A stretch of 64,000 nucleotides of DNA from Alphaproteobacteria bacterium (GCA_965214705.1 OZ243972.1:2688001-2752000); one strand, 5' to 3'; shown: positions 1 to 64,000, counted from the stretch's first letter. The notes: generated by a model not told the origin, from the letters alone. Made by a program: numbers and translations.

Positions 1-176
1 CGACGGGGGTCAAGGTCCAGCCTCTGTCGGTCCTCAAGCGGATGGTCGAGTAGGCGGTCCGGCTCCGACTTCCTGGGACCGCGCCCGGGTTGCCGGGCTG
101 CCTGCCGCCGCCAGAAGGGCCGCGCTCGACTTATGTCGGCGCATGCTGCGCCGCCGGCGGGCGCACGCGGCCAGCT

Positions 177-708
177 TCACAACAGTTCGATGTCCATCGC
201 CTGCGGGCCGCGCGCGCCCTGCGCCACCATGACGCACACCCGCTGGGCCGGCTCCAGGGCGCCCAGGCCCGCCCGGCCGAGCACATTCCCATGCACGAAC
301 ACGTCCCGGCCGCCGCCGTCGGGAACGACGAAGCCGTAGCCCCTGGCGGCGTCGTAGAACTTGACGAAGCCGCGACGCTCCTCGGCCGGACCTGCCGGCT
401 CGTCATGGCCAAGTCCGCGTTCGCGCGAACCGTGCCGTGGCTCATCGCGCCCCGCACGGGGAGCCGGCGCCGTCGATGTGTCGACGGCCAGGATGGGGCA
501 CACCGCCGGGCCGCGCCGGTCCTCCGCCACCTCGCAGGTGACGCTCGCGCCCTTCGGAAGCGTGGCGTATCCGGCGTCTTCGACGACCGAAACATGACAG
601 AACACGTCGGCCGCGCCGTCGACGGGCGTCAGAAAGCCGAAACTCCTCGACAGACGCATCATAGAGGGAGACTTGTCCGCGGCATGTCCGGCACCGCCAC
701 GCTGTCCA
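177..708 (-). pseudogene. Tandem cold-shock domain protein, N-terminal CSD frameshifted
   Basis: C-terminal CSD intact (RGFVKFYDAARGYGF...DVFVH...GPQA); first CSD has RSFGFL...DVFCH in frame but its RGQVSLYDA strand lies in another frame. Confidence 0.7.
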
Positions 709-907
709 TTTCCTGTCGAAGCGCCACAGGCGCTCACCGCCGCTGGTCCGCCGTCCGTCGGCCAAGTCACCGCTGCGGGCGCGCTCCGCACCTGTGCCCG
801 CGCGCCCTCAAGAGGGCGAGGCCGGCCGGGACCGGGGCGGCGGGGCAGGCGGCCCGGCGAAGATAGCGCGCCTGCCGCTCGCGATCACGAACCGCGGAGG
901 GCCGACG

Positions 908-1231
908 ATGAGTACGGCGAGAACGATCCAGCGCGTTGCCAGCACGTACCTTGTGCACTTCTTTGGCGGCGGCCTCGAGGAAGAAGGCCGCTACGTGGTC
1001 GAGAGGTACGAGACTGCGGCCACGGGCGAGATCCGTCCGCTCAATGCCGGCAAGGAGAAGGGCACGGACCGGCGCAAGCGGCGCACGACCCTGTCGCGCG
1101 GCGCCGTCCGCCGACTGCGACCGGTGTCCAACGAGATCATCGTCGCCACCAGCGTCAGCCGCGACGCGGGCATGCAGCTGTTCGGCTCCGCCGCGGCCGG
1201 CATCGTACTGCGCGGCAAGTGGCGCTGCTGA
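908..1231 (+). CDS. Hypothetical protein
   Basis: GGAGG RBS at 896-900, ATG 908, protein-like composition. Confidence 0.55.
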   Translation: MSTARTIQRVASTYLVHFFGGGLEEEGRYVVERYETAATGEIRPLNAGKEKGTDRRKRRTTLSRGAVRRLRPVSNEIIVATSVSRDAGMQLFGSAAAGIVLRGKWRC

Positions 1232-1315
1232 CCGGCGACCCGGCCGGGGGCGTCGCCGCAGCCGCCGCAGGCCGCCCTCCCGAGCCTCGGCTACCCCCAC
1301 GTCTTCGAGGTTGCC

Positions 1316-2113
1316 ATGCCCAGCAGTGACGAGCGCGCGCAAGGGCGCCAGCGTCGGCGTCATGCTGACCGAATCGCCCGCAACACCTGCACCCGGTGCG
1401 GAAGGTTCCCGCCCGAGCCCGGCCTCAAGCTGTGCCGGTCCTGCGGCGAGAAGCGGCGCGCCGCCGAGAAGGTCCGCCGTGCCAAGGCCCGGCAGCAGGG
1501 AAAGCCTTACGGCGGCCGCGATCCCGAACAGTGCCGCCGTGCCGACCGCGCCGGCGACAGGCGGCGGCGGAGGGCGTGGAAGGAGGCGGGGCTATGCACG
1601 TCCTGTGGCCTCCGTCGACCGGAGGAGAACCGCTCCGTCTGCGAGCCGTGCCGCGAGGCGCGGCGCGCCCTGGACCGCCGGCGCTATGACGCGCGTCGTG
1701 CTGCCGGGCGATGCGTGCGGTGCGGGCAGCCGGCGTTCCGCGGCTCGTCCCGCTGCGGCCGGTGCGCGGTGGTCGAAGCGGAGCGCGCGGCGCCCGAACG
1801 CAGAAGGGCGGCCAGCAGGAAGCGCTACGCCAAGCGCAGGGCGCAGACGAAGTGCGTGGATTGCTCGGTTCCTGTTGCCGGCACTGCCCGTTGTCCGGAC
1901 TGCGCCCGGCGCTCCAACTCTCGCGCCCTCGAACCTCACCGCCTGCCCGTGCCGTTCCCGGAGTACACCGTGGTCCGGCTCGATACCGGCGACGCGATCG
2001 AGAGCGTCGAGACCGAAGCGGAAGCCGCCGCGTGCCTGGTCTTCGCCGGCCTCCGCCCCGATCAGGTCGAGATATGCGCCAATGTCCCGTTGATGGCGCT
2101 CTGTCCCCCATGA
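1316..2113 (+). CDS. Basic Cys-rich protein with four CxxC-x(9-11)-CxxC putative Zn-ribbon repeats
   Basis: CTRC..CRSC, CTSC..CEPC, CVRC..CGRC, CVDC..CPDC; GAGGT RBS. Confidence 0.75.
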   Translation: MPSSDERAQGRQRRRHADRIARNTCTRCGRFPPEPGLKLCRSCGEKRRAAEKVRRAKARQQGKPYGGRDPEQCRRADRAGDRRRRRAWKEAGLCTSCGLRRPEENRSVCEPCREARRALDRRRYDARRAAGRCVRCGQPAFRGSSRCGRCAVVEAERAAPERRRAASRKRYAKRRAQTKCVDCSVPVAGTARCPDCARRSNSRALEPHRLPVPFPEYTVVRLDTGDAIESVETEAEAAACLVFAGLRPDQVEICANVPLMALCPP

Positions 2114-2867
2114 GCGCGGCATCGACGCTGTGGTCCGCACCTTCGACGGCGGCGAGCGCACCTTCGTCGCAACGTTCCACAAGGCGAAGGACCGCGACAT
2201 GCGGTCCGCGCGGCGGCGTCTGAAGAGGATCGGTCGGTAGGGAGGTTGGCGCCGGGCGGGTCGCCTGGCCCCGCGCTCTCCCGAAGGCATGAGGTCAGGG
2301 CGGAATGACTCCGGCGCCGCGCGGTATAGTGGGCCGCACCCCTCTCGGATTGCAACTCTGAACGCCCGGCCGCCGGGCTGCATTGTTCCCGCCGAATCGC
2401 ACCCCTCTGGCAGCCTCCATTTTACCGCCGTTGCAAGGGTCGTTCGGCGCCTCCAAATCTCCCGTTTCTCGGGGAGAACACCCACCCGACGGCCGCGATT
2501 CTTAAAGACTTCTGGCCACCGCCGCCGCGCGCCGCCCGACCGCCGTCGGCCCCGATCCCTTACTCACCGCCATCTTCCGGCTGATCCAGATTCACAACGA
2601 CTTCTGGCCGTCAACAGACGCGGGCAGCAGGCGATCAACGGGCGAGACCATCTTTGGCCTTCACGATCCCACGCCGCCGTGACCCCGTCGCCAGTGAAGC
2701 GGTCGCAGGTGCGGTCCGCCAGGTCGTCGATCTCCCGGCGGGCGTCGGGGAAGGCGGCAGCCGAGAGGAGGAGAGGAGCTTTCGAGGAGTGAACGGGAGG
2801 TGGATCGAGAGAGATCGCCCCGTTCGCCAACCTTCGTCATCAACTCGGAAGAACAGGAGACAAGACC

Positions 2868-3320
2868 ATGTCGTTCGGATTGAACCAGGCTCAGATCATC
2901 GGTCGGCTGGGTGCCGATGCGACCATCGGCAACCTCGCCTCCGGCGGGCGCGTCGCCAATATGAGCGTGGCGACCGACGAGGGGTATCTGGATCGCCAAT
3001 CAGGCCAGAGGGTGGATCGGACAGAGTGGCACCGGGTCGTCAGCTTCCAGAGCGGCCTGATCGACTTGCTGGAAAAGCACGCGAAGAAGGGCCGGCTCGT
3101 CTACGTCGCGGGCAAGATGCAGACCAGGAAGTGGCGCAAGGACGGCGAGGACTCGGACCGGTTCTCCACCGAGATCCTGCTCGTCCCTGGCTCGCGGATC
3201 CAATTTTTGGACAAGCCTGCCGGCACCAACGGCAACGGCACGGCGCCGGCCGACGGCGAGGCGGCGGAGGCCGCAACCGGCACCGGCGAGACCCACAACG
3301 GCTCGTCCTTGCCGTTCTAG
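2868..3320 (+). CDS. ssb: Single-stranded DNA-binding protein
   Basis: N...IGRLGAD, SVATDE, TEWHRVV, KGRLVYVAGKMQTRKW, C-terminal LPF. Confidence 0.95.
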   Translation: MSFGLNQAQIIGRLGADATIGNLASGGRVANMSVATDEGYLDRQSGQRVDRTEWHRVVSFQSGLIDLLEKHAKKGRLVYVAGKMQTRKWRKDGEDSDRFSTEILLVPGSRIQFLDKPAGTNGNGTAPADGEAAEAATGTGETHNGSSLPF

Positions 3321-3356
3321 ATTCCTGAGCGCGCTTCTCCCTCGCGCTCGCCCCGG

Positions 3357-3400
3357 GGCCGACCACGCGTTCCTCCCGCGCGTGGTCGGCCCTTTCTTCT
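3357..3400 (+). terminator. Rho-independent terminator after ssb
   Basis: 13-bp stem GGCCGACCACGCG/CGCGTGGTCGGCC followed by CTTTCTTCT. Confidence 0.6.
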
Positions 3401-3601
3401 GCAGTGTCTTCCGAGTCCCCCGCAGGCCGGACGGCGTGCCGTGCGCTTCGCGCGGAGCCCGCCGTCCCGGCGCCGGCGAGAGACCGGGTGGGGCCGGGAC
3501 CGGGGCGCGTCCCACGCAGCGGTCAGCGAGGTCCCCATGCTCTCCATCTCCTCTCACGGTCCCGGCTTCGCCGGTTCCCGCCCACGCCCGAGGTGTGCGC
3601 C

Positions 3602-4597
3602 ATGAACGCGGCCGCCGTCGCCGCAGCGCTGGCCGAGCGCGCCGAGGAGGTCTGCCGCAGATACCTGCCCTACGGGCGGCGCCGGGGCAGGTATTGGGTC
3701 GCGGGCGATCTCGACGGCGGGCGCGGCCGATCCCTCTACGTCCGTCTCGCGCCTCCGGGTGCGCCGGGGAAATTCACCGATGCAGCAACAGGCGAGCATG
3801 GCGATCTGCTCGACATCATCCGCCACCGCATCTGCGCGCCGACGCTCCGCGCGGCGCTCGACGAGGCTCGCGCCTTCCTCGCCCGGCCGGCTGCGCCGGC
3901 TGCGGGCTCGGGCAACGCCTACGACGCCACCGAGGCGGCGCGGCGCCTGTGGCGGCGTTGCCGCGCCATCGACGGCACCCATGCGGAAGCGTACCTCCAC
4001 GCTCGCGGGCTCGCGCGCTGCCGCTTCCCCGCGCTGCGCTACCACCCGGCTTTGCTCTACAGGGATGGCGGCGGCGTGCGCCGCCTGCCCGCGCTGGTCG
4101 CCGCCGTCACCGCTCACGACGGCGACATCATCACCGGTGTCCATCGCACATGGTTGGACCCTCGGCGCCCCGCGAAGGCAAACCTCTCATCGCCGCGCAA
4201 GGCGCTCGGACGCATCTTCGGCCATGCCGTCCGTTTCGGCGATCCCGCCGACGGCGCTTCGCTTCTCGTCGGCGAGGGCATCGAGACCGTGCTGTCGCTG
4301 GTGACCGCCTCACCCGAGATCACCGCCGCCGCGGCGCTCTCGGCCGGCAGCCTCGGCGCCTTCTCCCCGCCTGCCGGCACAGCCCGCCTCGTCATCGCCA
4401 GGGACAACGACGATGAAGGCGAGCGCGCGGCTCTCCGCCTCGCCCGGCGCTGCGCGCGGGCGGGCGTCGCTGCACTGGTCGTCGCGCCCGCGGGCGATGA
4501 CTTCAACAGCGATCTCGTCGCCCTCGGCGCGCCGGCGCTTCGCGCCAGGCTCGCCCCGATCTTCTGCCGCCCGGTCTGCGCCGGGGACCGCTGGTGA
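3602..4597 (+). CDS. Toprim-domain DNA primase-like protein of alphaproteobacterial plasmids/ICEs
   Basis: GEHGDLLD, AYLHARG, GVHRTWL, VGEGIET, IARDND, GDDFN motifs. Confidence 0.85.
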   Translation: MNAAAVAAALAERAEEVCRRYLPYGRRRGRYWVAGDLDGGRGRSLYVRLAPPGAPGKFTDAATGEHGDLLDIIRHRICAPTLRAALDEARAFLARPAAPAAGSGNAYDATEAARRLWRRCRAIDGTHAEAYLHARGLARCRFPALRYHPALLYRDGGGVRRLPALVAAVTAHDGDIITGVHRTWLDPRRPAKANLSSPRKALGRIFGHAVRFGDPADGASLLVGEGIETVLSLVTASPEITAAAALSAGSLGAFSPPAGTARLVIARDNDDEGERAALRLARRCARAGVAALVVAPAGDDFNSDLVALGAPALRARLAPIFCRPVCAGDRW

Positions 4598-4695
4598 CGA
4601 TCGCCCGGCCAGAGACGGAGAAGAGCAGGCGCCGGGCGAGCGGCGCAGAGAGGGAGAGAGGTTTCTCCCCGCCGCCATCACGCCAGGAGCGCAGC

Positions 4696-4932
4696 ATGAG
4701 CAGCACCATCACCTTCACGCGCGTCGCCGACGACGAGGCTCGCATCCTCGACGGCGACGGCGACCACGTCGGCGACCTCTTCCGTCATCCCGACATCCTT
4801 CACCCGGGTTCGTCCTACTTCGTGATCCATCTCGACGAAGATCCCCGCGGCCCGGTGCGTGTGCACGACCGCTCCCGCATTCGCGAGGTGGCCGAGGAGC
4901 GCATCCGCTCACACCCGCTCTGGTCGTCGTGA
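4696..4932 (+). CDS. Small hypothetical protein
   Basis: AGGAG RBS, ATG 4696, C/G-ending codon bias. Confidence 0.6.
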   Translation: MSSTITFTRVADDEARILDGDGDHVGDLFRHPDILHPGSSYFVIHLDEDPRGPVRVHDRSRIREVAEERIRSHPLWSS

Positions 4933-5435
4933 TGCCGGCAAGGACAACAGAAACGGGGGCCGTGCGTGGGGAGAGAATAGCCACCCCGTCGTGATGGCCG
5001 AGTCTCACACACGTCCTCGTTCCAGCAACCCTGCGGGTCCTCCAGTCGCTGCGCTCCTTCCGGCCTTCCCCAAGACCTCCTAGGACCGGCCGTGAAGATG
5101 CCCGACCGTGAAGTCGGCTCGCCTGAACTCTCCAACGCCTCGTCTGAGGCGCACCGGCCCCTGAAGCGCGGGGCCGGCGCGTCGGCCCGGCGCTAGCAGT
5201 CCTTGAGAAGGCCTACTCGAAACGCGGCCAGTCACCGAGGCGGCGCGCCGGGCCTCCCAGGCTCACAGAGCGCCGACTTCCGCACCGACATCGGGCATCT
5301 TCCGCACCTAATCCGGTCCAAGGAGCTCTAGGGGAAGGTGCTTCCACTGCGCGCGCGTGAAGAGAAACGACATCACGAAGGGGCACTGGGCCCTGGAGGA
5401 TGAACATCCAGAGGGATGGAACAAGGGAGATCGTC

Positions 5436-6365
5436 ATGATCGACACCGCCACCGCTACCCCGACCGCTTCAGCAACCGCAACTGTCTGCGAGGGCATGGC
5501 CCTCTTCGGTGCAGCACCCGAGCGCGGCGAGCTCGACAGCAGGGTCGTCTGGGACGAAGACGACGCCATCGACGCGCTGAACCAAGCCATCCGCGTCATC
5601 GTCGACGGCATCACCGTAGACGGCACACAGATGGCCGACGAGCGCGAGCCCCTCATGTGGGGCCTGACCAACATGCTGCACAGCCAGGTGCAGAGGCTGG
5701 ACCGCGCCGTCGACCGCATCGCGCCCGAGATGCGCGACCTCGAGAAGGCGCAGGATGGATCGGAGGTCAAGGCATGGGAGCTGCAGACCATGACCGACCG
5801 TGCGCAGAACCTCGGTGACAGGCGCGACGCCTTCGAGAAGCTCCGCGACCTCGCCGCCGACGCCTACCGCGTCGAGACCGGCGACACATGGCGCCCGAGG
5901 CACGGATCGCACACGAGCCAGACTGGACAGCTCACCTCCGCCGCCATCGACGCGCGCGATTTCAGGCGCGCACGCAAGGACCGCGAGACCCGTGCGCACC
6001 TGCCCGAGGGCACCCTGGTCGCCGTCACCGGCGGCAAGACCGTCAGCGATGCCGACGCGGTCTGGAGCACACTCGACATGGCGCGCGCCAAGTACGGCGA
6101 CATGGTGCTGCTACATGGTGGCGGTCCCGGCGTCGAGAAGATCGCCGCGAGCTGGGCCGAGGCCAGAGGCGTCAACCAGGTCATCTGCCGCCCCGACTGG
6201 AACGCGCACGGCAAGGCCGCGCCCTTCCGCCGCAACGACGACCTGCTCAACCTGCTGCCCAAGGGCGTCATCGCCTTCCCCGGCTCCGGCATCACCGGCA
6301 ACCTCGTCGACAAAGCGAAACAACTCGGCATACCGGTCATGCACGTTATGCCGAGCTCGGCATAA
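5436..6365 (+). CDS. DUF2493 (SLOG/YspA-like) domain protein; last codons replaced by RIT insertion
   Basis: VAVTGG, LLHGG, AAPFRRND, IAFPGSGITGNL...GIPV. Confidence 0.85.
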   Translation: MIDTATATPTASATATVCEGMALFGAAPERGELDSRVVWDEDDAIDALNQAIRVIVDGITVDGTQMADEREPLMWGLTNMLHSQVQRLDRAVDRIAPEMRDLEKAQDGSEVKAWELQTMTDRAQNLGDRRDAFEKLRDLAADAYRVETGDTWRPRHGSHTSQTGQLTSAAIDARDFRRARKDRETRAHLPEGTLVAVTGGKTVSDADAVWSTLDMARAKYGDMVLLHGGGPGVEKIAASWAEARGVNQVICRPDWNAHGKAAPFRRNDDLLNLLPKGVIAFPGSGITGNLVDKAKQLGIPVMHVMPSSA

Positions 6366-6367
6366 CG

Positions 6368-6459
6368 TGCATAATGCCGAGAAGGTTGTAATGCCGAGCG
6401 GGTCGCGGGGATCGGCTTAGTTCTGCCGTTTTCCTGCCGATTCGCTCGGCATTAATTGT
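6368..6459. repeat. RIT left inverted repeat (92 bp)
   Basis: Reverse complement of 10015-10106 with one mismatch; internal TAATGCCGAG repeats. Confidence 0.95.
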
Positions 6460-6517
6460 TGGGGTCGGTTCTCCGACAAAGTCGTCCTCCCTTTCAATCG
6501 GATGGAGGACGACAAGA

Positions 6518-8092
6518 ATGTCTTCGACACCCAACCGCGGGTCGTTGCTGGAGACCACGGCGCTGGCCGGCTTCGATCCAATCATTCTTGAGTTCATCGA
6601 CGACCTTCGCCATCGAGGTGGAGTTGCCGAGGGTCAGCTCCCCAAGTACCGGTATGCCGCTCGTCACTTCCTGATCTGGCTTAAGCTCGCCGGCATCGAG
6701 CTCAAGATGGTCGACGGCACGGCCATCGAGCACTTTCTGCAGCACGATTGCCGTTGTGCCGAATCGTCCGCGCCCGTCCGGCTTCGCCGCTGGCGCAAGT
6801 GCCGCACGTCGTCCAGAGTCATGACGTTCATCCGCTTCCTTGAGCGGACGGGGCGCATCGAGACTCCCGGCGAGCTCGACGACAATTTCAGGCTGCTGGA
6901 TGCGTTCCTCGCGAGCTTGCGCCGCGATGGCTACGCGACCGCGACCATTGAGCTGTATGGCCACGGATGCGGCGGTCTCATTGTCTGGCTCCACCTCTCA
7001 CGGCTTCGCCTGTGCGATCTGTCGCCGGAGGTAATCGCACGTTTCCGGCGCAGGCAGATCGTCTGCTCGATCCCCGGGGTGTTTTGCGGCCAGGAATCGC
7101 GGTGCCCCGCAACCGCATACGAGACCGAGCTGCGCGGCTTCCTGAAGCATCTCGTCTCGATCGGGCGGATCGAACCGTTCGAACAGAACCCGGACGAGAA
7201 GACCCCGCCGCCCCCTCGCCTCGAGAGATTCGGCGACTGGCTTGAACGCCATCGTGCGATCAGCCCGGAGAGCATACGCCAGTATGTCCGATTGATCGCA
7301 GAGATGCTGCCTGACCTTGGGGACGATCCTGGGGCCTATGACGCGGCGCTGATCCGGCGGGCGTTGTTCGACCGTATGGAGCCCTGGTCGCAGGGCTACG
7401 CCCGAAGGCTGACCACCGCGATGCGCATGTATCTGCGGTTCCTGGTGTCGGAAGCCAGCATCGCGGCGAGACTGGTCGAGGCCGTGCCGACGGTGCCGCA
7501 GTGGCGATTGTCCACCTTGCCACGATACATCTCGGCCGACGATGTCGAGCGCGCCATCGCATCCTGCGGCGACGACCCCAAGGGCGTGCGCGATCGGGCG
7601 ATCCTGCTGCTTCTGGCACGGCTGGCCCTGCGGGCCGGGGATATCGTCGCTCTGCGCCTCGGCGATATCGACTGGGACAGGGCCGAGATCCGTGTCTCGG
7701 GAAAATCACGGCGGGAGACGGCTCTGCCTCTGCCCCAGGACGTCGGCGATGCGCTCCACGCCTATATCGCGACGGCGCGGCCAAGGGTGGATGAGGAGAA
7801 GGTGTTCTTCTGTGTGAACGCGCCCTGTCGGCCGTTCACCGACTCGAGTGTCGTCAGCGCCGTGGCGGAATGGGCTCTCGACCGCGCCGGGGTCAAGACC
7901 TTCGGCGGCCGCGGCGCGCATACATTCCGCCATTCCCAGGCGACAGCGCTGCTCAGATCCGGAGCAACGCTCCACGTCATCCAATCGCTGCTCCGGCACG
8001 CTTCCCCGAGCGCCACCATGATCTATGCGAAGACCGACGCGGTCATGTTGCAGGAGGTTGCCCAACCCTGGATCGGGGGGATCGATCGATGA
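6518..8092 (+). CDS. ritA: RIT tyrosine recombinase A (long form)
   Basis: RDRAILLLLARLALR, HTFRH, LRH, TMIY. Confidence 0.9.
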   Translation: MSSTPNRGSLLETTALAGFDPIILEFIDDLRHRGGVAEGQLPKYRYAARHFLIWLKLAGIELKMVDGTAIEHFLQHDCRCAESSAPVRLRRWRKCRTSSRVMTFIRFLERTGRIETPGELDDNFRLLDAFLASLRRDGYATATIELYGHGCGGLIVWLHLSRLRLCDLSPEVIARFRRRQIVCSIPGVFCGQESRCPATAYETELRGFLKHLVSIGRIEPFEQNPDEKTPPPPRLERFGDWLERHRAISPESIRQYVRLIAEMLPDLGDDPGAYDAALIRRALFDRMEPWSQGYARRLTTAMRMYLRFLVSEASIAARLVEAVPTVPQWRLSTLPRYISADDVERAIASCGDDPKGVRDRAILLLLARLALRAGDIVALRLGDIDWDRAEIRVSGKSRRETALPLPQDVGDALHAYIATARPRVDEEKVFFCVNAPCRPFTDSSVVSAVAEWALDRAGVKTFGGRGAHTFRHSQATALLRSGATLHVIQSLLRHASPSATMIYAKTDAVMLQEVAQPWIGGIDR

Positions 8093-9021
8093 CGATGACA
8101 ATCAGCGAACAGGTCTCGCGCTTCGTCGCGATGAAACAGAAGCTCGGCTACCGGTTCGGGCGGTGCGAAGGGATGCTGCACAGCTTCGCCAGGTTCGCCG
8201 AGGACCGTGATGAAACATTCATCCATTCCACGACCGCCATCGAGTGGGCATCGTCGTCGAGAGCGGCATCGCAGTCCGAAGGAGTCAGAAGGCTGCGCGC
8301 GGTACATGACTTTGCCAGCTGGCTGCATGCCGAGGATGCGCGTCACGAAGTACCGCCGCGCGATGCGCTGGGCCGCCCGAACAAGCAGAGGCCGCGACCC
8401 TGCCTGATATCGGTCCCGGACATCGGGAAACTTCTGATGGCGGCGCTGTCCATGGGGCCTGCCGGCAGCATCGCCCCGCTGACCTGGCACTACCTGTTCG
8501 GGCTCATCGCCGCGACCGGCCTGCGCATCGGCGAAGCGCTCGCATTGACGATGGATGACATCACCGCTGACGGCCTCGTCATCCGAGACACGAAGTTCGG
8601 CAAGACGAGGATGGTCGCGCTGCACCCGACCACCTGGGATGCGCTGAACTGCTACCTGGGGTCACGGCTCAAGGAGAAAACGCCAGACACGCATCTCTTC
8701 GTGATCGCCACCGGCCTATGTCCGAGTAGAGGCTATGCATCGGCCGTCTTCCGCAGACTCGCGGAGCAAGCCGGAATCCGCGAACCCGGCGCGGCGCGAG
8801 GACCCACACCGCACTCGCTGCGGCATTCCTTCGCTGTGCGGTCACTTGAGAGCCTTGCTCCCGATATCGATCCGAGCCGCCATATGCTGGCGCTTGCGAC
8901 CTACCTCGGCCATGTCAACGTCTCAAGCACCTACTGGTATCTGGAATCGACCCCTGCCCTCCTGCGCGGCATTGCCGAAGCCGCGGAAGAGGCTCACGCG
9001 AATGGGGGTTCCGATGACTGA
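8089..9021 (+). CDS. ritB: RIT tyrosine recombinase B
   Basis: TGLRIGEA, TKFGKTR, HSLRHSFAV, YLGH, TYWY; ATGA overlap with ritA. Confidence 0.9.
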   Translation: MTMTISEQVSRFVAMKQKLGYRFGRCEGMLHSFARFAEDRDETFIHSTTAIEWASSSRAASQSEGVRRLRAVHDFASWLHAEDARHEVPPRDALGRPNKQRPRPCLISVPDIGKLLMAALSMGPAGSIAPLTWHYLFGLIAATGLRIGEALALTMDDITADGLVIRDTKFGKTRMVALHPTTWDALNCYLGSRLKEKTPDTHLFVIATGLCPSRGYASAVFRRLAEQAGIREPGAARGPTPHSLRHSFAVRSLESLAPDIDPSRHMLALATYLGHVNVSSTYWYLESTPALLRGIAEAAEEAHANGGSDD

Positions 9022-10015
9022 TCTTGCCCCCCACCTGACGAGCTTCCTGGAGGAGCACCTTCCTAACGAGCGGCGCTTCAGCCGCCACACCGTGCAGAGC
9101 TATAAGGAGTGCTTCCGCCTCCTCGTCATCTACGCGGCGGAAAAGACCAGGGTGCGCCCCTGCATCCTGAAGATCGAGCACCTGACGGTGGCTCTACTGC
9201 TGGCCTTCCTCGAGTCTCTGGAGAAGGATCGCAACAACAGCATCGGCACCCGCAACAATCGCCTCGCCGCCATCAAGTCCTTCTTCCGATACCTGGAATA
9301 CCGTGTCCCGGGTTGTCTCGACCTCGCCTTGCAGGTGCGCGCCATCCCGCAGAAGCGCACCGACAAACCCCTGATCGACTGGCTCGACCGGATGGAGATG
9401 CAGGCGATCCTGGATGCGCCGGATACCGCGACGGTCGCAGGCCTGCGCGACCGCGCCATGCTGCATCTATGCTACGCGGCCGGGCTCCGGGTGTCGGAAC
9501 TGACCAGGCTCACTCTCGACAGCCTGTCGAGTCCCCATCTTGAGACTGTCCGCATCCTGGGCAAGGGGCGGCGCGAGCGCGAACTGCCGCTCTGGAAGGA
9601 AACGAGGGCCGTCCTCAATGAGTGGCTCGACGTCCGCCCGCCGGTCAACAATCGCTATCTCTTCCTCAGCGCCCGCGGGCGGGCGTTGAGCACGGACGGC
9701 TTCGCTTACATCCTCGACCAGCATGTCGCCACCGCGGCCTGCAAGGTCCCGTCCATCAAGAGCAAGCGGGTGACCCCGCACGTGCTCCGTCATTCGTCGG
9801 CAATGACCGTTCTGGATGCCACACGGGGGGACATCCGGAAGGTCTCGATCTGGCTCGGTCACGCCGACGTCAAGATTACCGAGGTGTACCTTCGTTCGAG
9901 CGCGGCCGAGAAGTTGAAAATCCTTGGGGCCAACACGCCGCCTTCCATCCGCCGCGGGACCTTCAACGGTGTGAAGGACAGCTTGATGATGGTTCTCGGC
10001 GGAAACTGGCCGTGA
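9014..10015 (+). CDS. ritC: RIT tyrosine recombinase C
   Basis: TRNNRLAAIKSFF, GLRVSE, GKGRRER, HVLRH, WLGH, TEVY; 8-bp overlap with ritB. Confidence 0.9.
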   Translation: MTDLAPHLTSFLEEHLPNERRFSRHTVQSYKECFRLLVIYAAEKTRVRPCILKIEHLTVALLLAFLESLEKDRNNSIGTRNNRLAAIKSFFRYLEYRVPGCLDLALQVRAIPQKRTDKPLIDWLDRMEMQAILDAPDTATVAGLRDRAMLHLCYAAGLRVSELTRLTLDSLSSPHLETVRILGKGRRERELPLWKETRAVLNEWLDVRPPVNNRYLFLSARGRALSTDGFAYILDQHVATAACKVPSIKSKRVTPHVLRHSSAMTVLDATRGDIRKVSIWLGHADVKITEVYLRSSAAEKLKILGANTPPSIRRGTFNGVKDSLMMVLGGNWP

Positions 10016-10106
10016 CAATTAATGCCGAGCGAATCGGCAGGAAAACGGCAGAACTAAGCCGATCCCAGCGACCCGCTCGGCATTACAACCTTCTCGGCAT
10101 TATGCA
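10015..10106. repeat. RIT right inverted repeat (92 bp)
   Basis: Matches the left IR. Confidence 0.95.
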
Positions 10107-10390
10107 GATGCAGGCCGTGTAAGCAGCCCGCGCCTCGACGAAGCGGCCGGTGCCTCAAGGCATCGGCCGCTTTCTTCGTGTTTCACGACGGGCGTCATGA
10201 GCCTCGTCCGTCGCCGCCGCGCTTCGCGCTGGCGCCGCCCGCGCTCGAACCGGCGAGTGTTGTTCCCGCCGCGGCTTCGGCGTCGCAGCAGCGTGTTCGG
10301 CTGCGGTTCCGTCCCCGAAGACTTGCCTCCCTGCCGCGGTGCGCTGCTTCGGCCAGCGCCTCGACCGCGCGCGCTCCCGCCTGTGCCGGT

Positions 10391-11062
10391 GATGATGTCC
10401 GTGGCGACGGCGCATCCACGAGTGCCACCGCCACCGCAGTGAAGCAACTCGCCTGCACGAGATGAACTGCACGCATCATGCGAACCCTCGGCGTCAGCGC
10501 CGTCGCCGATGGCGACGAGCGCCTCGGCACCTCGCCGGACAACGGTGCCGCCGCGCCTGAACGGCTCGGCGTACGGCTCGCCGTCACCCAGCCCGACACT
10601 CGTGACGATCATGGCGATCGGCACGCTGCGCCGATCCTGATCGCCAGCCTCTGCATGTCTTCCCGGTTGCCGTTCGTCAGACCGTCGCCGGATCGTTGCG
10701 GTCGAGTGTCCACCCTCCGCGAAAGCCGACCCCCGGCCCAGCCGCATGCCGACGTCGCCGAGTGCTGCACCGGTGCGAATGTCGCTGCGAGCGCCCCCGC
10801 CGCCGAAGATGACGATGACCATGACGATGGCAACGGCGTAGCGCCAAGTGCGACCGCCACCGCCGTGATGAACTTCACCTTCGCGAGACGAACTGCGAGA
10901 CCCCTGTGCAGGCTCCCCGTCAGTGCCGTCGCCGATGGCGACGAGCGCCGTGACACCTTGCCCGACGGCGATGCAGCCGTGACTGCATGACCCGGCGTCA
11001 CCCAGTCCGACACCGTCGATGACAGGCGTGACGAGCTCGCTGCGCCGATTGCGATCGCAAGC
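10391..11062. repeat. Degenerate direct repeat, two ~250-bp copies offset by ~426 bp
   Basis: Shared core CGTCAGyGCCGTCGCCGATGGCGACGAGCGCC at 10492-10523 and 10918-10949 plus flanking similarity. Confidence 0.75.
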
Positions 11063-11689
11063 GTCTTCACCTCCTCCCGCTTGCCGTTCCACCCTCAACA
11101 TTTCCTCGTCGCGACTGCTTCCTATGCTTGCAACTCGAAGCCGCGCAACGACCTGCAACACCGCTCCGCCGGATGCGTCGCGAGCGCTGACGCGAAGGCA
11201 TCGATCGACCCGATCGTTTGTCCTGCAACGAGTTGGGGCCCTGACCGTTTCTATATCGAACTTGTGTCCCCCTCGACGCTTGCGCGCTTTGGTTCTCACA
11301 CCTGACTCACCGATGGTGCAGGGCTGCAACCTGTCGTACGCCTGCGTAGTCCCGCGTAGTTGCGCGTAGATGTGACCTGTTAATCTGGGCCAATCCTGCG
11401 GCCAAGAGTGCCTCCGACACCCTGGGAACGCGTCCCTTTTTCGGGTGACGATCACAACCAGTTGATATACAACCGTTAATTGTCGGCGATACCAATTTGC
11501 GCCGCACGGCTCTTCCGCCATTGGGCCGGGCGAATGTCCAGCGAGCTTCGCCGGATTGCGCGCGCCAATCGACGAGGGCGCGGCTATGATCGGCCCTGCA
11601 GGCCGTTCCGGCGGGCGGTCCTCTTCCAAATTCCGTTGGTATGTAGCGGCGGTACGGCCCCGACTTGCGACGACCGAGAGAGGACTTCC

Positions 11690-12031
11690 ATGGGCAAGCC
11701 ACGCTTACAACGCTCTATCCGGTTCGCCGAAGGCGAGTGGGATGCAGTCGTCCGGGCGGCCGAACAGCGAAACATGAAGCCCGCCGAGTTCGTCCGGGAA
11801 GCTGCGGCGCGGGTCGCGGCCCGCGAGATCGACCTGGACGACGGCCGGCTGACGCCCGAGTTGATCGAGCTTGTCAGGCGAACCTTCCGCGGCATGCACC
11901 TTCTCGCATACCTGAAACGCGAAGAGTTGGTCGCGCAGGGCAGGGAAGACGCCTTCAGGCGCGCTGCCGAGGCCGGCGAACTCGCGGAAGCGCAGACGTT
12001 CGGCCGCGAAGAATCCAACGACGAAGACTGA
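11690..12031 (+). CDS. Ribbon-helix-helix protein, MobC/TrwA-like relaxosome accessory candidate
   Basis: QRSIRF beta strand, EWDAVVRAA helix, PAEFVREAA helix; AGGA RBS. Confidence 0.65.
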   Translation: MGKPRLQRSIRFAEGEWDAVVRAAEQRNMKPAEFVREAAARVAAREIDLDDGRLTPELIELVRRTFRGMHLLAYLKREELVAQGREDAFRRAAEAGELAEAQTFGREESNDED

Positions 12032-12493
12032 CGACGCCTCCTATTCTCGTCGAAGCCGGCTGTCTTCAGCGCTTCACGAACGACCCCGGACCGTGGCCGG
12101 CGCAACGGCCTGGCGAGCTTTTCCGCCAGCCTGGGCAGCCAGCCAGGCATGCCCGCGATTGCCAACCCGTCCGCCCTCGGCGATAAGAAAGCTCACCCAC
12201 TGCCACCGTCCCTGCGCCTGAACGTCGATGCCGCTGCCCGACAAGTGCCCTCGATTCAGCTTCGCGAACGACCCTCGGCGCGCGAGCGATGGGCGATGGC
12301 GGCCCGCAGCGCCTGCCTTGCGCGTCGCCATGAGGCTCGTCCTGAAGGCCGATGCGCCGCGTATCAGCCTGCCATCTATTTCCGGCGGCCGCTTCTGTAA
12401 CGGCTCAGGCTCGCACTACGGCCGCCAGTCATACCGATCTGCCGCCTTCCGGAAGCACCTTCGACCGCCTGCACATCAATCGGCGTCCGTCTC

Positions 12494-13915
12494 GTGAGCC
12501 AATCGCAGAGCGCTTCGCGGGAGACGCTGACCCGCCAGCAGCGCAACATGGCGCTGACCGAGCCCATCGCCCGGCTGTCCCGCGACCGCCGGGTGATCTT
12601 CAAGGACGATCCGGCGCTCGCCGAGAGGCTCGACGTTCAATACCTGGCGCTGAGCGCGATCGACTTCGTGATGGAGCGCTCGGCGATTGAGGCCGGCGCT
12701 GCACCGGACGATATCGTCGAGCATGTCGCAGGCGAAGCGGTGCGCATGAAGCCGGCCCTGACCGAGAAGCAGGGCCGCAAAGCCGGACAGGTTGTCCTGG
12801 ACCACCTTTCCAATGCGCGCGAGGGCCACAAGACCTTCCGCGTGGAGTACTACGACGCGGACCGGGGCGGCTTTTCGTTCCAGGATTTCCGTCTTCTGGC
12901 GCTTTCGGCCGCCGACGACGGGTCTCCCCGTTACAAGCTCGCACGGGGCGCGCAGACGCTGACGCTCGCGATGCTCGACATCGCGCCGGAGTTTGCGCAG
13001 GAGGCCGAGGCGATCATGATCCGCAAGGCGGTGGAGCGGGGGCGCTTCGAGGACGCGCGCACGCTGGCGCGGCGCTCGCGCATGCGTTCGATCCACTACC
13101 GGCAGTTCATCGAGGACCGTCTGTTCCAGGTGCGCCGCGCCGCCGATCGCGTGAAGTGGAGCGAGGACGTGCTGCCGGAGCTGGACGAGGCGAGAACACA
13201 CCTGGGGGAGCGGCGCAAGCACGAGGCCGCGATCGTGGATTCGATCCGCGAGCACATCGCGCATGCGGAGGGCGACACGCGCGACCACCTTGTCGAGCTG
13301 AAGACGACGATCGACGACTGCCAGCAGCGCCACGCGGCGCTGTTCGAGCGGGTGATGACGGCATCGGAGGAGTTCCGGCGGCTGCAGGTGAGCGCGTTCC
13401 GCGCGCGCCTGGTGCGCGACGTTCCCGACCTGGAGGACCGCATTCTCGGTCCGCTTCTGGCCGCGCCGATGGGAACGGTGGCCGGCATGGGCGACGAGAT
13501 TGCCGCCGCCTTCGCCGCTCCGTCTCCGCCGCCGCTGCTCGATCTGGCGCTTCTGTTCGAGACCGTCACGCAGCCGAGGTTCCGGCGCGACCCCGCCGGC
13601 GCGGAAGAGGAGCTCGATCTGGTGGCGATCGAGCGGGTTCCGCCCGAGTTCGACGCCGAGGATATCCGCGAGGCGCAGGACTGGCTGGTGCGCACGATCG
13701 CGGCGCGCACGCGGCTGGACATGCGTTCGGCCGTCGGCTTCGCCGAGGACGAGGGCATGGCGGTGTCCAGGCTGCGCTGCGTGCTGTTCCTGATGCTGCG
13801 TTCGTGGTGCCCGGAGGACGATCCGCTGGGGGTGATCGCCTCCATCGACGGCGCGATTGCGCATGAGCGCGTGGCGGGCGACAACCTGGTGCTCAAGAGC
13901 GATACCGAACGATGA
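12494..13915 (+). CDS. jetA: Wadjet JetA-like (kleisin/MksF) subunit
   Basis: First gene of an overlapping 4-gene operon with SMC ATPase and Toprim nuclease; helical 473 aa; positional assignment. Confidence 0.7.
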   Translation: MSQSQSASRETLTRQQRNMALTEPIARLSRDRRVIFKDDPALAERLDVQYLALSAIDFVMERSAIEAGAAPDDIVEHVAGEAVRMKPALTEKQGRKAGQVVLDHLSNAREGHKTFRVEYYDADRGGFSFQDFRLLALSAADDGSPRYKLARGAQTLTLAMLDIAPEFAQEAEAIMIRKAVERGRFEDARTLARRSRMRSIHYRQFIEDRLFQVRRAADRVKWSEDVLPELDEARTHLGERRKHEAAIVDSIREHIAHAEGDTRDHLVELKTTIDDCQQRHAALFERVMTASEEFRRLQVSAFRARLVRDVPDLEDRILGPLLAAPMGTVAGMGDEIAAAFAAPSPPPLLDLALLFETVTQPRFRRDPAGAEEELDLVAIERVPPEFDAEDIREAQDWLVRTIAARTRLDMRSAVGFAEDEGMAVSRLRCVLFLMLRSWCPEDDPLGVIASIDGAIAHERVAGDNLVLKSDTER

Positions 13916-14664
13916 CCGGCCTGACCCATCTGAGCGAGACCCAGAAGGCGGTCCTTCTCCTCAACAAGGGCCTCGCGCCGAGGGCGTCGGCGTTGCGGGG
14001 CGATACCGATTACCGCCAGCTGCTGGCGCACTGGCGTGCCGATCCCGAGTTCCGGACCCTGGTACACGAGCTCGCGCCCATGCTCGGCCTCCGGGTGGTC
14101 GACGCACTGGAGCACGCGATCGTGCTCGCGCCGCAGGGTCCGGAGAGCGCGTTCGCTGCGACGCTGACGGATCTGCGCAAGGATCTTGGTGAGATGCCGC
14201 GCGGCGCGCTCGCGCTCATCCACGTGGCGATCGCGGCGACCTTCTTTCCGACTGCGGCGGTGCTGACGGGAATGCAGGAGGATCGAGCGGAGGTATCGGC
14301 GACCCCGGCGCGGATCGCGTCATTGTTGCGCGAGCACTGCCGGCGTCTGGAAGAAGAGTCGGGCAGCGATCCCGAGCTGGAGGAAGCAGGTTTGGTGGAT
14401 GCCTGGCGCGAGCTCGCGCGCCTGCCGGAGACCAGGCCCGACGGCAGCCAGCGCGCAGGCCTGGGCTCGCTCGCCGGCATGGTCAAGCTGGTGCTCAACC
14501 AGCTTCACGAGCACGGGATGGTGCAGACCCTGGAGACGGCGGACGGCGAGACCTACATGGCGACGCCGCGCTACCGGCTGCAGGTGCGCGAGCTCGCGGC
14601 GCACGAGCTGTTCGAGCGCTGCGCCTCGGTCCTGCCGGGCTTTCTGGACGGCGGGAACCGTTGA
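13912..14664 (+). CDS. jetB: Wadjet JetB-like (kite/MksE) subunit
   Basis: 250 aa, winged-helix-like C-terminus (LHEHGMV...YMATPRY), position in operon. Confidence 0.7.
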   Translation: MTGLTHLSETQKAVLLLNKGLAPRASALRGDTDYRQLLAHWRADPEFRTLVHELAPMLGLRVVDALEHAIVLAPQGPESAFAATLTDLRKDLGEMPRGALALIHVAIAATFFPTAAVLTGMQEDRAEVSATPARIASLLREHCRRLEEESGSDPELEEAGLVDAWRELARLPETRPDGSQRAGLGSLAGMVKLVLNQLHEHGMVQTLETADGETYMATPRYRLQVRELAAHELFERCASVLPGFLDGGNR

Positions 14665-17600
14665 ATGCGGTGCATCACGCGCATCCACCTCTCCGACTGC
14701 GGCTGGCACGAGGCGTACTATCCGGGCACGACCGTCCATCTTGCCGATCCGCGCACGGGCAAGCCCGTGCACACGGTGTTCAGCCTGGAGAACACAGGCG
14801 GCAAGACGTCCTTCCTGTCCCTGGTGCTGAGCTGCTTCGACACCAGCGAGCGGCGCTTCCTGAAGACGCTGATCCGTTCGAACCAGAAGTTCGGGGACTA
14901 TTTCGGGGAGGTGCCGGCGTTCATCCTGGTGGAATGGGACCTCTCCGGCGGGCAGGCGGGCCTGCTGGAGACGGAGCGCCTGGTCACGGGTCAGGTGGTG
15001 GTGCCGCGGGGCGAGGGCCGCCAGCGCGAGCTGGAGCGCCGCTTCTTCACGTTCCGGAGCGCGCCGGGCCTCTCTTTCGACGCCATCCCCGCGCCGGGGC
15101 TCGAAGGGTTCGAGGAGCACGGCCGCCTGAGGGGGCATCAGGACGTGCAGCGCTGGCTGCACGAGATGCGCGCGGGTCATCCCGGCAACTTCCAGGATTT
15201 TTCGAAGCAGTCGGACTGGAAGCGGAAGCTCGCCGAAGAGAAGATCGACACGGAGCTTCTGGCGGCGCAGGTCGAGTTCAACCGCAGCGAAGGCGGCATC
15301 GAGGATTTCCTGGATTTCCGGAGCGAGGCGCAGTTCCTGCGGAAGTTCCTGGCGATGACGGTGCCGGACGGGGAGGCGGGTGCTGTGCGGGGTCTGCTTG
15401 CCGAGCACGTGGCGAAGCTCTCGGACCTGCCGCGCCTGCAGCGGCGGCGGGACGCGATGCGCCGTCTGCAGGAAAAATTCGCGCCGTTCGTGGACATCGC
15501 CGCCGGGGCGCACGCCGCGCAGGAGGAGGTCTCGCGGCGCAGCAGCGATGCGTCCTCCCTCAAGGCGGCGCTGGACGAACACGCGGATAGGGCCCGTCGG
15601 CTTGCAGAAGAGCGCGCCGGGGCTGCGGAAGAGCACGAGACAGCCGCCGGCGAAGCCGAGGCGGCATGCGGGAGCGCGAGAATCGAGCTCGCCTCCGCCG
15701 CCGTCGAGACGGCGCGGCGGAGGCACGAGGCCGCCGAAGCGGCCGCCGTTGCCCGCGAGGAGGAGCGCGGACAGGCGCTCGGGCACAGCCGTCTTCTCCA
15801 AGGCGCCGTGTCGATGCGCGGCATTCTCGACGACCGGGACCGGAGCAGGGCGCTGCAGGAGGCGATCGACGCGGAGCATGCCGACCTGCAACCGCGCCGG
15901 GATGCGCTTTGCGCGATCGGCGCGGATCTCGTTTCCACCCTCAATGGGCGCGCCGGGACGTTGCGCGAGCGCCAGCGCGCCCTGTCGGCCGAAGCCCGAG
16001 AGCTGAAGGGGGCGGCGCGCGCGGCCGACGCCGAGCGGGCGGCGGCATCTGAGACCGCGCAGATGGAACACCGGGAGGCGGCGCAGATCGACGTCGACCT
16101 GGGTCATGCGCGCGAATTCCGCGCCAAGCTCGAGGAAGAGCAAGTACTCGAGCCCGGCGAGGGCGCCGATGCGGCGGCGCGGCGCCACGCGGAGGCTGCA
16201 CGGGCTGCGGAAGAAGAGGCAGCCGCGTTTCGCCGTCGGGCCGAGGAGGCGGACCTCACCGCCGCGCGGCGCCGGGAGCGCCAGGGCGACCTCAAGGCCG
16301 AGGGCTCGGTTCTGGAGACCGAGGCGGCGCGGTTGCGGGAAGCCGCCCGCGAAGGCGAGGAGCGGCGCCGGGGCCTGGCCTTCGATCCGACCCTGCTCGA
16401 GCTCGGCGGCGAGAACGAGGTCGACCCGGACGCTGACGCCGCCGGTAGGATGCTGGCGGACGCCAGGAGCGGGTGCACGGCCAGATTGCGCAATGACGAG
16501 CGGCGGCAGGAGGTTCTTCAGGCCGACCGCGAGTCTCTCGAAGCGACCGGCCTCGCGTCTATCGACGCGGACGTGCGCACCGTCGCCGGGCGGCTCCGCG
16601 ACTCCGGCATCGCCGACGCCCAGCCCTATGCCGTCTACCTCTCCGACATCCTGCGTTCGCCGGGAGAGCTCCGCCGCTTCGCCGAGCTTGACCCGGCCCG
16701 CTTCGCCGGTGTCGCCGTTCCCAACCGGAATGCACTCGATGCGGCGCGCCGGATGCTGGAGTCCGTCCCTCCGCTGAGCCGGCCGGTGACCGTCGCGGTC
16801 GCAGGCGACTCGCCGGGAGAGGAGGCGCATGACCGCTTCGTGCTCCCCGTGGACGAGCCGGCCGCCTACGACCGGGCGGCCGCCCGCGACCTGCACCGCC
16901 GGATCGAGAACGATCTGGCCGGCGTGGCGTCGTCGATCGACGCGCAGCAGACGCGGATCGAGCACCTGGAGGCCGTCTTGCAGGAGATCCGGGCGTGGCG
17001 GGAACGCTTCGGCGACGGCCGGCTCGACGGGATGCGGCGGGACATCGAGCGCAAGGACACGCGGATCGCAGAGATCGCAGGCGAGATTGACGCGCTGTCC
17101 GGCCGGATCGAGGCCGCCGAGCGGGACGCCCGGGACTGCCGCAGCAGGGCGGGCGAATGCGATCGCCAGGCCCATGCGTCCGCCGAGCGCGCGCGCCGTG
17201 CCGCCGAACACCACGCGCAATGGGGCTCGCGGGTCGACGGCTGGCGCAAGGCACACCTCGCTCACCGGCAGCGGGCGGCTTCTGCCGAACGCCTCGCCCA
17301 CGAGAAGGAGGCGGAGCGGGATGGTCATACCAGGGAGGCTCGTGCCCGCGAGGACGAGGCGGCAAACGCCGCAAGCATGGCCTCGGACGTGGAGCGCGAG
17401 GCGGGCGGCGTCGCCTACTCGGGACCCGGCGGAAGGGCGGACGGCAATCTCGACACGTTGCGCGGCGCGTACGATCGCGAGCTCGAGGCGCTGACGGCCC
17501 TGGAGCAGGAGCGGGTGGGCGAGTTGCGCGGCCAGCGCCTGGAGATCGAGCGCGCCCTGGCCGAAAAGGAGGACCGCTTCGCGGAGGCGTTCGGCGATCT

Positions 17601-19032
17601 GGAACGCGCCGTGGTCGAGACCGAGGCGGCGCGCGACGGCCTGCGGGAGGCTGCCGCCGGCGCGGTGGCAGCGCTCGAAACGGCGCGCGAGGCTGCATCG
17701 GCCGCCCGTGCGGAGGCGGACTCCGCGGAGAGGGACTACCGCACGGAGAAGGAGAGGCGCACACGGGAGATCCGCCCCGAGCCGCTGACCGACCTGCGTT
17801 CGCTCGCTCCGGAGGCGCTTGCCGGCGTTGAACCACGGGCGGAGTTGGCCATCGTCGAGCAGGAAGCCGTCGCCTCGCGCGAGGCGGATGCCGCGCGGCG
17901 GGCGCGCGAAAAGGCAGCTGGACACGGGCGGACGGCCGCGTCGTGCGCAGACTGGGCCGCCACCCTCGCCGGCGTCCTGGGCGCCGACAGCGCTCCGGCG
18001 GAAAGGATGGAGCTCCCGCGCGAGGACGAGGTGGCCGCGCTGGTCAGCGACACCGTCGCCGCGCTCGGACGGGCTCGCGACGACCTTGGCGAGGCGCACA
18101 AGGCCGTCTACGAGAGCTACGACGACATCCGCAGGTTCACCAGCTCTGACGCCTTCAGGGAGCTCGAGAGCGAGCGGGAGGTCGCCGCGCACCTCGGCGC
18201 CAACGATCCGCTGGCCGCAGCGGAGAACGCGGAGAGGACGGCGGGCCTGATCGACGACCGCCTGAAGACCATCGAGCACGACCTCTCGCGCCTCGACGAA
18301 GACCTCGAGGCCTGCGTGGCGGAGCTGGAACGTCTGCTTCGGACTGCCCTGCACATCCTGCGCCGCATGGTCCGCGACGGGCGCATCCCGGACCACGTGC
18401 CCCGCTTCGGGGGGCAGCCGGTGTTCCGCATGAGCGCCGACCTCTCCCGGGTCGCCGCCGACCAGCGCAGGGAGATCCTCCGCAGCTACGTCACCGACCT
18501 GGCGGAGGCCGACCGGATCCCGGAGACGGGCCAGGACATCACCTCCGAGCTGGTCGAGCGCATGACCGCGGCGCTGGGCAGGGACTCCCTCGGCATCCGG
18601 CTGCTGAAACCCAAGGGCGAGGGCGACACCGAGCACATGCCGATCGACCGGGTGAGCGTCTCGGGCGGCGAGTTGCTGACGGCCGCCATGATGATCTACC
18701 TGGTGCTGGCGCGGCTGCGCGCGGAGGCGATGCACGTCGGCGCGGGCGAGGGCGGCATCCTCATCATGGACAACCCTTTGGGAAAGGCGAACAAGGCCCT
18801 GCTGCTGAAGACCCAGATCGGTCTCGCAGACGCCATGGGGATTCAGCTCTTCTACACGACGGGAGTGCAAGACACGAACGCGCTGGCCGAGTTCGAGAAC
18901 ATCGTGCGGCTGCGGCGCATCGGCCAGTCGCGCGGCTCGCGCCGCATCCATGTGGAAGTCGAGGCCATGCGCGCCCATATCGACAGGCGGGTGGTCGAAG
19001 ACACCGCAAGGCCGGCCGTGGCCGCCGAGTAG
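14665..19032 (+). CDS. jetC: Wadjet JetC SMC-family ATPase
   Basis: Walker A ENTGGKT, long coiled coils, signature VSGGE, Walker B LIMDNP. Confidence 0.88.
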   Translation: MRCITRIHLSDCGWHEAYYPGTTVHLADPRTGKPVHTVFSLENTGGKTSFLSLVLSCFDTSERRFLKTLIRSNQKFGDYFGEVPAFILVEWDLSGGQAGLLETERLVTGQVVVPRGEGRQRELERRFFTFRSAPGLSFDAIPAPGLEGFEEHGRLRGHQDVQRWLHEMRAGHPGNFQDFSKQSDWKRKLAEEKIDTELLAAQVEFNRSEGGIEDFLDFRSEAQFLRKFLAMTVPDGEAGAVRGLLAEHVAKLSDLPRLQRRRDAMRRLQEKFAPFVDIAAGAHAAQEEVSRRSSDASSLKAALDEHADRARRLAEERAGAAEEHETAAGEAEAACGSARIELASAAVETARRRHEAAEAAAVAREEERGQALGHSRLLQGAVSMRGILDDRDRSRALQEAIDAEHADLQPRRDALCAIGADLVSTLNGRAGTLRERQRALSAEARELKGAARAADAERAAASETAQMEHREAAQIDVDLGHAREFRAKLEEEQVLEPGEGADAAARRHAEAARAAEEEAAAFRRRAEEADLTAARRRERQGDLKAEGSVLETEAARLREAAREGEERRRGLAFDPTLLELGGENEVDPDADAAGRMLADARSGCTARLRNDERRQEVLQADRESLEATGLASIDADVRTVAGRLRDSGIADAQPYAVYLSDILRSPGELRRFAELDPARFAGVAVPNRNALDAARRMLESVPPLSRPVTVAVAGDSPGEEAHDRFVLPVDEPAAYDRAAARDLHRRIENDLAGVASSIDAQQTRIEHLEAVLQEIRAWRERFGDGRLDGMRRDIERKDTRIAEIAGEIDALSGRIEAAERDARDCRSRAGECDRQAHASAERARRAAEHHAQWGSRVDGWRKAHLAHRQRAASAERLAHEKEAERDGHTREARAREDEAANAASMASDVEREAGGVAYSGPGGRADGNLDTLRGAYDRELEALTALEQERVGELRGQRLEIERALAEKEDRFAEAFGDLERAVVETEAARDGLREAAAGAVAALETAREAASAARAEADSAERDYRTEKERRTREIRPEPLTDLRSLAPEALAGVEPRAELAIVEQEAVASREADAARRAREKAAGHGRTAASCADWAATLAGVLGADSAPAERMELPREDEVAALVSDTVAALGRARDDLGEAHKAVYESYDDIRRFTSSDAFRELESEREVAAHLGANDPLAAAENAERTAGLIDDRLKTIEHDLSRLDEDLEACVAELERLLRTALHILRRMVRDGRIPDHVPRFGGQPVFRMSADLSRVAADQRREILRSYVTDLAEADRIPETGQDITSELVERMTAALGRDSLGIRLLKPKGEGDTEHMPIDRVSVSGGELLTAAMMIYLVLARLRAEAMHVGAGEGGILIMDNPLGKANKALLLKTQIGLADAMGIQLFYTTGVQDTNALAEFENIVRLRRIGQSRGSRRIHVEVEAMRAHIDRRVVEDTARPAVAAE

Positions 19033-19033
19033 C

Positions 19034-20068
19034 ATGGGCTCGTTCGGGGAGGAACTGCGCGCGCTGGGCAAGCGGCGCATCCGCCTGCCCGAGCTGCGTA
19101 CCGCCTGGCTCCGCGCCCACCCCGAAGCCCGCGACCAGCCGGAGCAGAGGTGCCTGCTCCTCGACGCCCTGCGGGGCCTTGAGAGCGAGGGACTCGTCGA
19201 CCTTCCGAAACGGGGATGGGATACCTCGGGCTCGCCCGCGCTTCCGCGCACCGCCAGCCTCCGGCATGCGGCGCAGAACCGGTACACCCGGACACCTCAA
19301 TCCTGGCTTCCTGCCCTGGCCTTCGCCGCGGGCGAGCGCCACCCCGTGCGGCGTGCCGACCTACAGGCCGTCAACGCGTACCTTCTTTCCGTGCGCGGCA
19401 GGGAGCCCGTGCCGGCGCCGACGAGGGAACGCTCGCTGCAGATATTCGGGGACGAAAAGCGGCTCGACGACCTGCGCAAGGGCGATCCGGCCCTGTTCGA
19501 GGGCCGCGTCACGCTGGCCGATCTCCACTGCTATCCCGTCGCCCCGCCGCTGCCGCACGAAACGCCCCTGAAGCTTGAACCGGGTCGGCCGATCCTGGTG
19601 CTGGAGAACTATCACTCCTGGGACAGCTTCCGCCGATGGAACCGCGACGCTGCGCTCTACGCCGCGATCGCCTACGGCGGCGGCAACGCCTTCCGGCAAG
19701 GCGCCGGCAACCTGGACGATCTGGTGGAGAGTACGCTGGCGAAGGGCGCCATGTACCTCGGCGATCTCGATCCCGCCGGCGTCCGGATACTGATCGGGGT
19801 CAACCGGCGGCGGCAGTCGGAGGGGCGGGCGGTTCTGAACCCGCATCGCGGCCTCTATCGCTGGCTTCTCGCGCACGGCCGCCGGTGTCCCCTGGAGCGG
19901 ACAGCGGAGAATGCGGAGGTCGACGGTCTGGTCGACGTGTTTCCCGCCGACCTCGCGAGGGCGCTGGTGGGGCTCTGGTCTGCAGGGCAGCGCATTCCGC
20001 AGGAGAGCTTTGGCATGGCGCAACTCTCGGGAGTCGAATCCGAATTCGCCGCGCCTGATGCCGGCTGA
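19034..20068 (+). CDS. jetD: Wadjet JetD Toprim (Topo VI-like) nuclease
   Basis: RERSLQIFGDEK, LVLEN, YGGG, YLGDLDPAG, IPQE. Confidence 0.85.
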   Translation: MGSFGEELRALGKRRIRLPELRTAWLRAHPEARDQPEQRCLLLDALRGLESEGLVDLPKRGWDTSGSPALPRTASLRHAAQNRYTRTPQSWLPALAFAAGERHPVRRADLQAVNAYLLSVRGREPVPAPTRERSLQIFGDEKRLDDLRKGDPALFEGRVTLADLHCYPVAPPLPHETPLKLEPGRPILVLENYHSWDSFRRWNRDAALYAAIAYGGGNAFRQGAGNLDDLVESTLAKGAMYLGDLDPAGVRILIGVNRRRQSEGRAVLNPHRGLYRWLLAHGRRCPLERTAENAEVDGLVDVFPADLARALVGLWSAGQRIPQESFGMAQLSGVESEFAAPDAG

Positions 20069-20096
20069 CGCGTGGGGCGGAATGTTGCGGTGGGGA

Positions 20097-20126
20097 CATT
20101 CCCGCCGATGAATGCGTGGGGTGTGA
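20097..20126 (+). other. MOBF-type oriT nic-like site 1
   Basis: CATTC-N8-GAATG hairpin running into TGCGTGGGGTGTG, matching the F nic core as I recall it. Confidence 0.65.
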
Positions 20127-20355
20127 GACCTAAACGCCGCAGGGCGTAGAGAATCGCACTTCCTCCGTGCATCCGCGAGGCGCTGAAAGCCCCGTAGACA
20201 CAACGGCTTGCAGCCCGCGCGGCGTTTGAGCGCGGCACTTCCGACCCTTCCCATCTTCGGACCCGCCGCCGTTACCCGGCGTGTCCTGGGTGTTCCCCAA
20301 CGGGGACGCCCGCGACGCGCCGGTCGCGACCGAAACGAACGGGAGGGATCGGAAC

Positions 20356-21497
20356 ATGGCGAACAGAACGAAGATCACGATGGCGGGCGTGCGCGCCTTC
20401 GCGACTGCGGACGGACGCGAGGCCGTGCTGTGGGACAGCGCGGCACCGGGGCTTGGTCTGCGGGTGCGCTTGAATGGGCGCAAGACGTGGATCGTGCACC
20501 GGCGCTGCAACGGCTTGGTCGTCAAGCGGACGCTCGGCACGCTCGACGCGCTGACGGTCGAGGACGCACGGCACGCGGCGCGGGCGCTGCTCGCCGACGC
20601 CGAAACGGGCGGCGCGGCGGCGGCGGTCCCGACCGTGCGGACATTCGCGCCGGTGTTTCTTGCCGACTGCGCCGAACGCTGGAAGCCCTCGACGCGGGAA
20701 GCCTACGCGCATACCGTGCGGCGCTGGATACTGCCCGCGTTCGCCAACCGCCCGGTCGATGCGATCGGCGCTAAGGATGTGCGTCCTTGGCACGACGACA
20801 TCGCGGCCATGTATCCGGGCTCGGCGCACTGGGCGCTCGCGGCGATGTCGTCGATGATGAAGCACGCCGAGGCACTCGGCCTGCGGCGCGAGGACTCCAA
20901 CCCGTGCAAGGGACTGCGGCGGCGCAAGACCGGCTTCGAGGCGCACTACCTGACGGACGACGAGTTCGCCGCGCTCGGTCGGGCGCTCGACGGCGCGGAA
21001 GCGGATCATCCGGTCGCCGTCGCCGTGGTGCGCTTCCTGCTCTACACCGGCGCGCGCAAGTCCGAGGCGCTGCGGCTCAAGTGGGAGCATGTTCACGGCG
21101 ACCGCGCGGTGTTGCCCGACTCGAAAACCGGCCCGCGCACGATCTGGCTGGCGTCCCCGGCCCGCGCCGTGCTCGCGGCGCGGCTACGGCGCACCAATTG
21201 CCCTTGGGTGTTCGCTTCTCCCTGCGGCGGGCCTGCGACGGTGGACAGGGAATGGAACGCGATCCGCGCGGCGGCGGGCCTGCCGACGCTGCGCATCCAC
21301 GACCTCCGGCATAGCCATGCGGCGGTCGCGGTCAACGGCGGCGAGGGCCTGCGCGTCGTCGCCGGGCTGCTCGGCATGCCGACATCAAGACCACCTTCGG
21401 CTATGCGCACCTTGCCGAGGACTCCGTGTTCGACGCGGCCAACCGGGTGTCGCGCGGCCTCGCCGACATGCTCGACGGCGGGGAGGCGGGCCGATGA
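20356..21497 (+). pseudogene. Tyrosine integrase with arm-binding domain, 1-bp deletion frameshift at ~21375
   Basis: LWD..PGLGLRV, TGARKSE, SKTG, HDLRH; GH motif broken, ADIKTTFGYAH continues in another frame. Confidence 0.85.
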
Positions 21498-22654
21498 CCG
21501 AACGCGCCCGCCTGACCGATGCGCTCGCGCTCGCGGCTCGTCCGCGCGAGCGCGAATACGCAATCCACGATACCGCCCTGCAAGGCTTCATGCTCCGCGT
21601 CCAGCCGCACGGCGCGCGGTCCTGGGTGTTCCGCTTCCGCCGCGACGGCAAGCCGCGCCGCGTCACGCTCGGTAAGCCGGACGCGGTGAAGGCCGACCAG
21701 GCGCGGGCCGCCGCGCTCGCCTTCCTCGCCCGCGAGAAGGGCGGCGGGAGTCCCGTGCCCCTTCCCGCTTCCGGCCCGACGCTGGCGAAGTTCGCCGCGG
21801 AGTATGTCGAGCGGCGCTCGCCTTCATGGAAGTCGTCCACGGTGAAGGCGACCCTGAGTTACCTCAACAGCGCCATCCTGCCCGCGCTCGGCCATCTCCG
21901 CGTCGGCTCGGTCGTGCGCGCCGATGTCGCCCGCTTCTTCCACGAATACGGACGCAGAAAGCCGGGCGGCGCGAATCGAAGTCATGACATACTGCGCAAC
22001 ATGTTCGACTGCGCCATCGTGTGGGGCCATCGGCCCGAAGCCGCCGGGAACCCGTGCAAGGGCATCGTCCGCTACCGGCGACCGCCGCGCGGGCGGCTGC
22101 TCGGCGCGGACGATCTGGCGAAGCTCGGCGCGGTCCTGCGCCAGCGCGAAGACGAATACCCGGTTTGCGTTGCGGCGGTGCGGCTGCTCCTGCTGACCGG
22201 GTGCAGGCCGGGCGAGATACGCCGTCTGCGCTGGTGCGAGGTCAAGCCGGACCGGCTCGCGCTGATTGACGCGAAGACGGGACCGAGGCACGTTCTGCTT
22301 GGCGAGGCGGCGCGGGAGCTGCTGCATGGCCTCGCCGAAATGGCGTCTGGAGAGTGGGTGTTTCCGGGCGGCAAGGGAAACGGGCCGTTGAGTACGAATG
22401 ACCTTTGGGCGTTCTGGACCAAGGCGCGCGATGCTGCCGGTATCGTGGCGGATGCGCGGCTGCATGACCTGCGTCATGCGCACGCCTCGCACGCGGTCAT
22501 GAACGGCGAGAGTCTGCATGTCGCGGGGCGCTTGCTCGGGCATCGCCGGGCCACAACGACCAACCGCTACGTCCATCTCGACGACGCGACCCTGAGCCAA
22601 GCTGCAGAACGGGTAGCGGTGGCGATTCAACGGCGACTGTGGCACTCTCCGTGA
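21494..22654 (+). CDS. Second tandem tyrosine integrase
   Basis: IHD..LQGFMLRV, TGCRPGE, HDLRH, LLGH, TNRY; ATGA overlap. Confidence 0.9.
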   Translation: MTERARLTDALALAARPREREYAIHDTALQGFMLRVQPHGARSWVFRFRRDGKPRRVTLGKPDAVKADQARAAALAFLAREKGGGSPVPLPASGPTLAKFAAEYVERRSPSWKSSTVKATLSYLNSAILPALGHLRVGSVVRADVARFFHEYGRRKPGGANRSHDILRNMFDCAIVWGHRPEAAGNPCKGIVRYRRPPRGRLLGADDLAKLGAVLRQREDEYPVCVAAVRLLLLTGCRPGEIRRLRWCEVKPDRLALIDAKTGPRHVLLGEAARELLHGLAEMASGEWVFPGGKGNGPLSTNDLWAFWTKARDAAGIVADARLHDLRHAHASHAVMNGESLHVAGRLLGHRRATTTNRYVHLDDATLSQAAERVAVAIQRRLWHSP

Positions 22655-22686
22655 TGGACAACACCAAACTCTATTCCGAGGGTTTC

Positions 22687-23085
22687 ATGTACATTGAAGA
22701 AACGATTGCAACAATCCTTATATCTGCTCTGGTTTCTGGGTTGCTCGCAACCTGCGTTTCCTTCTACCTAAATCGCAAACACACCAAAGACTTGATAAAG
22801 CGGGACGTCCACCGACGTCTCGTAGGCAATCGTTCCGTTTTGACTAAACCGGGTGTCGGGGTCAAGGGCGAGCCCTTCATCGCCTTGAACGAGACGTTTG
22901 TAGTATACGCGGCACATCCGGAGGTCATTTCCGCCCTCCGCAAGATGCATGAGGAACTCGCCTCACCAGATCGAATGCCCGACAACCTAGTGAGTCTCGT
23001 CAAAGCTATGGCTAAGGCCGCGAAGGTGCCTATTCATCAGCTAAACGACGATTTTTTCCTGCGGCCATTCACTCCACCATCTTGA
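22687..23085 (+). CDS. Small N-terminal TM protein (DUF6680-like, tentative)
   Basis: Hydrophobic N-terminal helix, ALNETFVVY, LVKAMAK. Confidence 0.6.
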   Translation: MYIEETIATILISALVSGLLATCVSFYLNRKHTKDLIKRDVHRRLVGNRSVLTKPGVGVKGEPFIALNETFVVYAAHPEVISALRKMHEELASPDRMPDNLVSLVKAMAKAAKVPIHQLNDDFFLRPFTPPS

Positions 23086-23100
23086 GTTCTGGTGGTTTCT

Positions 23101-23586
23101 ATGGTGGATACTAGAACTCCAGAACAACGCCGACGCATTATGCAGGCAGTCAAGAGCGAAAACACCGCGCCAGAGCTGATCGTCCGACGACTGTTGCATG
23201 GAATGGGCTATAGATACCGACTTCATCGCACGGACCTGCCTGGGCGACCGGACATCGCCTTAATCTCGCGCCGAAGAGCTATCTTCGTTCATGGTTGCTT
23301 TTGGCATGGTCACGACTGCCGAAAGGGAAAGCTGCCCAAATCGCGCCTCGACTATTGGGGACCGAAACTAGAAAGGAACAAGGAACGCGATAAAGAAAAG
23401 GCGGAAATGCTAGAATCATTAGGTTGGGGGGTGCTCGTAGTGTGGCAGTGTGAAACGGTCGATCTTGTCGCACTTACGTCACGACTTCATGAATTTATTG
23501 GTAGCAGAGATTTCCGATTGAAACAAAAGGTAGACCTCCGCAATTCTGCCAACATTAGAGTCGAGAAACGAGAGGCGGCGTCATGA
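23101..23586 (+). CDS. vsr: Very short patch repair endonuclease
   Basis: D...RRRIM...NTAPE, LPGRPD, FVHGCFWHGH, VWQC. Confidence 0.95.
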   Translation: MVDTRTPEQRRRIMQAVKSENTAPELIVRRLLHGMGYRYRLHRTDLPGRPDIALISRRRAIFVHGCFWHGHDCRKGKLPKSRLDYWGPKLERNKERDKEKAEMLESLGWGVLVVWQCETVDLVALTSRLHEFIGSRDFRLKQKVDLRNSANIRVEKREAAS

Positions 23587-24914
23587 GACCTATCGGTGTA
23601 GACTTGTTTTCTGGCGCAGGTGGGCTTAGCTTGGGATTCGAGCAAGCGGGATTCGACATAGTCTCTGCCGTCGAGATCGATCCTGTGCACTGTGCGGCTC
23701 ACAAGTATAACTTTCCGCATACAGTTACCATTCCTAGATCTATCGAGGAAGTCTCCGGCAAACATATTCTAGAGATGTCGGGAGTCGGACAACGCGAAGT
23801 GGATTGCGTTTTCGGTGGCGCTCCCTGTCAGGGATTCTCGTTAATCGGTCACCGAGTACTTGACGATCCTCGTAATCGATTAGTTCGGGAGTTCGTTCGT
23901 ATTGTTGTTGAATTAGAAGCCCGAACGTTCGTATTCGAAAACGTGAAGGGATTGACGGTTGGCAAACACCGAGCGTTCTTGGATGAGCTAGTCGATGAGT
24001 TTTCACAGGTTGGCTACAGGGTACGGGTCCCTTGGAAGGTTCTGAACGCCGGTCACTTCGATACTCCACAAAGTCGGGAACGACTGATCCTCCTTGGTGC
24101 GAGAGTTGGAGAAGTTTTGCCTGAGTATCCCGCCATTCTGACCAATATCGCCGCTGGGCGCAATCACGTCGAGGGTCTGCCCATCGGGCCGACATGTACG
24201 GATGCTCTAGGGGACCTTCCCGACGCGGATCGATTTCCGACTCTGATTGGCTCGGATGCCGTGATTACGTCTTCGTTCCGCAAGCCGTCGATGTATGCGG
24301 CACGACTTCGATGTCTCACCAACGACGCTTGGCACTTCGGTTATGTGCGGGAGTGGAGGCCCGGGATGCTGACATCGAGTGCTCGAACGGCACACACTCC
24401 CATTTCGCGCAAGCGGTTTAGTCATACGAAGTCGGGGACAGTGGAGCCTATCAGCAGATTTTTCAAGCTTTGTGAATCGGGTGTCTCAAACACCCTCCGC
24501 GCCGGAACGGACGGGGCACGAGGCGCGTTCACGAGCCCGCGCCCTATTCACTATAGGTATGATCGCTGTATTACCGTGCGCGAGATGGCAAGATTGCACG
24601 GTTTCCCTGACTGGTTCCGCTTCAATGCAACGAAATGGCATGGTGCACGACAGATCGGCAATGCCGTACCGCCGCCGCTGGCGAGAGCTATAGCCGGAAA
24701 GGTGGTCGAGGCTTTGGGAGTTAGACCAAGCAGGCCGGTGAAGCCAATCCCGTTAGGCGATTCCGCGCTCCTTTTGTTCGATCTTTCCCAAGCTGCCGAG
24801 TTCTTCGGGGTGAAACCGTTACCCAGTCGCCGCGACAGAAAGAGCGGAGCGAAGAAACGCAAGCAAATTGAGATCGAGCGTGAACGCATGGCAGAGAGCA
24901 AGGCTCATGCCTAA
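23583..24914 (+). CDS. dcm: DNA cytosine-5 methyltransferase
   Basis: FSGAGG, PCQGFS, ENV, QSRER, TVREMARL, GNAVPP. Confidence 0.95.
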   Translation: MRPIGVDLFSGAGGLSLGFEQAGFDIVSAVEIDPVHCAAHKYNFPHTVTIPRSIEEVSGKHILEMSGVGQREVDCVFGGAPCQGFSLIGHRVLDDPRNRLVREFVRIVVELEARTFVFENVKGLTVGKHRAFLDELVDEFSQVGYRVRVPWKVLNAGHFDTPQSRERLILLGARVGEVLPEYPAILTNIAAGRNHVEGLPIGPTCTDALGDLPDADRFPTLIGSDAVITSSFRKPSMYAARLRCLTNDAWHFGYVREWRPGMLTSSARTAHTPISRKRFSHTKSGTVEPISRFFKLCESGVSNTLRAGTDGARGAFTSPRPIHYRYDRCITVREMARLHGFPDWFRFNATKWHGARQIGNAVPPPLARAIAGKVVEALGVRPSRPVKPIPLGDSALLLFDLSQAAEFFGVKPLPSRRDRKSGAKKRKQIEIERERMAESKAHA

Positions 24915-25680
24915 ATCGCTAAACCGATATCAGGCACTCATCGAGAAGGTGTTCTTCGATCACTTTGAAGAAGGGCTGACCGAGTTCGAATTCCTGCGCG
25001 AAGAACTCGAAGAAGGTGCTGCGTCACTTGGATTCGCTCGTGTGAAGAATATTGGGGATGTTCCTTACTCTTTTCGATACCGGAACAAGCTACCTGACAG
25101 CGTTTTGGATACACAGTCGAAAGGCCGCGAATGGATAATCGAGGGCGCGGGTAAAGGACGCTATCGATTTCGGCTAGTTAAGCAAACGCGTATAGAGCCA
25201 CGGGCTGATCGAGTTGTCATAGATATACCGGACGCAACGCCGGAGGTAATTCGGGCATACGCATTGGATGATGAGCAGGCCCTCTTGGCGATTGTTCGTT
25301 ACAATCGGTTGATTGACATATTTCTTGGCCTGACGACCTATAGCCTCCAAAATCATCTTCGAACGACCGTAGAGGGCATGGGGCAAATCGAGATTGATGA
25401 ACTCTACATCGGACTCGATAAGAGCGGCGACCACTTCGTTATCCCTGTTCAAGCCAAAGGCGGGAAGGATCACATAGGTATCGTCCAGACTACGCAAGAT
25501 ATCCGGTTTTCCGAGCAGAGATTTCCTAATCTTGCGTGCCGGGCAATTGCGGTGCAGTTTATGGATGACCAGATCGTCGCACTATTCGAGCTAACCCTTC
25601 GAGGCGACGACATCAAGGTCGTGGAAGAACGACACTACAGGTTGGTTCCAGCCGAGGACCTGAAACGGGATACGAGATAG
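24907..25680 (+). CDS. Putative PD-(D/E)xK restriction endonuclease
   Basis: DEQALL, QIEIDE...PVQAK; overlaps the MTase stop. Confidence 0.7.
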   Translation: MPKSLNRYQALIEKVFFDHFEEGLTEFEFLREELEEGAASLGFARVKNIGDVPYSFRYRNKLPDSVLDTQSKGREWIIEGAGKGRYRFRLVKQTRIEPRADRVVIDIPDATPEVIRAYALDDEQALLAIVRYNRLIDIFLGLTTYSLQNHLRTTVEGMGQIEIDELYIGLDKSGDHFVIPVQAKGGKDHIGIVQTTQDIRFSEQRFPNLACRAIAVQFMDDQIVALFELTLRGDDIKVVEERHYRLVPAEDLKRDTR

Positions 25681-25741
25681 GCTAGGATGCACGCCCATGG
25701 TTTGAGACAAAGCCCCTTGGCGCGGGCGTCGGTGAAACAGA

Positions 25742-26323
25742 ATGCCTCTAACCACGTTGACAAGGCTGAAAGACGAGCTTCTGGACCTCTACGGAGAAGA
25801 CCAGATAGCGGTGTTCGCGACGACGACCGCGCGCAAGCAAGTGGATGACTGGTTGAAAGGCGGAGCGACCAAGGTCAACAACAGGCTGTCATTTGGGCAG
25901 GACGACCCCAATGAACCCGCAGCCGTTGCCGACTACTCGGTGACCTTCGCCGAGCTTCTTGCTCGATTAGATTCTGCCAGCCGACAGGCCAAGGCCGTGC
26001 GCGCAAGGTTGATCGTGTTCGCCTATACATTGTGGGAGAAGGTCTATCGACCGGCCATCAGTCGGGAGTGCGGCGTGGATCGCATAGACAGCGATGCGTT
26101 CGGAGATTTGCGTCTGTACCGACACGCCATCCTCCACCACAAAGGGAAGCTGGATACCGACACCACAGCTCTGACGGTGTTCGGCAAGGGCGACCTCATA
26201 GAACCGACCGCTGATCAGCTACGCGAGGTTTTCAAGCAGTTGGTGGTCGGACTCATCGACATAGGGGTACGCTACTACGGAGAGGACCCCGGTTTCGAGT
26301 GGGGACGCAAACTGAACCCGTAG
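25742..26323 (+). CDS. Putative HEPN-domain protein
   Basis: Helical protein with DLRLYRHAILHHKG (Rx4H). Confidence 0.55.
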   Translation: MPLTTLTRLKDELLDLYGEDQIAVFATTTARKQVDDWLKGGATKVNNRLSFGQDDPNEPAAVADYSVTFAELLARLDSASRQAKAVRARLIVFAYTLWEKVYRPAISRECGVDRIDSDAFGDLRLYRHAILHHKGKLDTDTTALTVFGKGDLIEPTADQLREVFKQLVVGLIDIGVRYYGEDPGFEWGRKLNP

Positions 26324-26540
26324 GGCAAGTGTCGGCTCGGCTGTCAGAAAGTGTGCCAGCAATTCAGATTGAGCCATTACCTGAGATAGGCGAGGGGTGA
26401 CGGACATGCTAGGTTCGTGTCCTGAGAGTTGGGCGGGTACGGAGTAAGAGGAAGTCGGAATAAGGCTGCTGTGGGTTCTCAAGCCACTGAAATAGCATCC
26501 TTTTTTTCAGGCTAGGGTGCGAGGGCACGGGGCTAGTCTA

Positions 26541-26564
26541 GCATCCCGGATGCGTGGGGTGTGA
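26541..26564 (+). other. MOBF-type oriT nic-like site 2
   Basis: GCATC-CCG-GATGC hairpin then GTGGGGTGTGA; 15-bp direct repeat of 20112-20126. Confidence 0.65.
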
Positions 26565-27068
26565 TGCTCCGGCCGCGTGCCCCGTATTGAGACCCCGAAG
26601 TGAAGCGCGCGGGCTGCTGATCGTCACAGTTCCAGTTCGAGCTCGTATTCGATCGTCTTGGGCCCGCGCTCCTTCACCGGCTCCGGCGCCTTCGCAGGTT
26701 CGGGTGCCCGCGCGGGTCGGGGTGCCGGAGCGGGCGGCTGCTCCCTCTCCGGTTCCGGCGTTCTCGCGGGCGTGGGCCGTCGTGTCCTTTCCGGCTCGTG
26801 GGCCGGCGCCTCGGGTCGGGACTCCGGTACCCGGTCCCTGGCGGGCGCAGGCGCCGTCCTTCTCCCGGGCTGTCGAGTCGGTGACTCCGGCCGTGCCTCC
26901 GTCCTCGGACTCCTTGCAGTTGCGGTCGGACGCATCGTCGCGGGTTCGCCGGCCAGCCCGTGCCGCTCGATCTCCCTTTCCCTGCTCGTGGCCGCTTCGC
27001 GTGCCTGCGCCTGCCTGGCCTGCTCCATCCTCCTCGCCAGTTCCGCCGCAGCGGCGACGCCCTCTAGT

Positions 27069-29228
27069 CCCAAGTTGGCACTTTTTCCGACCAGCCGAGC
27101 CTGTTCGAGCCAGTTTTGCGGCGCTGAACCACTAGATGTTGGGGTTGGAGGACACCTGAGACCCACATTTGCCATTCGTGGTCCTGGAAGCCAATTGTGG
27201 GGCCAGGACTTTGGAGTTGAGTCGATATCCCTCTTGCCAGATGCCGCGAACGCCGTGTATGCGAAACAGGCATCGCAGAAACGGCGCCGCCATGTACATC
27301 AAGGCAACCAGGACACACACCGACAAGGCCGGCCAGCCGGTCCGAAGCCATCGCCTCGTGCTCGCCCAGCGCGTCGGCGACAAGGTGCGCCACAGGACGC
27401 TGCTCAATCTCGGCACCGACTATCCGGTGCCGCGCGAGAAGTGGAAGGCCGTCACCGAACTCGCCGAGGCGCTGCTTCACGGCAAGCCGCCGCTGTTCGA
27501 GGGCGAGGCGGATGTGCGGGCCGCAGCCGAGGACATCGTCGCCAAGCTCAGGGCCAGGGGGTTCCGCGTCGAGGCGATGCAGGAAGAGGCGCGCAAGCCC
27601 GACATCGCCACCGTCGACCTCGATACCCTGGAGCACGAGAACCCGCGCACGGTCGGCTGCGAGCGCCTGTGCCTCAAGGCCCTCGACGCCCTCGGCTTCG
27701 CCGAAATCCTCCACGGCCTCGACATCAAGGGCCGCGACGGGCGCATCGCCAGCGCGCTGATCGTCGCCAGGATGGTCCATCCCGCCAGCGAGCGTGATAC
27801 CAGCCGCTGGCTCCGCCACGACAGCGCGGCCGCCGAGCTCCTGGGCCTGGAGGGCGACCGCAAGGCGCTGCGGCGCAAGACGCTCTACCGCATCGGCGAC
27901 CTGCTCTGGCGCCACCGCGCCGCCATCCAGCGGGAGCTGTTCAACCGTGAGCGCGCACTGCTCGACCTGCCCGAGACGATCGCCTTCTACGATCTCACCA
28001 ACGTCCACTACCACGGCCACACGGGCGGCGAGCTTCCCAGGTTCGGGCGCTCCAAGCAGAAGCGCGACGACTGTCCCCTCATCACGCTGGCGCTGGCGCT
28101 CGACGGCGCGGGCTTCCCGCGCAGTTGCGAGATCCTGCCGGGCAACGTGAGCGAGCCGGGCACGCTGCACGAGGCGCTGGCGCGGCTCGAGGCGGTGTGC
28201 GGCGGCACGGCGCCGAAGCCCACGGTGGTCATGGACGCGGGCATCGCCACCGAGAAAAACATCGCGTGGCTGGGCGAGCAGGGCTACGACTGGATCGCGG
28301 TCAGCCGCGGTGCCAGGCCTGCGCCGCCCGAGGGCGGACCCGAGGCCCTGCTGATCACCAGCGCGCGCCACGAGGTGCGGGCCTGGCGGCTTGCCAGCGA
28401 GGACGGCGAGGCGCGGCTCTACGTCGTCAGCGAGGGCAAGAAGAAGGCCGAGAACGCGATCATCGGCCTGAGGCGGAACCGCTTCGAGGCGGCGCTGGAA
28501 AGGCTCCACGGCGGCCTTGCGGTCAAGGGCCGCCTCAAGCGCTACGACAAGGTGCTGGAGAGCATAGGCCGCCTCAAGCAGCGCTTCTCCGCCGTCGCCA
28601 GGCACTACGAGATCACGGTCGAGAGGGCGAAAACCGGCCCCAATGCCACCGCCGTGCGCTTCAAGCGCAGGCCGCGATACGACGAGGCCGATGAGGGCGC
28701 CGGTGCCTATGTGCTGCGCACCAGCCACGTCGACTGGGACATCGAGACGGTCCTGCGGACGTACTGGCGGATCACGGATATCGAGGCGACATTCCGGAGC
28801 CTGAAATCCGAGCTCGGCCTTCGCCCGATCTGGCACCAGCTCGACCGGCGCATCGCGGCCCACCTGCTGATCGCCGTGCTGGCCTACCACGCCGTGCATC
28901 TGATCCGTACCCGGCTGGCCGCGCGCGGCATCCACAAGTGCTGGGCGTCGATCCGCGAGAGCATGCGGACCTGGGTGCGGATCACCACGCGCCTGCGCCA
29001 GACCGACGGCACCTTGATCGTCAACCGCCAGGACACGCGCCCGGCCGCCGAGGTTGCCGCAATCTCCTCGGCGGCGGGCGTGGACCCCGCCATCCACCGC
29101 ACGAGGACCCGTCTGATGAGCTGACAGAATCTCACAAAATGTGGGGCCATGTTGGAATCGACCGAGAAAAATATCGCGTTGAATCAAACCAATAGGGAAC
29201 ACAGGCAGCGGAAAAGTGCCAACTTGGG
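27069..29228 (+). mobile_element. IS1634-family insertion sequence
   Basis: Terminal IRs CCCAAGTTGGCACTTTT / AAAAGTGCCAACTTGGG, TAGT duplicated on both sides. Confidence 0.9.
27292..29124 (+). CDS. IS1634-family DDE transposase
   Basis: FYDLTN, FGRSKQKR, VVMDAG, IEATFRSLKSELGLRPIWH. Confidence 0.92.
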   Translation: MYIKATRTHTDKAGQPVRSHRLVLAQRVGDKVRHRTLLNLGTDYPVPREKWKAVTELAEALLHGKPPLFEGEADVRAAAEDIVAKLRARGFRVEAMQEEARKPDIATVDLDTLEHENPRTVGCERLCLKALDALGFAEILHGLDIKGRDGRIASALIVARMVHPASERDTSRWLRHDSAAAELLGLEGDRKALRRKTLYRIGDLLWRHRAAIQRELFNRERALLDLPETIAFYDLTNVHYHGHTGGELPRFGRSKQKRDDCPLITLALALDGAGFPRSCEILPGNVSEPGTLHEALARLEAVCGGTAPKPTVVMDAGIATEKNIAWLGEQGYDWIAVSRGARPAPPEGGPEALLITSARHEVRAWRLASEDGEARLYVVSEGKKKAENAIIGLRRNRFEAALERLHGGLAVKGRLKRYDKVLESIGRLKQRFSAVARHYEITVERAKTGPNATAVRFKRRPRYDEADEGAGAYVLRTSHVDWDIETVLRTYWRITDIEATFRSLKSELGLRPIWHQLDRRIAAHLLIAVLAYHAVHLIRTRLAARGIHKCWASIRESMRTWVRITTRLRQTDGTLIVNRQDTRPAAEVAAISSAAGVDPAIHRTRTRLMS

Positions 29229-31992
29229 TAGTGCCGACACGCGCTCCCCGGTCGCGGCCTCCAGGCGGTCGCACAGCGCCTTCGCGTCGTCCGTCACCAG
29301 CTCCGTCCGGTGCCTCGCACGGCTGATCTCCACGTAGAAGCTCTTCTGTGTGGTCAGGTGGGGGTGATTGGCCTCCATCACCGCGATCACGTTGTCCACC
29401 GTGCGACCCTGGAACGCATGCACCGTCGATGCCCAGGCATGATCGAGATGGCGCAGCTGCGGGTCGTGGCGACCCAGCTCCAGCTTGCAGCCGTCCTCAA
29501 GCAGGAACGAGACCCGGTCGCCCCGCACCGCCGTCACCTCGGCCGCGTGGCTGTTCACCAGCCCGAGCGTGGCATCGTTGCGGGTCCAGCGGATGCGGTC
29601 GCCCGCCCGAAGTTCTATCGGCTCGCTCCGGTATACCTCCACCGCGCCGCGGCTCGCTCCTACCTGGCGCGGGCGCCAGGGCACAGCCTCGCCGTCCGCG
29701 CCTTCCAGCATGACAATGCCGCGCGCACCGTCGACCTCGCGCACCCGGCGCTCCTCGCCTTTCTCCACGCCGAGGCTCTTGTAGGCCCGGTGGAAGGCCA
29801 CCACGTCGCCCTGCGCGTAGTTGGCGGCCTGCATCTTTTCGGCCGCGGTGCAGCCGCGCGACACCAGCCGCTCGCCCTCCAGGGCCGAGCCGTGGATGAC
29901 GCCGTCACGGGCGAGGCGCTCGCGGATGTGCCCGTTGACCGTCTGGCGCAGCTCATGGCTCGGCGCCATCAGTCCGGTGTTCTCCCGCTCCTCAAGCGAG
30001 AGCTTCAACCATCGAGCGGCCGCAGCACCGGCGAGATTGTCGGGCTTCACCTCCGCGACACGGTCGCCTAGCCTGTCGAACGCGGCACGGACGTCGCCCG
30101 CCAGGCTGGCCCGCACCGCCTCCTTCAGCGCCGGGTCCTTCTGCCGCAGGATATCGTCCATCACCACGGTCTTCATGCCCGCTTGCTGAAGCTGCGCGAA
30201 GGGCTTGCCCGCATCCACGGCGTCGAGCTGCTTCTCGTCGCCCACCAGCACCACCCTCGGGATCCTGAGCCTGTCGGCGATCCGCAGCAGGTCACGGGCC
30301 TGGACGGTGGATGCCAGAGAGCCCTCGTCCACCACCAGCACCGTCTTGCGGAAGGCGGCCCGCATCTCGCGCTCGCCCCTGGCCGTCAGCCGCCCCTCGG
30401 CCACGCCTGCGTTGCGCGCCAGGAACCGCTGCAGGGTCTCGCTCCGGATGCCGGCCTCTGCTGCCAGCGTCGCCGTCGCAGACGCCGAGGGCGCCAGGCC
30501 GATCATCCGGTAGCCGCTCTTCTCCGCGAGCGAACGCGCGCGGTCCAGCATCGCGGTCTTGCCGGTGCCGGCATAACCCTGCACGCCCACCACCCGGTCC
30601 TTCGAGGAGAGGATCGCGGTGACCGCGTCTTTCTGACCCTCGGTCAGGCGGCCATTGTGCAGCAGCGGCTTCGCCATCCAGCGCCGCATCACGGGCTTCG
30701 ACCTGCCTTGCCCGCGCTGCATGAGCGCGACGGTCTCGGTCTCGTCGATGAGGGCCTTCTCGGTGGTGAGCGCGTCGCCCAGCACGGGCGTCCTCGCGGC
30801 ATGCAGAGTGCCCGCTTGCTCCAACCGCTGCACCGCTCCCTCGGCCTCGCCGATGGTGACCTTGCCGGGGCTCCAGGCAAGCGTGGCGGTGAGCAGGTCG
30901 GTGCGGGCGAACACGGCCTCGCGTTCCGAGAGGTGTGCCACCGCCCAGGCGGCGGCGCGGTCCGCATCGCTTGTCCTGCCGGGCTCCGCCTCACGGTTGT
31001 AGCCGGTAGAAGGTAGGGAGCGCGCCCGATGCGCCGCCTGCCGGTGCCGGGCCTCGTTCACGAGGTCCCGTGCGTCGAAGCCCAATTCCGAGGCCTGCCT
31101 CTGCCAGGTCTCCCGCAGCGCCTCCTTGTCTACGTCGCGCTTGTGCGAGCGGGTCATCAGCGCCGCGCGCTCGGCGACCCGCTGGTTGCTTGCAGGATCG
31201 CCCAGACCCTGCGCCTCCATCGCCGCCTCACGCGCCGCATCTCCGCTCGGCGCGTGGAGAAGGCCTCGACGACCTTGCGCGAAACCCCCGCAATCTCGAA
31301 GCGCCCGTCGGCATGGGTCTTCTCGACCGCGTAGCCCAGATCCTTCAGCCCGCGCGCCAGCTCGGCCCGGTAAACTGCGCCGATCAGCATCTTGGACGCA
31401 TAGAGCTTCTCGTTCGCCATCGTGCGCCACTTGCCGGACCGGGGCGCTCCCCTTTCGCCGCCCTGCACCATGTTGGCGATCACCGCGTGCGTATGCAGCT
31501 GTGGGTCCAGGTTGCGGGACGTGTCGTGCCGGAACGTGGCTGCCACGATCGACTGATCGCCGGCGCGCACCATGCGCCCGAGCTCGGGGTCCATCATCCT
31601 GGTCTCGGCCGCGTTGGCCTCGATCCAGGCCAGTGCCTTGCGCACGGCAGCGTCATGGGCACCGACGATGCGCTCGTCGCCGCCGACCAGCGCGGCAAGG
31701 GAGACGGACTTGGGGGCCGAGAAGGCGAGGTCCCTGCCGGGACGGTGGTCGATCTCGCCCTCCCTGTTCCTGCGGCCCAGGCGTAAGCCTGAGCCGTCGG
31801 GGACTTCGCCGGCGAGGACGTCGATGAAGATGTCCGGGTCGACGGAACCCTCCAGGCCCAGCGCCTCCGCTCCCTTGCCGAACCAGGCGCTGGCCTGCCG
31901 GTGCGCGGGATCGTCCTTCGCGTAGTATCCGTCGCGTTCGTAATAGGAGACGCCCTGGGAGGGCGAGGCAACTGCGCCGATCGAGACCACCA

Positions 31993-34212
31993 TCAGTAGA
32001 AGTCTTGACTGCCGCGGCGGCGGCGCCTCCCGCCGCCGTGTCCCCTGTCGGAGGGTAGAGGCCGTTCGCCTGGTTCCGGAGCCCTGTTGGCGAAGGCAGC
32101 GCCGTCACCGTCAGGATCGGCGCCGGCCGCCCCCCGAGGCGGCCGCTCCGGCCCAATCTGCGCATCGTCATCGGCGTCAGGCGGGGATTCGGCGACATGC
32201 GTCCCCTCTGCCGGTTCCGGCACGCCGGTTTCACCGCCCTCCCTGGCTTCACCGGGTGGGTCGGCAGCGGCGGGAGCAAGTGCGGGTGCTTCCGCGACGC
32301 CGTCCTGCGCCGCACCGGCGCCTCGTTCGGCCGCCCCCGCCGTCTCAGCTGGGCACTCCGCCATGGCAGCGTGAGGCGTGACGGGTTGCCGCGCGTCCGG
32401 CGCCGGCACAGCGCCATCGCCGGCAGCGTGTGTCACCCGAGCCTGCGGCCCGCCGGCAAAGCTCGGATCGTGGCTGTCGTCCGGCCTCGGCACGAAGCGC
32501 ACCGCGACGATGTCCCGCTTCCGGTACTTCAGCCTGATCCGTGCCACCGGCGAGGGGCCGGGGAACTTCAGATAGCCCGACAGGTTCTCAAGACGCGATA
32601 CCTCCGACGGTAGAACCAGGGGACGCTCCTCGCGCCGCGTGCTCAGCGTCACGCCGCCGTGCGCGGTCTCGTAGCTCACGCCCTCCGAGAGGGTCTCGAC
32701 CTCCACCTTGCCCAGGCTCCCCGCCGACCACTCCGACGTATCCTTGTCGGGTGACGCCAACACGACCCGGGTGCCGCACAGCCCCGAGATCGTCTGCGCA
32801 AGGTCGCGCCCGTACAGGTCGCGCAGGGCGGAGAACACCTGGACCCCAAGGACGAAGCAGCCCCCGAACTGCCGGCTCTCCGAAAGGCCGGGCTCGAGGC
32901 TCGGGAGCTGGTGCAGCGTCGGCAGCTCGTCCAGGATCACCCAGATGCGGCGTGAGTCGGAGCGCGACAGCGAGAGCAGCGAGTTGACCGCAATCTCCAG
33001 CCAGGTGGAGATCAGCCCCCGCAAGCTCGCGTGCTGATCGCCCCGCGACGTGAGAAACAGACAGCCGCCGCTTCCCTCGCGTTCGATCCACTTCCTGATG
33101 GAGAAGGGGTCGCCCTCGTCGGGCAGCACTTCCATGGCGCCGATGTTGGCGGTGAGCATGGCGCGGACCGAGAGCGCCGTCTTCGGGTTGGCAAGATCGA
33201 CGATGGACTGGGTCACGGTGCCCTCCATGGCCTCCGCGAGTTCGCTCAGATCGGTCTTGAGCAGACGGTCCAATAGCACCCGGTTGCGTGTCTCTCCCCT
33301 TCGCCAGAGCACGGCCGCGCCGTGAGAGAAGAGCTGGCGTGCGGCGGTGATCCAGAAGGGATCGGCGGCGTCCTTCTGGCGGGGGATCAGCGCTGCCGCC
33401 ATCGTATCGAAGTCCAGCGCGGTGCGGGCCTCGAGGAAGGGCGACCAGCGCGGCGCGCGGTCGTCGAGGGGGTTGAGCAGGACGTCCCGGCGTGGATCGA
33501 AGAAGGTCTCGGTATAGCTCCCCATCTTGTCGTAGATCACGCAACGCTCGCCCCGGCTGCGGATCTGCTCGACCAGATCCGAGATGAGCACCGTCTTGCC
33601 GGAGCCCGTGGTGCCGGAGACGATCGTGTGGTGCCTCTCGGCACCCTTCGGCCAGGGGATGCCGGCGATCAGGTAGGGCTGGGCCTCCGCGGGTCGGTTC
33701 CGCAGCAGCAGCCGACGCCGCCATGGCAGGGTGCGGCGCCTCAGCTCCTTCGCGCTTGCCAGCTCGCCGCCCCGCAGGCGCTTGCCGCGCCCCAGCCTTC
33801 GCCCCAACAAGTGCAGCCCGAAGAGGACGGCGGCGGCGAGGCCCGCACAGGCGCCGCCGCCCAGCAGAGCGGCATCGACGGCATCCCCCAGCATGCGATC
33901 CCGATAGTCGAGGATCACGGGGTGTCTGGTGATGGTGTCGAGGGTCATGACCAGGACGGTTCCATCCAGGTCGCGGATCTTCTTGGTCTTGTCGGGCTTG
34001 AAATCGGCAACCAGCATGAACTCGCTCAGCGCGTAGACGCCGAAGACGTGCCAGTCGTAGTTGGTGTAGTCGCTGGTGGTCTTCCAGATCGCGGCGCCCA
34101 GGCCTGTGAGGATGACGCCGATGCCGATCCACCAGCCGAACCTGAACCACGTGCGAAAGCCCCGGGTGGCAACCCGGAGTCCGCGCCCGGTGTCGCCGCC
34201 CACCCCGGTCAT
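31993..34212 (-). CDS. Type IV coupling protein (TrwB/TraD-like)
   Basis: Two N-terminal TM segments, GTTGSGKT, IYDKMG, LNPLDDR, ILDE, RQFGG. Confidence 0.93.
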   Translation of the reverse strand: MTGVGGDTGRGLRVATRGFRTWFRFGWWIGIGVILTGLGAAIWKTTSDYTNYDWHVFGVYALSEFMLVADFKPDKTKKIRDLDGTVLVMTLDTITRHPVILDYRDRMLGDAVDAALLGGGACAGLAAAVLFGLHLLGRRLGRGKRLRGGELASAKELRRRTLPWRRRLLLRNRPAEAQPYLIAGIPWPKGAERHHTIVSGTTGSGKTVLISDLVEQIRSRGERCVIYDKMGSYTETFFDPRRDVLLNPLDDRAPRWSPFLEARTALDFDTMAAALIPRQKDAADPFWITAARQLFSHGAAVLWRRGETRNRVLLDRLLKTDLSELAEAMEGTVTQSIVDLANPKTALSVRAMLTANIGAMEVLPDEGDPFSIRKWIEREGSGGCLFLTSRGDQHASLRGLISTWLEIAVNSLLSLSRSDSRRIWVILDELPTLHQLPSLEPGLSESRQFGGCFVLGVQVFSALRDLYGRDLAQTISGLCGTRVVLASPDKDTSEWSAGSLGKVEVETLSEGVSYETAHGGVTLSTRREERPLVLPSEVSRLENLSGYLKFPGPSPVARIRLKYRKRDIVAVRFVPRPDDSHDPSFAGGPQARVTHAAGDGAVPAPDARQPVTPHAAMAECPAETAGAAERGAGAAQDGVAEAPALAPAAADPPGEAREGGETGVPEPAEGTHVAESPPDADDDAQIGPERPPRGAAGADPDGDGAAFANRAPEPGERPLPSDRGHGGGRRRRRGSQDFY

Positions 34213-34880
34213 TGCGAAGCCTCCACGGCGGCAGATGCCGGAGCGCCGGTTGTATCGCTCCCGGCGTGGGTATCTCCACCAGTAGAAGAGCCGGCCAGCT
34301 CCCTGAACCGCGCGAGCCAGCGCTCCGCCGCCGCCTCGGGCGCCATGGGCCGGATGGTGCGGCGTAGCGGAGGAAAGGGCGTCCTGGCGCCGTCCACACC
34401 GAGATCGCGTCTTTCCGCAGCGTCGGTCATTCTGGCGACGAAGCGCAGCACCTCGCTCCAGTCTTCCGGCGGCTTCGGGTCGAGGCCTACGGCCTCGCGC
34501 ACCGCCCTGTCGACAGCGGCGCCGTGCGCCTTTGCGCGTGCCGCCGCCTTGGCCGATGCGGGGACATCCCCCTTTTCGTCGCCGAGCCAGGCGACACGCG
34601 CGGGAACGAGAAGTGCGTGGAGCGCCAGGCAGCGCCGGTCCTCGCCGGCGATGCCGTCCAGCGCCTCGATTTCCTCGGACATGGTGAGCGCGTGCCGGGC
34701 GAGCGAGAGGAAGCGCCGCGTCCGTCCGCCCCAGCGGCAGGTGTTGGCCAGCACATGGGCGATCGCCTCGATATCCACGTCGATGTTCTCGCCCAGCGCC
34801 GGATCGCGGGGCCAGCGAGGCGGCGGCGACTGGTTCGATCGCGAGCGCCGGCGGCGGCGCTTGACGGGGGAGTCTGTCAT
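34209..34880 (-). CDS. HD-fold phosphohydrolase-like protein, degenerate active site
   Basis: IAHVLANTCRWGG...SLARH...ALHALL...AWLGD resembles the phage/MGE HD family. Confidence 0.65.
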   Translation of the reverse strand: MTDSPVKRRRRRSRSNQSPPPRWPRDPALGENIDVDIEAIAHVLANTCRWGGRTRRFLSLARHALTMSEEIEALDGIAGEDRRCLALHALLVPARVAWLGDEKGDVPASAKAAARAKAHGAAVDRAVREAVGLDPKPPEDWSEVLRFVARMTDAAERRDLGVDGARTPFPPLRRTIRPMAPEAAAERWLARFRELAGSSTGGDTHAGSDTTGAPASAAVEASQ

Positions 34881-35092
34881 CGCTTCGATCCTCGTGAAGT
34901 TCCTTGGGTTGTGCGGTTGCTCATCGGGGGCCGACACAGGATCGGCCCCCGATGTCGTTTCGGCGGGAATGACTGAATTCGGGAAAGCCGGCACGGAGGC
35001 GCGAACCGCCGTGCCGGCAACCCGTCAGCCGCCCGTTGCCGATCCGGCCGATGCCGTCTGCGACCGGGCCCGCGAGAACGGCCCCGGCACCG

Positions 35093-35410
35093 TCATCGCC
35101 GCCCCCGGTCCGACGCCTGGCCGGCCTCGCACCGGAACTCCGCCCACAAACCCTTGAAGACCTTGAATGTCAGCGCCCCCAATGCGAGCAGCAGCGACAC
35201 GCAAAGCGTGAGCATCAGCACGACGACAAGGGTTTCGATCTCGCAGGTGCTCCAGGAGGAAAACTCCGCCGCGGTTCCCGACAGGGTCCCTTCATGTTCC
35301 AACGGCAGAGGCGGGGACGTCTCCGCATATGCCGGGGCGGCCTGCGGGATGACCGGCGCAGGCTCCCCGGTCTGCCTGCCCAGCGGCAGAGTTGCGCCGG
35401 CCGTCATCAC
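35093..35410 (-). CDS. Small membrane hypothetical protein
   Basis: One TM helix; GTGA overlap with the upstream HTH gene. Confidence 0.45.
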   Translation of the reverse strand: MMTAGATLPLGRQTGEPAPVIPQAAPAYAETSPPLPLEHEGTLSGTAAEFSSWSTCEIETLVVVLMLTLCVSLLLALGALTFKVFKGLWAEFRCEAGQASDRGRR

Positions 35411-35694
35411 CGTACCCTCCCGGGGCCGTCGGCGCCCTCATCCTCGTCGTCCTCGTCATTCTCCTCGTCCCCGTCTTTCGGGATCGGACCCTGCAGCCCG
35501 TCGTCGGAGGTCGAATGCCTGCGCCGCTTGGACGCCCACTTGAGGACATCGGACAGCAGATAGCGCACGACGCCTTCGAGGTCATAGTAAGGCGGACCCC
35601 CGCCGCGGGAGCGGTAGCTCTCCAGCGTGCGGTGGCTCAGGCCCAGGTATTCCGCCACCCTCTTGGTGGATATGAACTGAGTTTTCTCGTCCAT
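35407..35694 (-). CDS. AlpA/excisionase-like HTH protein
   Basis: STKRVAEYLGLSHRTLESYRSRGGGPPY...VRY. Confidence 0.85.
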   Translation of the reverse strand: MDEKTQFISTKRVAEYLGLSHRTLESYRSRGGGPPYYDLEGVVRYLLSDVLKWASKRRRHSTSDDGLQGPIPKDGDEENDEDDEDEGADGPGRVR

Positions 35695-36188
35695 TTCTTT
35701 CTCCCATGTGTCCTGCCGCATCGACCGCAACAGGCGTGACGCCGTCCCCGACCGAGGCCCGCACCTGGCTCTACCGCGCTCGCGGTGTTGGCCATCAAGG
35801 CATCCACCTTGTCGTGGGTGCCGGGCGTCGGGGACCGTCCCCGTCCCAGCCTGAGCACGAAGCCGGGACCGCTCATTGCCCTCTCGCCGAACCTTTGCGG
35901 CTCGATGCCGGTCTCCTCGAGGAGGGCATCGACCTCCCGCAGGAAGCGGGTGCCGATGGGCTCCAGGTTCGTGGAAACCGGCACCGTGTCGGCAGTGCCG
36001 AGGCGCACGTCCGAACCCCGGCCGAGGCGGCCAGGGAAGGACGCGTCGCCGGGCGCAGCGCTGCCGAGGCCGCAATGCGAGAGATGATCGAGAGCGATGT
36101 GCATCTCGATGCTGTGCGCCTCGGTGCCGTCAATCGACGCCTGACGGCTGCTTCGGGTAACGCGGTCGATGTGGAGTGATGTGCCCAT
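35637..36188 (-). CDS. Cro-like HTH protein, possibly decayed
   Basis: FLREVDALLEETGI...FG...PGFVLRL.RGRSP; degenerate second copy N-terminally (ASFPGRLGRGSDVRLGTAD). Confidence 0.5.
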   Translation of the reverse strand: MGTSLHIDRVTRSSRQASIDGTEAHSIEMHIALDHLSHCGLGSAAPGDASFPGRLGRGSDVRLGTADTVPVSTNLEPIGTRFLREVDALLEETGIEPQRFGERAMSGPGFVLRLGRGRSPTPGTHDKVDALMANTASAVEPGAGLGRGRRHACCGRCGRTHGRKKWTRKLSSYPPRGWRNTWA

Positions 36189-36538
36189 GGAGAGAACATA
36201 TGGGCAACATTTCTATCTATGCAATTGTATGGAATCTTAAGGATTGAGCGGGCTCGCGAGAGCCTGGTCAATCTGGTTTGAACGAAGGCGCGGGCCACGG
36301 GTGCGGGCATCGCGGTATGTGTAAAGTGCGCCGATGTCGTGCTCAGGCTGGAGCGATCAGCTACTGAGGATGGCGGGCTTGCGGCGTCCCGGTCGATATG
36401 GCGGCCGGTTCGATCCTCTCACATTGGGCGCCCTGGCGGGCTATGAGCCAGAGGCGCCTGGCGCCCGCCGGCGAGGACGAGTTGGCCGGTGGGCCGGGAC
36501 GGGGCCCGCGCTGCCCTGGTTCGAAGCGAGCGGCTGGC

Positions 36539-37786
36539 TCATGGTGCTGCACCGCAAGGTGGCGGCGCCTGCGGCGGGCCGCGGGCGGAGAGGGGCTCCT
36601 TGCGGCGGGGGATTTCGCGGACGAGCCGCAGAACACCGCCGCAGTGTGGGCACGCCACGGGCGCGGCGGCGGTCTCGGGCTCGCGGTCCTGCTCATGGTC
36701 CCCTTCAAGCCCGTCTGCCGTTTCGCCCGGGACGGCGCAGCCGACGGTGCCCAGCGCCTCGCGCGCGCAATCCAGCGTCGTGGCGCGGCAGCCGTTGGCG
36801 AGGATGCCGAAGTAGCGGATGCGGTGCATCCCCTCGGGCAGGACGTGGAGCAGGAAGCGTCGGATGAACTCGTCGGCCGAGACGGTCATGGTGCCGTAGC
36901 GGGGCTTCTTCTGCCCCGGCTCGGCCGGCTTGCGGTGGCGGAAGGTGACGTTCTCGCCGTCGAAGGCTGTGATGCGCCTGTCCGAGATGGCGATCCTGTG
37001 GGTGTAGCGGGCGAGGTACCGGAACACCTGCTTGGGCCCCCTGAAGGGGCGCTTGGCGTAGACCACCCAGTCCCTGCTGCGGGCGGCGGCGAGGGTGGCG
37101 TGGAACTCGCCGGGATTGGCGAGATGGGCGACGGTGCCGTGGAACTCCAGCTCGCCGCTGCCATGGGCGCGCGAAAGGTCTTCGAGAAAGCGGCGGCGGA
37201 AGAAGCTGGCGAGGACCTTGACGGGGGCGAGCCAGACGCCGCTCCCCGTCTTCCACTCGCCGCTGTCTACGTCGAAGCCCGCGTTCGGCACCACCACGTG
37301 CAGATGAGGATGGAAGCGGAGCTTCTGATCCCAGGTGTGGAGCACGGCGGTGCCGCCGATCCGCAGGCCACCGTGCCTGGGATCGGCGGCGATGGTGCGC
37401 AGGGTCTCGGCCACCGTCCTGAACAGGATGTCGAAGACGACCCTCCGGTTGCCGAAGGCGATCTGGACGATCTCCCTCGGCAGGGTGAAGACGACATGGA
37501 AGTAGGGCACCGGCAGGATGTCCGCGGCCCGCGCCTCGCTCCATCGGTTTGCGGCGAGGCCCTGGCAGGTCGGGCAGTGCCGGTTGCGGCACGAGTTGAA
37601 CAGCGGATGCTCGCGCCCACAGCCGTCGCAGGCGTACATGTGCCCACCCAGCACGGCGGTGCGGCACGCCTCGATGTCGGCCATGACCTTGAGCCGGCCG
37701 GCGTCGATGCGCCCTTCCCGGCGCTCACGGAAGGCGCCGGCGGCGCAGCGGAAGATCTCCGCCACGCCGGCGCGCTCGCGCGCCAC
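36539..37786 (-). CDS. IS91-family Y2 (HUH) transposase
   Basis: SCRNRHCPTC, HVVFTLP, LHTW...HPHLH, YLARY, RIRYFG. Confidence 0.93.
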   Translation of the reverse strand: MARERAGVAEIFRCAAGAFRERREGRIDAGRLKVMADIEACRTAVLGGHMYACDGCGREHPLFNSCRNRHCPTCQGLAANRWSEARAADILPVPYFHVVFTLPREIVQIAFGNRRVVFDILFRTVAETLRTIAADPRHGGLRIGGTAVLHTWDQKLRFHPHLHVVVPNAGFDVDSGEWKTGSGVWLAPVKVLASFFRRRFLEDLSRAHGSGELEFHGTVAHLANPGEFHATLAAARSRDWVVYAKRPFRGPKQVFRYLARYTHRIAISDRRITAFDGENVTFRHRKPAEPGQKKPRYGTMTVSADEFIRRFLLHVLPEGMHRIRYFGILANGCRATTLDCAREALGTVGCAVPGETADGLEGDHEQDREPETAAAPVACPHCGGVLRLVREIPRRKEPLSARGPPQAPPPCGAAP

Positions 37787-37792
37787 GGCGGT

Positions 37793-38674
37793 TTAGCTGC
37801 GCAGGACCGGGAAGCCCGAGAGGGGGTGGTCGAGGGCCTCGAACATCTTGCCGGTGGCGCGCGCGTAGCCGCGGGTCGTGTCGGCGCTTCGATGCCCGAG
37901 CGCGTCGCGGATCACCTCGATGTTGCCGCCGCGCTCAAGCAGATGGGTCGCGGCCGAATGACGCAGGCTGTGGAAGCTGTGGCAGGGGGCGATGCCAACC
38001 CGCTCGCGGGCCTTCTTGAAGGCACGGTGCAGGGCCGCCGCCGAGATGTGCTCGTCGAGCGAAGCGCCGTAAAATAGCCAGCTTGCCGGCTGCGGCCAGA
38101 TGTTCTTGAAGTAGCTGCGCAGGTAATGGATGACCCCGTCGGGCAGCGGGGCCATCCTCTCTGTACCGCCCTTGCCGGACGGGATGTGCAGGCACTTCCT
38201 GTCCGCCTTGATGTCGCCGATCTTGACGGTGACGGTCTCGGAGACCCGCAGGCCGGCGCCGTAAGCGGTGACGAAGGCGGCACGGTGTTGGAGGTCGGGC
38301 GTCGCCAGGATCAGGCGCTCGACCTCCTGCTCCGTCATGGATCGCGGCAACTGGGAGGGCAGCTTTCGATTGCGCACCCCGGCCACGCGCTCGGGACATC
38401 CCAGCGTGTCGACGTACAGGAACCTGAGGGCGGAGAGCGTGCTGTTCGTTGTGGCGGGGCTGAGACCCCTGTCGATCAGTGTGAGAACGAAGTCGCGCAC
38501 CTGCTCTGCGTCGAGGTCGGCCGGCGAAGCCCCATAGTGCTTGGCCATGCGCTCGACCTCGAAGAGGTAGGCAGTTTGTGTGCTCGCGGCCAGATTGGCG
38601 ATGCGCATCTGGTCGATCATCCGCTGACGAAGCGGGCTACCCTTCGCCCCGCAAGTCGCCTTCTCAGTCATCAT
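37793..38674 (-). CDS. Tyrosine recombinase paired with IS91 transposase
   Basis: LRQRMIDQM, YGAGLRVSE, GKGG, HSLRHS, LGH, TRGY. Confidence 0.92.
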   Translation of the reverse strand: MMTEKATCGAKGSPLRQRMIDQMRIANLAASTQTAYLFEVERMAKHYGASPADLDAEQVRDFVLTLIDRGLSPATTNSTLSALRFLYVDTLGCPERVAGVRNRKLPSQLPRSMTEQEVERLILATPDLQHRAAFVTAYGAGLRVSETVTVKIGDIKADRKCLHIPSGKGGTERMAPLPDGVIHYLRSYFKNIWPQPASWLFYGASLDEHISAAALHRAFKKARERVGIAPCHSFHSLRHSAATHLLERGGNIEVIRDALGHRSADTTRGYARATGKMFEALDHPLSGFPVLRS

Positions 38675-39354
38675 CGATCTCCCTCGATCATGACGGCGAG
38701 CCGCCGGACCGTTCCGACGGCGGACCGTCTCGGAGATCGATGCTAGCTACTGGTGATCGAAAGGCGGCCAGCGGCTCCCACACAAAATGGGTGGTCGCAA
38801 CTCGACACAGGCCGCAGGGTGCGCGCCCGTCAAGAGAACCTGCGGCATCGGGAAAGTGAACGAAGCCTAAGCCGCCAACTCCGCGTAGCGGCTTCGTTCA
38901 ATCGGAGATTGGATGTAGCATTAGGCATAAAGCGACGACATAAGGTGTCAGGAGTACTCAGGAGTACCATCCGGTACGACGATCAACTTTTTGTGATCCC
39001 AGCACGGCCCTTTTGGGCGCAAGACTTCGCCGCCATCGGCTGCAACCGCTACAGGGTCGGCGGTTAGGCGGAATTCCGAAGGCGGACGCCTGCCGCTGCA
39101 GACATCGCGATGCACGTTGAACTCCTCAACGGCGAACCCGAACAACCGCGCCACGAAGCACGGCGCTCGCGGGGGCAGGTTGTCCATCGCGACCCTGTCG
39201 CCAGCTCAAGGGGCGACGGCACCGGCAGATGCTCGGCACGGGTAAGGCGGCGTCATGCACGGCGCCGTTATTCGCCAGGCATCTCTCTCGTCACGCGCGC
39301 CGATCCAGCCATGAGATATCGAGAACGGTGAAGAACGAAGTCAGCCGGCACAAA

Positions 39355-40509
39355 CTAACCTGCGACCTCGGCGATCCTGCTCGCGATCCGGTTGGCGGCC
39401 GCCTTCACGGGGTCGTTGGCCAGGTGCGCATAGCGCGAGGTCGTCGTCACCCTGTTGTGCCCAAGGAGCTTGCCGATCATCGGAAGCCCTTCACCGACCA
39501 GCAGGCCGCCACTGGCAAAGGAATGCCTGAGGTCGTGGATTCGCAGATTCTCGATCCCTGCACGGTCGAGAATGCGGCGCCATGAGTCGTGCAGGTAGGC
39601 GATATGCTTGCCACCCCTGATGCCCGGCAACACCCACGGACTGCCGTCTGCGCGCGGGATGCCCCGCAGCACTGCGATCGCCGGATCGCCCAGGTGCACC
39701 ACCTTCGATCCGGTCTTGCTCTCCGGCAACCTGAGCTCGCCTGACTCAAGATCGACGTGCTCCCACCGCAGGCTCATGATCTCCCCGCTCCGGCACCCGG
39801 TCAGCATCAGCAAGCGTATCGCGGCGATCGCCACCGGGGAGACGAAGCCCTCCGCCTCCGCGTCACGAAGCGCGGCGCCGAGACGGCGGTACTCGTCGTC
39901 CGAGAGAAACCGCTCGCGCTTGTGCTCCGGATACTTCTTGACGTGCCGGCACGGATTGACGCCCTCGGGCCGCATCTCCCAAACCTCGGCGAGGGTCAGC
40001 ATGCGCGAGAGCACGCTCAGCGTCCGGTTGGCATGGCCGGGGACGTCGCGCATCTCGTGGTGAAGAGCGGCGACGTCGTTCTTGCCGAGATCGCCGACCC
40101 TGCGCTTGCCGAGACGGGGAAGGATGCGGTTGTCGATGATCTTGCGGTAGAGCCGCGCGGTGCCGGGCTTCAGATGGGCAGGGGCGTACTCCTCCATGAA
40201 GCGCTTGGCGAGGTCTGCCACGGTGGCGCCTCTCTTGCCGCGGGGGATCTTCCCTTCGAGATCGCGGCCGGTCTTCGCGAGGGTGACGATTTCCGCTGCC
40301 TTCGCCCGCGCGGCGGCAGGGGTGATGGGGCCGTGGGGTCCGATGGTGACTTTGACGGATCGTCCCTCGTGTCGGTACTTGACGATGTAGACCTTTCGCC
40401 CCGTCGGATGGACGCGGACCCCGAAGCCCTTTATGGCGTCGTCCCAGAGGACGCGCTCCCGCTCTTCGGGGGCGAGGGCATCGACGGTTCTCTTGGTGAT
40501 TTTCGGCAA
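39355..40509 (-). CDS. P4-like tyrosine integrase (probable island integrase)
   Basis: LWDDAIKGFGVRV, TGCRSGE, SKTG, HDLRHSFAS, LLGH, TSRY; TTG start assumed. Confidence 0.92.
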   Translation of the reverse strand: MPKITKRTVDALAPEERERVLWDDAIKGFGVRVHPTGRKVYIVKYRHEGRSVKVTIGPHGPITPAAARAKAAEIVTLAKTGRDLEGKIPRGKRGATVADLAKRFMEEYAPAHLKPGTARLYRKIIDNRILPRLGKRRVGDLGKNDVAALHHEMRDVPGHANRTLSVLSRMLTLAEVWEMRPEGVNPCRHVKKYPEHKRERFLSDDEYRRLGAALRDAEAEGFVSPVAIAAIRLLMLTGCRSGEIMSLRWEHVDLESGELRLPESKTGSKVVHLGDPAIAVLRGIPRADGSPWVLPGIRGGKHIAYLHDSWRRILDRAGIENLRIHDLRHSFASGGLLVGEGLPMIGKLLGHNRVTTTSRYAHLANDPVKAAANRIASRIAEVAG

Positions 40510-40890
40510 GGTGCTGATCTTTCCTGCTGGTTCCGGGCGCCATATAGGTACCCGCAGAACGCGAACCGGAGCGTACGATATCGTATTCCTGTCCGCAAGA
40601 GGATGTCCATAAAGCACTGACGTGAGTAAAATATCGTATCTCTCTCGTCGTCTAGGGGCATATTCCCAATACTATGGTGCGGTGCACGGCGCCCTGTGTG
40701 CGCGCCAGGATCGTTCCATGCAGCGTGCCAACGAGCAGACCCCCGAAGGGCGCCAGCCATCCCGAGGCATCCCTGCTATCCCGCTTAATCCCGGCGAATT
40801 CCGGAAGAAATTAAGGTTTGCTGGACTGGGACGGCCGAACTGAACTGCGACTGTGGTGAGATTCTCGGCCCGGTACGGCCGTTCGCGGCC

Positions 40891-42054
40891 TTACTCCGCA
40901 GCGGCCCGTGCCGGCGCCGGAACATCCATGTTGAAGAGGCGGGCGCAGTTGAGCCCCACCACGTTCGCCTTGGTCTCGTCGTCCACGTTGGCGAGGACGC
41001 GGTTCAGGACCTCGTGGCTGTGAGGGAAGGTGTTGCGCGGGTGGGGGAAGTCGGAGCCCCACATGACCTGCGTGGGGCCTGCGACATCGAAGGCGCGGTC
41101 CGCGAACTTGTCGTCCACGAAGCTGTGCCAGACCTGCGTGTGCAGATATTCCTGCACGGACTTCTTCACCGGTGTGACCTTGAGCGAGTTCGCCACCGCG
41201 CCCTGAAGCTGCTGGGTGCGGAACAGGAACCAGGGCAGCCAGCAGATCTCGTACTCGCCGAGGATCAGCTTCAGCTTGGGGTGACGGTCGAAGATGCCGC
41301 CGAAGATGAACTCGTTGGCGAGGATGGGCCCGGCATCGGAGAAGAGCTCGAGCCAGAGCCGCGCCACGTCGCCGCGCTCGTGATCGTGGATGATGGTGAA
41401 GGGGTCGCGCATGCGGCCGGCGACGATGTGGATCGTCACCGGAATGTCGAGGTCCGCCGCCGCCGCCCAGAGCCGATCGTAGTAGGGGTCGCGATAGGGC
41501 GGCATGTGCGGCTTCACGTCGGTGTAGATGAAGACGGTGCGCACGCCCTTCTTGGCCAGCCGTTCGAGCTCGGCCACGGCCCAGTCGACATCGTCGGGCG
41601 GCAGCATGCCGGAGGCGAGCAGGCGCTTCGGGTCGTGGCTGCAATACTCGACGATCCAGTCGTTGTAGACTTGGCAGACGTCCTGCACGAGCTGCGGATG
41701 CTCGATCCGCATGCAGAGCAGCGCGAAGGTCGAGTTGACGATTTCGGCCTGAACGCCGTCCATCTCCATCAGCTCCAGACGAAGCGCCGGGTCCTGGTTG
41801 GAGCGGTTCACCTTGTCGGCGAGTTCGGGGTCCATGGCCGAGGATTGCTCGGTGGAATCCGCCGCGTCCTCCGGCTCGACCACGCCGAGGTCGATGTAGT
41901 CGTAGCCGAAGAAGTAGTAGTTGCCGGGGATACCGTCGTAGCGGTCGACGACGCGCGGGACTTTGTCGCCCCACTTATTGCCGAGCGCCTTTTCCCACAG
42001 GTCGAGCGGCTCGATGATGTGGGAATCGGCAGAAATTACATAGTCCAGGCTCAT
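40891..42054 (-). CDS. Amidohydrolase_2 family protein
   Basis: ISADSH, TIH, FDRHPKLK, WGSDFPH. Confidence 0.9.
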   Translation of the reverse strand: MSLDYVISADSHIIEPLDLWEKALGNKWGDKVPRVVDRYDGIPGNYYFFGYDYIDLGVVEPEDAADSTEQSSAMDPELADKVNRSNQDPALRLELMEMDGVQAEIVNSTFALLCMRIEHPQLVQDVCQVYNDWIVEYCSHDPKRLLASGMLPPDDVDWAVAELERLAKKGVRTVFIYTDVKPHMPPYRDPYYDRLWAAAADLDIPVTIHIVAGRMRDPFTIIHDHERGDVARLWLELFSDAGPILANEFIFGGIFDRHPKLKLILGEYEICWLPWFLFRTQQLQGAVANSLKVTPVKKSVQEYLHTQVWHSFVDDKFADRAFDVAGPTQVMWGSDFPHPRNTFPHSHEVLNRVLANVDDETKANVVGLNCARLFNMDVPAPARAAAE

Positions 42055-42082
42055 CGTCGTTCCTCTCTGGCTCGCGGGCGGC

Positions 42083-43060
42083 TCAGGCGTGGAAGGGCCT
42101 TTGCTCCGGCGGCGCGGCCGCGGCCTGCGCGAAGTCGCAGTTGCGGGTTGCGTAGAATTCGACCAGGAAGCCGTCCGGATCGCGCAGATAGAAGCTCCGC
42201 TTGGTGCCGCTGTCGATCGTCGCCACGGTCGGGATGTCCCGCGCGGCCAATGCCGCCTCGGCGTCAACGACTTGGGCTTCGTCCGCCATTTCGCACGAGA
42301 AGTGATGGCAGCCGTTCTCCAGGCCGTCAGCCCTGGCAAAGAGGGCGCAGTGGAAGTCGGGCGTGGGCGCCGTGCCCCGCAGATAGGCGTAAGCGCCGTC
42401 GGGCGCCATGTAGGCCACATCCAGGCCCGCGAAGTCGGTGTAGAAGCCGAGCGAGCGCGCGACATCCTCCACCACCATCACCGCGCGCGTGGTGCGCAGC
42501 GGATGGACCGGCGCGCCCTCGACGCGCTGGTAGTCAGGCGCGCGCTGCCACTTGGGCTCTGCGCTCGGTGCCTCGGCCGCCGGGTCCCAACGGGCGGAGA
42601 TGTTGGGGATGGGACCGCCGGTGAAGACCGAGCGCCAGTCGTGCATCACGTCGGCGTAGAACTCGTGGAAGATGCCGTCGGGGTCGGGCACGTAGAAGGA
42701 GTGCGAGAAGGTGTGGTCGATGGTGAGGTAGTCCTGGCAGCCGGACGCGACCGCGCGCTCGATCGCGGCCACCAGCGCCGCTTCGTTATCGACCTCCCAG
42801 CCGAGATGGTTGAGGCCCGTCTCCTGAAAGCCCTCCTCGATGATCACCTCGCCGTCGCGGCCACGGAAGGGGCGGTCGATCTCCACCATGCCGACATCGT
42901 GATGGCTGTTGCCGTTGGAGACGAAGCCCGCCCCGGTGCCGACCTCGATGCCGACCTCCTCGAAGCCGCAGATCTTCTCGAAGAACGCGACCGAGCGGTC
43001 GAGGTTCCGCACGCTGACATTCGCGTGGCCGAGCCTGCGCACGCCGAAGTTCACCGTCAT
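42083..43060 (-). CDS. VOC-family (extradiol dioxygenase-like) protein
   Basis: RLGHAN, HHDVG, NHLGW, YVPDPDG..E; second VOC pair. Confidence 0.85.
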   Translation of the reverse strand: MTVNFGVRRLGHANVSVRNLDRSVAFFEKICGFEEVGIEVGTGAGFVSNGNSHHDVGMVEIDRPFRGRDGEVIIEEGFQETGLNHLGWEVDNEAALVAAIERAVASGCQDYLTIDHTFSHSFYVPDPDGIFHEFYADVMHDWRSVFTGGPIPNISARWDPAAEAPSAEPKWQRAPDYQRVEGAPVHPLRTTRAVMVVEDVARSLGFYTDFAGLDVAYMAPDGAYAYLRGTAPTPDFHCALFARADGLENGCHHFSCEMADEAQVVDAEAALAARDIPTVATIDSGTKRSFYLRDPDGFLVEFYATRNCDFAQAAAAPPEQRPFHA

Positions 43061-43166
43061 CGCCTGCGCCCCTCCCTGCCGACTTTGACCGGACGAAAAC
43101 GGTATAGGGTGCGCATGGCACCGTCAATTTTGGGCGGCGCGCAAGCCGTTGCGGTAGCGGGTGCTC

Positions 43167-44915
43167 CTATTCAACGCCTGACCCGCGAAGGGCGGCGGTG
43201 GCGGCCTCGTCGAGGGTGCCGCTGGCGGAAACAGCGACGGCGTAATCCCGCCGGGCGGCTTCGGGCGAAACCAGGTCGTTCCGTACATCGGCCGCCACGT
43301 CGTCTGCGGCGCGGTGGCAGGGGTCGCCGTAGCCGGCGCCGCCGGGGAGCACCAGCTTGAGGCGCTGGCCCGGCGGGATCGTCTGCTGACCCTTGCCACG
43401 CAGCTTGGTGCCGTCGTCGAGCGCGATGGTGCCCGGCGCGCCGTCGAGCCCGCCGCCCCGGCCGCGCGCGGGGTTGTCGATGCGCTCGAACTGCGCGAGC
43501 ACGCTGAAGGGCGCGCCGTCCGCGCCGCCGATCTCCATCACCTGGCCGACTCCGCCGCGCAACAGGCCGGCGCCGCCGGTATCCTGCGCGAGCTCTTTCC
43601 GCCAGATAACGATGGGCGCCACCGTCTCAGTGGCCTCGGCCGGTATGGTGCGCACGCCGCTGGGGAAGGCGGTCGCGGAGAGGCCGTCCTTGGTCGGCCG
43701 CGCGCCGGCGCCGCCCGAGTTGAACAGCGCCACCTCGAACTCCGGCGGATCGAACGCCGCGTTGCGCCGGGCCTCGCTGTCGATGGCGGTCGCGCCGCCG
43801 CGCAGCTGCACGATCCAGAGCGAGGCCGCGCCCTCCGCCGGCACCCGCTCGGGGATCGCCTGATGCAGGCAGCCGAACACCAGGTCGGGCAGCATGTGAC
43901 CGATGACGTGGCGGGCGGCGACCGGCCAGGGCCTGGGCACGTTGAGGATCGAGCCTTCCGGCGCCGAGACGGTGAGCGGCGCGAGCGAGCCCGCGTTGTT
44001 CGGGATGTCCTTGGCCACGATGCACTTGAGGCCGAAGCTCGTGTAGGCGGTGGTGTAGTTGAGCACCACGTTGATGCCGTGGTTGCTGGCGGGCGAGGTG
44101 CCGGTGAAATCGACGTGGATGCCGTCGCCCGAGATGGTCATGGCGGCGGCCAGCGTGATCGTCTCGTCGTAGCCATCCATGGTGAGCGTGTTGCGATAAG
44201 TGCCCTTGGGCAGCTCGGCGATAGCGTTGAGCGTCGCCGTGCGCGAGCGCTCGATGATCTCCTCGCCCAACGCGTCGAGGTCGGTCAGCCCGAACTCGTC
44301 CATCATGGCGAGCAGACGGTCCGCGCCCGCCCGGTTGCAGGCGATGAGCGAGTGGACGTCGCCTTCGAGCTGGAGCGGTTCGCGCACGTTCCAGCGCACC
44401 ATCTCCAGCAGGTCCTCGTTGATGCGGCCCTCGCGCACGAGCGGCATGATCGGGATATAGAGCCCTTCCTCGAACACCGAACGCGCGTCCGGTCCGAAGC
44501 CGCGGCCGCCGATGTCCACCACGTGCGCCGTGCAGGCGAAGGAGCCGATGATCCGGCCCTCGCGGAACACCGGAGTCACTACGGTGAGGTCGTGCAGGTG
44601 GCCGCAGGTGAGCCACGGGTCGTTGGTGATGTAGACGTCGCCTTCGCGCATGACCTCGTTGGGGTAGCGGGCGAGGAAGTGCTGAACCGCGATGGCCATC
44701 GAGTTGACGTGGCCGGGCGTGCCGGTGACCGCCTGGGCGAGCATGCGGCCCTTGGTGTCGAAGACGCCGGCGGAGAGATCGCCGGCCTCGCGCACCGTGG
44801 TACTGAAGGCGGTGCGCAGCAGCGTCTGCGCCTGCTCCTCGACCACCGAGATCAGGCGGTTCCACATGATCTGCGTCTGGATCTGGGCGAGGCCGGATTG
44901 GGTGTTGCCGTTCAT
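43167..44915 (-). CDS. Hydantoinase B/oxoprolinase subunit
   Basis: RTAFS..VREAGD, NDPW..GHLHD, HVVDIGG, PGGAGYG. Confidence 0.93.
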   Translation of the reverse strand: MNGNTQSGLAQIQTQIMWNRLISVVEEQAQTLLRTAFSTTVREAGDLSAGVFDTKGRMLAQAVTGTPGHVNSMAIAVQHFLARYPNEVMREGDVYITNDPWLTCGHLHDLTVVTPVFREGRIIGSFACTAHVVDIGGRGFGPDARSVFEEGLYIPIMPLVREGRINEDLLEMVRWNVREPLQLEGDVHSLIACNRAGADRLLAMMDEFGLTDLDALGEEIIERSRTATLNAIAELPKGTYRNTLTMDGYDETITLAAAMTISGDGIHVDFTGTSPASNHGINVVLNYTTAYTSFGLKCIVAKDIPNNAGSLAPLTVSAPEGSILNVPRPWPVAARHVIGHMLPDLVFGCLHQAIPERVPAEGAASLWIVQLRGGATAIDSEARRNAAFDPPEFEVALFNSGGAGARPTKDGLSATAFPSGVRTIPAEATETVAPIVIWRKELAQDTGGAGLLRGGVGQVMEIGGADGAPFSVLAQFERIDNPARGRGGGLDGAPGTIALDDGTKLRGKGQQTIPPGQRLKLVLPGGAGYGDPCHRAADDVAADVRNDLVSPEAARRDYAVAVSASGTLDEAATAALRGSGVE

Positions 44916-47017
44916 GTGGCGTCCTCCCCTTGTGGTGGCCGGCGTTCCAGCACGATCGCGCCCAAGGCATCGACGGAGGCGGTGAACGCCGCGCTCACCA
45001 CTGCCGTGGTATCAGTCTCGACGATGAGCGCTGGCCCGTCCACCCGCGCGCCGGGGGCAAAATCCGCGCGCCGGTAAACCGCCGCCTCGACCACGTGGCC
45101 GCTCCCCGGGTCGAGCACGGGCCGCAGGCCACGCGCCGGCGGCGCCGCTGCTTCGGGGGACGGGGCGATGGGGGCGACGGCTTCCGGCACGGCGCTCACG
45201 CCGACGGACCAGCTCACGATCTCGAGGTCGAGCTTGGGGATGATGCGCCCGTAGAGCGTCTCGTAGGCGGTCTCGAAGGCCTCGCGGATGATGGCGGTGT
45301 CCTCCCGCTCCCAGGTGCGGTTGGGCAGCGGCACGACCACCTCGTGCCCCTGGCCGAGATAGCGCATGTAGGCAGAACGGTACTCCCGTGTGGGCGCACC
45401 CGGTGCTCCTCGCGCAACGATGGCGGCGGCCTCGTCGCGCATCTCCTCCAGCACGCGATTGGTCAGCTCGGGGTTGAAGGCGCTCACCACCTGATAGGCG
45501 CTGCGCACCACCTCGTAGGCGACCGGCGCGCGGAGGAAGCCGATGGCAGAGCCCACCGCCGCGGCGGTCGGGATCAGGACGCAGTCCATGTCGAGTTTTT
45601 CTGCGAGCCGTGCGGCGTGCAGGGGCGCCGCGCCGCCGAACGCGATCATGGTGCGCTCGCCGAGCGTGGCGCCGATCTCGATGGCGTGAACCCGCGCCGC
45701 ACTCGCCATGTTCTCGCCGACCATCTCGCTGACCCCGAGGGCGGCCACCTGCGGCTCCAGATCGAGCGGCGCGCCGATCGCGGAGGAGAGCGCGTCGGTC
45801 GATGCCTGCTCGTCGAGCGCGATGCGCCCGCCCGAGAACTCGGCGGGGTCGATGCGCCCCATCACCAGATCGGCGTCGGTCACCGTGGGCTCCGCGCCGC
45901 CCTGGCCGTAGCAGGCCGGGCCCGGCTGGGCGCCGGCGCTTTCCGGCCCCACCGCGATGCGGCCGAGGCGATCCACGACCGCGATGGAGCCACCGCCCGC
46001 GCCGATCTCCACCATCTCGATTACCGGGATGCGGAGCGGCAGGCCGCTGCCCTTGAGGAAGCGATGGGCGCGGGCGACCTCGAAGGCCCGCGTTGTCTGC
46101 GGCTGGGCATCGTCGATCAGGCAGATCTTGGCTGTGGTGCCGCCCATGTCGAAGGAGAGAACGCGATCGAGCCCGCATTGGCGCGCGACGTGGCTCGCGA
46201 AGACGGCGCCGCCCACCGGCCCGGATTCGACGAGGCGGATGGGAAAGCGGATCGCCGTTCCGATGTCGGCGACACCTCCACCGGACAGCATGACGAAGAG
46301 CGGGCAAGCGAAACCGGACTCGCGCAGGCCGTCCTCCAGATTGCGCAGGTAGCGCGCCATGACCGGCTGCACGTAAGCATTGGCGCAGGCGGTCGAGAAG
46401 CGCTCGTACTCGCGCATCTCCGGCGCGACCTCGGAGGAAAGCGTGATCGCGAGGTCCGGCAGCGCCTTGCTCAAGATGTCGCGCACGCGGCGCTCGTGCG
46501 CCGGGTTGACGTAGGAGTGCAGGAGGCCGATCGCCGCGCTCTCGATGCCTTCGGCGGCGAGCTCGGCGGCCGTGGCTTCGACCGCCGCCTCGTCGAGCGG
46601 CAGGATCGGATCGCCCGCCGCGTTGAGCCGTTCGGGAATGGGGAAGCGCCATTGCCGCGGCACCAGCGGCACCGGCTTCTCCATGTCGATGTCGTACTGC
46701 TCGAAGCGGCTCTCCGTCCCCATCTCGATGGAATCGCGGAACCCTTCGGTGGTGATGAGCGCCGTGCGCGCGCCTTTGCGCTCGATCATCGCGTTGGTGG
46801 CGAGCGTGGTGCCGTGGATGACGAGCGCCACCTCGTGCGGGGCGACGCCGCATGATTTCATCGCCTGCGCCAAGCCCTGGCGCACGCCCTCCTCGGGCGC
46901 GTCGGGCGTCGTCAGCACCTTCGCCGTGAACCGGTCAGGTCCGCGCTCCAGCACGATATCCGTGAAGGTGCCGCCGATATCGACGCCGATCCGAACCTCT
47001 GCGTCCGCTTCCGCCAT
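44912..47017 (-). CDS. Hydantoinase A/oxoprolinase subunit
   Basis: DIGGTFTD, HGTTLATN, ESGP, DMGGTT, GAGGGS. Confidence 0.93.
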   Translation of the reverse strand: MAEADAEVRIGVDIGGTFTDIVLERGPDRFTAKVLTTPDAPEEGVRQGLAQAMKSCGVAPHEVALVIHGTTLATNAMIERKGARTALITTEGFRDSIEMGTESRFEQYDIDMEKPVPLVPRQWRFPIPERLNAAGDPILPLDEAAVEATAAELAAEGIESAAIGLLHSYVNPAHERRVRDILSKALPDLAITLSSEVAPEMREYERFSTACANAYVQPVMARYLRNLEDGLRESGFACPLFVMLSGGGVADIGTAIRFPIRLVESGPVGGAVFASHVARQCGLDRVLSFDMGGTTAKICLIDDAQPQTTRAFEVARAHRFLKGSGLPLRIPVIEMVEIGAGGGSIAVVDRLGRIAVGPESAGAQPGPACYGQGGAEPTVTDADLVMGRIDPAEFSGGRIALDEQASTDALSSAIGAPLDLEPQVAALGVSEMVGENMASAARVHAIEIGATLGERTMIAFGGAAPLHAARLAEKLDMDCVLIPTAAAVGSAIGFLRAPVAYEVVRSAYQVVSAFNPELTNRVLEEMRDEAAAIVARGAPGAPTREYRSAYMRYLGQGHEVVVPLPNRTWEREDTAIIREAFETAYETLYGRIIPKLDLEIVSWSVGVSAVPEAVAPIAPSPEAAAPPARGLRPVLDPGSGHVVEAAVYRRADFAPGARVDGPALIVETDTTAVVSAAFTASVDALGAIVLERRPPQGEDAT

Positions 47018-47081
47018 GACTTACCTGCGTTCAAAGTGTTGGATTACACGATTTGAGAGGATTGATTCCCGCGACCTGGCG

Positions 47082-49847
47082 TCAATGGGCGTCGGCCCAG
47101 CTGGTACCGGTGCCGATGTCGACGGTGAGCGGCACATCGAGATGGGCGGCGCTCTCCATCACCTGGGTGACGATAGTGCCGGTCTCCTCGACCTCCGCCT
47201 CCGGCACCTCGAAGACCAGCTCGTCGTGCACCTGGAGCAGCATCCGCGCGCCCAGGCCTTCGGCCTTCAGCGCACCCTGCATCGGGATCATCGCGCGCTT
47301 GATGACGTCGGCCGCGGCTCCCTGGATCGGCGCATTGATCGCCGCCCGCTCCGAGAACGCCCGGCGCGCCGGGTTGCGGTCGTTGATCCCCGGCAGCCGG
47401 CTCTTGCGCCCGAAAAGCGTGGTCACGAAGCCTTCCGCATGGGCCACCTTCTTGGTGCGTTCCATGTAGTCCTTGATGCCGGGATACTGCGTGAAATAGG
47501 CCTCTATAAGTCGCTTGGCCTCGGCCTGGGGGACGCCGATCTGGCGTGCCAGACCGAAGGCGCTGATGCCGTAGATGATCCCGAAGTTGATCGCCTTGGC
47601 CGAACGACGAACCATCGGGTCCATGCCCTCCAGCGGCAGGTCGAACACCTGGCTCGCAGTCAGCGCGTGGATGTCGGTCCCATCGCGAAACGCATCCTTG
47701 AGCGCCTCGACGTCGGCGACGTGGGCGAGGATGCGAAGCTCAATCTGCGAATAGTCGGCGGAGAGCAGCACATGGCCTGGCGCTGCGACGAAGGCGCGGC
47801 GGATGCGCCGGCCTTCCTCGGTGCGGATCGGGATGTTCTGCAGATTGGGATCGTTGGAGGAGAGCCTGCCCGTGTTGGCGGCGGTCATCGTGTAGGTGGT
47901 GTGGACGCGCCGGGTTCGGGGATCGATGTGCTCGACCAGCGCATCCGTGTAGGTGCTCTTGAGCTTGGTGAGCTGACGCCAGTCCAGCACCCGCGCTGGC
48001 AGGTCGTGACCCTGGGCCGCGAGCTCCTCAAGGATGTCGGCGCCGGTGCTGTAGGCGCCTGACTTGCCCTTGCGTCCGCCCTGGAGCCCCATCTCCTCGA
48101 ACAGCACCTCGCCTAGCTGCTTGGGCGAGCCAATGGTGAAGGGATGGCCGGCGAGGGCGTGAATCTCACTCTCTAGTGTGTCGATCCGACTGGCGAAGTT
48201 CTCGGACAGCGCGACGAGTTCGCCTTGGTCGACTAGAATGCCGGCCGATTCCATTTGCGCGAGCACGGCAATCAGCGGGCGCTCGATCCGCTCGAAGACC
48301 GTCGTGAGGCGGTCGGCGACGAGACGCGGGCGGATGACCCGGTGGAGACGGAGGGCAATGTCGGCATGGGCTGCCGCGGTATCCCGCAACGCCTCCGGCG
48401 AGACCGCGTCGACGGAAACCTTGTTGCGCCCGCTGCCGAGCACGTCAGCCAACGTTGGCGCCGCGCGGTCGAGGTGGATGCGGGTGAGATCATCGAGCGC
48501 GTGGTTGTGCAGGCTGCCGTCGAGCACCCAGGACGCGAGCATCGGGTCGTCGATCGGGCCGACTGCGCCGTTCTCCCGCGTCAGCAGACGCAGGGTGCGC
48601 TTTATGTCGAGTCCGACCTTGAGCACACCCGGCTCGGCCAGCACGGGTGCGAGGATGGCGCGTGCCTCGTCAGGAGTCAGCTGAGCGACCGCCTGCTCGG
48701 CCCCGATCAGGTCGGGACCTGCGTGGCCCAAGGGCACGTAGCAAGCCTCGCCGGGTGCGGTGCCGAGTGCGAGACCGACGAGGCCGGCCCCCTCCGCCGA
48801 TCCGTCAGCCACGAATGGCTCCAGCGCCAGCACGCCGCTCGCGCGGGCCTTATCCGCCCAACCAGCGAGCGTGTCGGCATTGGTCACCAGCGGATAGGTG
48901 TCAGGGAGGGGGGCCGTCTCCTCCGGTTCCGCCTCCTCCTCGGCCAACGTCGACTCTCCGTCATCGGGGTCGAGCCGGGCAGCGATCGATCGGAATCCAT
49001 TTTCCTGGAAGAAGGCACGTAGCGCGCCCGGCTCGGGTTGCCGACGTGCGAGCGCCTCCAGCGGCATCGGCAGAGGCGCATCCCGACGCAGCGTCACAAG
49101 ATCGCGCGAGACGCGCGCCATCTCTGCATGCTCGATCAGGTTCTGGCGCCGCTTGGGCTGCTTGATCTCTTCTGCGCGCTCCAAAAGTTGGTCGAGGTCG
49201 CCGTAATCGTTGATGAGCTGCGCCGCCGTCTTGACACCGATGCCGGGAATGCCCGGCACATTGTCGGTGCTGTCGCCTGCGAGCGCCTGCACGTCGATTA
49301 CCCGCTCGGGCCCAACGCCGAAGCGTTCGTGCACCTGTTCCGGGCCGATCTCGCGATTCTTGAAGTAGTCGTACATGACCACGGCGTCGCCCTCGACGAG
49401 CTGCATCAGGTCCTTGTCGGCGGAGACGATGGTGACCCGCGCGCCCTCCGCCCGCGCAGCGTCGGCATAGGCCGCGATCAGATCGTCCGCCTCGAAGCCC
49501 TCGAGTTCGATCGACGCCAGGTTGAAGGCGGCTGCGGCCTCGCGCACGAGCGGGAACTGCGGGATCAGCTCCTCCGGCGTCTCACCCCGGTTTGCCTTGT
49601 AGGGCTCATAGATTTCGTTGCGGAAGGTAAGCCGCGCGGTGTCGAAGATCACCGCAGCGTGGTCCGCGTCGGTCTCGCGCAAAATCTTCCAGAGCATGTT
49701 GGAGAAGCCGAGCACCGCATTCACCGGCGTGCCGTCGGAGCGGGTCAACGGCGGCAACGCGTGGAACGCGCGAAAGATGAAACCCGAGCCGTCGATCAGG
49801 TAGAGGTGGCGCAGTTTGCTCGATTTGTCGGGGGCGACATCGTTCAC
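47082..49847 (-). CDS. polA: DNA polymerase I
   Basis: 5'-3' exo (IDGS, EADD, GDSTDN), DYSQIELR, KAINFGIIYG, QVHDE. Confidence 0.98.
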   Translation of the reverse strand: MNDVAPDKSSKLRHLYLIDGSGFIFRAFHALPPLTRSDGTPVNAVLGFSNMLWKILRETDADHAAVIFDTARLTFRNEIYEPYKANRGETPEELIPQFPLVREAAAAFNLASIELEGFEADDLIAAYADAARAEGARVTIVSADKDLMQLVEGDAVVMYDYFKNREIGPEQVHERFGVGPERVIDVQALAGDSTDNVPGIPGIGVKTAAQLINDYGDLDQLLERAEEIKQPKRRQNLIEHAEMARVSRDLVTLRRDAPLPMPLEALARRQPEPGALRAFFQENGFRSIAARLDPDDGESTLAEEEAEPEETAPLPDTYPLVTNADTLAGWADKARASGVLALEPFVADGSAEGAGLVGLALGTAPGEACYVPLGHAGPDLIGAEQAVAQLTPDEARAILAPVLAEPGVLKVGLDIKRTLRLLTRENGAVGPIDDPMLASWVLDGSLHNHALDDLTRIHLDRAAPTLADVLGSGRNKVSVDAVSPEALRDTAAAHADIALRLHRVIRPRLVADRLTTVFERIERPLIAVLAQMESAGILVDQGELVALSENFASRIDTLESEIHALAGHPFTIGSPKQLGEVLFEEMGLQGGRKGKSGAYSTGADILEELAAQGHDLPARVLDWRQLTKLKSTYTDALVEHIDPRTRRVHTTYTMTAANTGRLSSNDPNLQNIPIRTEEGRRIRRAFVAAPGHVLLSADYSQIELRILAHVADVEALKDAFRDGTDIHALTASQVFDLPLEGMDPMVRRSAKAINFGIIYGISAFGLARQIGVPQAEAKRLIEAYFTQYPGIKDYMERTKKVAHAEGFVTTLFGRKSRLPGINDRNPARRAFSERAAINAPIQGAAADVIKRAMIPMQGALKAEGLGARMLLQVHDELVFEVPEAEVEETGTIVTQVMESAAHLDVPLTVDIGTGTSWADAH

Positions 49848-49984
49848 GATCGGTGCTCCGTCTCCTGGATGGACGCGGGGTGCTCTTGCGGTGGGCGGTG
49901 CGCGCCACTATGCCACGCGGGCCGGCCCCCGCACAGCAGGCCGGCGGACGCCCGCCACCAACCGCCGGCAATCGAGACCCGCCC

Positions 49985-51154
49985 GTGACCGCCCCGAGTA
50001 ACCCCGTCCCTTACGCGGCTCCGCGCATCTCCGCCTTCTACGCGGCCTACTTCCTGGTGGCCGGGGTGGCGCTGCCGTTCTGGCCTCTTTTCCTGCAGGC
50101 GCGCGGGCTTTCGGTGACCGAGATCGGGTTCATGCTCGGGCTCACGCTGATGCTCCGCGCCGCCGCTGGCCCCTTCATCGGCCGATTTGCCGACCGCCGC
50201 GACAGCACGCGCGGGCCGCTCGTCGCCTGCGCGCTGACAGTGCTTCTGGTTGCCGTCGCCTTCTACTGGACCTGGGGCTTTTGGCCGATCTTCGTGGTCA
50301 GCACCGTCTTCACCCTGGTCTATGCCGGCGTGCTGCCGTTGGGGGAGACCATCGCGCTCCGCACCGTCTCCGCCGAGTCGGGCTACGGGCGCGTGCGGCT
50401 CTGGGGTTCGGTCTCTTACCTTGTTGCGGCTGCCGTAGGCGGCGCGGTGCTCGAGGTCGCGGAGGTGCCGTCCGCCGAGATCATCCTCTCCATGATCCTG
50501 GTCTGCATCGCGCTGATGATCGCGGGCTCCTTTGCCATGCCGGACAAGCGTGGCGGCGACGTGCCGCCCTCGGCGCCGATCTTAAGCGTGCTGAGGGAGC
50601 GGCGCTTTCGCCTGATGGTGTACGCCACCACCGCGATCCACGGCGCGCACGCGGTGTTCTACGGCTTCTCGACCCTCCACTGGCTCGCGTCCGGGCTCTC
50701 GGAGTGGGTGATCGGACTCTTGTGGGCGGGCGGGGTCGTCGCCGAGGTGATCCTCTTCGCATGGAATGCGCCGCTCGTCCGCCGCATCGGGCCAGTCGGG
50801 CTCCTGGGCACGGGGGCGGTGGCCGGAGTCGTACGCTGGGCCGTACTGGCGCTGACGACGGAGGTTTGGGCGCTGGCGCTTGCCCAATGCCTGCACGCCT
50901 TCACCTTCGGCGCGATGCACTTGGGGGCAATGGTCTTCATTGCGCGAACGGTGCCCGCCGGATCAGCGAACACCGCGCAGGCGCTGTTTGCCGCCACGAC
51001 CAACGGACTGGGCTTAGGCGCCGGCCTCCTGCTCGCGGGCGTGCTCTATGCCGCGTGGGGCGCGGGAGCCTACTGGGTGTGTGCGGCGGTCTCCGGTCTG
51101 GGCTTCATCGCGGCACTGGCGATGCGCCGTCCCGGACGGGAGGTGACTGCCTAG
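49985..51154 (+). CDS. MFS transporter (HcaT-like)
   Basis: Multiple TM helices, YGRVRLWGS, GVVAEV, LHAFTFG; GTG start assumed. Confidence 0.88.
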   Translation: MTAPSNPVPYAAPRISAFYAAYFLVAGVALPFWPLFLQARGLSVTEIGFMLGLTLMLRAAAGPFIGRFADRRDSTRGPLVACALTVLLVAVAFYWTWGFWPIFVVSTVFTLVYAGVLPLGETIALRTVSAESGYGRVRLWGSVSYLVAAAVGGAVLEVAEVPSAEIILSMILVCIALMIAGSFAMPDKRGGDVPPSAPILSVLRERRFRLMVYATTAIHGAHAVFYGFSTLHWLASGLSEWVIGLLWAGGVVAEVILFAWNAPLVRRIGPVGLLGTGAVAGVVRWAVLALTTEVWALALAQCLHAFTFGAMHLGAMVFIARTVPAGSANTAQALFAATTNGLGLGAGLLLAGVLYAAWGAGAYWVCAAVSGLGFIAALAMRRPGREVTA

Positions 51155-51336
51155 TGGCCGGCGGTGCCGGCTACGCCCTCTTTCAGGACGAAGCGGCGGT
51201 CGCAGTAGGGGCAGTCGATGGCCCCGTTGGATTCGAGATTGAGGAACACGCGCGGATGGCCGAGCGCGCCGCCGCCGCCATTGCATGAGACGACCGTGTC
51301 TTCGACCTCGATGATCTCGGGCGGATCGATGGTCAC
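51151..51336 (-). CDS. zf-CHCC zinc-finger protein
   Basis: CNGGGGALGHPRVFL...CPYC. Confidence 0.9.
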   Translation of the reverse strand: MTIDPPEIIEVEDTVVSCNGGGGALGHPRVFLNLESNGAIDCPYCDRRFVLKEGVAGTAGH

Positions 51337-51524
51337 GGGCCGTCCCTCGTCAATTCCTGCTGTTCCTGGCCGCCATTTGACCGAAGCGGCGGGGCGATGA
51401 TACCCATTGCCCGCCGCCATTCAACCGGGCGCCGCCGCCCAATCCGGCGCCATCCACTTCTTCGCAAGCTGAGCCTGGAGGGCATCGTCCTGCATCCGAC
51501 ACACGCCCACGACAGGGCCGCGCC

Positions 51525-52421
51525 ATGAGTGAGGCGATCCCCTACGTCCGGGATCTCGACTTCACCTACGGCAAGGTGGCGCAGATCTCGCCGCTGATCC
51601 GCCGGGTCATCGCGCACAACCCGAGCGTCTTCACCTTCCACGGCACTGGCACATACATCGTGGGGCGGGGCAATGTGGCGATCATCGATGCCGGCCCTGA
51701 CCTCTTGGACCATGTCGATGCCGTGCTCGCCGCCGTGCGCGGCGAGACCGTGACGCATCTCGTCGTGACTCACACCCACATCGATCATTCGCCGGCGACA
51801 CGCCATATCAAGGCCGCGACCGGGGCGCCGACCTATGGCTTCGGCCCGCACGGGGGCGGGGAGGGGCCGGCGGTCGAAGAGGGGGCGGACCGCGACTTCG
51901 TGCCGGATCACCGGGTCGAGGACGGTGTGTCGATCGAAGGCGACGGCTGGACGCTGGAGGCCGTGCACACGCCAGGCCATACCTCGAACCACCTGTGCTT
52001 CATGCTGGCGGAAGAGCAGGCGCTCTTCTCAGGCGATCACGTGATGGGGTGGTCGACCACGGTGGTCTCGCCGCCGGATGGCGACATGGGCGCCTACATG
52101 GCCTCGCTGGAGAAGCTCAAGACGCGCGACGAGTCGACCTACTGGCCCACGCATGGTCCCCCAATTCCCCAACCGCAGCGCTACGTCGGCAAGCTGCACG
52201 CTCACCGGCGCCAGCGGGAGGCGGAGATTCTATCCGCCGTCGCGAACGGCGCGGCGACCATTCCAGAGATTGTGGCCCTGCGCTACCGGGGGCTCGACCC
52301 GCGCCTGCGCCCCGCCGCCGCGCGGACGGTGCTCGCCCATTTGATCCATCTGGTCGAGAGCGGGCGCGTCGCCTGCCCGGGTGAGCCGAATGAAGACACG
52401 CGCTACCGCGCCATTATGTAG
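51525..52421 (+). CDS. Metallo-beta-lactamase fold hydrolase (LACTB2-like)
   Basis: THTHIDH, HTPGH, GDH, HG. Confidence 0.92.
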   Translation: MSEAIPYVRDLDFTYGKVAQISPLIRRVIAHNPSVFTFHGTGTYIVGRGNVAIIDAGPDLLDHVDAVLAAVRGETVTHLVVTHTHIDHSPATRHIKAATGAPTYGFGPHGGGEGPAVEEGADRDFVPDHRVEDGVSIEGDGWTLEAVHTPGHTSNHLCFMLAEEQALFSGDHVMGWSTTVVSPPDGDMGAYMASLEKLKTRDESTYWPTHGPPIPQPQRYVGKLHAHRRQREAEILSAVANGAATIPEIVALRYRGLDPRLRPAAARTVLAHLIHLVESGRVACPGEPNEDTRYRAIM

Positions 52422-52436
52422 CGAAGAAACAGAACC

Positions 52437-53228
52437 CTATCGGGCACGCTTCTTAGGCGGTGAGTCGCGGAACTCCTTGACCTGGGCGAGGGCGGCGCCC
52501 TGGAGCAGCTTCACGTCCTGGCCACAGACCACCAGGTCGTAGCCTCGCTCGAAGGTCCACTTCACCGTCTTGCCAGGGCGCGTGACGGTCGCGAGCAGCT
52601 TCCCCGTCGCCCGCATCTTGCGCTCCGCCTTCTGGATCAGCCGGATCACTTTCGGTTCTTTCATGTCCAGCATGTGGCCGATGCTCGCCGAGATGTCGCT
52701 CGGCCCCAGGAACAGCATGTCGACGCCATCGACGGCCGCGATCTCCTCGATGTTGTCGATCGCCTCCTCGGTCTCGATCTGGCAGGCGACCAGTAACTCC
52801 TGCGGCATTGCCGCGCGATAATCCGCGATCCGCGAGCCCCAGCCGGAGCAACGTGCGGCGTGCGGCGCTACCCCGCGCACACCTTCCGTCGGAAAGCGAC
52901 AGGCGGCGACCGCTGCCTCGGCCTCAGCGGCGTTCTGCACGTATGGCACGACGACGCCCATCACGCCGATGTCGAGGGCACGCTTGATGTAAACCATGTC
53001 GTTCCACGGCACGCGCATCATGGGAGTCGCGCCGGACGCTGCTGCTGCCTGCATCAAGCTGATGGCGTTGAGGAGGTCGCCCGGCCCGTGCTCGTGATCC
53101 ATGATGACCGTGTCGTAGCCGGCGTTGGCGACGACTTCGGCGGCAATGGGGCTGCCCATCGCGAGCCAGGCACCCAGCGCGGGCTCGCCCGCGAGCATCT
53201 TTCTCTTACAGCGGTTCTCGACGGTCAT
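52437..53228 (-). CDS. HpcH/HpaI aldolase family
   Basis: DHEH, RVP, LDIG, QIET, GPSD. Confidence 0.92.
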   Translation of the reverse strand: MTVENRCKRKMLAGEPALGAWLAMGSPIAAEVVANAGYDTVIMDHEHGPGDLLNAISLMQAAAASGATPMMRVPWNDMVYIKRALDIGVMGVVVPYVQNAAEAEAAVAACRFPTEGVRGVAPHAARCSGWGSRIADYRAAMPQELLVACQIETEEAIDNIEEIAAVDGVDMLFLGPSDISASIGHMLDMKEPKVIRLIQKAERKMRATGKLLATVTRPGKTVKWTFERGYDLVVCGQDVKLLQGAALAQVKEFRDSPPKKRAR

Positions 53229-53347
53229 GCGCGGCGCCTCCCGGTGGAGTATTGGGGATCAGGAGAAACCCATCGGTCCAGGACGCGTGGGCAATGGGCG
53301 CGGCCGGTTCTACCACGGCCTGCGCGGGCGGGACAGGCGGCGCAGGA

Positions 53348-55798
<2,451 letters not shown>

Positions 55799-55900
55799 TG
55801 TTCCTCGTGCGCCTTGCGATTGCGCGTCAGAGCGGTAGCCGATACCGAGGCGCGCCCGCAGGTAAGGTAAGTACGGCGGCGCAGCCGTTCAAGCGGTCAC

Positions 55901-57169
<1,269 letters not shown>

Positions 57170-57392
57170 GTCCGCTCCGTGCCGTCGCTTGCGGAGACGC
57201 GCCCGTCTATACTGCCGTTAAGCTCGCGACGCTCTTCTCCAGACAACCAGAACTCCGTGAGGTTGGCAAACACCCCGGCCCGTGTCTAGGCCGAACATTC
57301 GGTGATTTCGAGACCCAATATCTAGTGCCTCCCGGCCTACGTTTTCAGGTTAGATGCACCACGCGGCAGCCCGCTCCAGCCACCTGCGGACT

Positions 57393-58052
57393 CTAGCTTC
57401 CCTTCTTGGTGCCGCCCTTGGCTCCCGAGTCGTCCGGGGTTTCCGGCCGCCGCGCCACCACATCGTCCACGATACCGAAGTCCTTGGCTTCGTTGGGAGT
57501 CATGAACTTGTCACGTTCCAGGTTTTCTTCGATGATCGCAAGGTCCTGACCGGTATGGCTCACGTAAATTTCATTGAGACGCTGGCGCAGCAACAAGATT
57601 TCCTTGGCGTGGATCTCGATGTCGGTGGCCTGTCCCTGAAAGCCGCCGGACGGCTGGTGCAGCATGATCCGGGCATTGGGTAAAGCGAAGCGCTGCCCTT
57701 CCGCGCCGGCCGCCAGCAGGAGCGAACCCATCGAGGCTGCTTGTCCGATGCAGAGCGTGGCCACCGCTGGGCGCACATACTGCATCGTGTCGTAAATCGC
57801 GAGACCCGACGTCACCAGGCCACCGGGGCTGTTGATGTAGACCGAGATGTCCTTGGTCGGATTCTCGGATTCCAGGAACAAGAGCTGCGCGGTGACCAGG
57901 CTCGCGACTTCGTCGCCGATGCCGCCGGTGAGGAAAATGATTCGCTCCTTGAGCAGCCGCGAATAGATGTCGTAGGCACGCTCGCCCCGATTGGTCTGCT
58001 CCACAACCATCGGCACCAAGGTGTTGGCGTAGGTCTCGACGATATCCGCCAT
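57393..58052 (-). CDS. clpP: ClpP protease
   Basis: [21 protein letters not shown]. Confidence 0.99.
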
Positions 58053-58079
58053 GACGCTCTCCTTATTCAGCGGGGCGGA

Positions 58080-59516
58080 TCAGCCCGACTCGTCTTGCGC
58101 GCTGCTTTCGCCCTCACCGACCTCTGCCGACTCTTCGTCGCCGACAGCAGCGGCTTCAGATTTCGACGGCTTTTCGTCGTCCTCCGGGTCGCGCAACAGC
58201 GTTTCCACATCCACCAACTCATCCGAGACCGCGGCGAGCTCACAGAGGAATGTGATGACCTTGTCCTCGAATACCGTGGGGCGGAAGCGCTCCAGTTGGT
58301 CTGGCTGGCTCCGGTAGAATTCAAGGAGGCGCTGAGGCTCCGGATGACCGCGCGCGCTCATCATGGCCGCGCGGAGCAGATCCTCCTGCTCGACCGTAAT
58401 GTCGTTGCTCCCCCCGATCTCCGCGATCAGGAGGCCGAGGCGCACGCGCCGCTCGGCGATCTGCCGAAACTCCTCCCGCGCCTCATCTTCCGGCTGATCG
58501 AGCATTGTGGCGATTTCCGACTCGGCGCGTTTGGCGTCGTTCTCGATTTGCTGCCAGACGGCATCGAACTCGCGCTCGACCATGCCGGGCGGCACGTCGA
58601 ACTTGTAGCGCTCATCGAGGACGTCGAGCAGCGAGCGCTTGAGGCGAGCCTGGGAGACCTGCTCATACTCCGACTGGATCTGCTCCCGTACCACGCCGCG
58701 CAGTGCGTCCAGGTTTTCGGCGCCTCGGCGTTCGGCGAAGGCGTCGTCGACCGTCACGGGCAGCCGCTCCTGCACCTCCTTGACTGTGATCTTGAAGACG
58801 GTGGCCTCCGCCGCTGCTGCGGGCTCATCCTGCTCTCCCGCCTCCTGTTCGGGCGTGGGCGGCGCCATCGTCACTTCCCGTTCCTGGCCTGCCTCAGCGC
58901 CCACGAGCTGCTCGGTCATTTCGGGCAAGAGTGCTTCGGCATCGAGCTCCAGCGGCACGTCCGTGCCGCTCCGCTCAGGCGCCGGTACGCCATCGACCTC
59001 GACAGCGATGTCGACCAGAAGCTGATCGCCTTCCTGTGCCGCTCTCGGCGTCTCGACCGGCTCGAACCGCTTTTCGGCCTCTGCGAGTCGGCCAAGCGCG
59101 TCCTCCACCGATTCGTCGGTCACTTCGGCCTTGAGTCGGGTGACGGTGAGGTCCGAGAAGTCGCCGAGCTCGATATTCGGCAAGACCTCCATCCCCATGG
59201 TGAACTCGAGATCCTTGCCCTCGTCGTAAGCCGTGATCTCGATCTCGGGCTGCATGGCCGGGCGCAGCTCGCGTTCCTCCAAGACCTCGCGCGAGCGCGT
59301 CTCGATGGTCTGCTGCAGCACCTCGCCGAGCACACGCGGCTGGTAATGGCGGCGCACGATGGAGAGCGGCACCTTGCCGCGACGAAAGCCCTTCATGGTT
59401 ATGGTCTTGCGCAGCTCGTCGAGCCGCCCCTCAACATCGGCTTCGAGATCGGCCGCCGGCACCGTCACCTTGAGCTCACGTTTCAGCCCCTCGGAGAGGG
59501 TTTCCGTTACTTGCAT
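58080..59516 (-). CDS. tig: Trigger factor
   Basis: MQVTET, GFRRGKVP; upstream of clpP. Confidence 0.95.
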   Translation of the reverse strand: MQVTETLSEGLKRELKVTVPAADLEADVEGRLDELRKTITMKGFRRGKVPLSIVRRHYQPRVLGEVLQQTIETRSREVLEERELRPAMQPEIEITAYDEGKDLEFTMGMEVLPNIELGDFSDLTVTRLKAEVTDESVEDALGRLAEAEKRFEPVETPRAAQEGDQLLVDIAVEVDGVPAPERSGTDVPLELDAEALLPEMTEQLVGAEAGQEREVTMAPPTPEQEAGEQDEPAAAAEATVFKITVKEVQERLPVTVDDAFAERRGAENLDALRGVVREQIQSEYEQVSQARLKRSLLDVLDERYKFDVPPGMVEREFDAVWQQIENDAKRAESEIATMLDQPEDEAREEFRQIAERRVRLGLLIAEIGGSNDITVEQEDLLRAAMMSARGHPEPQRLLEFYRSQPDQLERFRPTVFEDKVITFLCELAAVSDELVDVETLLRDPEDDEKPSKSEAAAVGDEESAEVGEGESSAQDESG

Positions 59517-59591
59517 AATCCTGCGCTCATGTCGTACTCCGCATGGCCGGCGGGCGCCCGATCGGGCCTCGGGCGCGAGCGGCATCGGCGA

Positions 59592-59676
59592 TGGTGCGGG
59601 CGAAGGGATTCGAACCCCCACGGCCTGAGCCACGTGGTCCTAAACCACGCGCGTCTACCAATTCCGCCACGCCCGC
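59592..59676 (-). tRNA. tRNA-Leu(TAG)
   Basis: 85-nt cloverleaf with variable arm, anticodon TAG, TTCGAAT, CCA. Confidence 0.96.
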
Positions 59677-59850
59677 GCGTCTCCGGTATGTCTCTGGTTC
59701 GTGAGTCCCTCCGGAAGCGGAGAAACTTCGCGCGCCCTATAGCACAGAAGGGCGCCAATGGGCCAAGACGCTATCGAGCAGCTTTTCCAGCTTGAACACA
59801 AGCCGGGATCGTGATGAGAAAATTGGGTTAGTCTGACGATATCTTGCTGC

Positions 59851-59940
59851 GGATGGGTGGCCGAGTGGTCGAAGGCACCGGTCTTGAAAACCGGCAGGGG
59901 CGCGAGTCCCTCGTGGGTTCGAATCCCACCCCATCCGCCA
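59851..59940 (+). tRNA. tRNA-Ser(TGA)
   Basis: 90-nt cloverleaf, anticodon TGA, long variable arm, CCA. Confidence 0.96.
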
Positions 59941-60220
59941 CTCATATTCTATAATTTATTGATTAACCATGATTTTTCGTGATTTTTCAGTTCTGCGTCC
60001 CTCAGTTTGCCTCAGAAATTCGTGGTATGGTGGCCACCTGGACCCCAGCCCGCTGCTGTTCTCCAGTGCTAGTTGTTCAGCGCGGGGGAATGGCGCCGAT
60101 AGGCGTTCTAACGTGTTGAGGTGGCTAGGCTTTAGGGGGTCAATGTTCCACGCTTGACAACATCCAGGGGTCCGCGCGAAGCCCTGCACCAGTCCTTCGA
60201 CGGCGTGGAGGCGTGATTCG

Positions 60221-61147
60221 ATGCTCCTTTGCTGCGGCGAAGCGCTGATCGACATGATCCCGACTCCGACCGAGGCGGGGCAGGAGGGCTACGTGCCCCA
60301 CGTCGGCGGCTCGGTCTTCAACACCGCGATCGCGCTCGGACGTCTAGGCGTGCAGACCGGAATGCTGACCGGGCTTTCCTCCGATCTGTTCGGCCAGCAC
60401 TTGACCGCATCGCTTCACGCGAACCATGTCGACACATCGCTCGTCGTCACCTCCGACCGGCCCACCACACTCGCGTTCGTCCAGATCACGGACGGCCAGG
60501 CCTCCTACCTGTTCTACGACGAGAACTCGGCCGGGCGGATGCTCGACCGGGCCGACATGCCCCCGCTGCCCGACGAAGTCAGCACGCTCTACTTCGGCGG
60601 CATCAGCCTGGTCTTCGAGCCGGGTGCCGAGGCCTATGCCGCGCTGCTGAAGCGCGAAGCCGCGGCCCGCGTGGTCATGCTGGACCCGAACATCCGCCCG
60701 AGCTTCATCCGGGACATCAGGCGATACCGCGACCGTCTGGATCAGATGATCGCGCTGTCGGACATCGTGAAAGTCTCGGACGAGGATCTGAACTGGATCT
60801 ATCCCGGCCCGCAGTCGCTGTTCGAGAAACTCGATTTCGTGCGCCAGGCCGGGCCGTCCGTCGTGATCCTGACGCGCAGCGGCAGCGGTGCCACCGCCTT
60901 CCTCAAGGACGGCACCGAGGTCTCGGTTCCGGTCGACCGCGTTGACGTCGTCGACACCATCGGCGCGGGCGATACGTTCAATGCGGGCGTGCTGGCCAAG
61001 CTCGCGGAGCTCGGGCTGCTCATCAAGGCATCGCTGGCCGCCATCGAGCGCGACCCGATAGGCGAAGCCCTGCGCTTCGGCACTCGGGTCGCAGGGGTCA
61101 CCGTTTCCCGCGCCGGTGCGAACCCGCCATGGCGCCATGAGCTTTGA
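60221..61147 (+). CDS. PfkB carbohydrate kinase (fructokinase-like)
   Basis: GEALID, GGS..N, DPNIR, DTIGAGD. Confidence 0.93.
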   Translation: MLLCCGEALIDMIPTPTEAGQEGYVPHVGGSVFNTAIALGRLGVQTGMLTGLSSDLFGQHLTASLHANHVDTSLVVTSDRPTTLAFVQITDGQASYLFYDENSAGRMLDRADMPPLPDEVSTLYFGGISLVFEPGAEAYAALLKREAAARVVMLDPNIRPSFIRDIRRYRDRLDQMIALSDIVKVSDEDLNWIYPGPQSLFEKLDFVRQAGPSVVILTRSGSGATAFLKDGTEVSVPVDRVDVVDTIGAGDTFNAGVLAKLAELGLLIKASLAAIERDPIGEALRFGTRVAGVTVSRAGANPPWRHEL

Positions 61148-61232
61148 AGGCGATATTCTCTTGATCGGTTAGTGAAGCGGGGATGCTCCTCTCAGTGGCG
61201 CCGTCTCTAGGCTGGCTGGAGGTGGACTTATC

Positions 61233-62696
61233 ATGGTTTCTCGAGTCATTCCGGTCGAGCCGTTCGATCTCGTGGTCTTCGGCGGCACTGGCGACCTGGC
61301 GCGGCGCAAGCTGCTGCCCGCGCTCTATCGCCGCATGCTTGCCGGGCAGGCGCAGCCCGGTTCGAGGATCGTCGCCGTCGGCCGCAGAGTGCTCGACGCC
61401 GACGGTTATCGCCGCATGGCCGAGGCGTCGCTCAAGGAGCATGCGGGTCCGGGCGCGCTCGATCCCGATCGGGCCGCGGCCTTCCTCGACATGCTCGACT
61501 ACGTGCACGTCGATGCGGAGGGCGAGGGCGGCTGGACCTCGCTGGCCGATCGGCTCGAGGGCTCTGAGCGCATGCGGATCTTCTATCTCTCGGTGTTTCC
61601 GCACCTCTTCGGACCAATCAGCGAACGGGTGGCGCGGAGCGGCTGCCGCACGCCCGACACGCGACTGGTGGTCGAGAAGCCGCTCGGCCGCGATCTCCAG
61701 AGCGCGCAGGTGCTGAACCGCCGGCTCGCAACGCTGTTCGAGGAGCGCCAGATCTACCGGATCGACCACTATCTCGGGAAGGAGACGGTGCAGAACCTGA
61801 TGGCGCTGCGCTTCGCCAACGCCCTGTTCGAGCCGATCTGGAACGCGCGCCATGTCGATCACGTGCAGATCACCGTCGCCGAGCGGGTCGGCGTCGGCGG
61901 CCGGGGCGCCTACTACGATGAGAACGGCGCGCTGCGGGACATGATGCAGAACCACCTTCTGCAACTGCTTTGCCTCATCGCCATGGAGCCGCCGGCGCAT
62001 TTCGAGCCGGACGCGCTGCGCGACGAGAAGCTCAAGGTGCTGCGCAGCCTGAAGCCGCTGGAGGGGCTCGGCGACGTGGTGCGCGGCCAGTATCTCGGCA
62101 TCAACGGCGAGACGGGCTACCTCGAAGACGCGGAGAATCCCCGATCGCGCACCGAGAGCTTCGTGGCGATCAAGGCGGAGATCGCCAACTGGCGCTGGAA
62201 CGGGGCGCCGTTCTACCTGCGCACCGGCAAGCGGCTGCGGACGCGGATGTCGGAGATCGCCGTCGTCTTCAAGGACGCCCCGCATTCGATCTTCCCCGCG
62301 AGCGCGGGCAGCACCGGCCCCAACGTGCTGGCGATCAGACTACAGCCAGACGAGGGGATCACGCTGAGACTGACGATCAAGGAGCCAGGCCCCGGCGGCA
62401 TGCGGCTCTGCGAGGTGCCGCTCGACATGACCTTTGCCGAGACCCTGGGTGCCGACGGGTTGAGCATGCCGGACGCCTACGAGCGGCTGGTGATGGACGT
62501 GATCCGCGGCGACCAGACGCTGTTCATGCGCGGTGACGAGGTGGAGGCGGCCTGGCGCTGGATCGATCCGATCATCGCGGCGGCGGAGACCGCGCCCGAG
62601 CGGCCGCAGCCCTACGACAGCTATTCGTCGGGCCCTGAGGATGCGCTGATGCTGATGCATCGCGACGGCCGGCGCTGGCGCTCGCTCGCGGCGTGA
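61233..62696 (+). CDS. zwf: Glucose-6-phosphate dehydrogenase
   Basis: [19 protein letters not shown]. Confidence 0.98.
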
Positions 62697-63346
62697 CGCG
62701 GATCGTCGAGGCCGCGGATCCGGGCGCGCTGGCCCGCCTTCTGGCTGATGAGGTCGCGGCGGTGCTGGAGAAGGCGATTGGAGGCAGGGACCGGGCCACG
62801 CTGGCGGTGCCGGGTGGCACCACGCCGGCCGCGTTCCTGACCGCCCTCGGCGACCATGCGCTCGACTGGGAGGCCGTAGCGGTGACGCTCACCGACGAGC
62901 GCTGCGTCCGCGCCGATCATCCAGGCTCGAACCGGCGCTTGCTCGATGAAACGCTGTTTGCCGGCCCGGCCCGTGCGGCACAGTTCGTGGCGCTCGACGA
63001 CGAGCAGGTGCTCTCGACCCTCCTGCCGCTCGATGCCTGCGTGCTGGGGATGGGGGAGGATACGCACATCGCCTCGCTCTTCCCCGGTGCCGACCGCCTG
63101 GACGAGGCGCTTTCGGCGGACTGCGGCGCCCCGGCCCTTCGGCTCAACGCCCCCGGTGCGCCGGAGGCGCGCATCACGCTCACCACGCCGGCGCTGACCG
63201 GGGCGGGCCGCTGCTTCCTATTGATCCACGGCGCAGAGAAGCGCGCGGCTCTCGAACGGGCTCGGGCTGCGGCCGGCCCTGTGGACGCCCCGGTCCGGCT
63301 GGTCCTCGACGCACCGACCCCCGCGACCGTTTACTGGGCACCGTGA
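62693..63346 (+). CDS. pgl: 6-phosphogluconolactonase
   Basis: GGTTP, DER, GMGEDTHIASLF. Confidence 0.93.
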   Translation: MTRIVEAADPGALARLLADEVAAVLEKAIGGRDRATLAVPGGTTPAAFLTALGDHALDWEAVAVTLTDERCVRADHPGSNRRLLDETLFAGPARAAQFVALDDEQVLSTLLPLDACVLGMGEDTHIASLFPGADRLDEALSADCGAPALRLNAPGAPEARITLTTPALTGAGRCFLLIHGAEKRAALERARAAAGPVDAPVRLVLDAPTPATVYWAP

Positions 63347-63367
63347 GGCAACGATCGGGAGAGCCCG

Positions 63368-64000
63368 ATGCCACTGAACGATACCGTGCACCAGGTGACC
63401 GAGCGGATCCGCGCACGAAGCCGGACCGCCCGCACCGACTATCTCGAGCGCATGGCCCGTGCTGCTGACGCCGGGCCCGCGCGCGCGCATCTCTCCTGCG
63501 GCAACCTCGCGCACGCCTTCGCCGCGAGCCCTGATACAGACAAATCGCGTCAGGCCGAGGGCACCGCCGGCAACATCGGTATCGTCACTGCCTACAATGA
63601 CATGCTCTCGGCCCACCAGCCGTTCGAGGGCTATCCTGCGCTGATCCGTGAGGCGGCCAGGCAGGCCGGTGGCACCGCCCAGGTCGCCGGCGGCGTGCCG
63701 GCGATGTGCGACGGCGTCACCCAGGGCCAGCCCGGCATGGAGCTCTCGCTCTTCAGCCGTGATGTGATCGCGCTCGCGGCGGGCGTGGCGCTCTCGCACA
63801 ACTGCTTCGACGCCGCGATCTTCCTCGGCGTCTGCGACAAGATCGTCCCCGGCCTCGTGATCGCGGCAGCCACCTTCGGCCATATCCCGGCGATCTTCGC
63901 GCCGGCGGGGCCGATGACCTCGGGCTTGCCCAACGACCAGAAGGCCGCCGTGCGCCAGCGCTTCGCCCGTGGCGAGATCGGCCGGGACGAGCTGATGGCC
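63368..64000 (+). CDS. edd: Phosphogluconate dehydratase, truncated by window end
   Basis: [34 protein letters not shown]. Confidence 0.96.

Follow-up and report, generated by a model that had tools for sequence, protein, structure and literature searches.

Gene content of the insertion and of the island around it

The window analysed here is a stretch of 64,000 nucleotides of alphaproteobacterial DNA in which the 15-mer ATGCGTGGGGTGTGA occurs exactly twice, both times on the + strand, at 20112-20126 (copy 1) and 26550-26564 (copy 2). No third match was found in the window when up to 2 mismatches were allowed (chance expectation 0.11), and two matches were obtained in 0 of 100 shuffles, more than chance would give. 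Between the copies lies a 6.4-kb insertion that is missing from related genomes, and we refer to the copies as the left (attL) and right (attR) junction cores.

All genes within the insertion lie on the + strand. The leftmost encode two P4-like tyrosine recombinases in tandem, whose reading frames overlap. Integrase 1 (20356-21497; Pfam Arm-DNA-bind_3, Phage_int_SAM_3 and Phage_integrase) carries a frameshift near 21374/5, just past the LLG motif, that leaves the C-terminal His and Tyr in another frame, as seen by alignment and three-frame reading against the intact copies of genomes G008 and G013; some public contigs show an extra C after 21374. Integrase 2 (21494-22654; 386 aa) is intact, is recognised by Pfam and has relatives at 83-95% identity. 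With regard to the catalytic residues R..K..HxxR..H/W..Y, integrase 2 and the intact integrase 1 of G008 and G013 retain RIHDLRH, LLGH and the tyrosine, while integrase 1 of the window has lost the last His and the Tyr through the frameshift. Next comes a 148-aa protein with one hydrophobic stretch (22639-23085), which matched no family in Pfam, NCBIfam or PADLOC. It is followed by a Vsr very-short-patch repair endonuclease (23092-23586; Pfam Vsr, E 1.5e-31; TIGR00632, E 2.1e-48), a type II C5 cytosine DNA methyltransferase (23583-24914; Pfam DNA_methylase, E 3e-60; PADLOC MTase_II, E 1.9e-169) and a type II restriction endonuclease (24868-25680; PADLOC REase_II PDLC03404, E 3.6e-123; no Pfam match), which together make up a predicted complete type II restriction-modification system with Vsr. 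The last reading frame (25742-26323) encodes a 193-aa protein with no significant family in Pfam, NCBIfam and PADLOC scans, and whose nearest Atlas clusters are unnamed. Across all seven reading frames, the same three collections revealed no relaxase, coupling protein or mating-pore gene. The gene list of the preliminary description is thus largely borne out by profile matches, with the reservations that integrase 1 is broken and that the label 'HEPN-like' given to the 193-aa protein goes back to an Rx4H motif spotted by eye and to HEPN clusters of the Atlas scoring only 0.79-0.80.

The insertion sits in a larger island. On its left, a type III Wadjet system, jetA-D (12494-20068, + strand; PADLOC JetA3, JetB3, JetC3 and JetD3), is cargo of the host island and ends 44 bp ahead of copy 1. 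On its right, a TrwC-type MOBF relaxase-helicase pseudogene (26624-31993, - strand; Pfam TrwC, E 1.9e-75, and AAA_30) is followed by a TrwB/TraD-type type IV coupling protein gene (31993-34212, - strand; Pfam TrwB_AAD_bind, E 6.4e-132). The relaxase gene is disrupted by a frameshift near 31230-31240, where its paralogues read through, and by a 2161-bp insertion sequence (27069-29229, + strand; DDE_Tnp_1 transposase at 27169-29124) of which the genome holds about 96 copies; a 736-aa reading frame on the minus strand of this insertion sequence was judged spurious. An intact 1040-aa relaxase gene is found in the related genome G017.

As had been pointed out, 60 bp separate the end of the relaxase gene (26624) from copy 2, but this nearness is incidental, since the insertion site is not the island's own origin. 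Indeed, synteny with the closest paralogous island (contig C3) and a motif scan place the origin-like site of the host island at approximately 11296-11320 on the - strand, where a GCACC/GGTG hairpin, the core variant GAGTCAGGTGTGA and a second hairpin are found.

Boundaries of the element were drawn from two kinds of comparison. Four related genomes have the site and lack the cassette: in G005 and G010, jetD is followed by the 3′ end of the relaxase gene within about 76 and 52 bp, respectively, and in G014 and G017 the jetD-side flank is kept and the cassette is missing. Homology to relatives starts exactly at 20112 and stops at the end of integrase 2. In G013, an 89% match to the window begins exactly at 20112 and extends to 22623; on either side of it stands a copy of a core variant particular to G013, the two copies being 3.7 kb apart. 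These edges and the cassette-free relatives uphold the earlier view of a discrete mobile module between the two 15-mers. The element therefore combines direct repeats at both ends, integrases of its own and an empty site in relatives, as expected of a relaxase-less integrative mobilizable element. Public contigs bridge both junctions and show neither the circle joint nor the empty-site joint that had been proposed as checks, an observation of little weight either way because contigs drop rare forms.

Ends of the element and their relatives

The conserved left end was found directly after the core at 23 distinct loci, and the right end, that is, hairpin and core, lies 3.7-6.7 kb downstream in 10 of these within the sequence examined; it is missing in the other 13 within that sequence, only 4 of which are short of sequence. 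These loci delineate a family of integrative elements of 3.7-6.7 kb that share a layout (nick-site-like core, 230-bp conserved end, two integrases, variable cargo, short hairpin and core again) and differ in cargo, in agreement with the earlier suggestion that homologous integrase pairs would be flanked by nic-like repeats with variable cargo. Restriction-modification domains occur in the cargo of six of the nine two-ended elements scanned. Decay is common, with both integrases uninterrupted at only 7 of the 23 loci; in uninterrupted copies both genes are kept at 80-90% identity. The integrase relatives at 83-95% identity come under several phylum labels, which are those of metagenome-assembled genome (MAG) titles and may include binning errors, and many come from sponge samples.

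The left end proper is a conserved non-coding stretch of about 230 bp (20127-20355, + strand; alignment of 19 loci), which aligns over about 219 nt at 80-93% identity in more than 20 loci, the MAGs concerned bearing different labels. It holds a hairpin, which we call hairpin 2 (ACGCC at 20134-20138 and GGCGT at 20143-20147), followed by TAGAGAATCGCA. At the right end, hairpin 1 (26541-26553, + strand; GCATC, loop ccg, GATGC) adjoins the core and is present at every right end found. Its stem co-varies (GCATC/GATGC at 23 sites, GCACC/GGTGC at 5 and GCACT/AGTGC at 1) and its loop is free in sequence, although folding energies do not go beyond those of shuffles (z -1.0 to -1.65; -1.0 for hairpin 1 of the right end). 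The preliminary description reported a hairpin at each copy. Both inverted repeats do exist in the sequence, but only the GCATC/GATGC type is found family-wide: the weak CATTC/GAATG repeat, which flanks the left junction on its target side (20097-20114, + strand), is absent from the minimum-energy fold (z 0.03) and lacks an equivalent where relatives have an empty site, and was dismissed as a chance occurrence.

The likeness of the core to the F nick sequence, already noted in the preliminary description, holds. The core shares TGCGTGGGGTGTG with the F oligonucleotide described in PMC2504302, with 13 of 13 bases identical in both copies of the window. According to that source, F TraI cleaves the oligonucleotide after GTGT, and F recognition consists of TGCGTGGGGTGT, the nick and then G; taking the position from F, the nick in copy 1 would fall between 20124 and 20125. 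For TrwC, PMC3264647 describes a minimal '14+3' target in which the proximal arm of IR2 is included. In the element, the proximal arm of hairpin 1 and the spacer after it cover the 14 nt up to the predicted nick, which matches this geometry. An inverted repeat of the R388 IR2 type, its proximal arm within the 14 nt 5′ of the predicted nick, is found at copy 2 and at all 10 right ends, and at copy 1 only at chance level.

Furthermore, nine more sites in the same genome display a hairpin, core, spacer, second hairpin and TAG in succession. A YAcAr gene is located 0.75-4.7 kb upstream of each, and their position is fixed within ICE-like elements with TrwC relaxases; the genome holds 35 tblastn matches to a TrwC-domain query. 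The flank of copy 2 at the right end and the flank of copy 1 at the left end each correspond to one half of this architecture. As judged from sequence, the circularised ends would rebuild a complete origin-of-transfer-like site resembling those of the ICE-like elements of this genome. The same architecture precedes a 40%-identical integrase pair on the Paracoccus plasmid pTAV1. Many targets of the family are origin-like sites too; about half have no hairpin, and about half are not origins.

Strand exchange at the core and proposed routes of insertion and release

At six loci (L034, L040, L043, L051, L055 and L110) with differences between target and element at core positions 1-8, the base found in attL is that of the target and the base in attR that of the element. 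The decisive junction, which is that of a single locus, is L042, where the element interrupts a ridA-like gene: one side matches positions 44-120 of the Ribonuc_L-PSP profile, and on the other the N-terminal part aligns to RidA/YjgF structures, including a Q from the CTG at core positions 10-12. In the attR of L042, core position 10 keeps the base native to ridA; this position lies 2 nt 5′ of the F-type nick. The target hence supplied position 10 onward, and exchange took place at least 2 nt 5′ of that nick. Overall, exchange maps between core positions 6|7 and 9|10, which in copy 1 corresponds to approximately 20120-20123. No single stretch of 6-8 bp is identical between element and target across all pairs, so that a classical overlap region would require tolerated mismatches, and no dyad-symmetric integrase binding sites were seen around the core. 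The left junctions of L044 (A at core position 12) and L081 (CT at 11-12) fit neither model without later mutation.

On the strength of these junction sequences, the insertion looks integrase-made and not relaxase-made. The alternative is that a conjugated, origin-bearing circle was joined to a nick-like target by an incoming MOBF relaxase, the integrases being passengers or having another role. TrwC does integrate transferred DNA into the 17-bp (14+3) target and look-alikes, as described in PMC3264647; most junction pairs fit a break at core position 11|12, 8 right junctions depart from the element consensus right after G12, and a target is in many cases a full origin-like site that includes a hairpin. 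Yet a TrwC-type product would have its joints exactly at the nick position, and the joint of L042 lies 5′ of it; the attR of L057 departs at position 11. Several targets carry altered bases at -4 or -2, and changes at -1, -2 and -4 in F can dramatically reduce binding (PMC2504302). The targets of L055, L040 and L053 differ in hairpin-to-TGTGA spacing, the two integrase genes are conserved beside the site in all family members, and F TraI is stated in PMC3264647 not to carry out the recombination reaction. We therefore hold a relaxase-made insertion to be unlikely, L042 contradicting joining at the F-type nick. Slightly less credible still is the reading of the core as a plain integrase attachment site whose likeness to a nick site is fortuitous, with no link to conjugation. 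In its favour, P4-like integrases commonly have attachment cores of 15 bp, about half of the targets lack the hairpin, and hairpin energies are unremarkable; against it stand the 13 of 13 bases identical to F, the 14-nt arm-to-nick geometry with its co-varying hairpin and second hairpin downstream, the recurrence of these features at the nine fixed-position sites of ICE-like elements with TrwC relaxases, and the architecture on pTAV1.

Our preferred interpretation, to which we assign a probability of about two in three, is that 20112-26564 is a decayed copy of a small integrative, probably mobilizable, relaxase-less element, with a core of 13-15 bp and a 5-bp hairpin at its right end, that is inserted by its integrases and whose attP is an origin mimic. 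Integrases 1 and 2 together, acting on an asymmetric site, would recombine the attP of the circle with sites in which the GGTGTG portion of the core is also present; these would in many cases be the transfer origins of MOBF islands or plasmids, and at times look-alikes, as in the window. Because attP would be a full origin mimic (hairpin 1, core and hairpin 2), the excised circle could be nicked and mobilized in trans by the MOBF relaxases of resident conjugative elements, a helper dependence that we infer from the sequence of the ends and that would explain spread across phyla. The copy in the window is probably immobile, with integrase 1 frameshifted and the adjacent relaxase broken. Among the two options raised earlier, a relaxase-less satellite whose integrases use oriT as attB is the one that fits best, except that the insertion lies outside the island's own origin; in relatives, the empty sites agree with only about 8 of the 15 core positions.

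How the circle arises is a separate matter, and one route is compatible with integrase-made insertion and is no alternative to it. A helper relaxase could nick copy 1 and terminate at copy 2, which would release an attP circle with no excisionase, the integrases acting only in the recipient. Joining the 5′ side of one nick to the 3′ side of the other gives the same product as integrase excision, both junctions retain the 14 nt 5′ of the predicted nick, and the canonical hairpin, needed for termination, is always at the right junction. No excisionase-like gene was recognised in the element by Pfam and NCBIfam scans, small excisionases being easily missed, and origin-to-origin recombination by a relaxase is established for R388 (PMC3264647). 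Against this route stand the missing circle joint in public contigs, the want of a hairpin at copy 1 in non-origin targets such as that of the window, and the lack of an intact cognate relaxase nearby in the window. We regard release by conjugation as possible but doubtful. The same tentative standing applies to its corollary, a parasite of conjugative transfer needing no excision, for which a resident MOBF relaxase starts at the left end and stops at the right one, and the integrases insert the element in the next origin-like site of the recipient. The ends being two halves of a transfer origin, the relaxase would then package exactly one element circle into the recipient. Were this so, landing in a real origin would leave two working origins and the host island would transfer with or without the element; it would also account for copies that are 83-95% identical and yet carry labels of several phyla, sponge samples being the source of many.

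Taken by itself, the copy in the window is a fossil, and the interest lies in the family. Integrase-made insertion at an origin mimic offers a sequence-level model of how a minimal island could link the place where it integrates to its helpers' transfer origin: only in the circle would the origin be put together, and the origins of helpers would serve as landing pads. The family may be a vehicle for restriction-modification systems between distant bacteria, many from sponge samples, and provides natural junction pairs for the interplay of integrase and relaxase at one site.

Comparison with known mobilizable elements

This combination is a variation on two themes that are already known, that of mobilizable islands without a relaxase and that of streptococcal elements whose insertion sites are ICE origins. 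Vibrio MGIs are relaxase-less mobilizable islands that mimic the SXT origin (PMC5704250), and 'iOriT' elements are described in a preprint (10.64898/2026.01.13.699239). Like them, the element has its own integrase, a putative origin resembling the one found in resident conjugative elements, and defence cargo, and it is devoid of relaxase and mating-pore genes. Unlike in them, the origin mimic is split by integration and coincides with the attachment core, so that it would be whole only in the circle or inside a real origin. A single recombinase is reported for 82% of the islands in the preprint, whereas the element has two in tandem. Compared with both groups, the elements of this family measure only 3.7-6.7 kb, and their hosts are uncultured, many from sponge, and carry several phylum labels.

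In streptococcal IMEs, tyrosine integrases target the putative oriT of ICEs of the Tn916 and ICESt3 families (PMC5357655, citing Puymege 2015). The family described here shares with these IMEs small size, probable mobilizability and site-specific insertion in the transfer origin of a conjugative element. The IMEs have Firmicutes hosts and involve other relaxase families, while about half of the targets here are not origins. As in TrwC (R388) integration (PMC3264647), the inserted DNA lies between two directly repeated nick sites, but the joint of L042 is off that position, and tyrosine recombinases are encoded within the element itself. Finally, TGCGTGGGGTGTG is identical in F oriT, from which the predicted cleavage position after GTGT is borrowed by analogy (PMC2504302); the flanks differ from those of F, and the abutting hairpin is a feature of the R388 type.

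A cassette inserted between two direct repeats

The preliminary description placed two direct copies of a 15-mer around a defence cassette, and this was borne out: ATGCGTGGGGTGTGA lies on the + strand at 20112-20126 (copy 1) and at 26550-26564 (copy 2), with no third copy in the window when up to two mismatches are allowed. Shuffling gives an expectation of 0.11 matches for the 15-mer, and 0 of 100 shuffles contained two. The 15-mer falls outside the 20 largest families of the repeat listing and is detected by direct sequence search.

The source genome, G000, comprises 7.9 Mb in three contigs (C1 to C3) at 67% G+C, and the window covers 2688001-2752000 of C1. Core genes (polA, lon, clpXP, tig and zwf) occupy 47-64 kb of the window. 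An island makes up its left 40 kb and encodes a recombinase trio, a type III Wadjet system, a TrwC relaxase, a coupling protein and, at 39355-40617, a P4-like integrase. The jetD gene ends at 20068, left of copy 1, and the TrwC-type relaxase-helicase gene ends at 26624, right of copy 2. This latter gene is broken: it is frameshifted near 31230-31240, where paralogues read through, and split at 27069-29229 by a 2161-bp insertion, an IS that encodes a 651-aa DDE_Tnp_1 transposase on the + strand and occurs about 96 times in G000 at 98-100% identity. A 736-aa minus-strand ORF (27064-29274), considered as part of the relaxase or as a novel protein, is spurious, because the repeat is an IS with its DDE transposase on the opposite strand.

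Other features of the island and genome were recorded. The trio (6518-10015) is a tandem array of tyrosine recombinase genes inserted between the YAcAr gene and the origin-like site of the island; its first gene recurs at two further places on C1 in copies of 99.8% identity. The coupling protein gene (31993-34212) is full length in the window (739 aa), and its closest relatives, on C3 and in the comparison genomes G005 and G017, match only the first ~110 residues. Searching G000 by tblastn gave 126 and 152 hits to the two cassette integrases, many in tandem pairs about 1.2 kb apart. It also yielded Toprim and YAcAr genes by the dozen, 35 matches for a TrwC-domain query and many units pairing an Xer-like integrase with an adjacent IS91-type Y2 transposase.

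That the cassette is an inserted module, as had been proposed, is confirmed by genomes that lack it. When 18000-27068 was searched against 61 genomes, G005 matched jetC-jetD up to 20090 and, 76 bp later, the relaxase 3' end from 26607; G010 has the same cassette-free arrangement with a gap of 52 bp, and in G014 and G017 the jetD-side flank is kept and the cassette is absent. In contigs from other places, homology breaks exactly at 20112. The target had been taken for the oriT of the island, and here the description needs correction. The empty sites of G005 and G010 agree with the 15-mer at only ~8 of 15 positions (G014 is somewhat closer in the left half), so that the target is a look-alike rather than a canonical nick region; synteny with the closest paralogous island, on C3, places the origin-like site that belongs to the island itself at ~11296-11320 on the minus strand. 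Target-site duplication by a transposase is ruled out, since elements at unrelated sites end in the same core.

Reads were represented by contigs only (Logan). In runs X17 and X20, both junctions are spanned by contigs, the left one over 19941-20229 with no differences and the right one over 22922-26648 and 26172-26592. A circle joint (26564-20127) or an empty-site joint (20126-26565), which release of the cassette had been expected to leave in reads, was not among the 15 contig joints listed, rare forms being beyond the reach of contigs.

A family of small elements with tandem integrases

The cassette carries two tandem tyrosine integrase genes. Integrase 2 (21494-22654) is intact, and integrase 1 (20356-21497) runs out of frame just past its LLG motif, near 21374/5, with its His and Tyr in another frame. 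The copies of genomes G008 and G013 read through at this point, and some contigs from elsewhere have an extra C after 21374, giving an intact allele; the frameshift of the window may be real or may be an assembly error. The first cargo gene encodes a 148-aa protein with a single hydrophobic stretch. Genes for Vsr, a C5 methyltransferase and a type II restriction enzyme (PADLOC, E 3.6e-123) follow, and the last product is a 193-aa protein for which Pfam, NCBIfam and PADLOC scans recognised no family. G+C content goes from ~70% over the integrases to 50-56% over these five cargo genes, each of which is single-copy in G000. The non-coding stretch before integrase 1 (20160-20355) is almost as conserved as the genes, apart from short variable islands, and could harbour a promoter, a structured leader or arm-type integrase sites.

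In G013, identity to the window is 89% from exactly 20112 to 22623, at the end of integrase 2, after which the G013 element has other cargo; a core variant of its own flanks it on both sides, the two copies being separated by 3.7 kb. Of the 121 relatives that scans with integrase 2 returned from species genomes, 80 were kept; metagenome contigs gave 64 loci. Relatives of 83-95% identity come from records titled Rhodobacteraceae, other Alpha- and Gammaproteobacteria, Acidobacteria, Terriglobia, Bryobacterales, Pedosphaera, Binatia, Nitrospinota, Gemmatimonadota and Poribacteria, the labels being those of MAG records, several of which are chromosome-level assemblies. Among public runs, the small-share holders are labelled mostly sponge, coral or marine metagenome; these are labels, from which we draw no habitat.

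An element-internal left-end probe matched 28 places, five of which were dropped: L130 as a duplicate of L129, L160-L162 for a probe match downstream of the integrase hit, and L113 for an ICE-type right flank. All 23 remaining loci show the core, a variable 6-8 nt, a conserved second hairpin, TAGA..ATCGCA, and ~200 nt of conserved non-coding DNA from there up to integrase 1. The right end, defined as a perfect 5-bp hairpin abutting a core with at most two mismatches, is present 3.7-6.7 kb downstream in 10/23 loci; four of the 13 loci lacking it have less than 5.6 kb of sequence left. Cargo differs among the two-ended elements, upholding the prediction that homologous integrase pairs would be flanked by nick-like repeats with variable cargo. 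Restriction-modification domains occur in six of the nine scanned (the window, L030, L034, L035, L042 and L055), and none was recognised in the cargo of the other three (L040, L025 and L110). Both integrases are uninterrupted in only 7/23 loci, and decay is therefore common in the family. The window copy is itself decayed.

Two loci have three direct-repeat cores each, L035 at 1699, 8621 and 15303 and L034 at 2172, 8621 and 14709. The first inter-core interval of L035 contains restriction genes (EcoRI methylase and GmrSD-HNH) and an IS, and no integrase. Such loci have the appearance of accretions in tandem, or of cassettes that lack an integrase and lie between origin-like sites.

Origin-like ends and the position of the joints

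The core shares TGCGTGGGGTGTG with an F oligonucleotide that is cut by TraI after GTGT (PMC2504302). At the right end there is always a hairpin whose proximal arm overlaps the core, with 14 nt from the arm start to the F-type nick position. This matches the geometry of the R388-type TrwC target, the minimal form of which is given in PMC3264647 as 14+3 and includes the nick and the proximal arm of IR2. Across all loci, a perfect hairpin abuts 31 of 281 core-like sites, a few of them being duplicate records, with stems GCATC/GATGC (23), GCACC/GGTGC (5), GCACT/AGTGC (1) and two likely chance pairs, and with loops free in sequence. It is this covariation only that supports the hairpin, folding energies not exceeding those of shuffles.

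Elsewhere in G000, nine sites share a layout of hairpin, core, spacer, second hairpin and TAG (three on C2, six of a second type), each 0.75-4.7 kb downstream of the YAcAr gene of an ICE-like element. The left flank of copy 2 corresponds to the left half of this layout and the right flank of copy 1 to the right half, so closing the cassette into a circle would bring together a complete origin-like site. Sites of this kind are placed differently in L090, L093 and L105, whose integrases are 38-41% identical: a full site, at position 11146, starts ~40 bp past the integrase gene end. Copy 2 is also enclosed by an 11-bp inverted repeat with one mismatch (26523-26533 and 26573-26583), the left arm of which, GCACGGGG, recurs in L042 and L076 at their right ends, and the right arm of which is target DNA.

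The preliminary description left two routes open, release by a relaxase acting at both nick positions, or integrases using origin-like sites as attB. Numbering the core G1 C2 G3 T4 S5 G6 G7 G8 T9 G10 T11 G12 A13, the F-type nick is at 11|12. Differences between element and target within positions 1-8 sort in one way (L034, L040, L043, L051, L055 and L110): the base is that of the target at the left junction and that of the element at the right. Eight right junctions depart from the element consensus after G12. The decisive locus for the joint is L042, where the element sits in a ridA-like gene. Its left side matches the Ribonuc_L-PSP profile (positions 44-120), and its right side, read across the right junction, is the N-terminal part and aligns to RidA/YjgF structures, including a glutamine specified by CTG, which occupies core positions 10-12 (a 63-aa piece, E 0.025-0.06). 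The C at position 10 is therefore native to the target, and exchange took place 5' of position 10. All junctions together put the exchange between 6|7 and 9|10, which appears to fit a tyrosine-recombinase overlap around GGGTGTG with single mismatches tolerated, and is at odds with joining at the nick; neither model accounts for L044 and L081 unless these changed later. Because the exchange position given by L042 and the other junctions disagrees with the nick, we favour insertion made by the integrases. The origin mimic would then serve mobilization in trans. A leading-region ssDNA promoter for the integrases was dropped, because their sense strand is the would-be transferred strand and cannot be template. 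The preliminary description was thus real and largely well read, once corrected for a look-alike target, a decayed copy, a probably integrase-made insertion and a relaxase-driven release that is still hypothetical.

Relation to known systems

No integrase 2 relative of at least 60% identity was found in 72,556 plasmids (best 41.6%), and we found no description of the family in the literature on tandem or dual integrases and attP/oriT insertion, a search that covered openly available main texts. Paracoccus versutus pTAV1 (L174) has a 40%-identical integrase pair with the same hairpin-core-hairpin layout upstream. At 6370-6420 of this plasmid the core TGCATCAGGTGTGA stands between two hairpins, ~200 bp ahead of a pair of overlapping integrase genes that are followed by brnT/brnA. 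A further copy of the core was looked for within 8 kb and not found.

Islands that have no relaxase and mimic an origin are a known kind, as described for MGIs (PMC5704250) and, in a preprint, for iOriT elements. Streptococcal IMEs with tyrosine integrases are reported to occupy the putative oriT of ICEs of the Tn916 and ICESt3 families (PMC5357655). What appears to be new is an attachment core that coincides with a split F-type origin mimic, along with the tandem integrase pair, the very small size of the elements and the presence of copies under several phylum labels.
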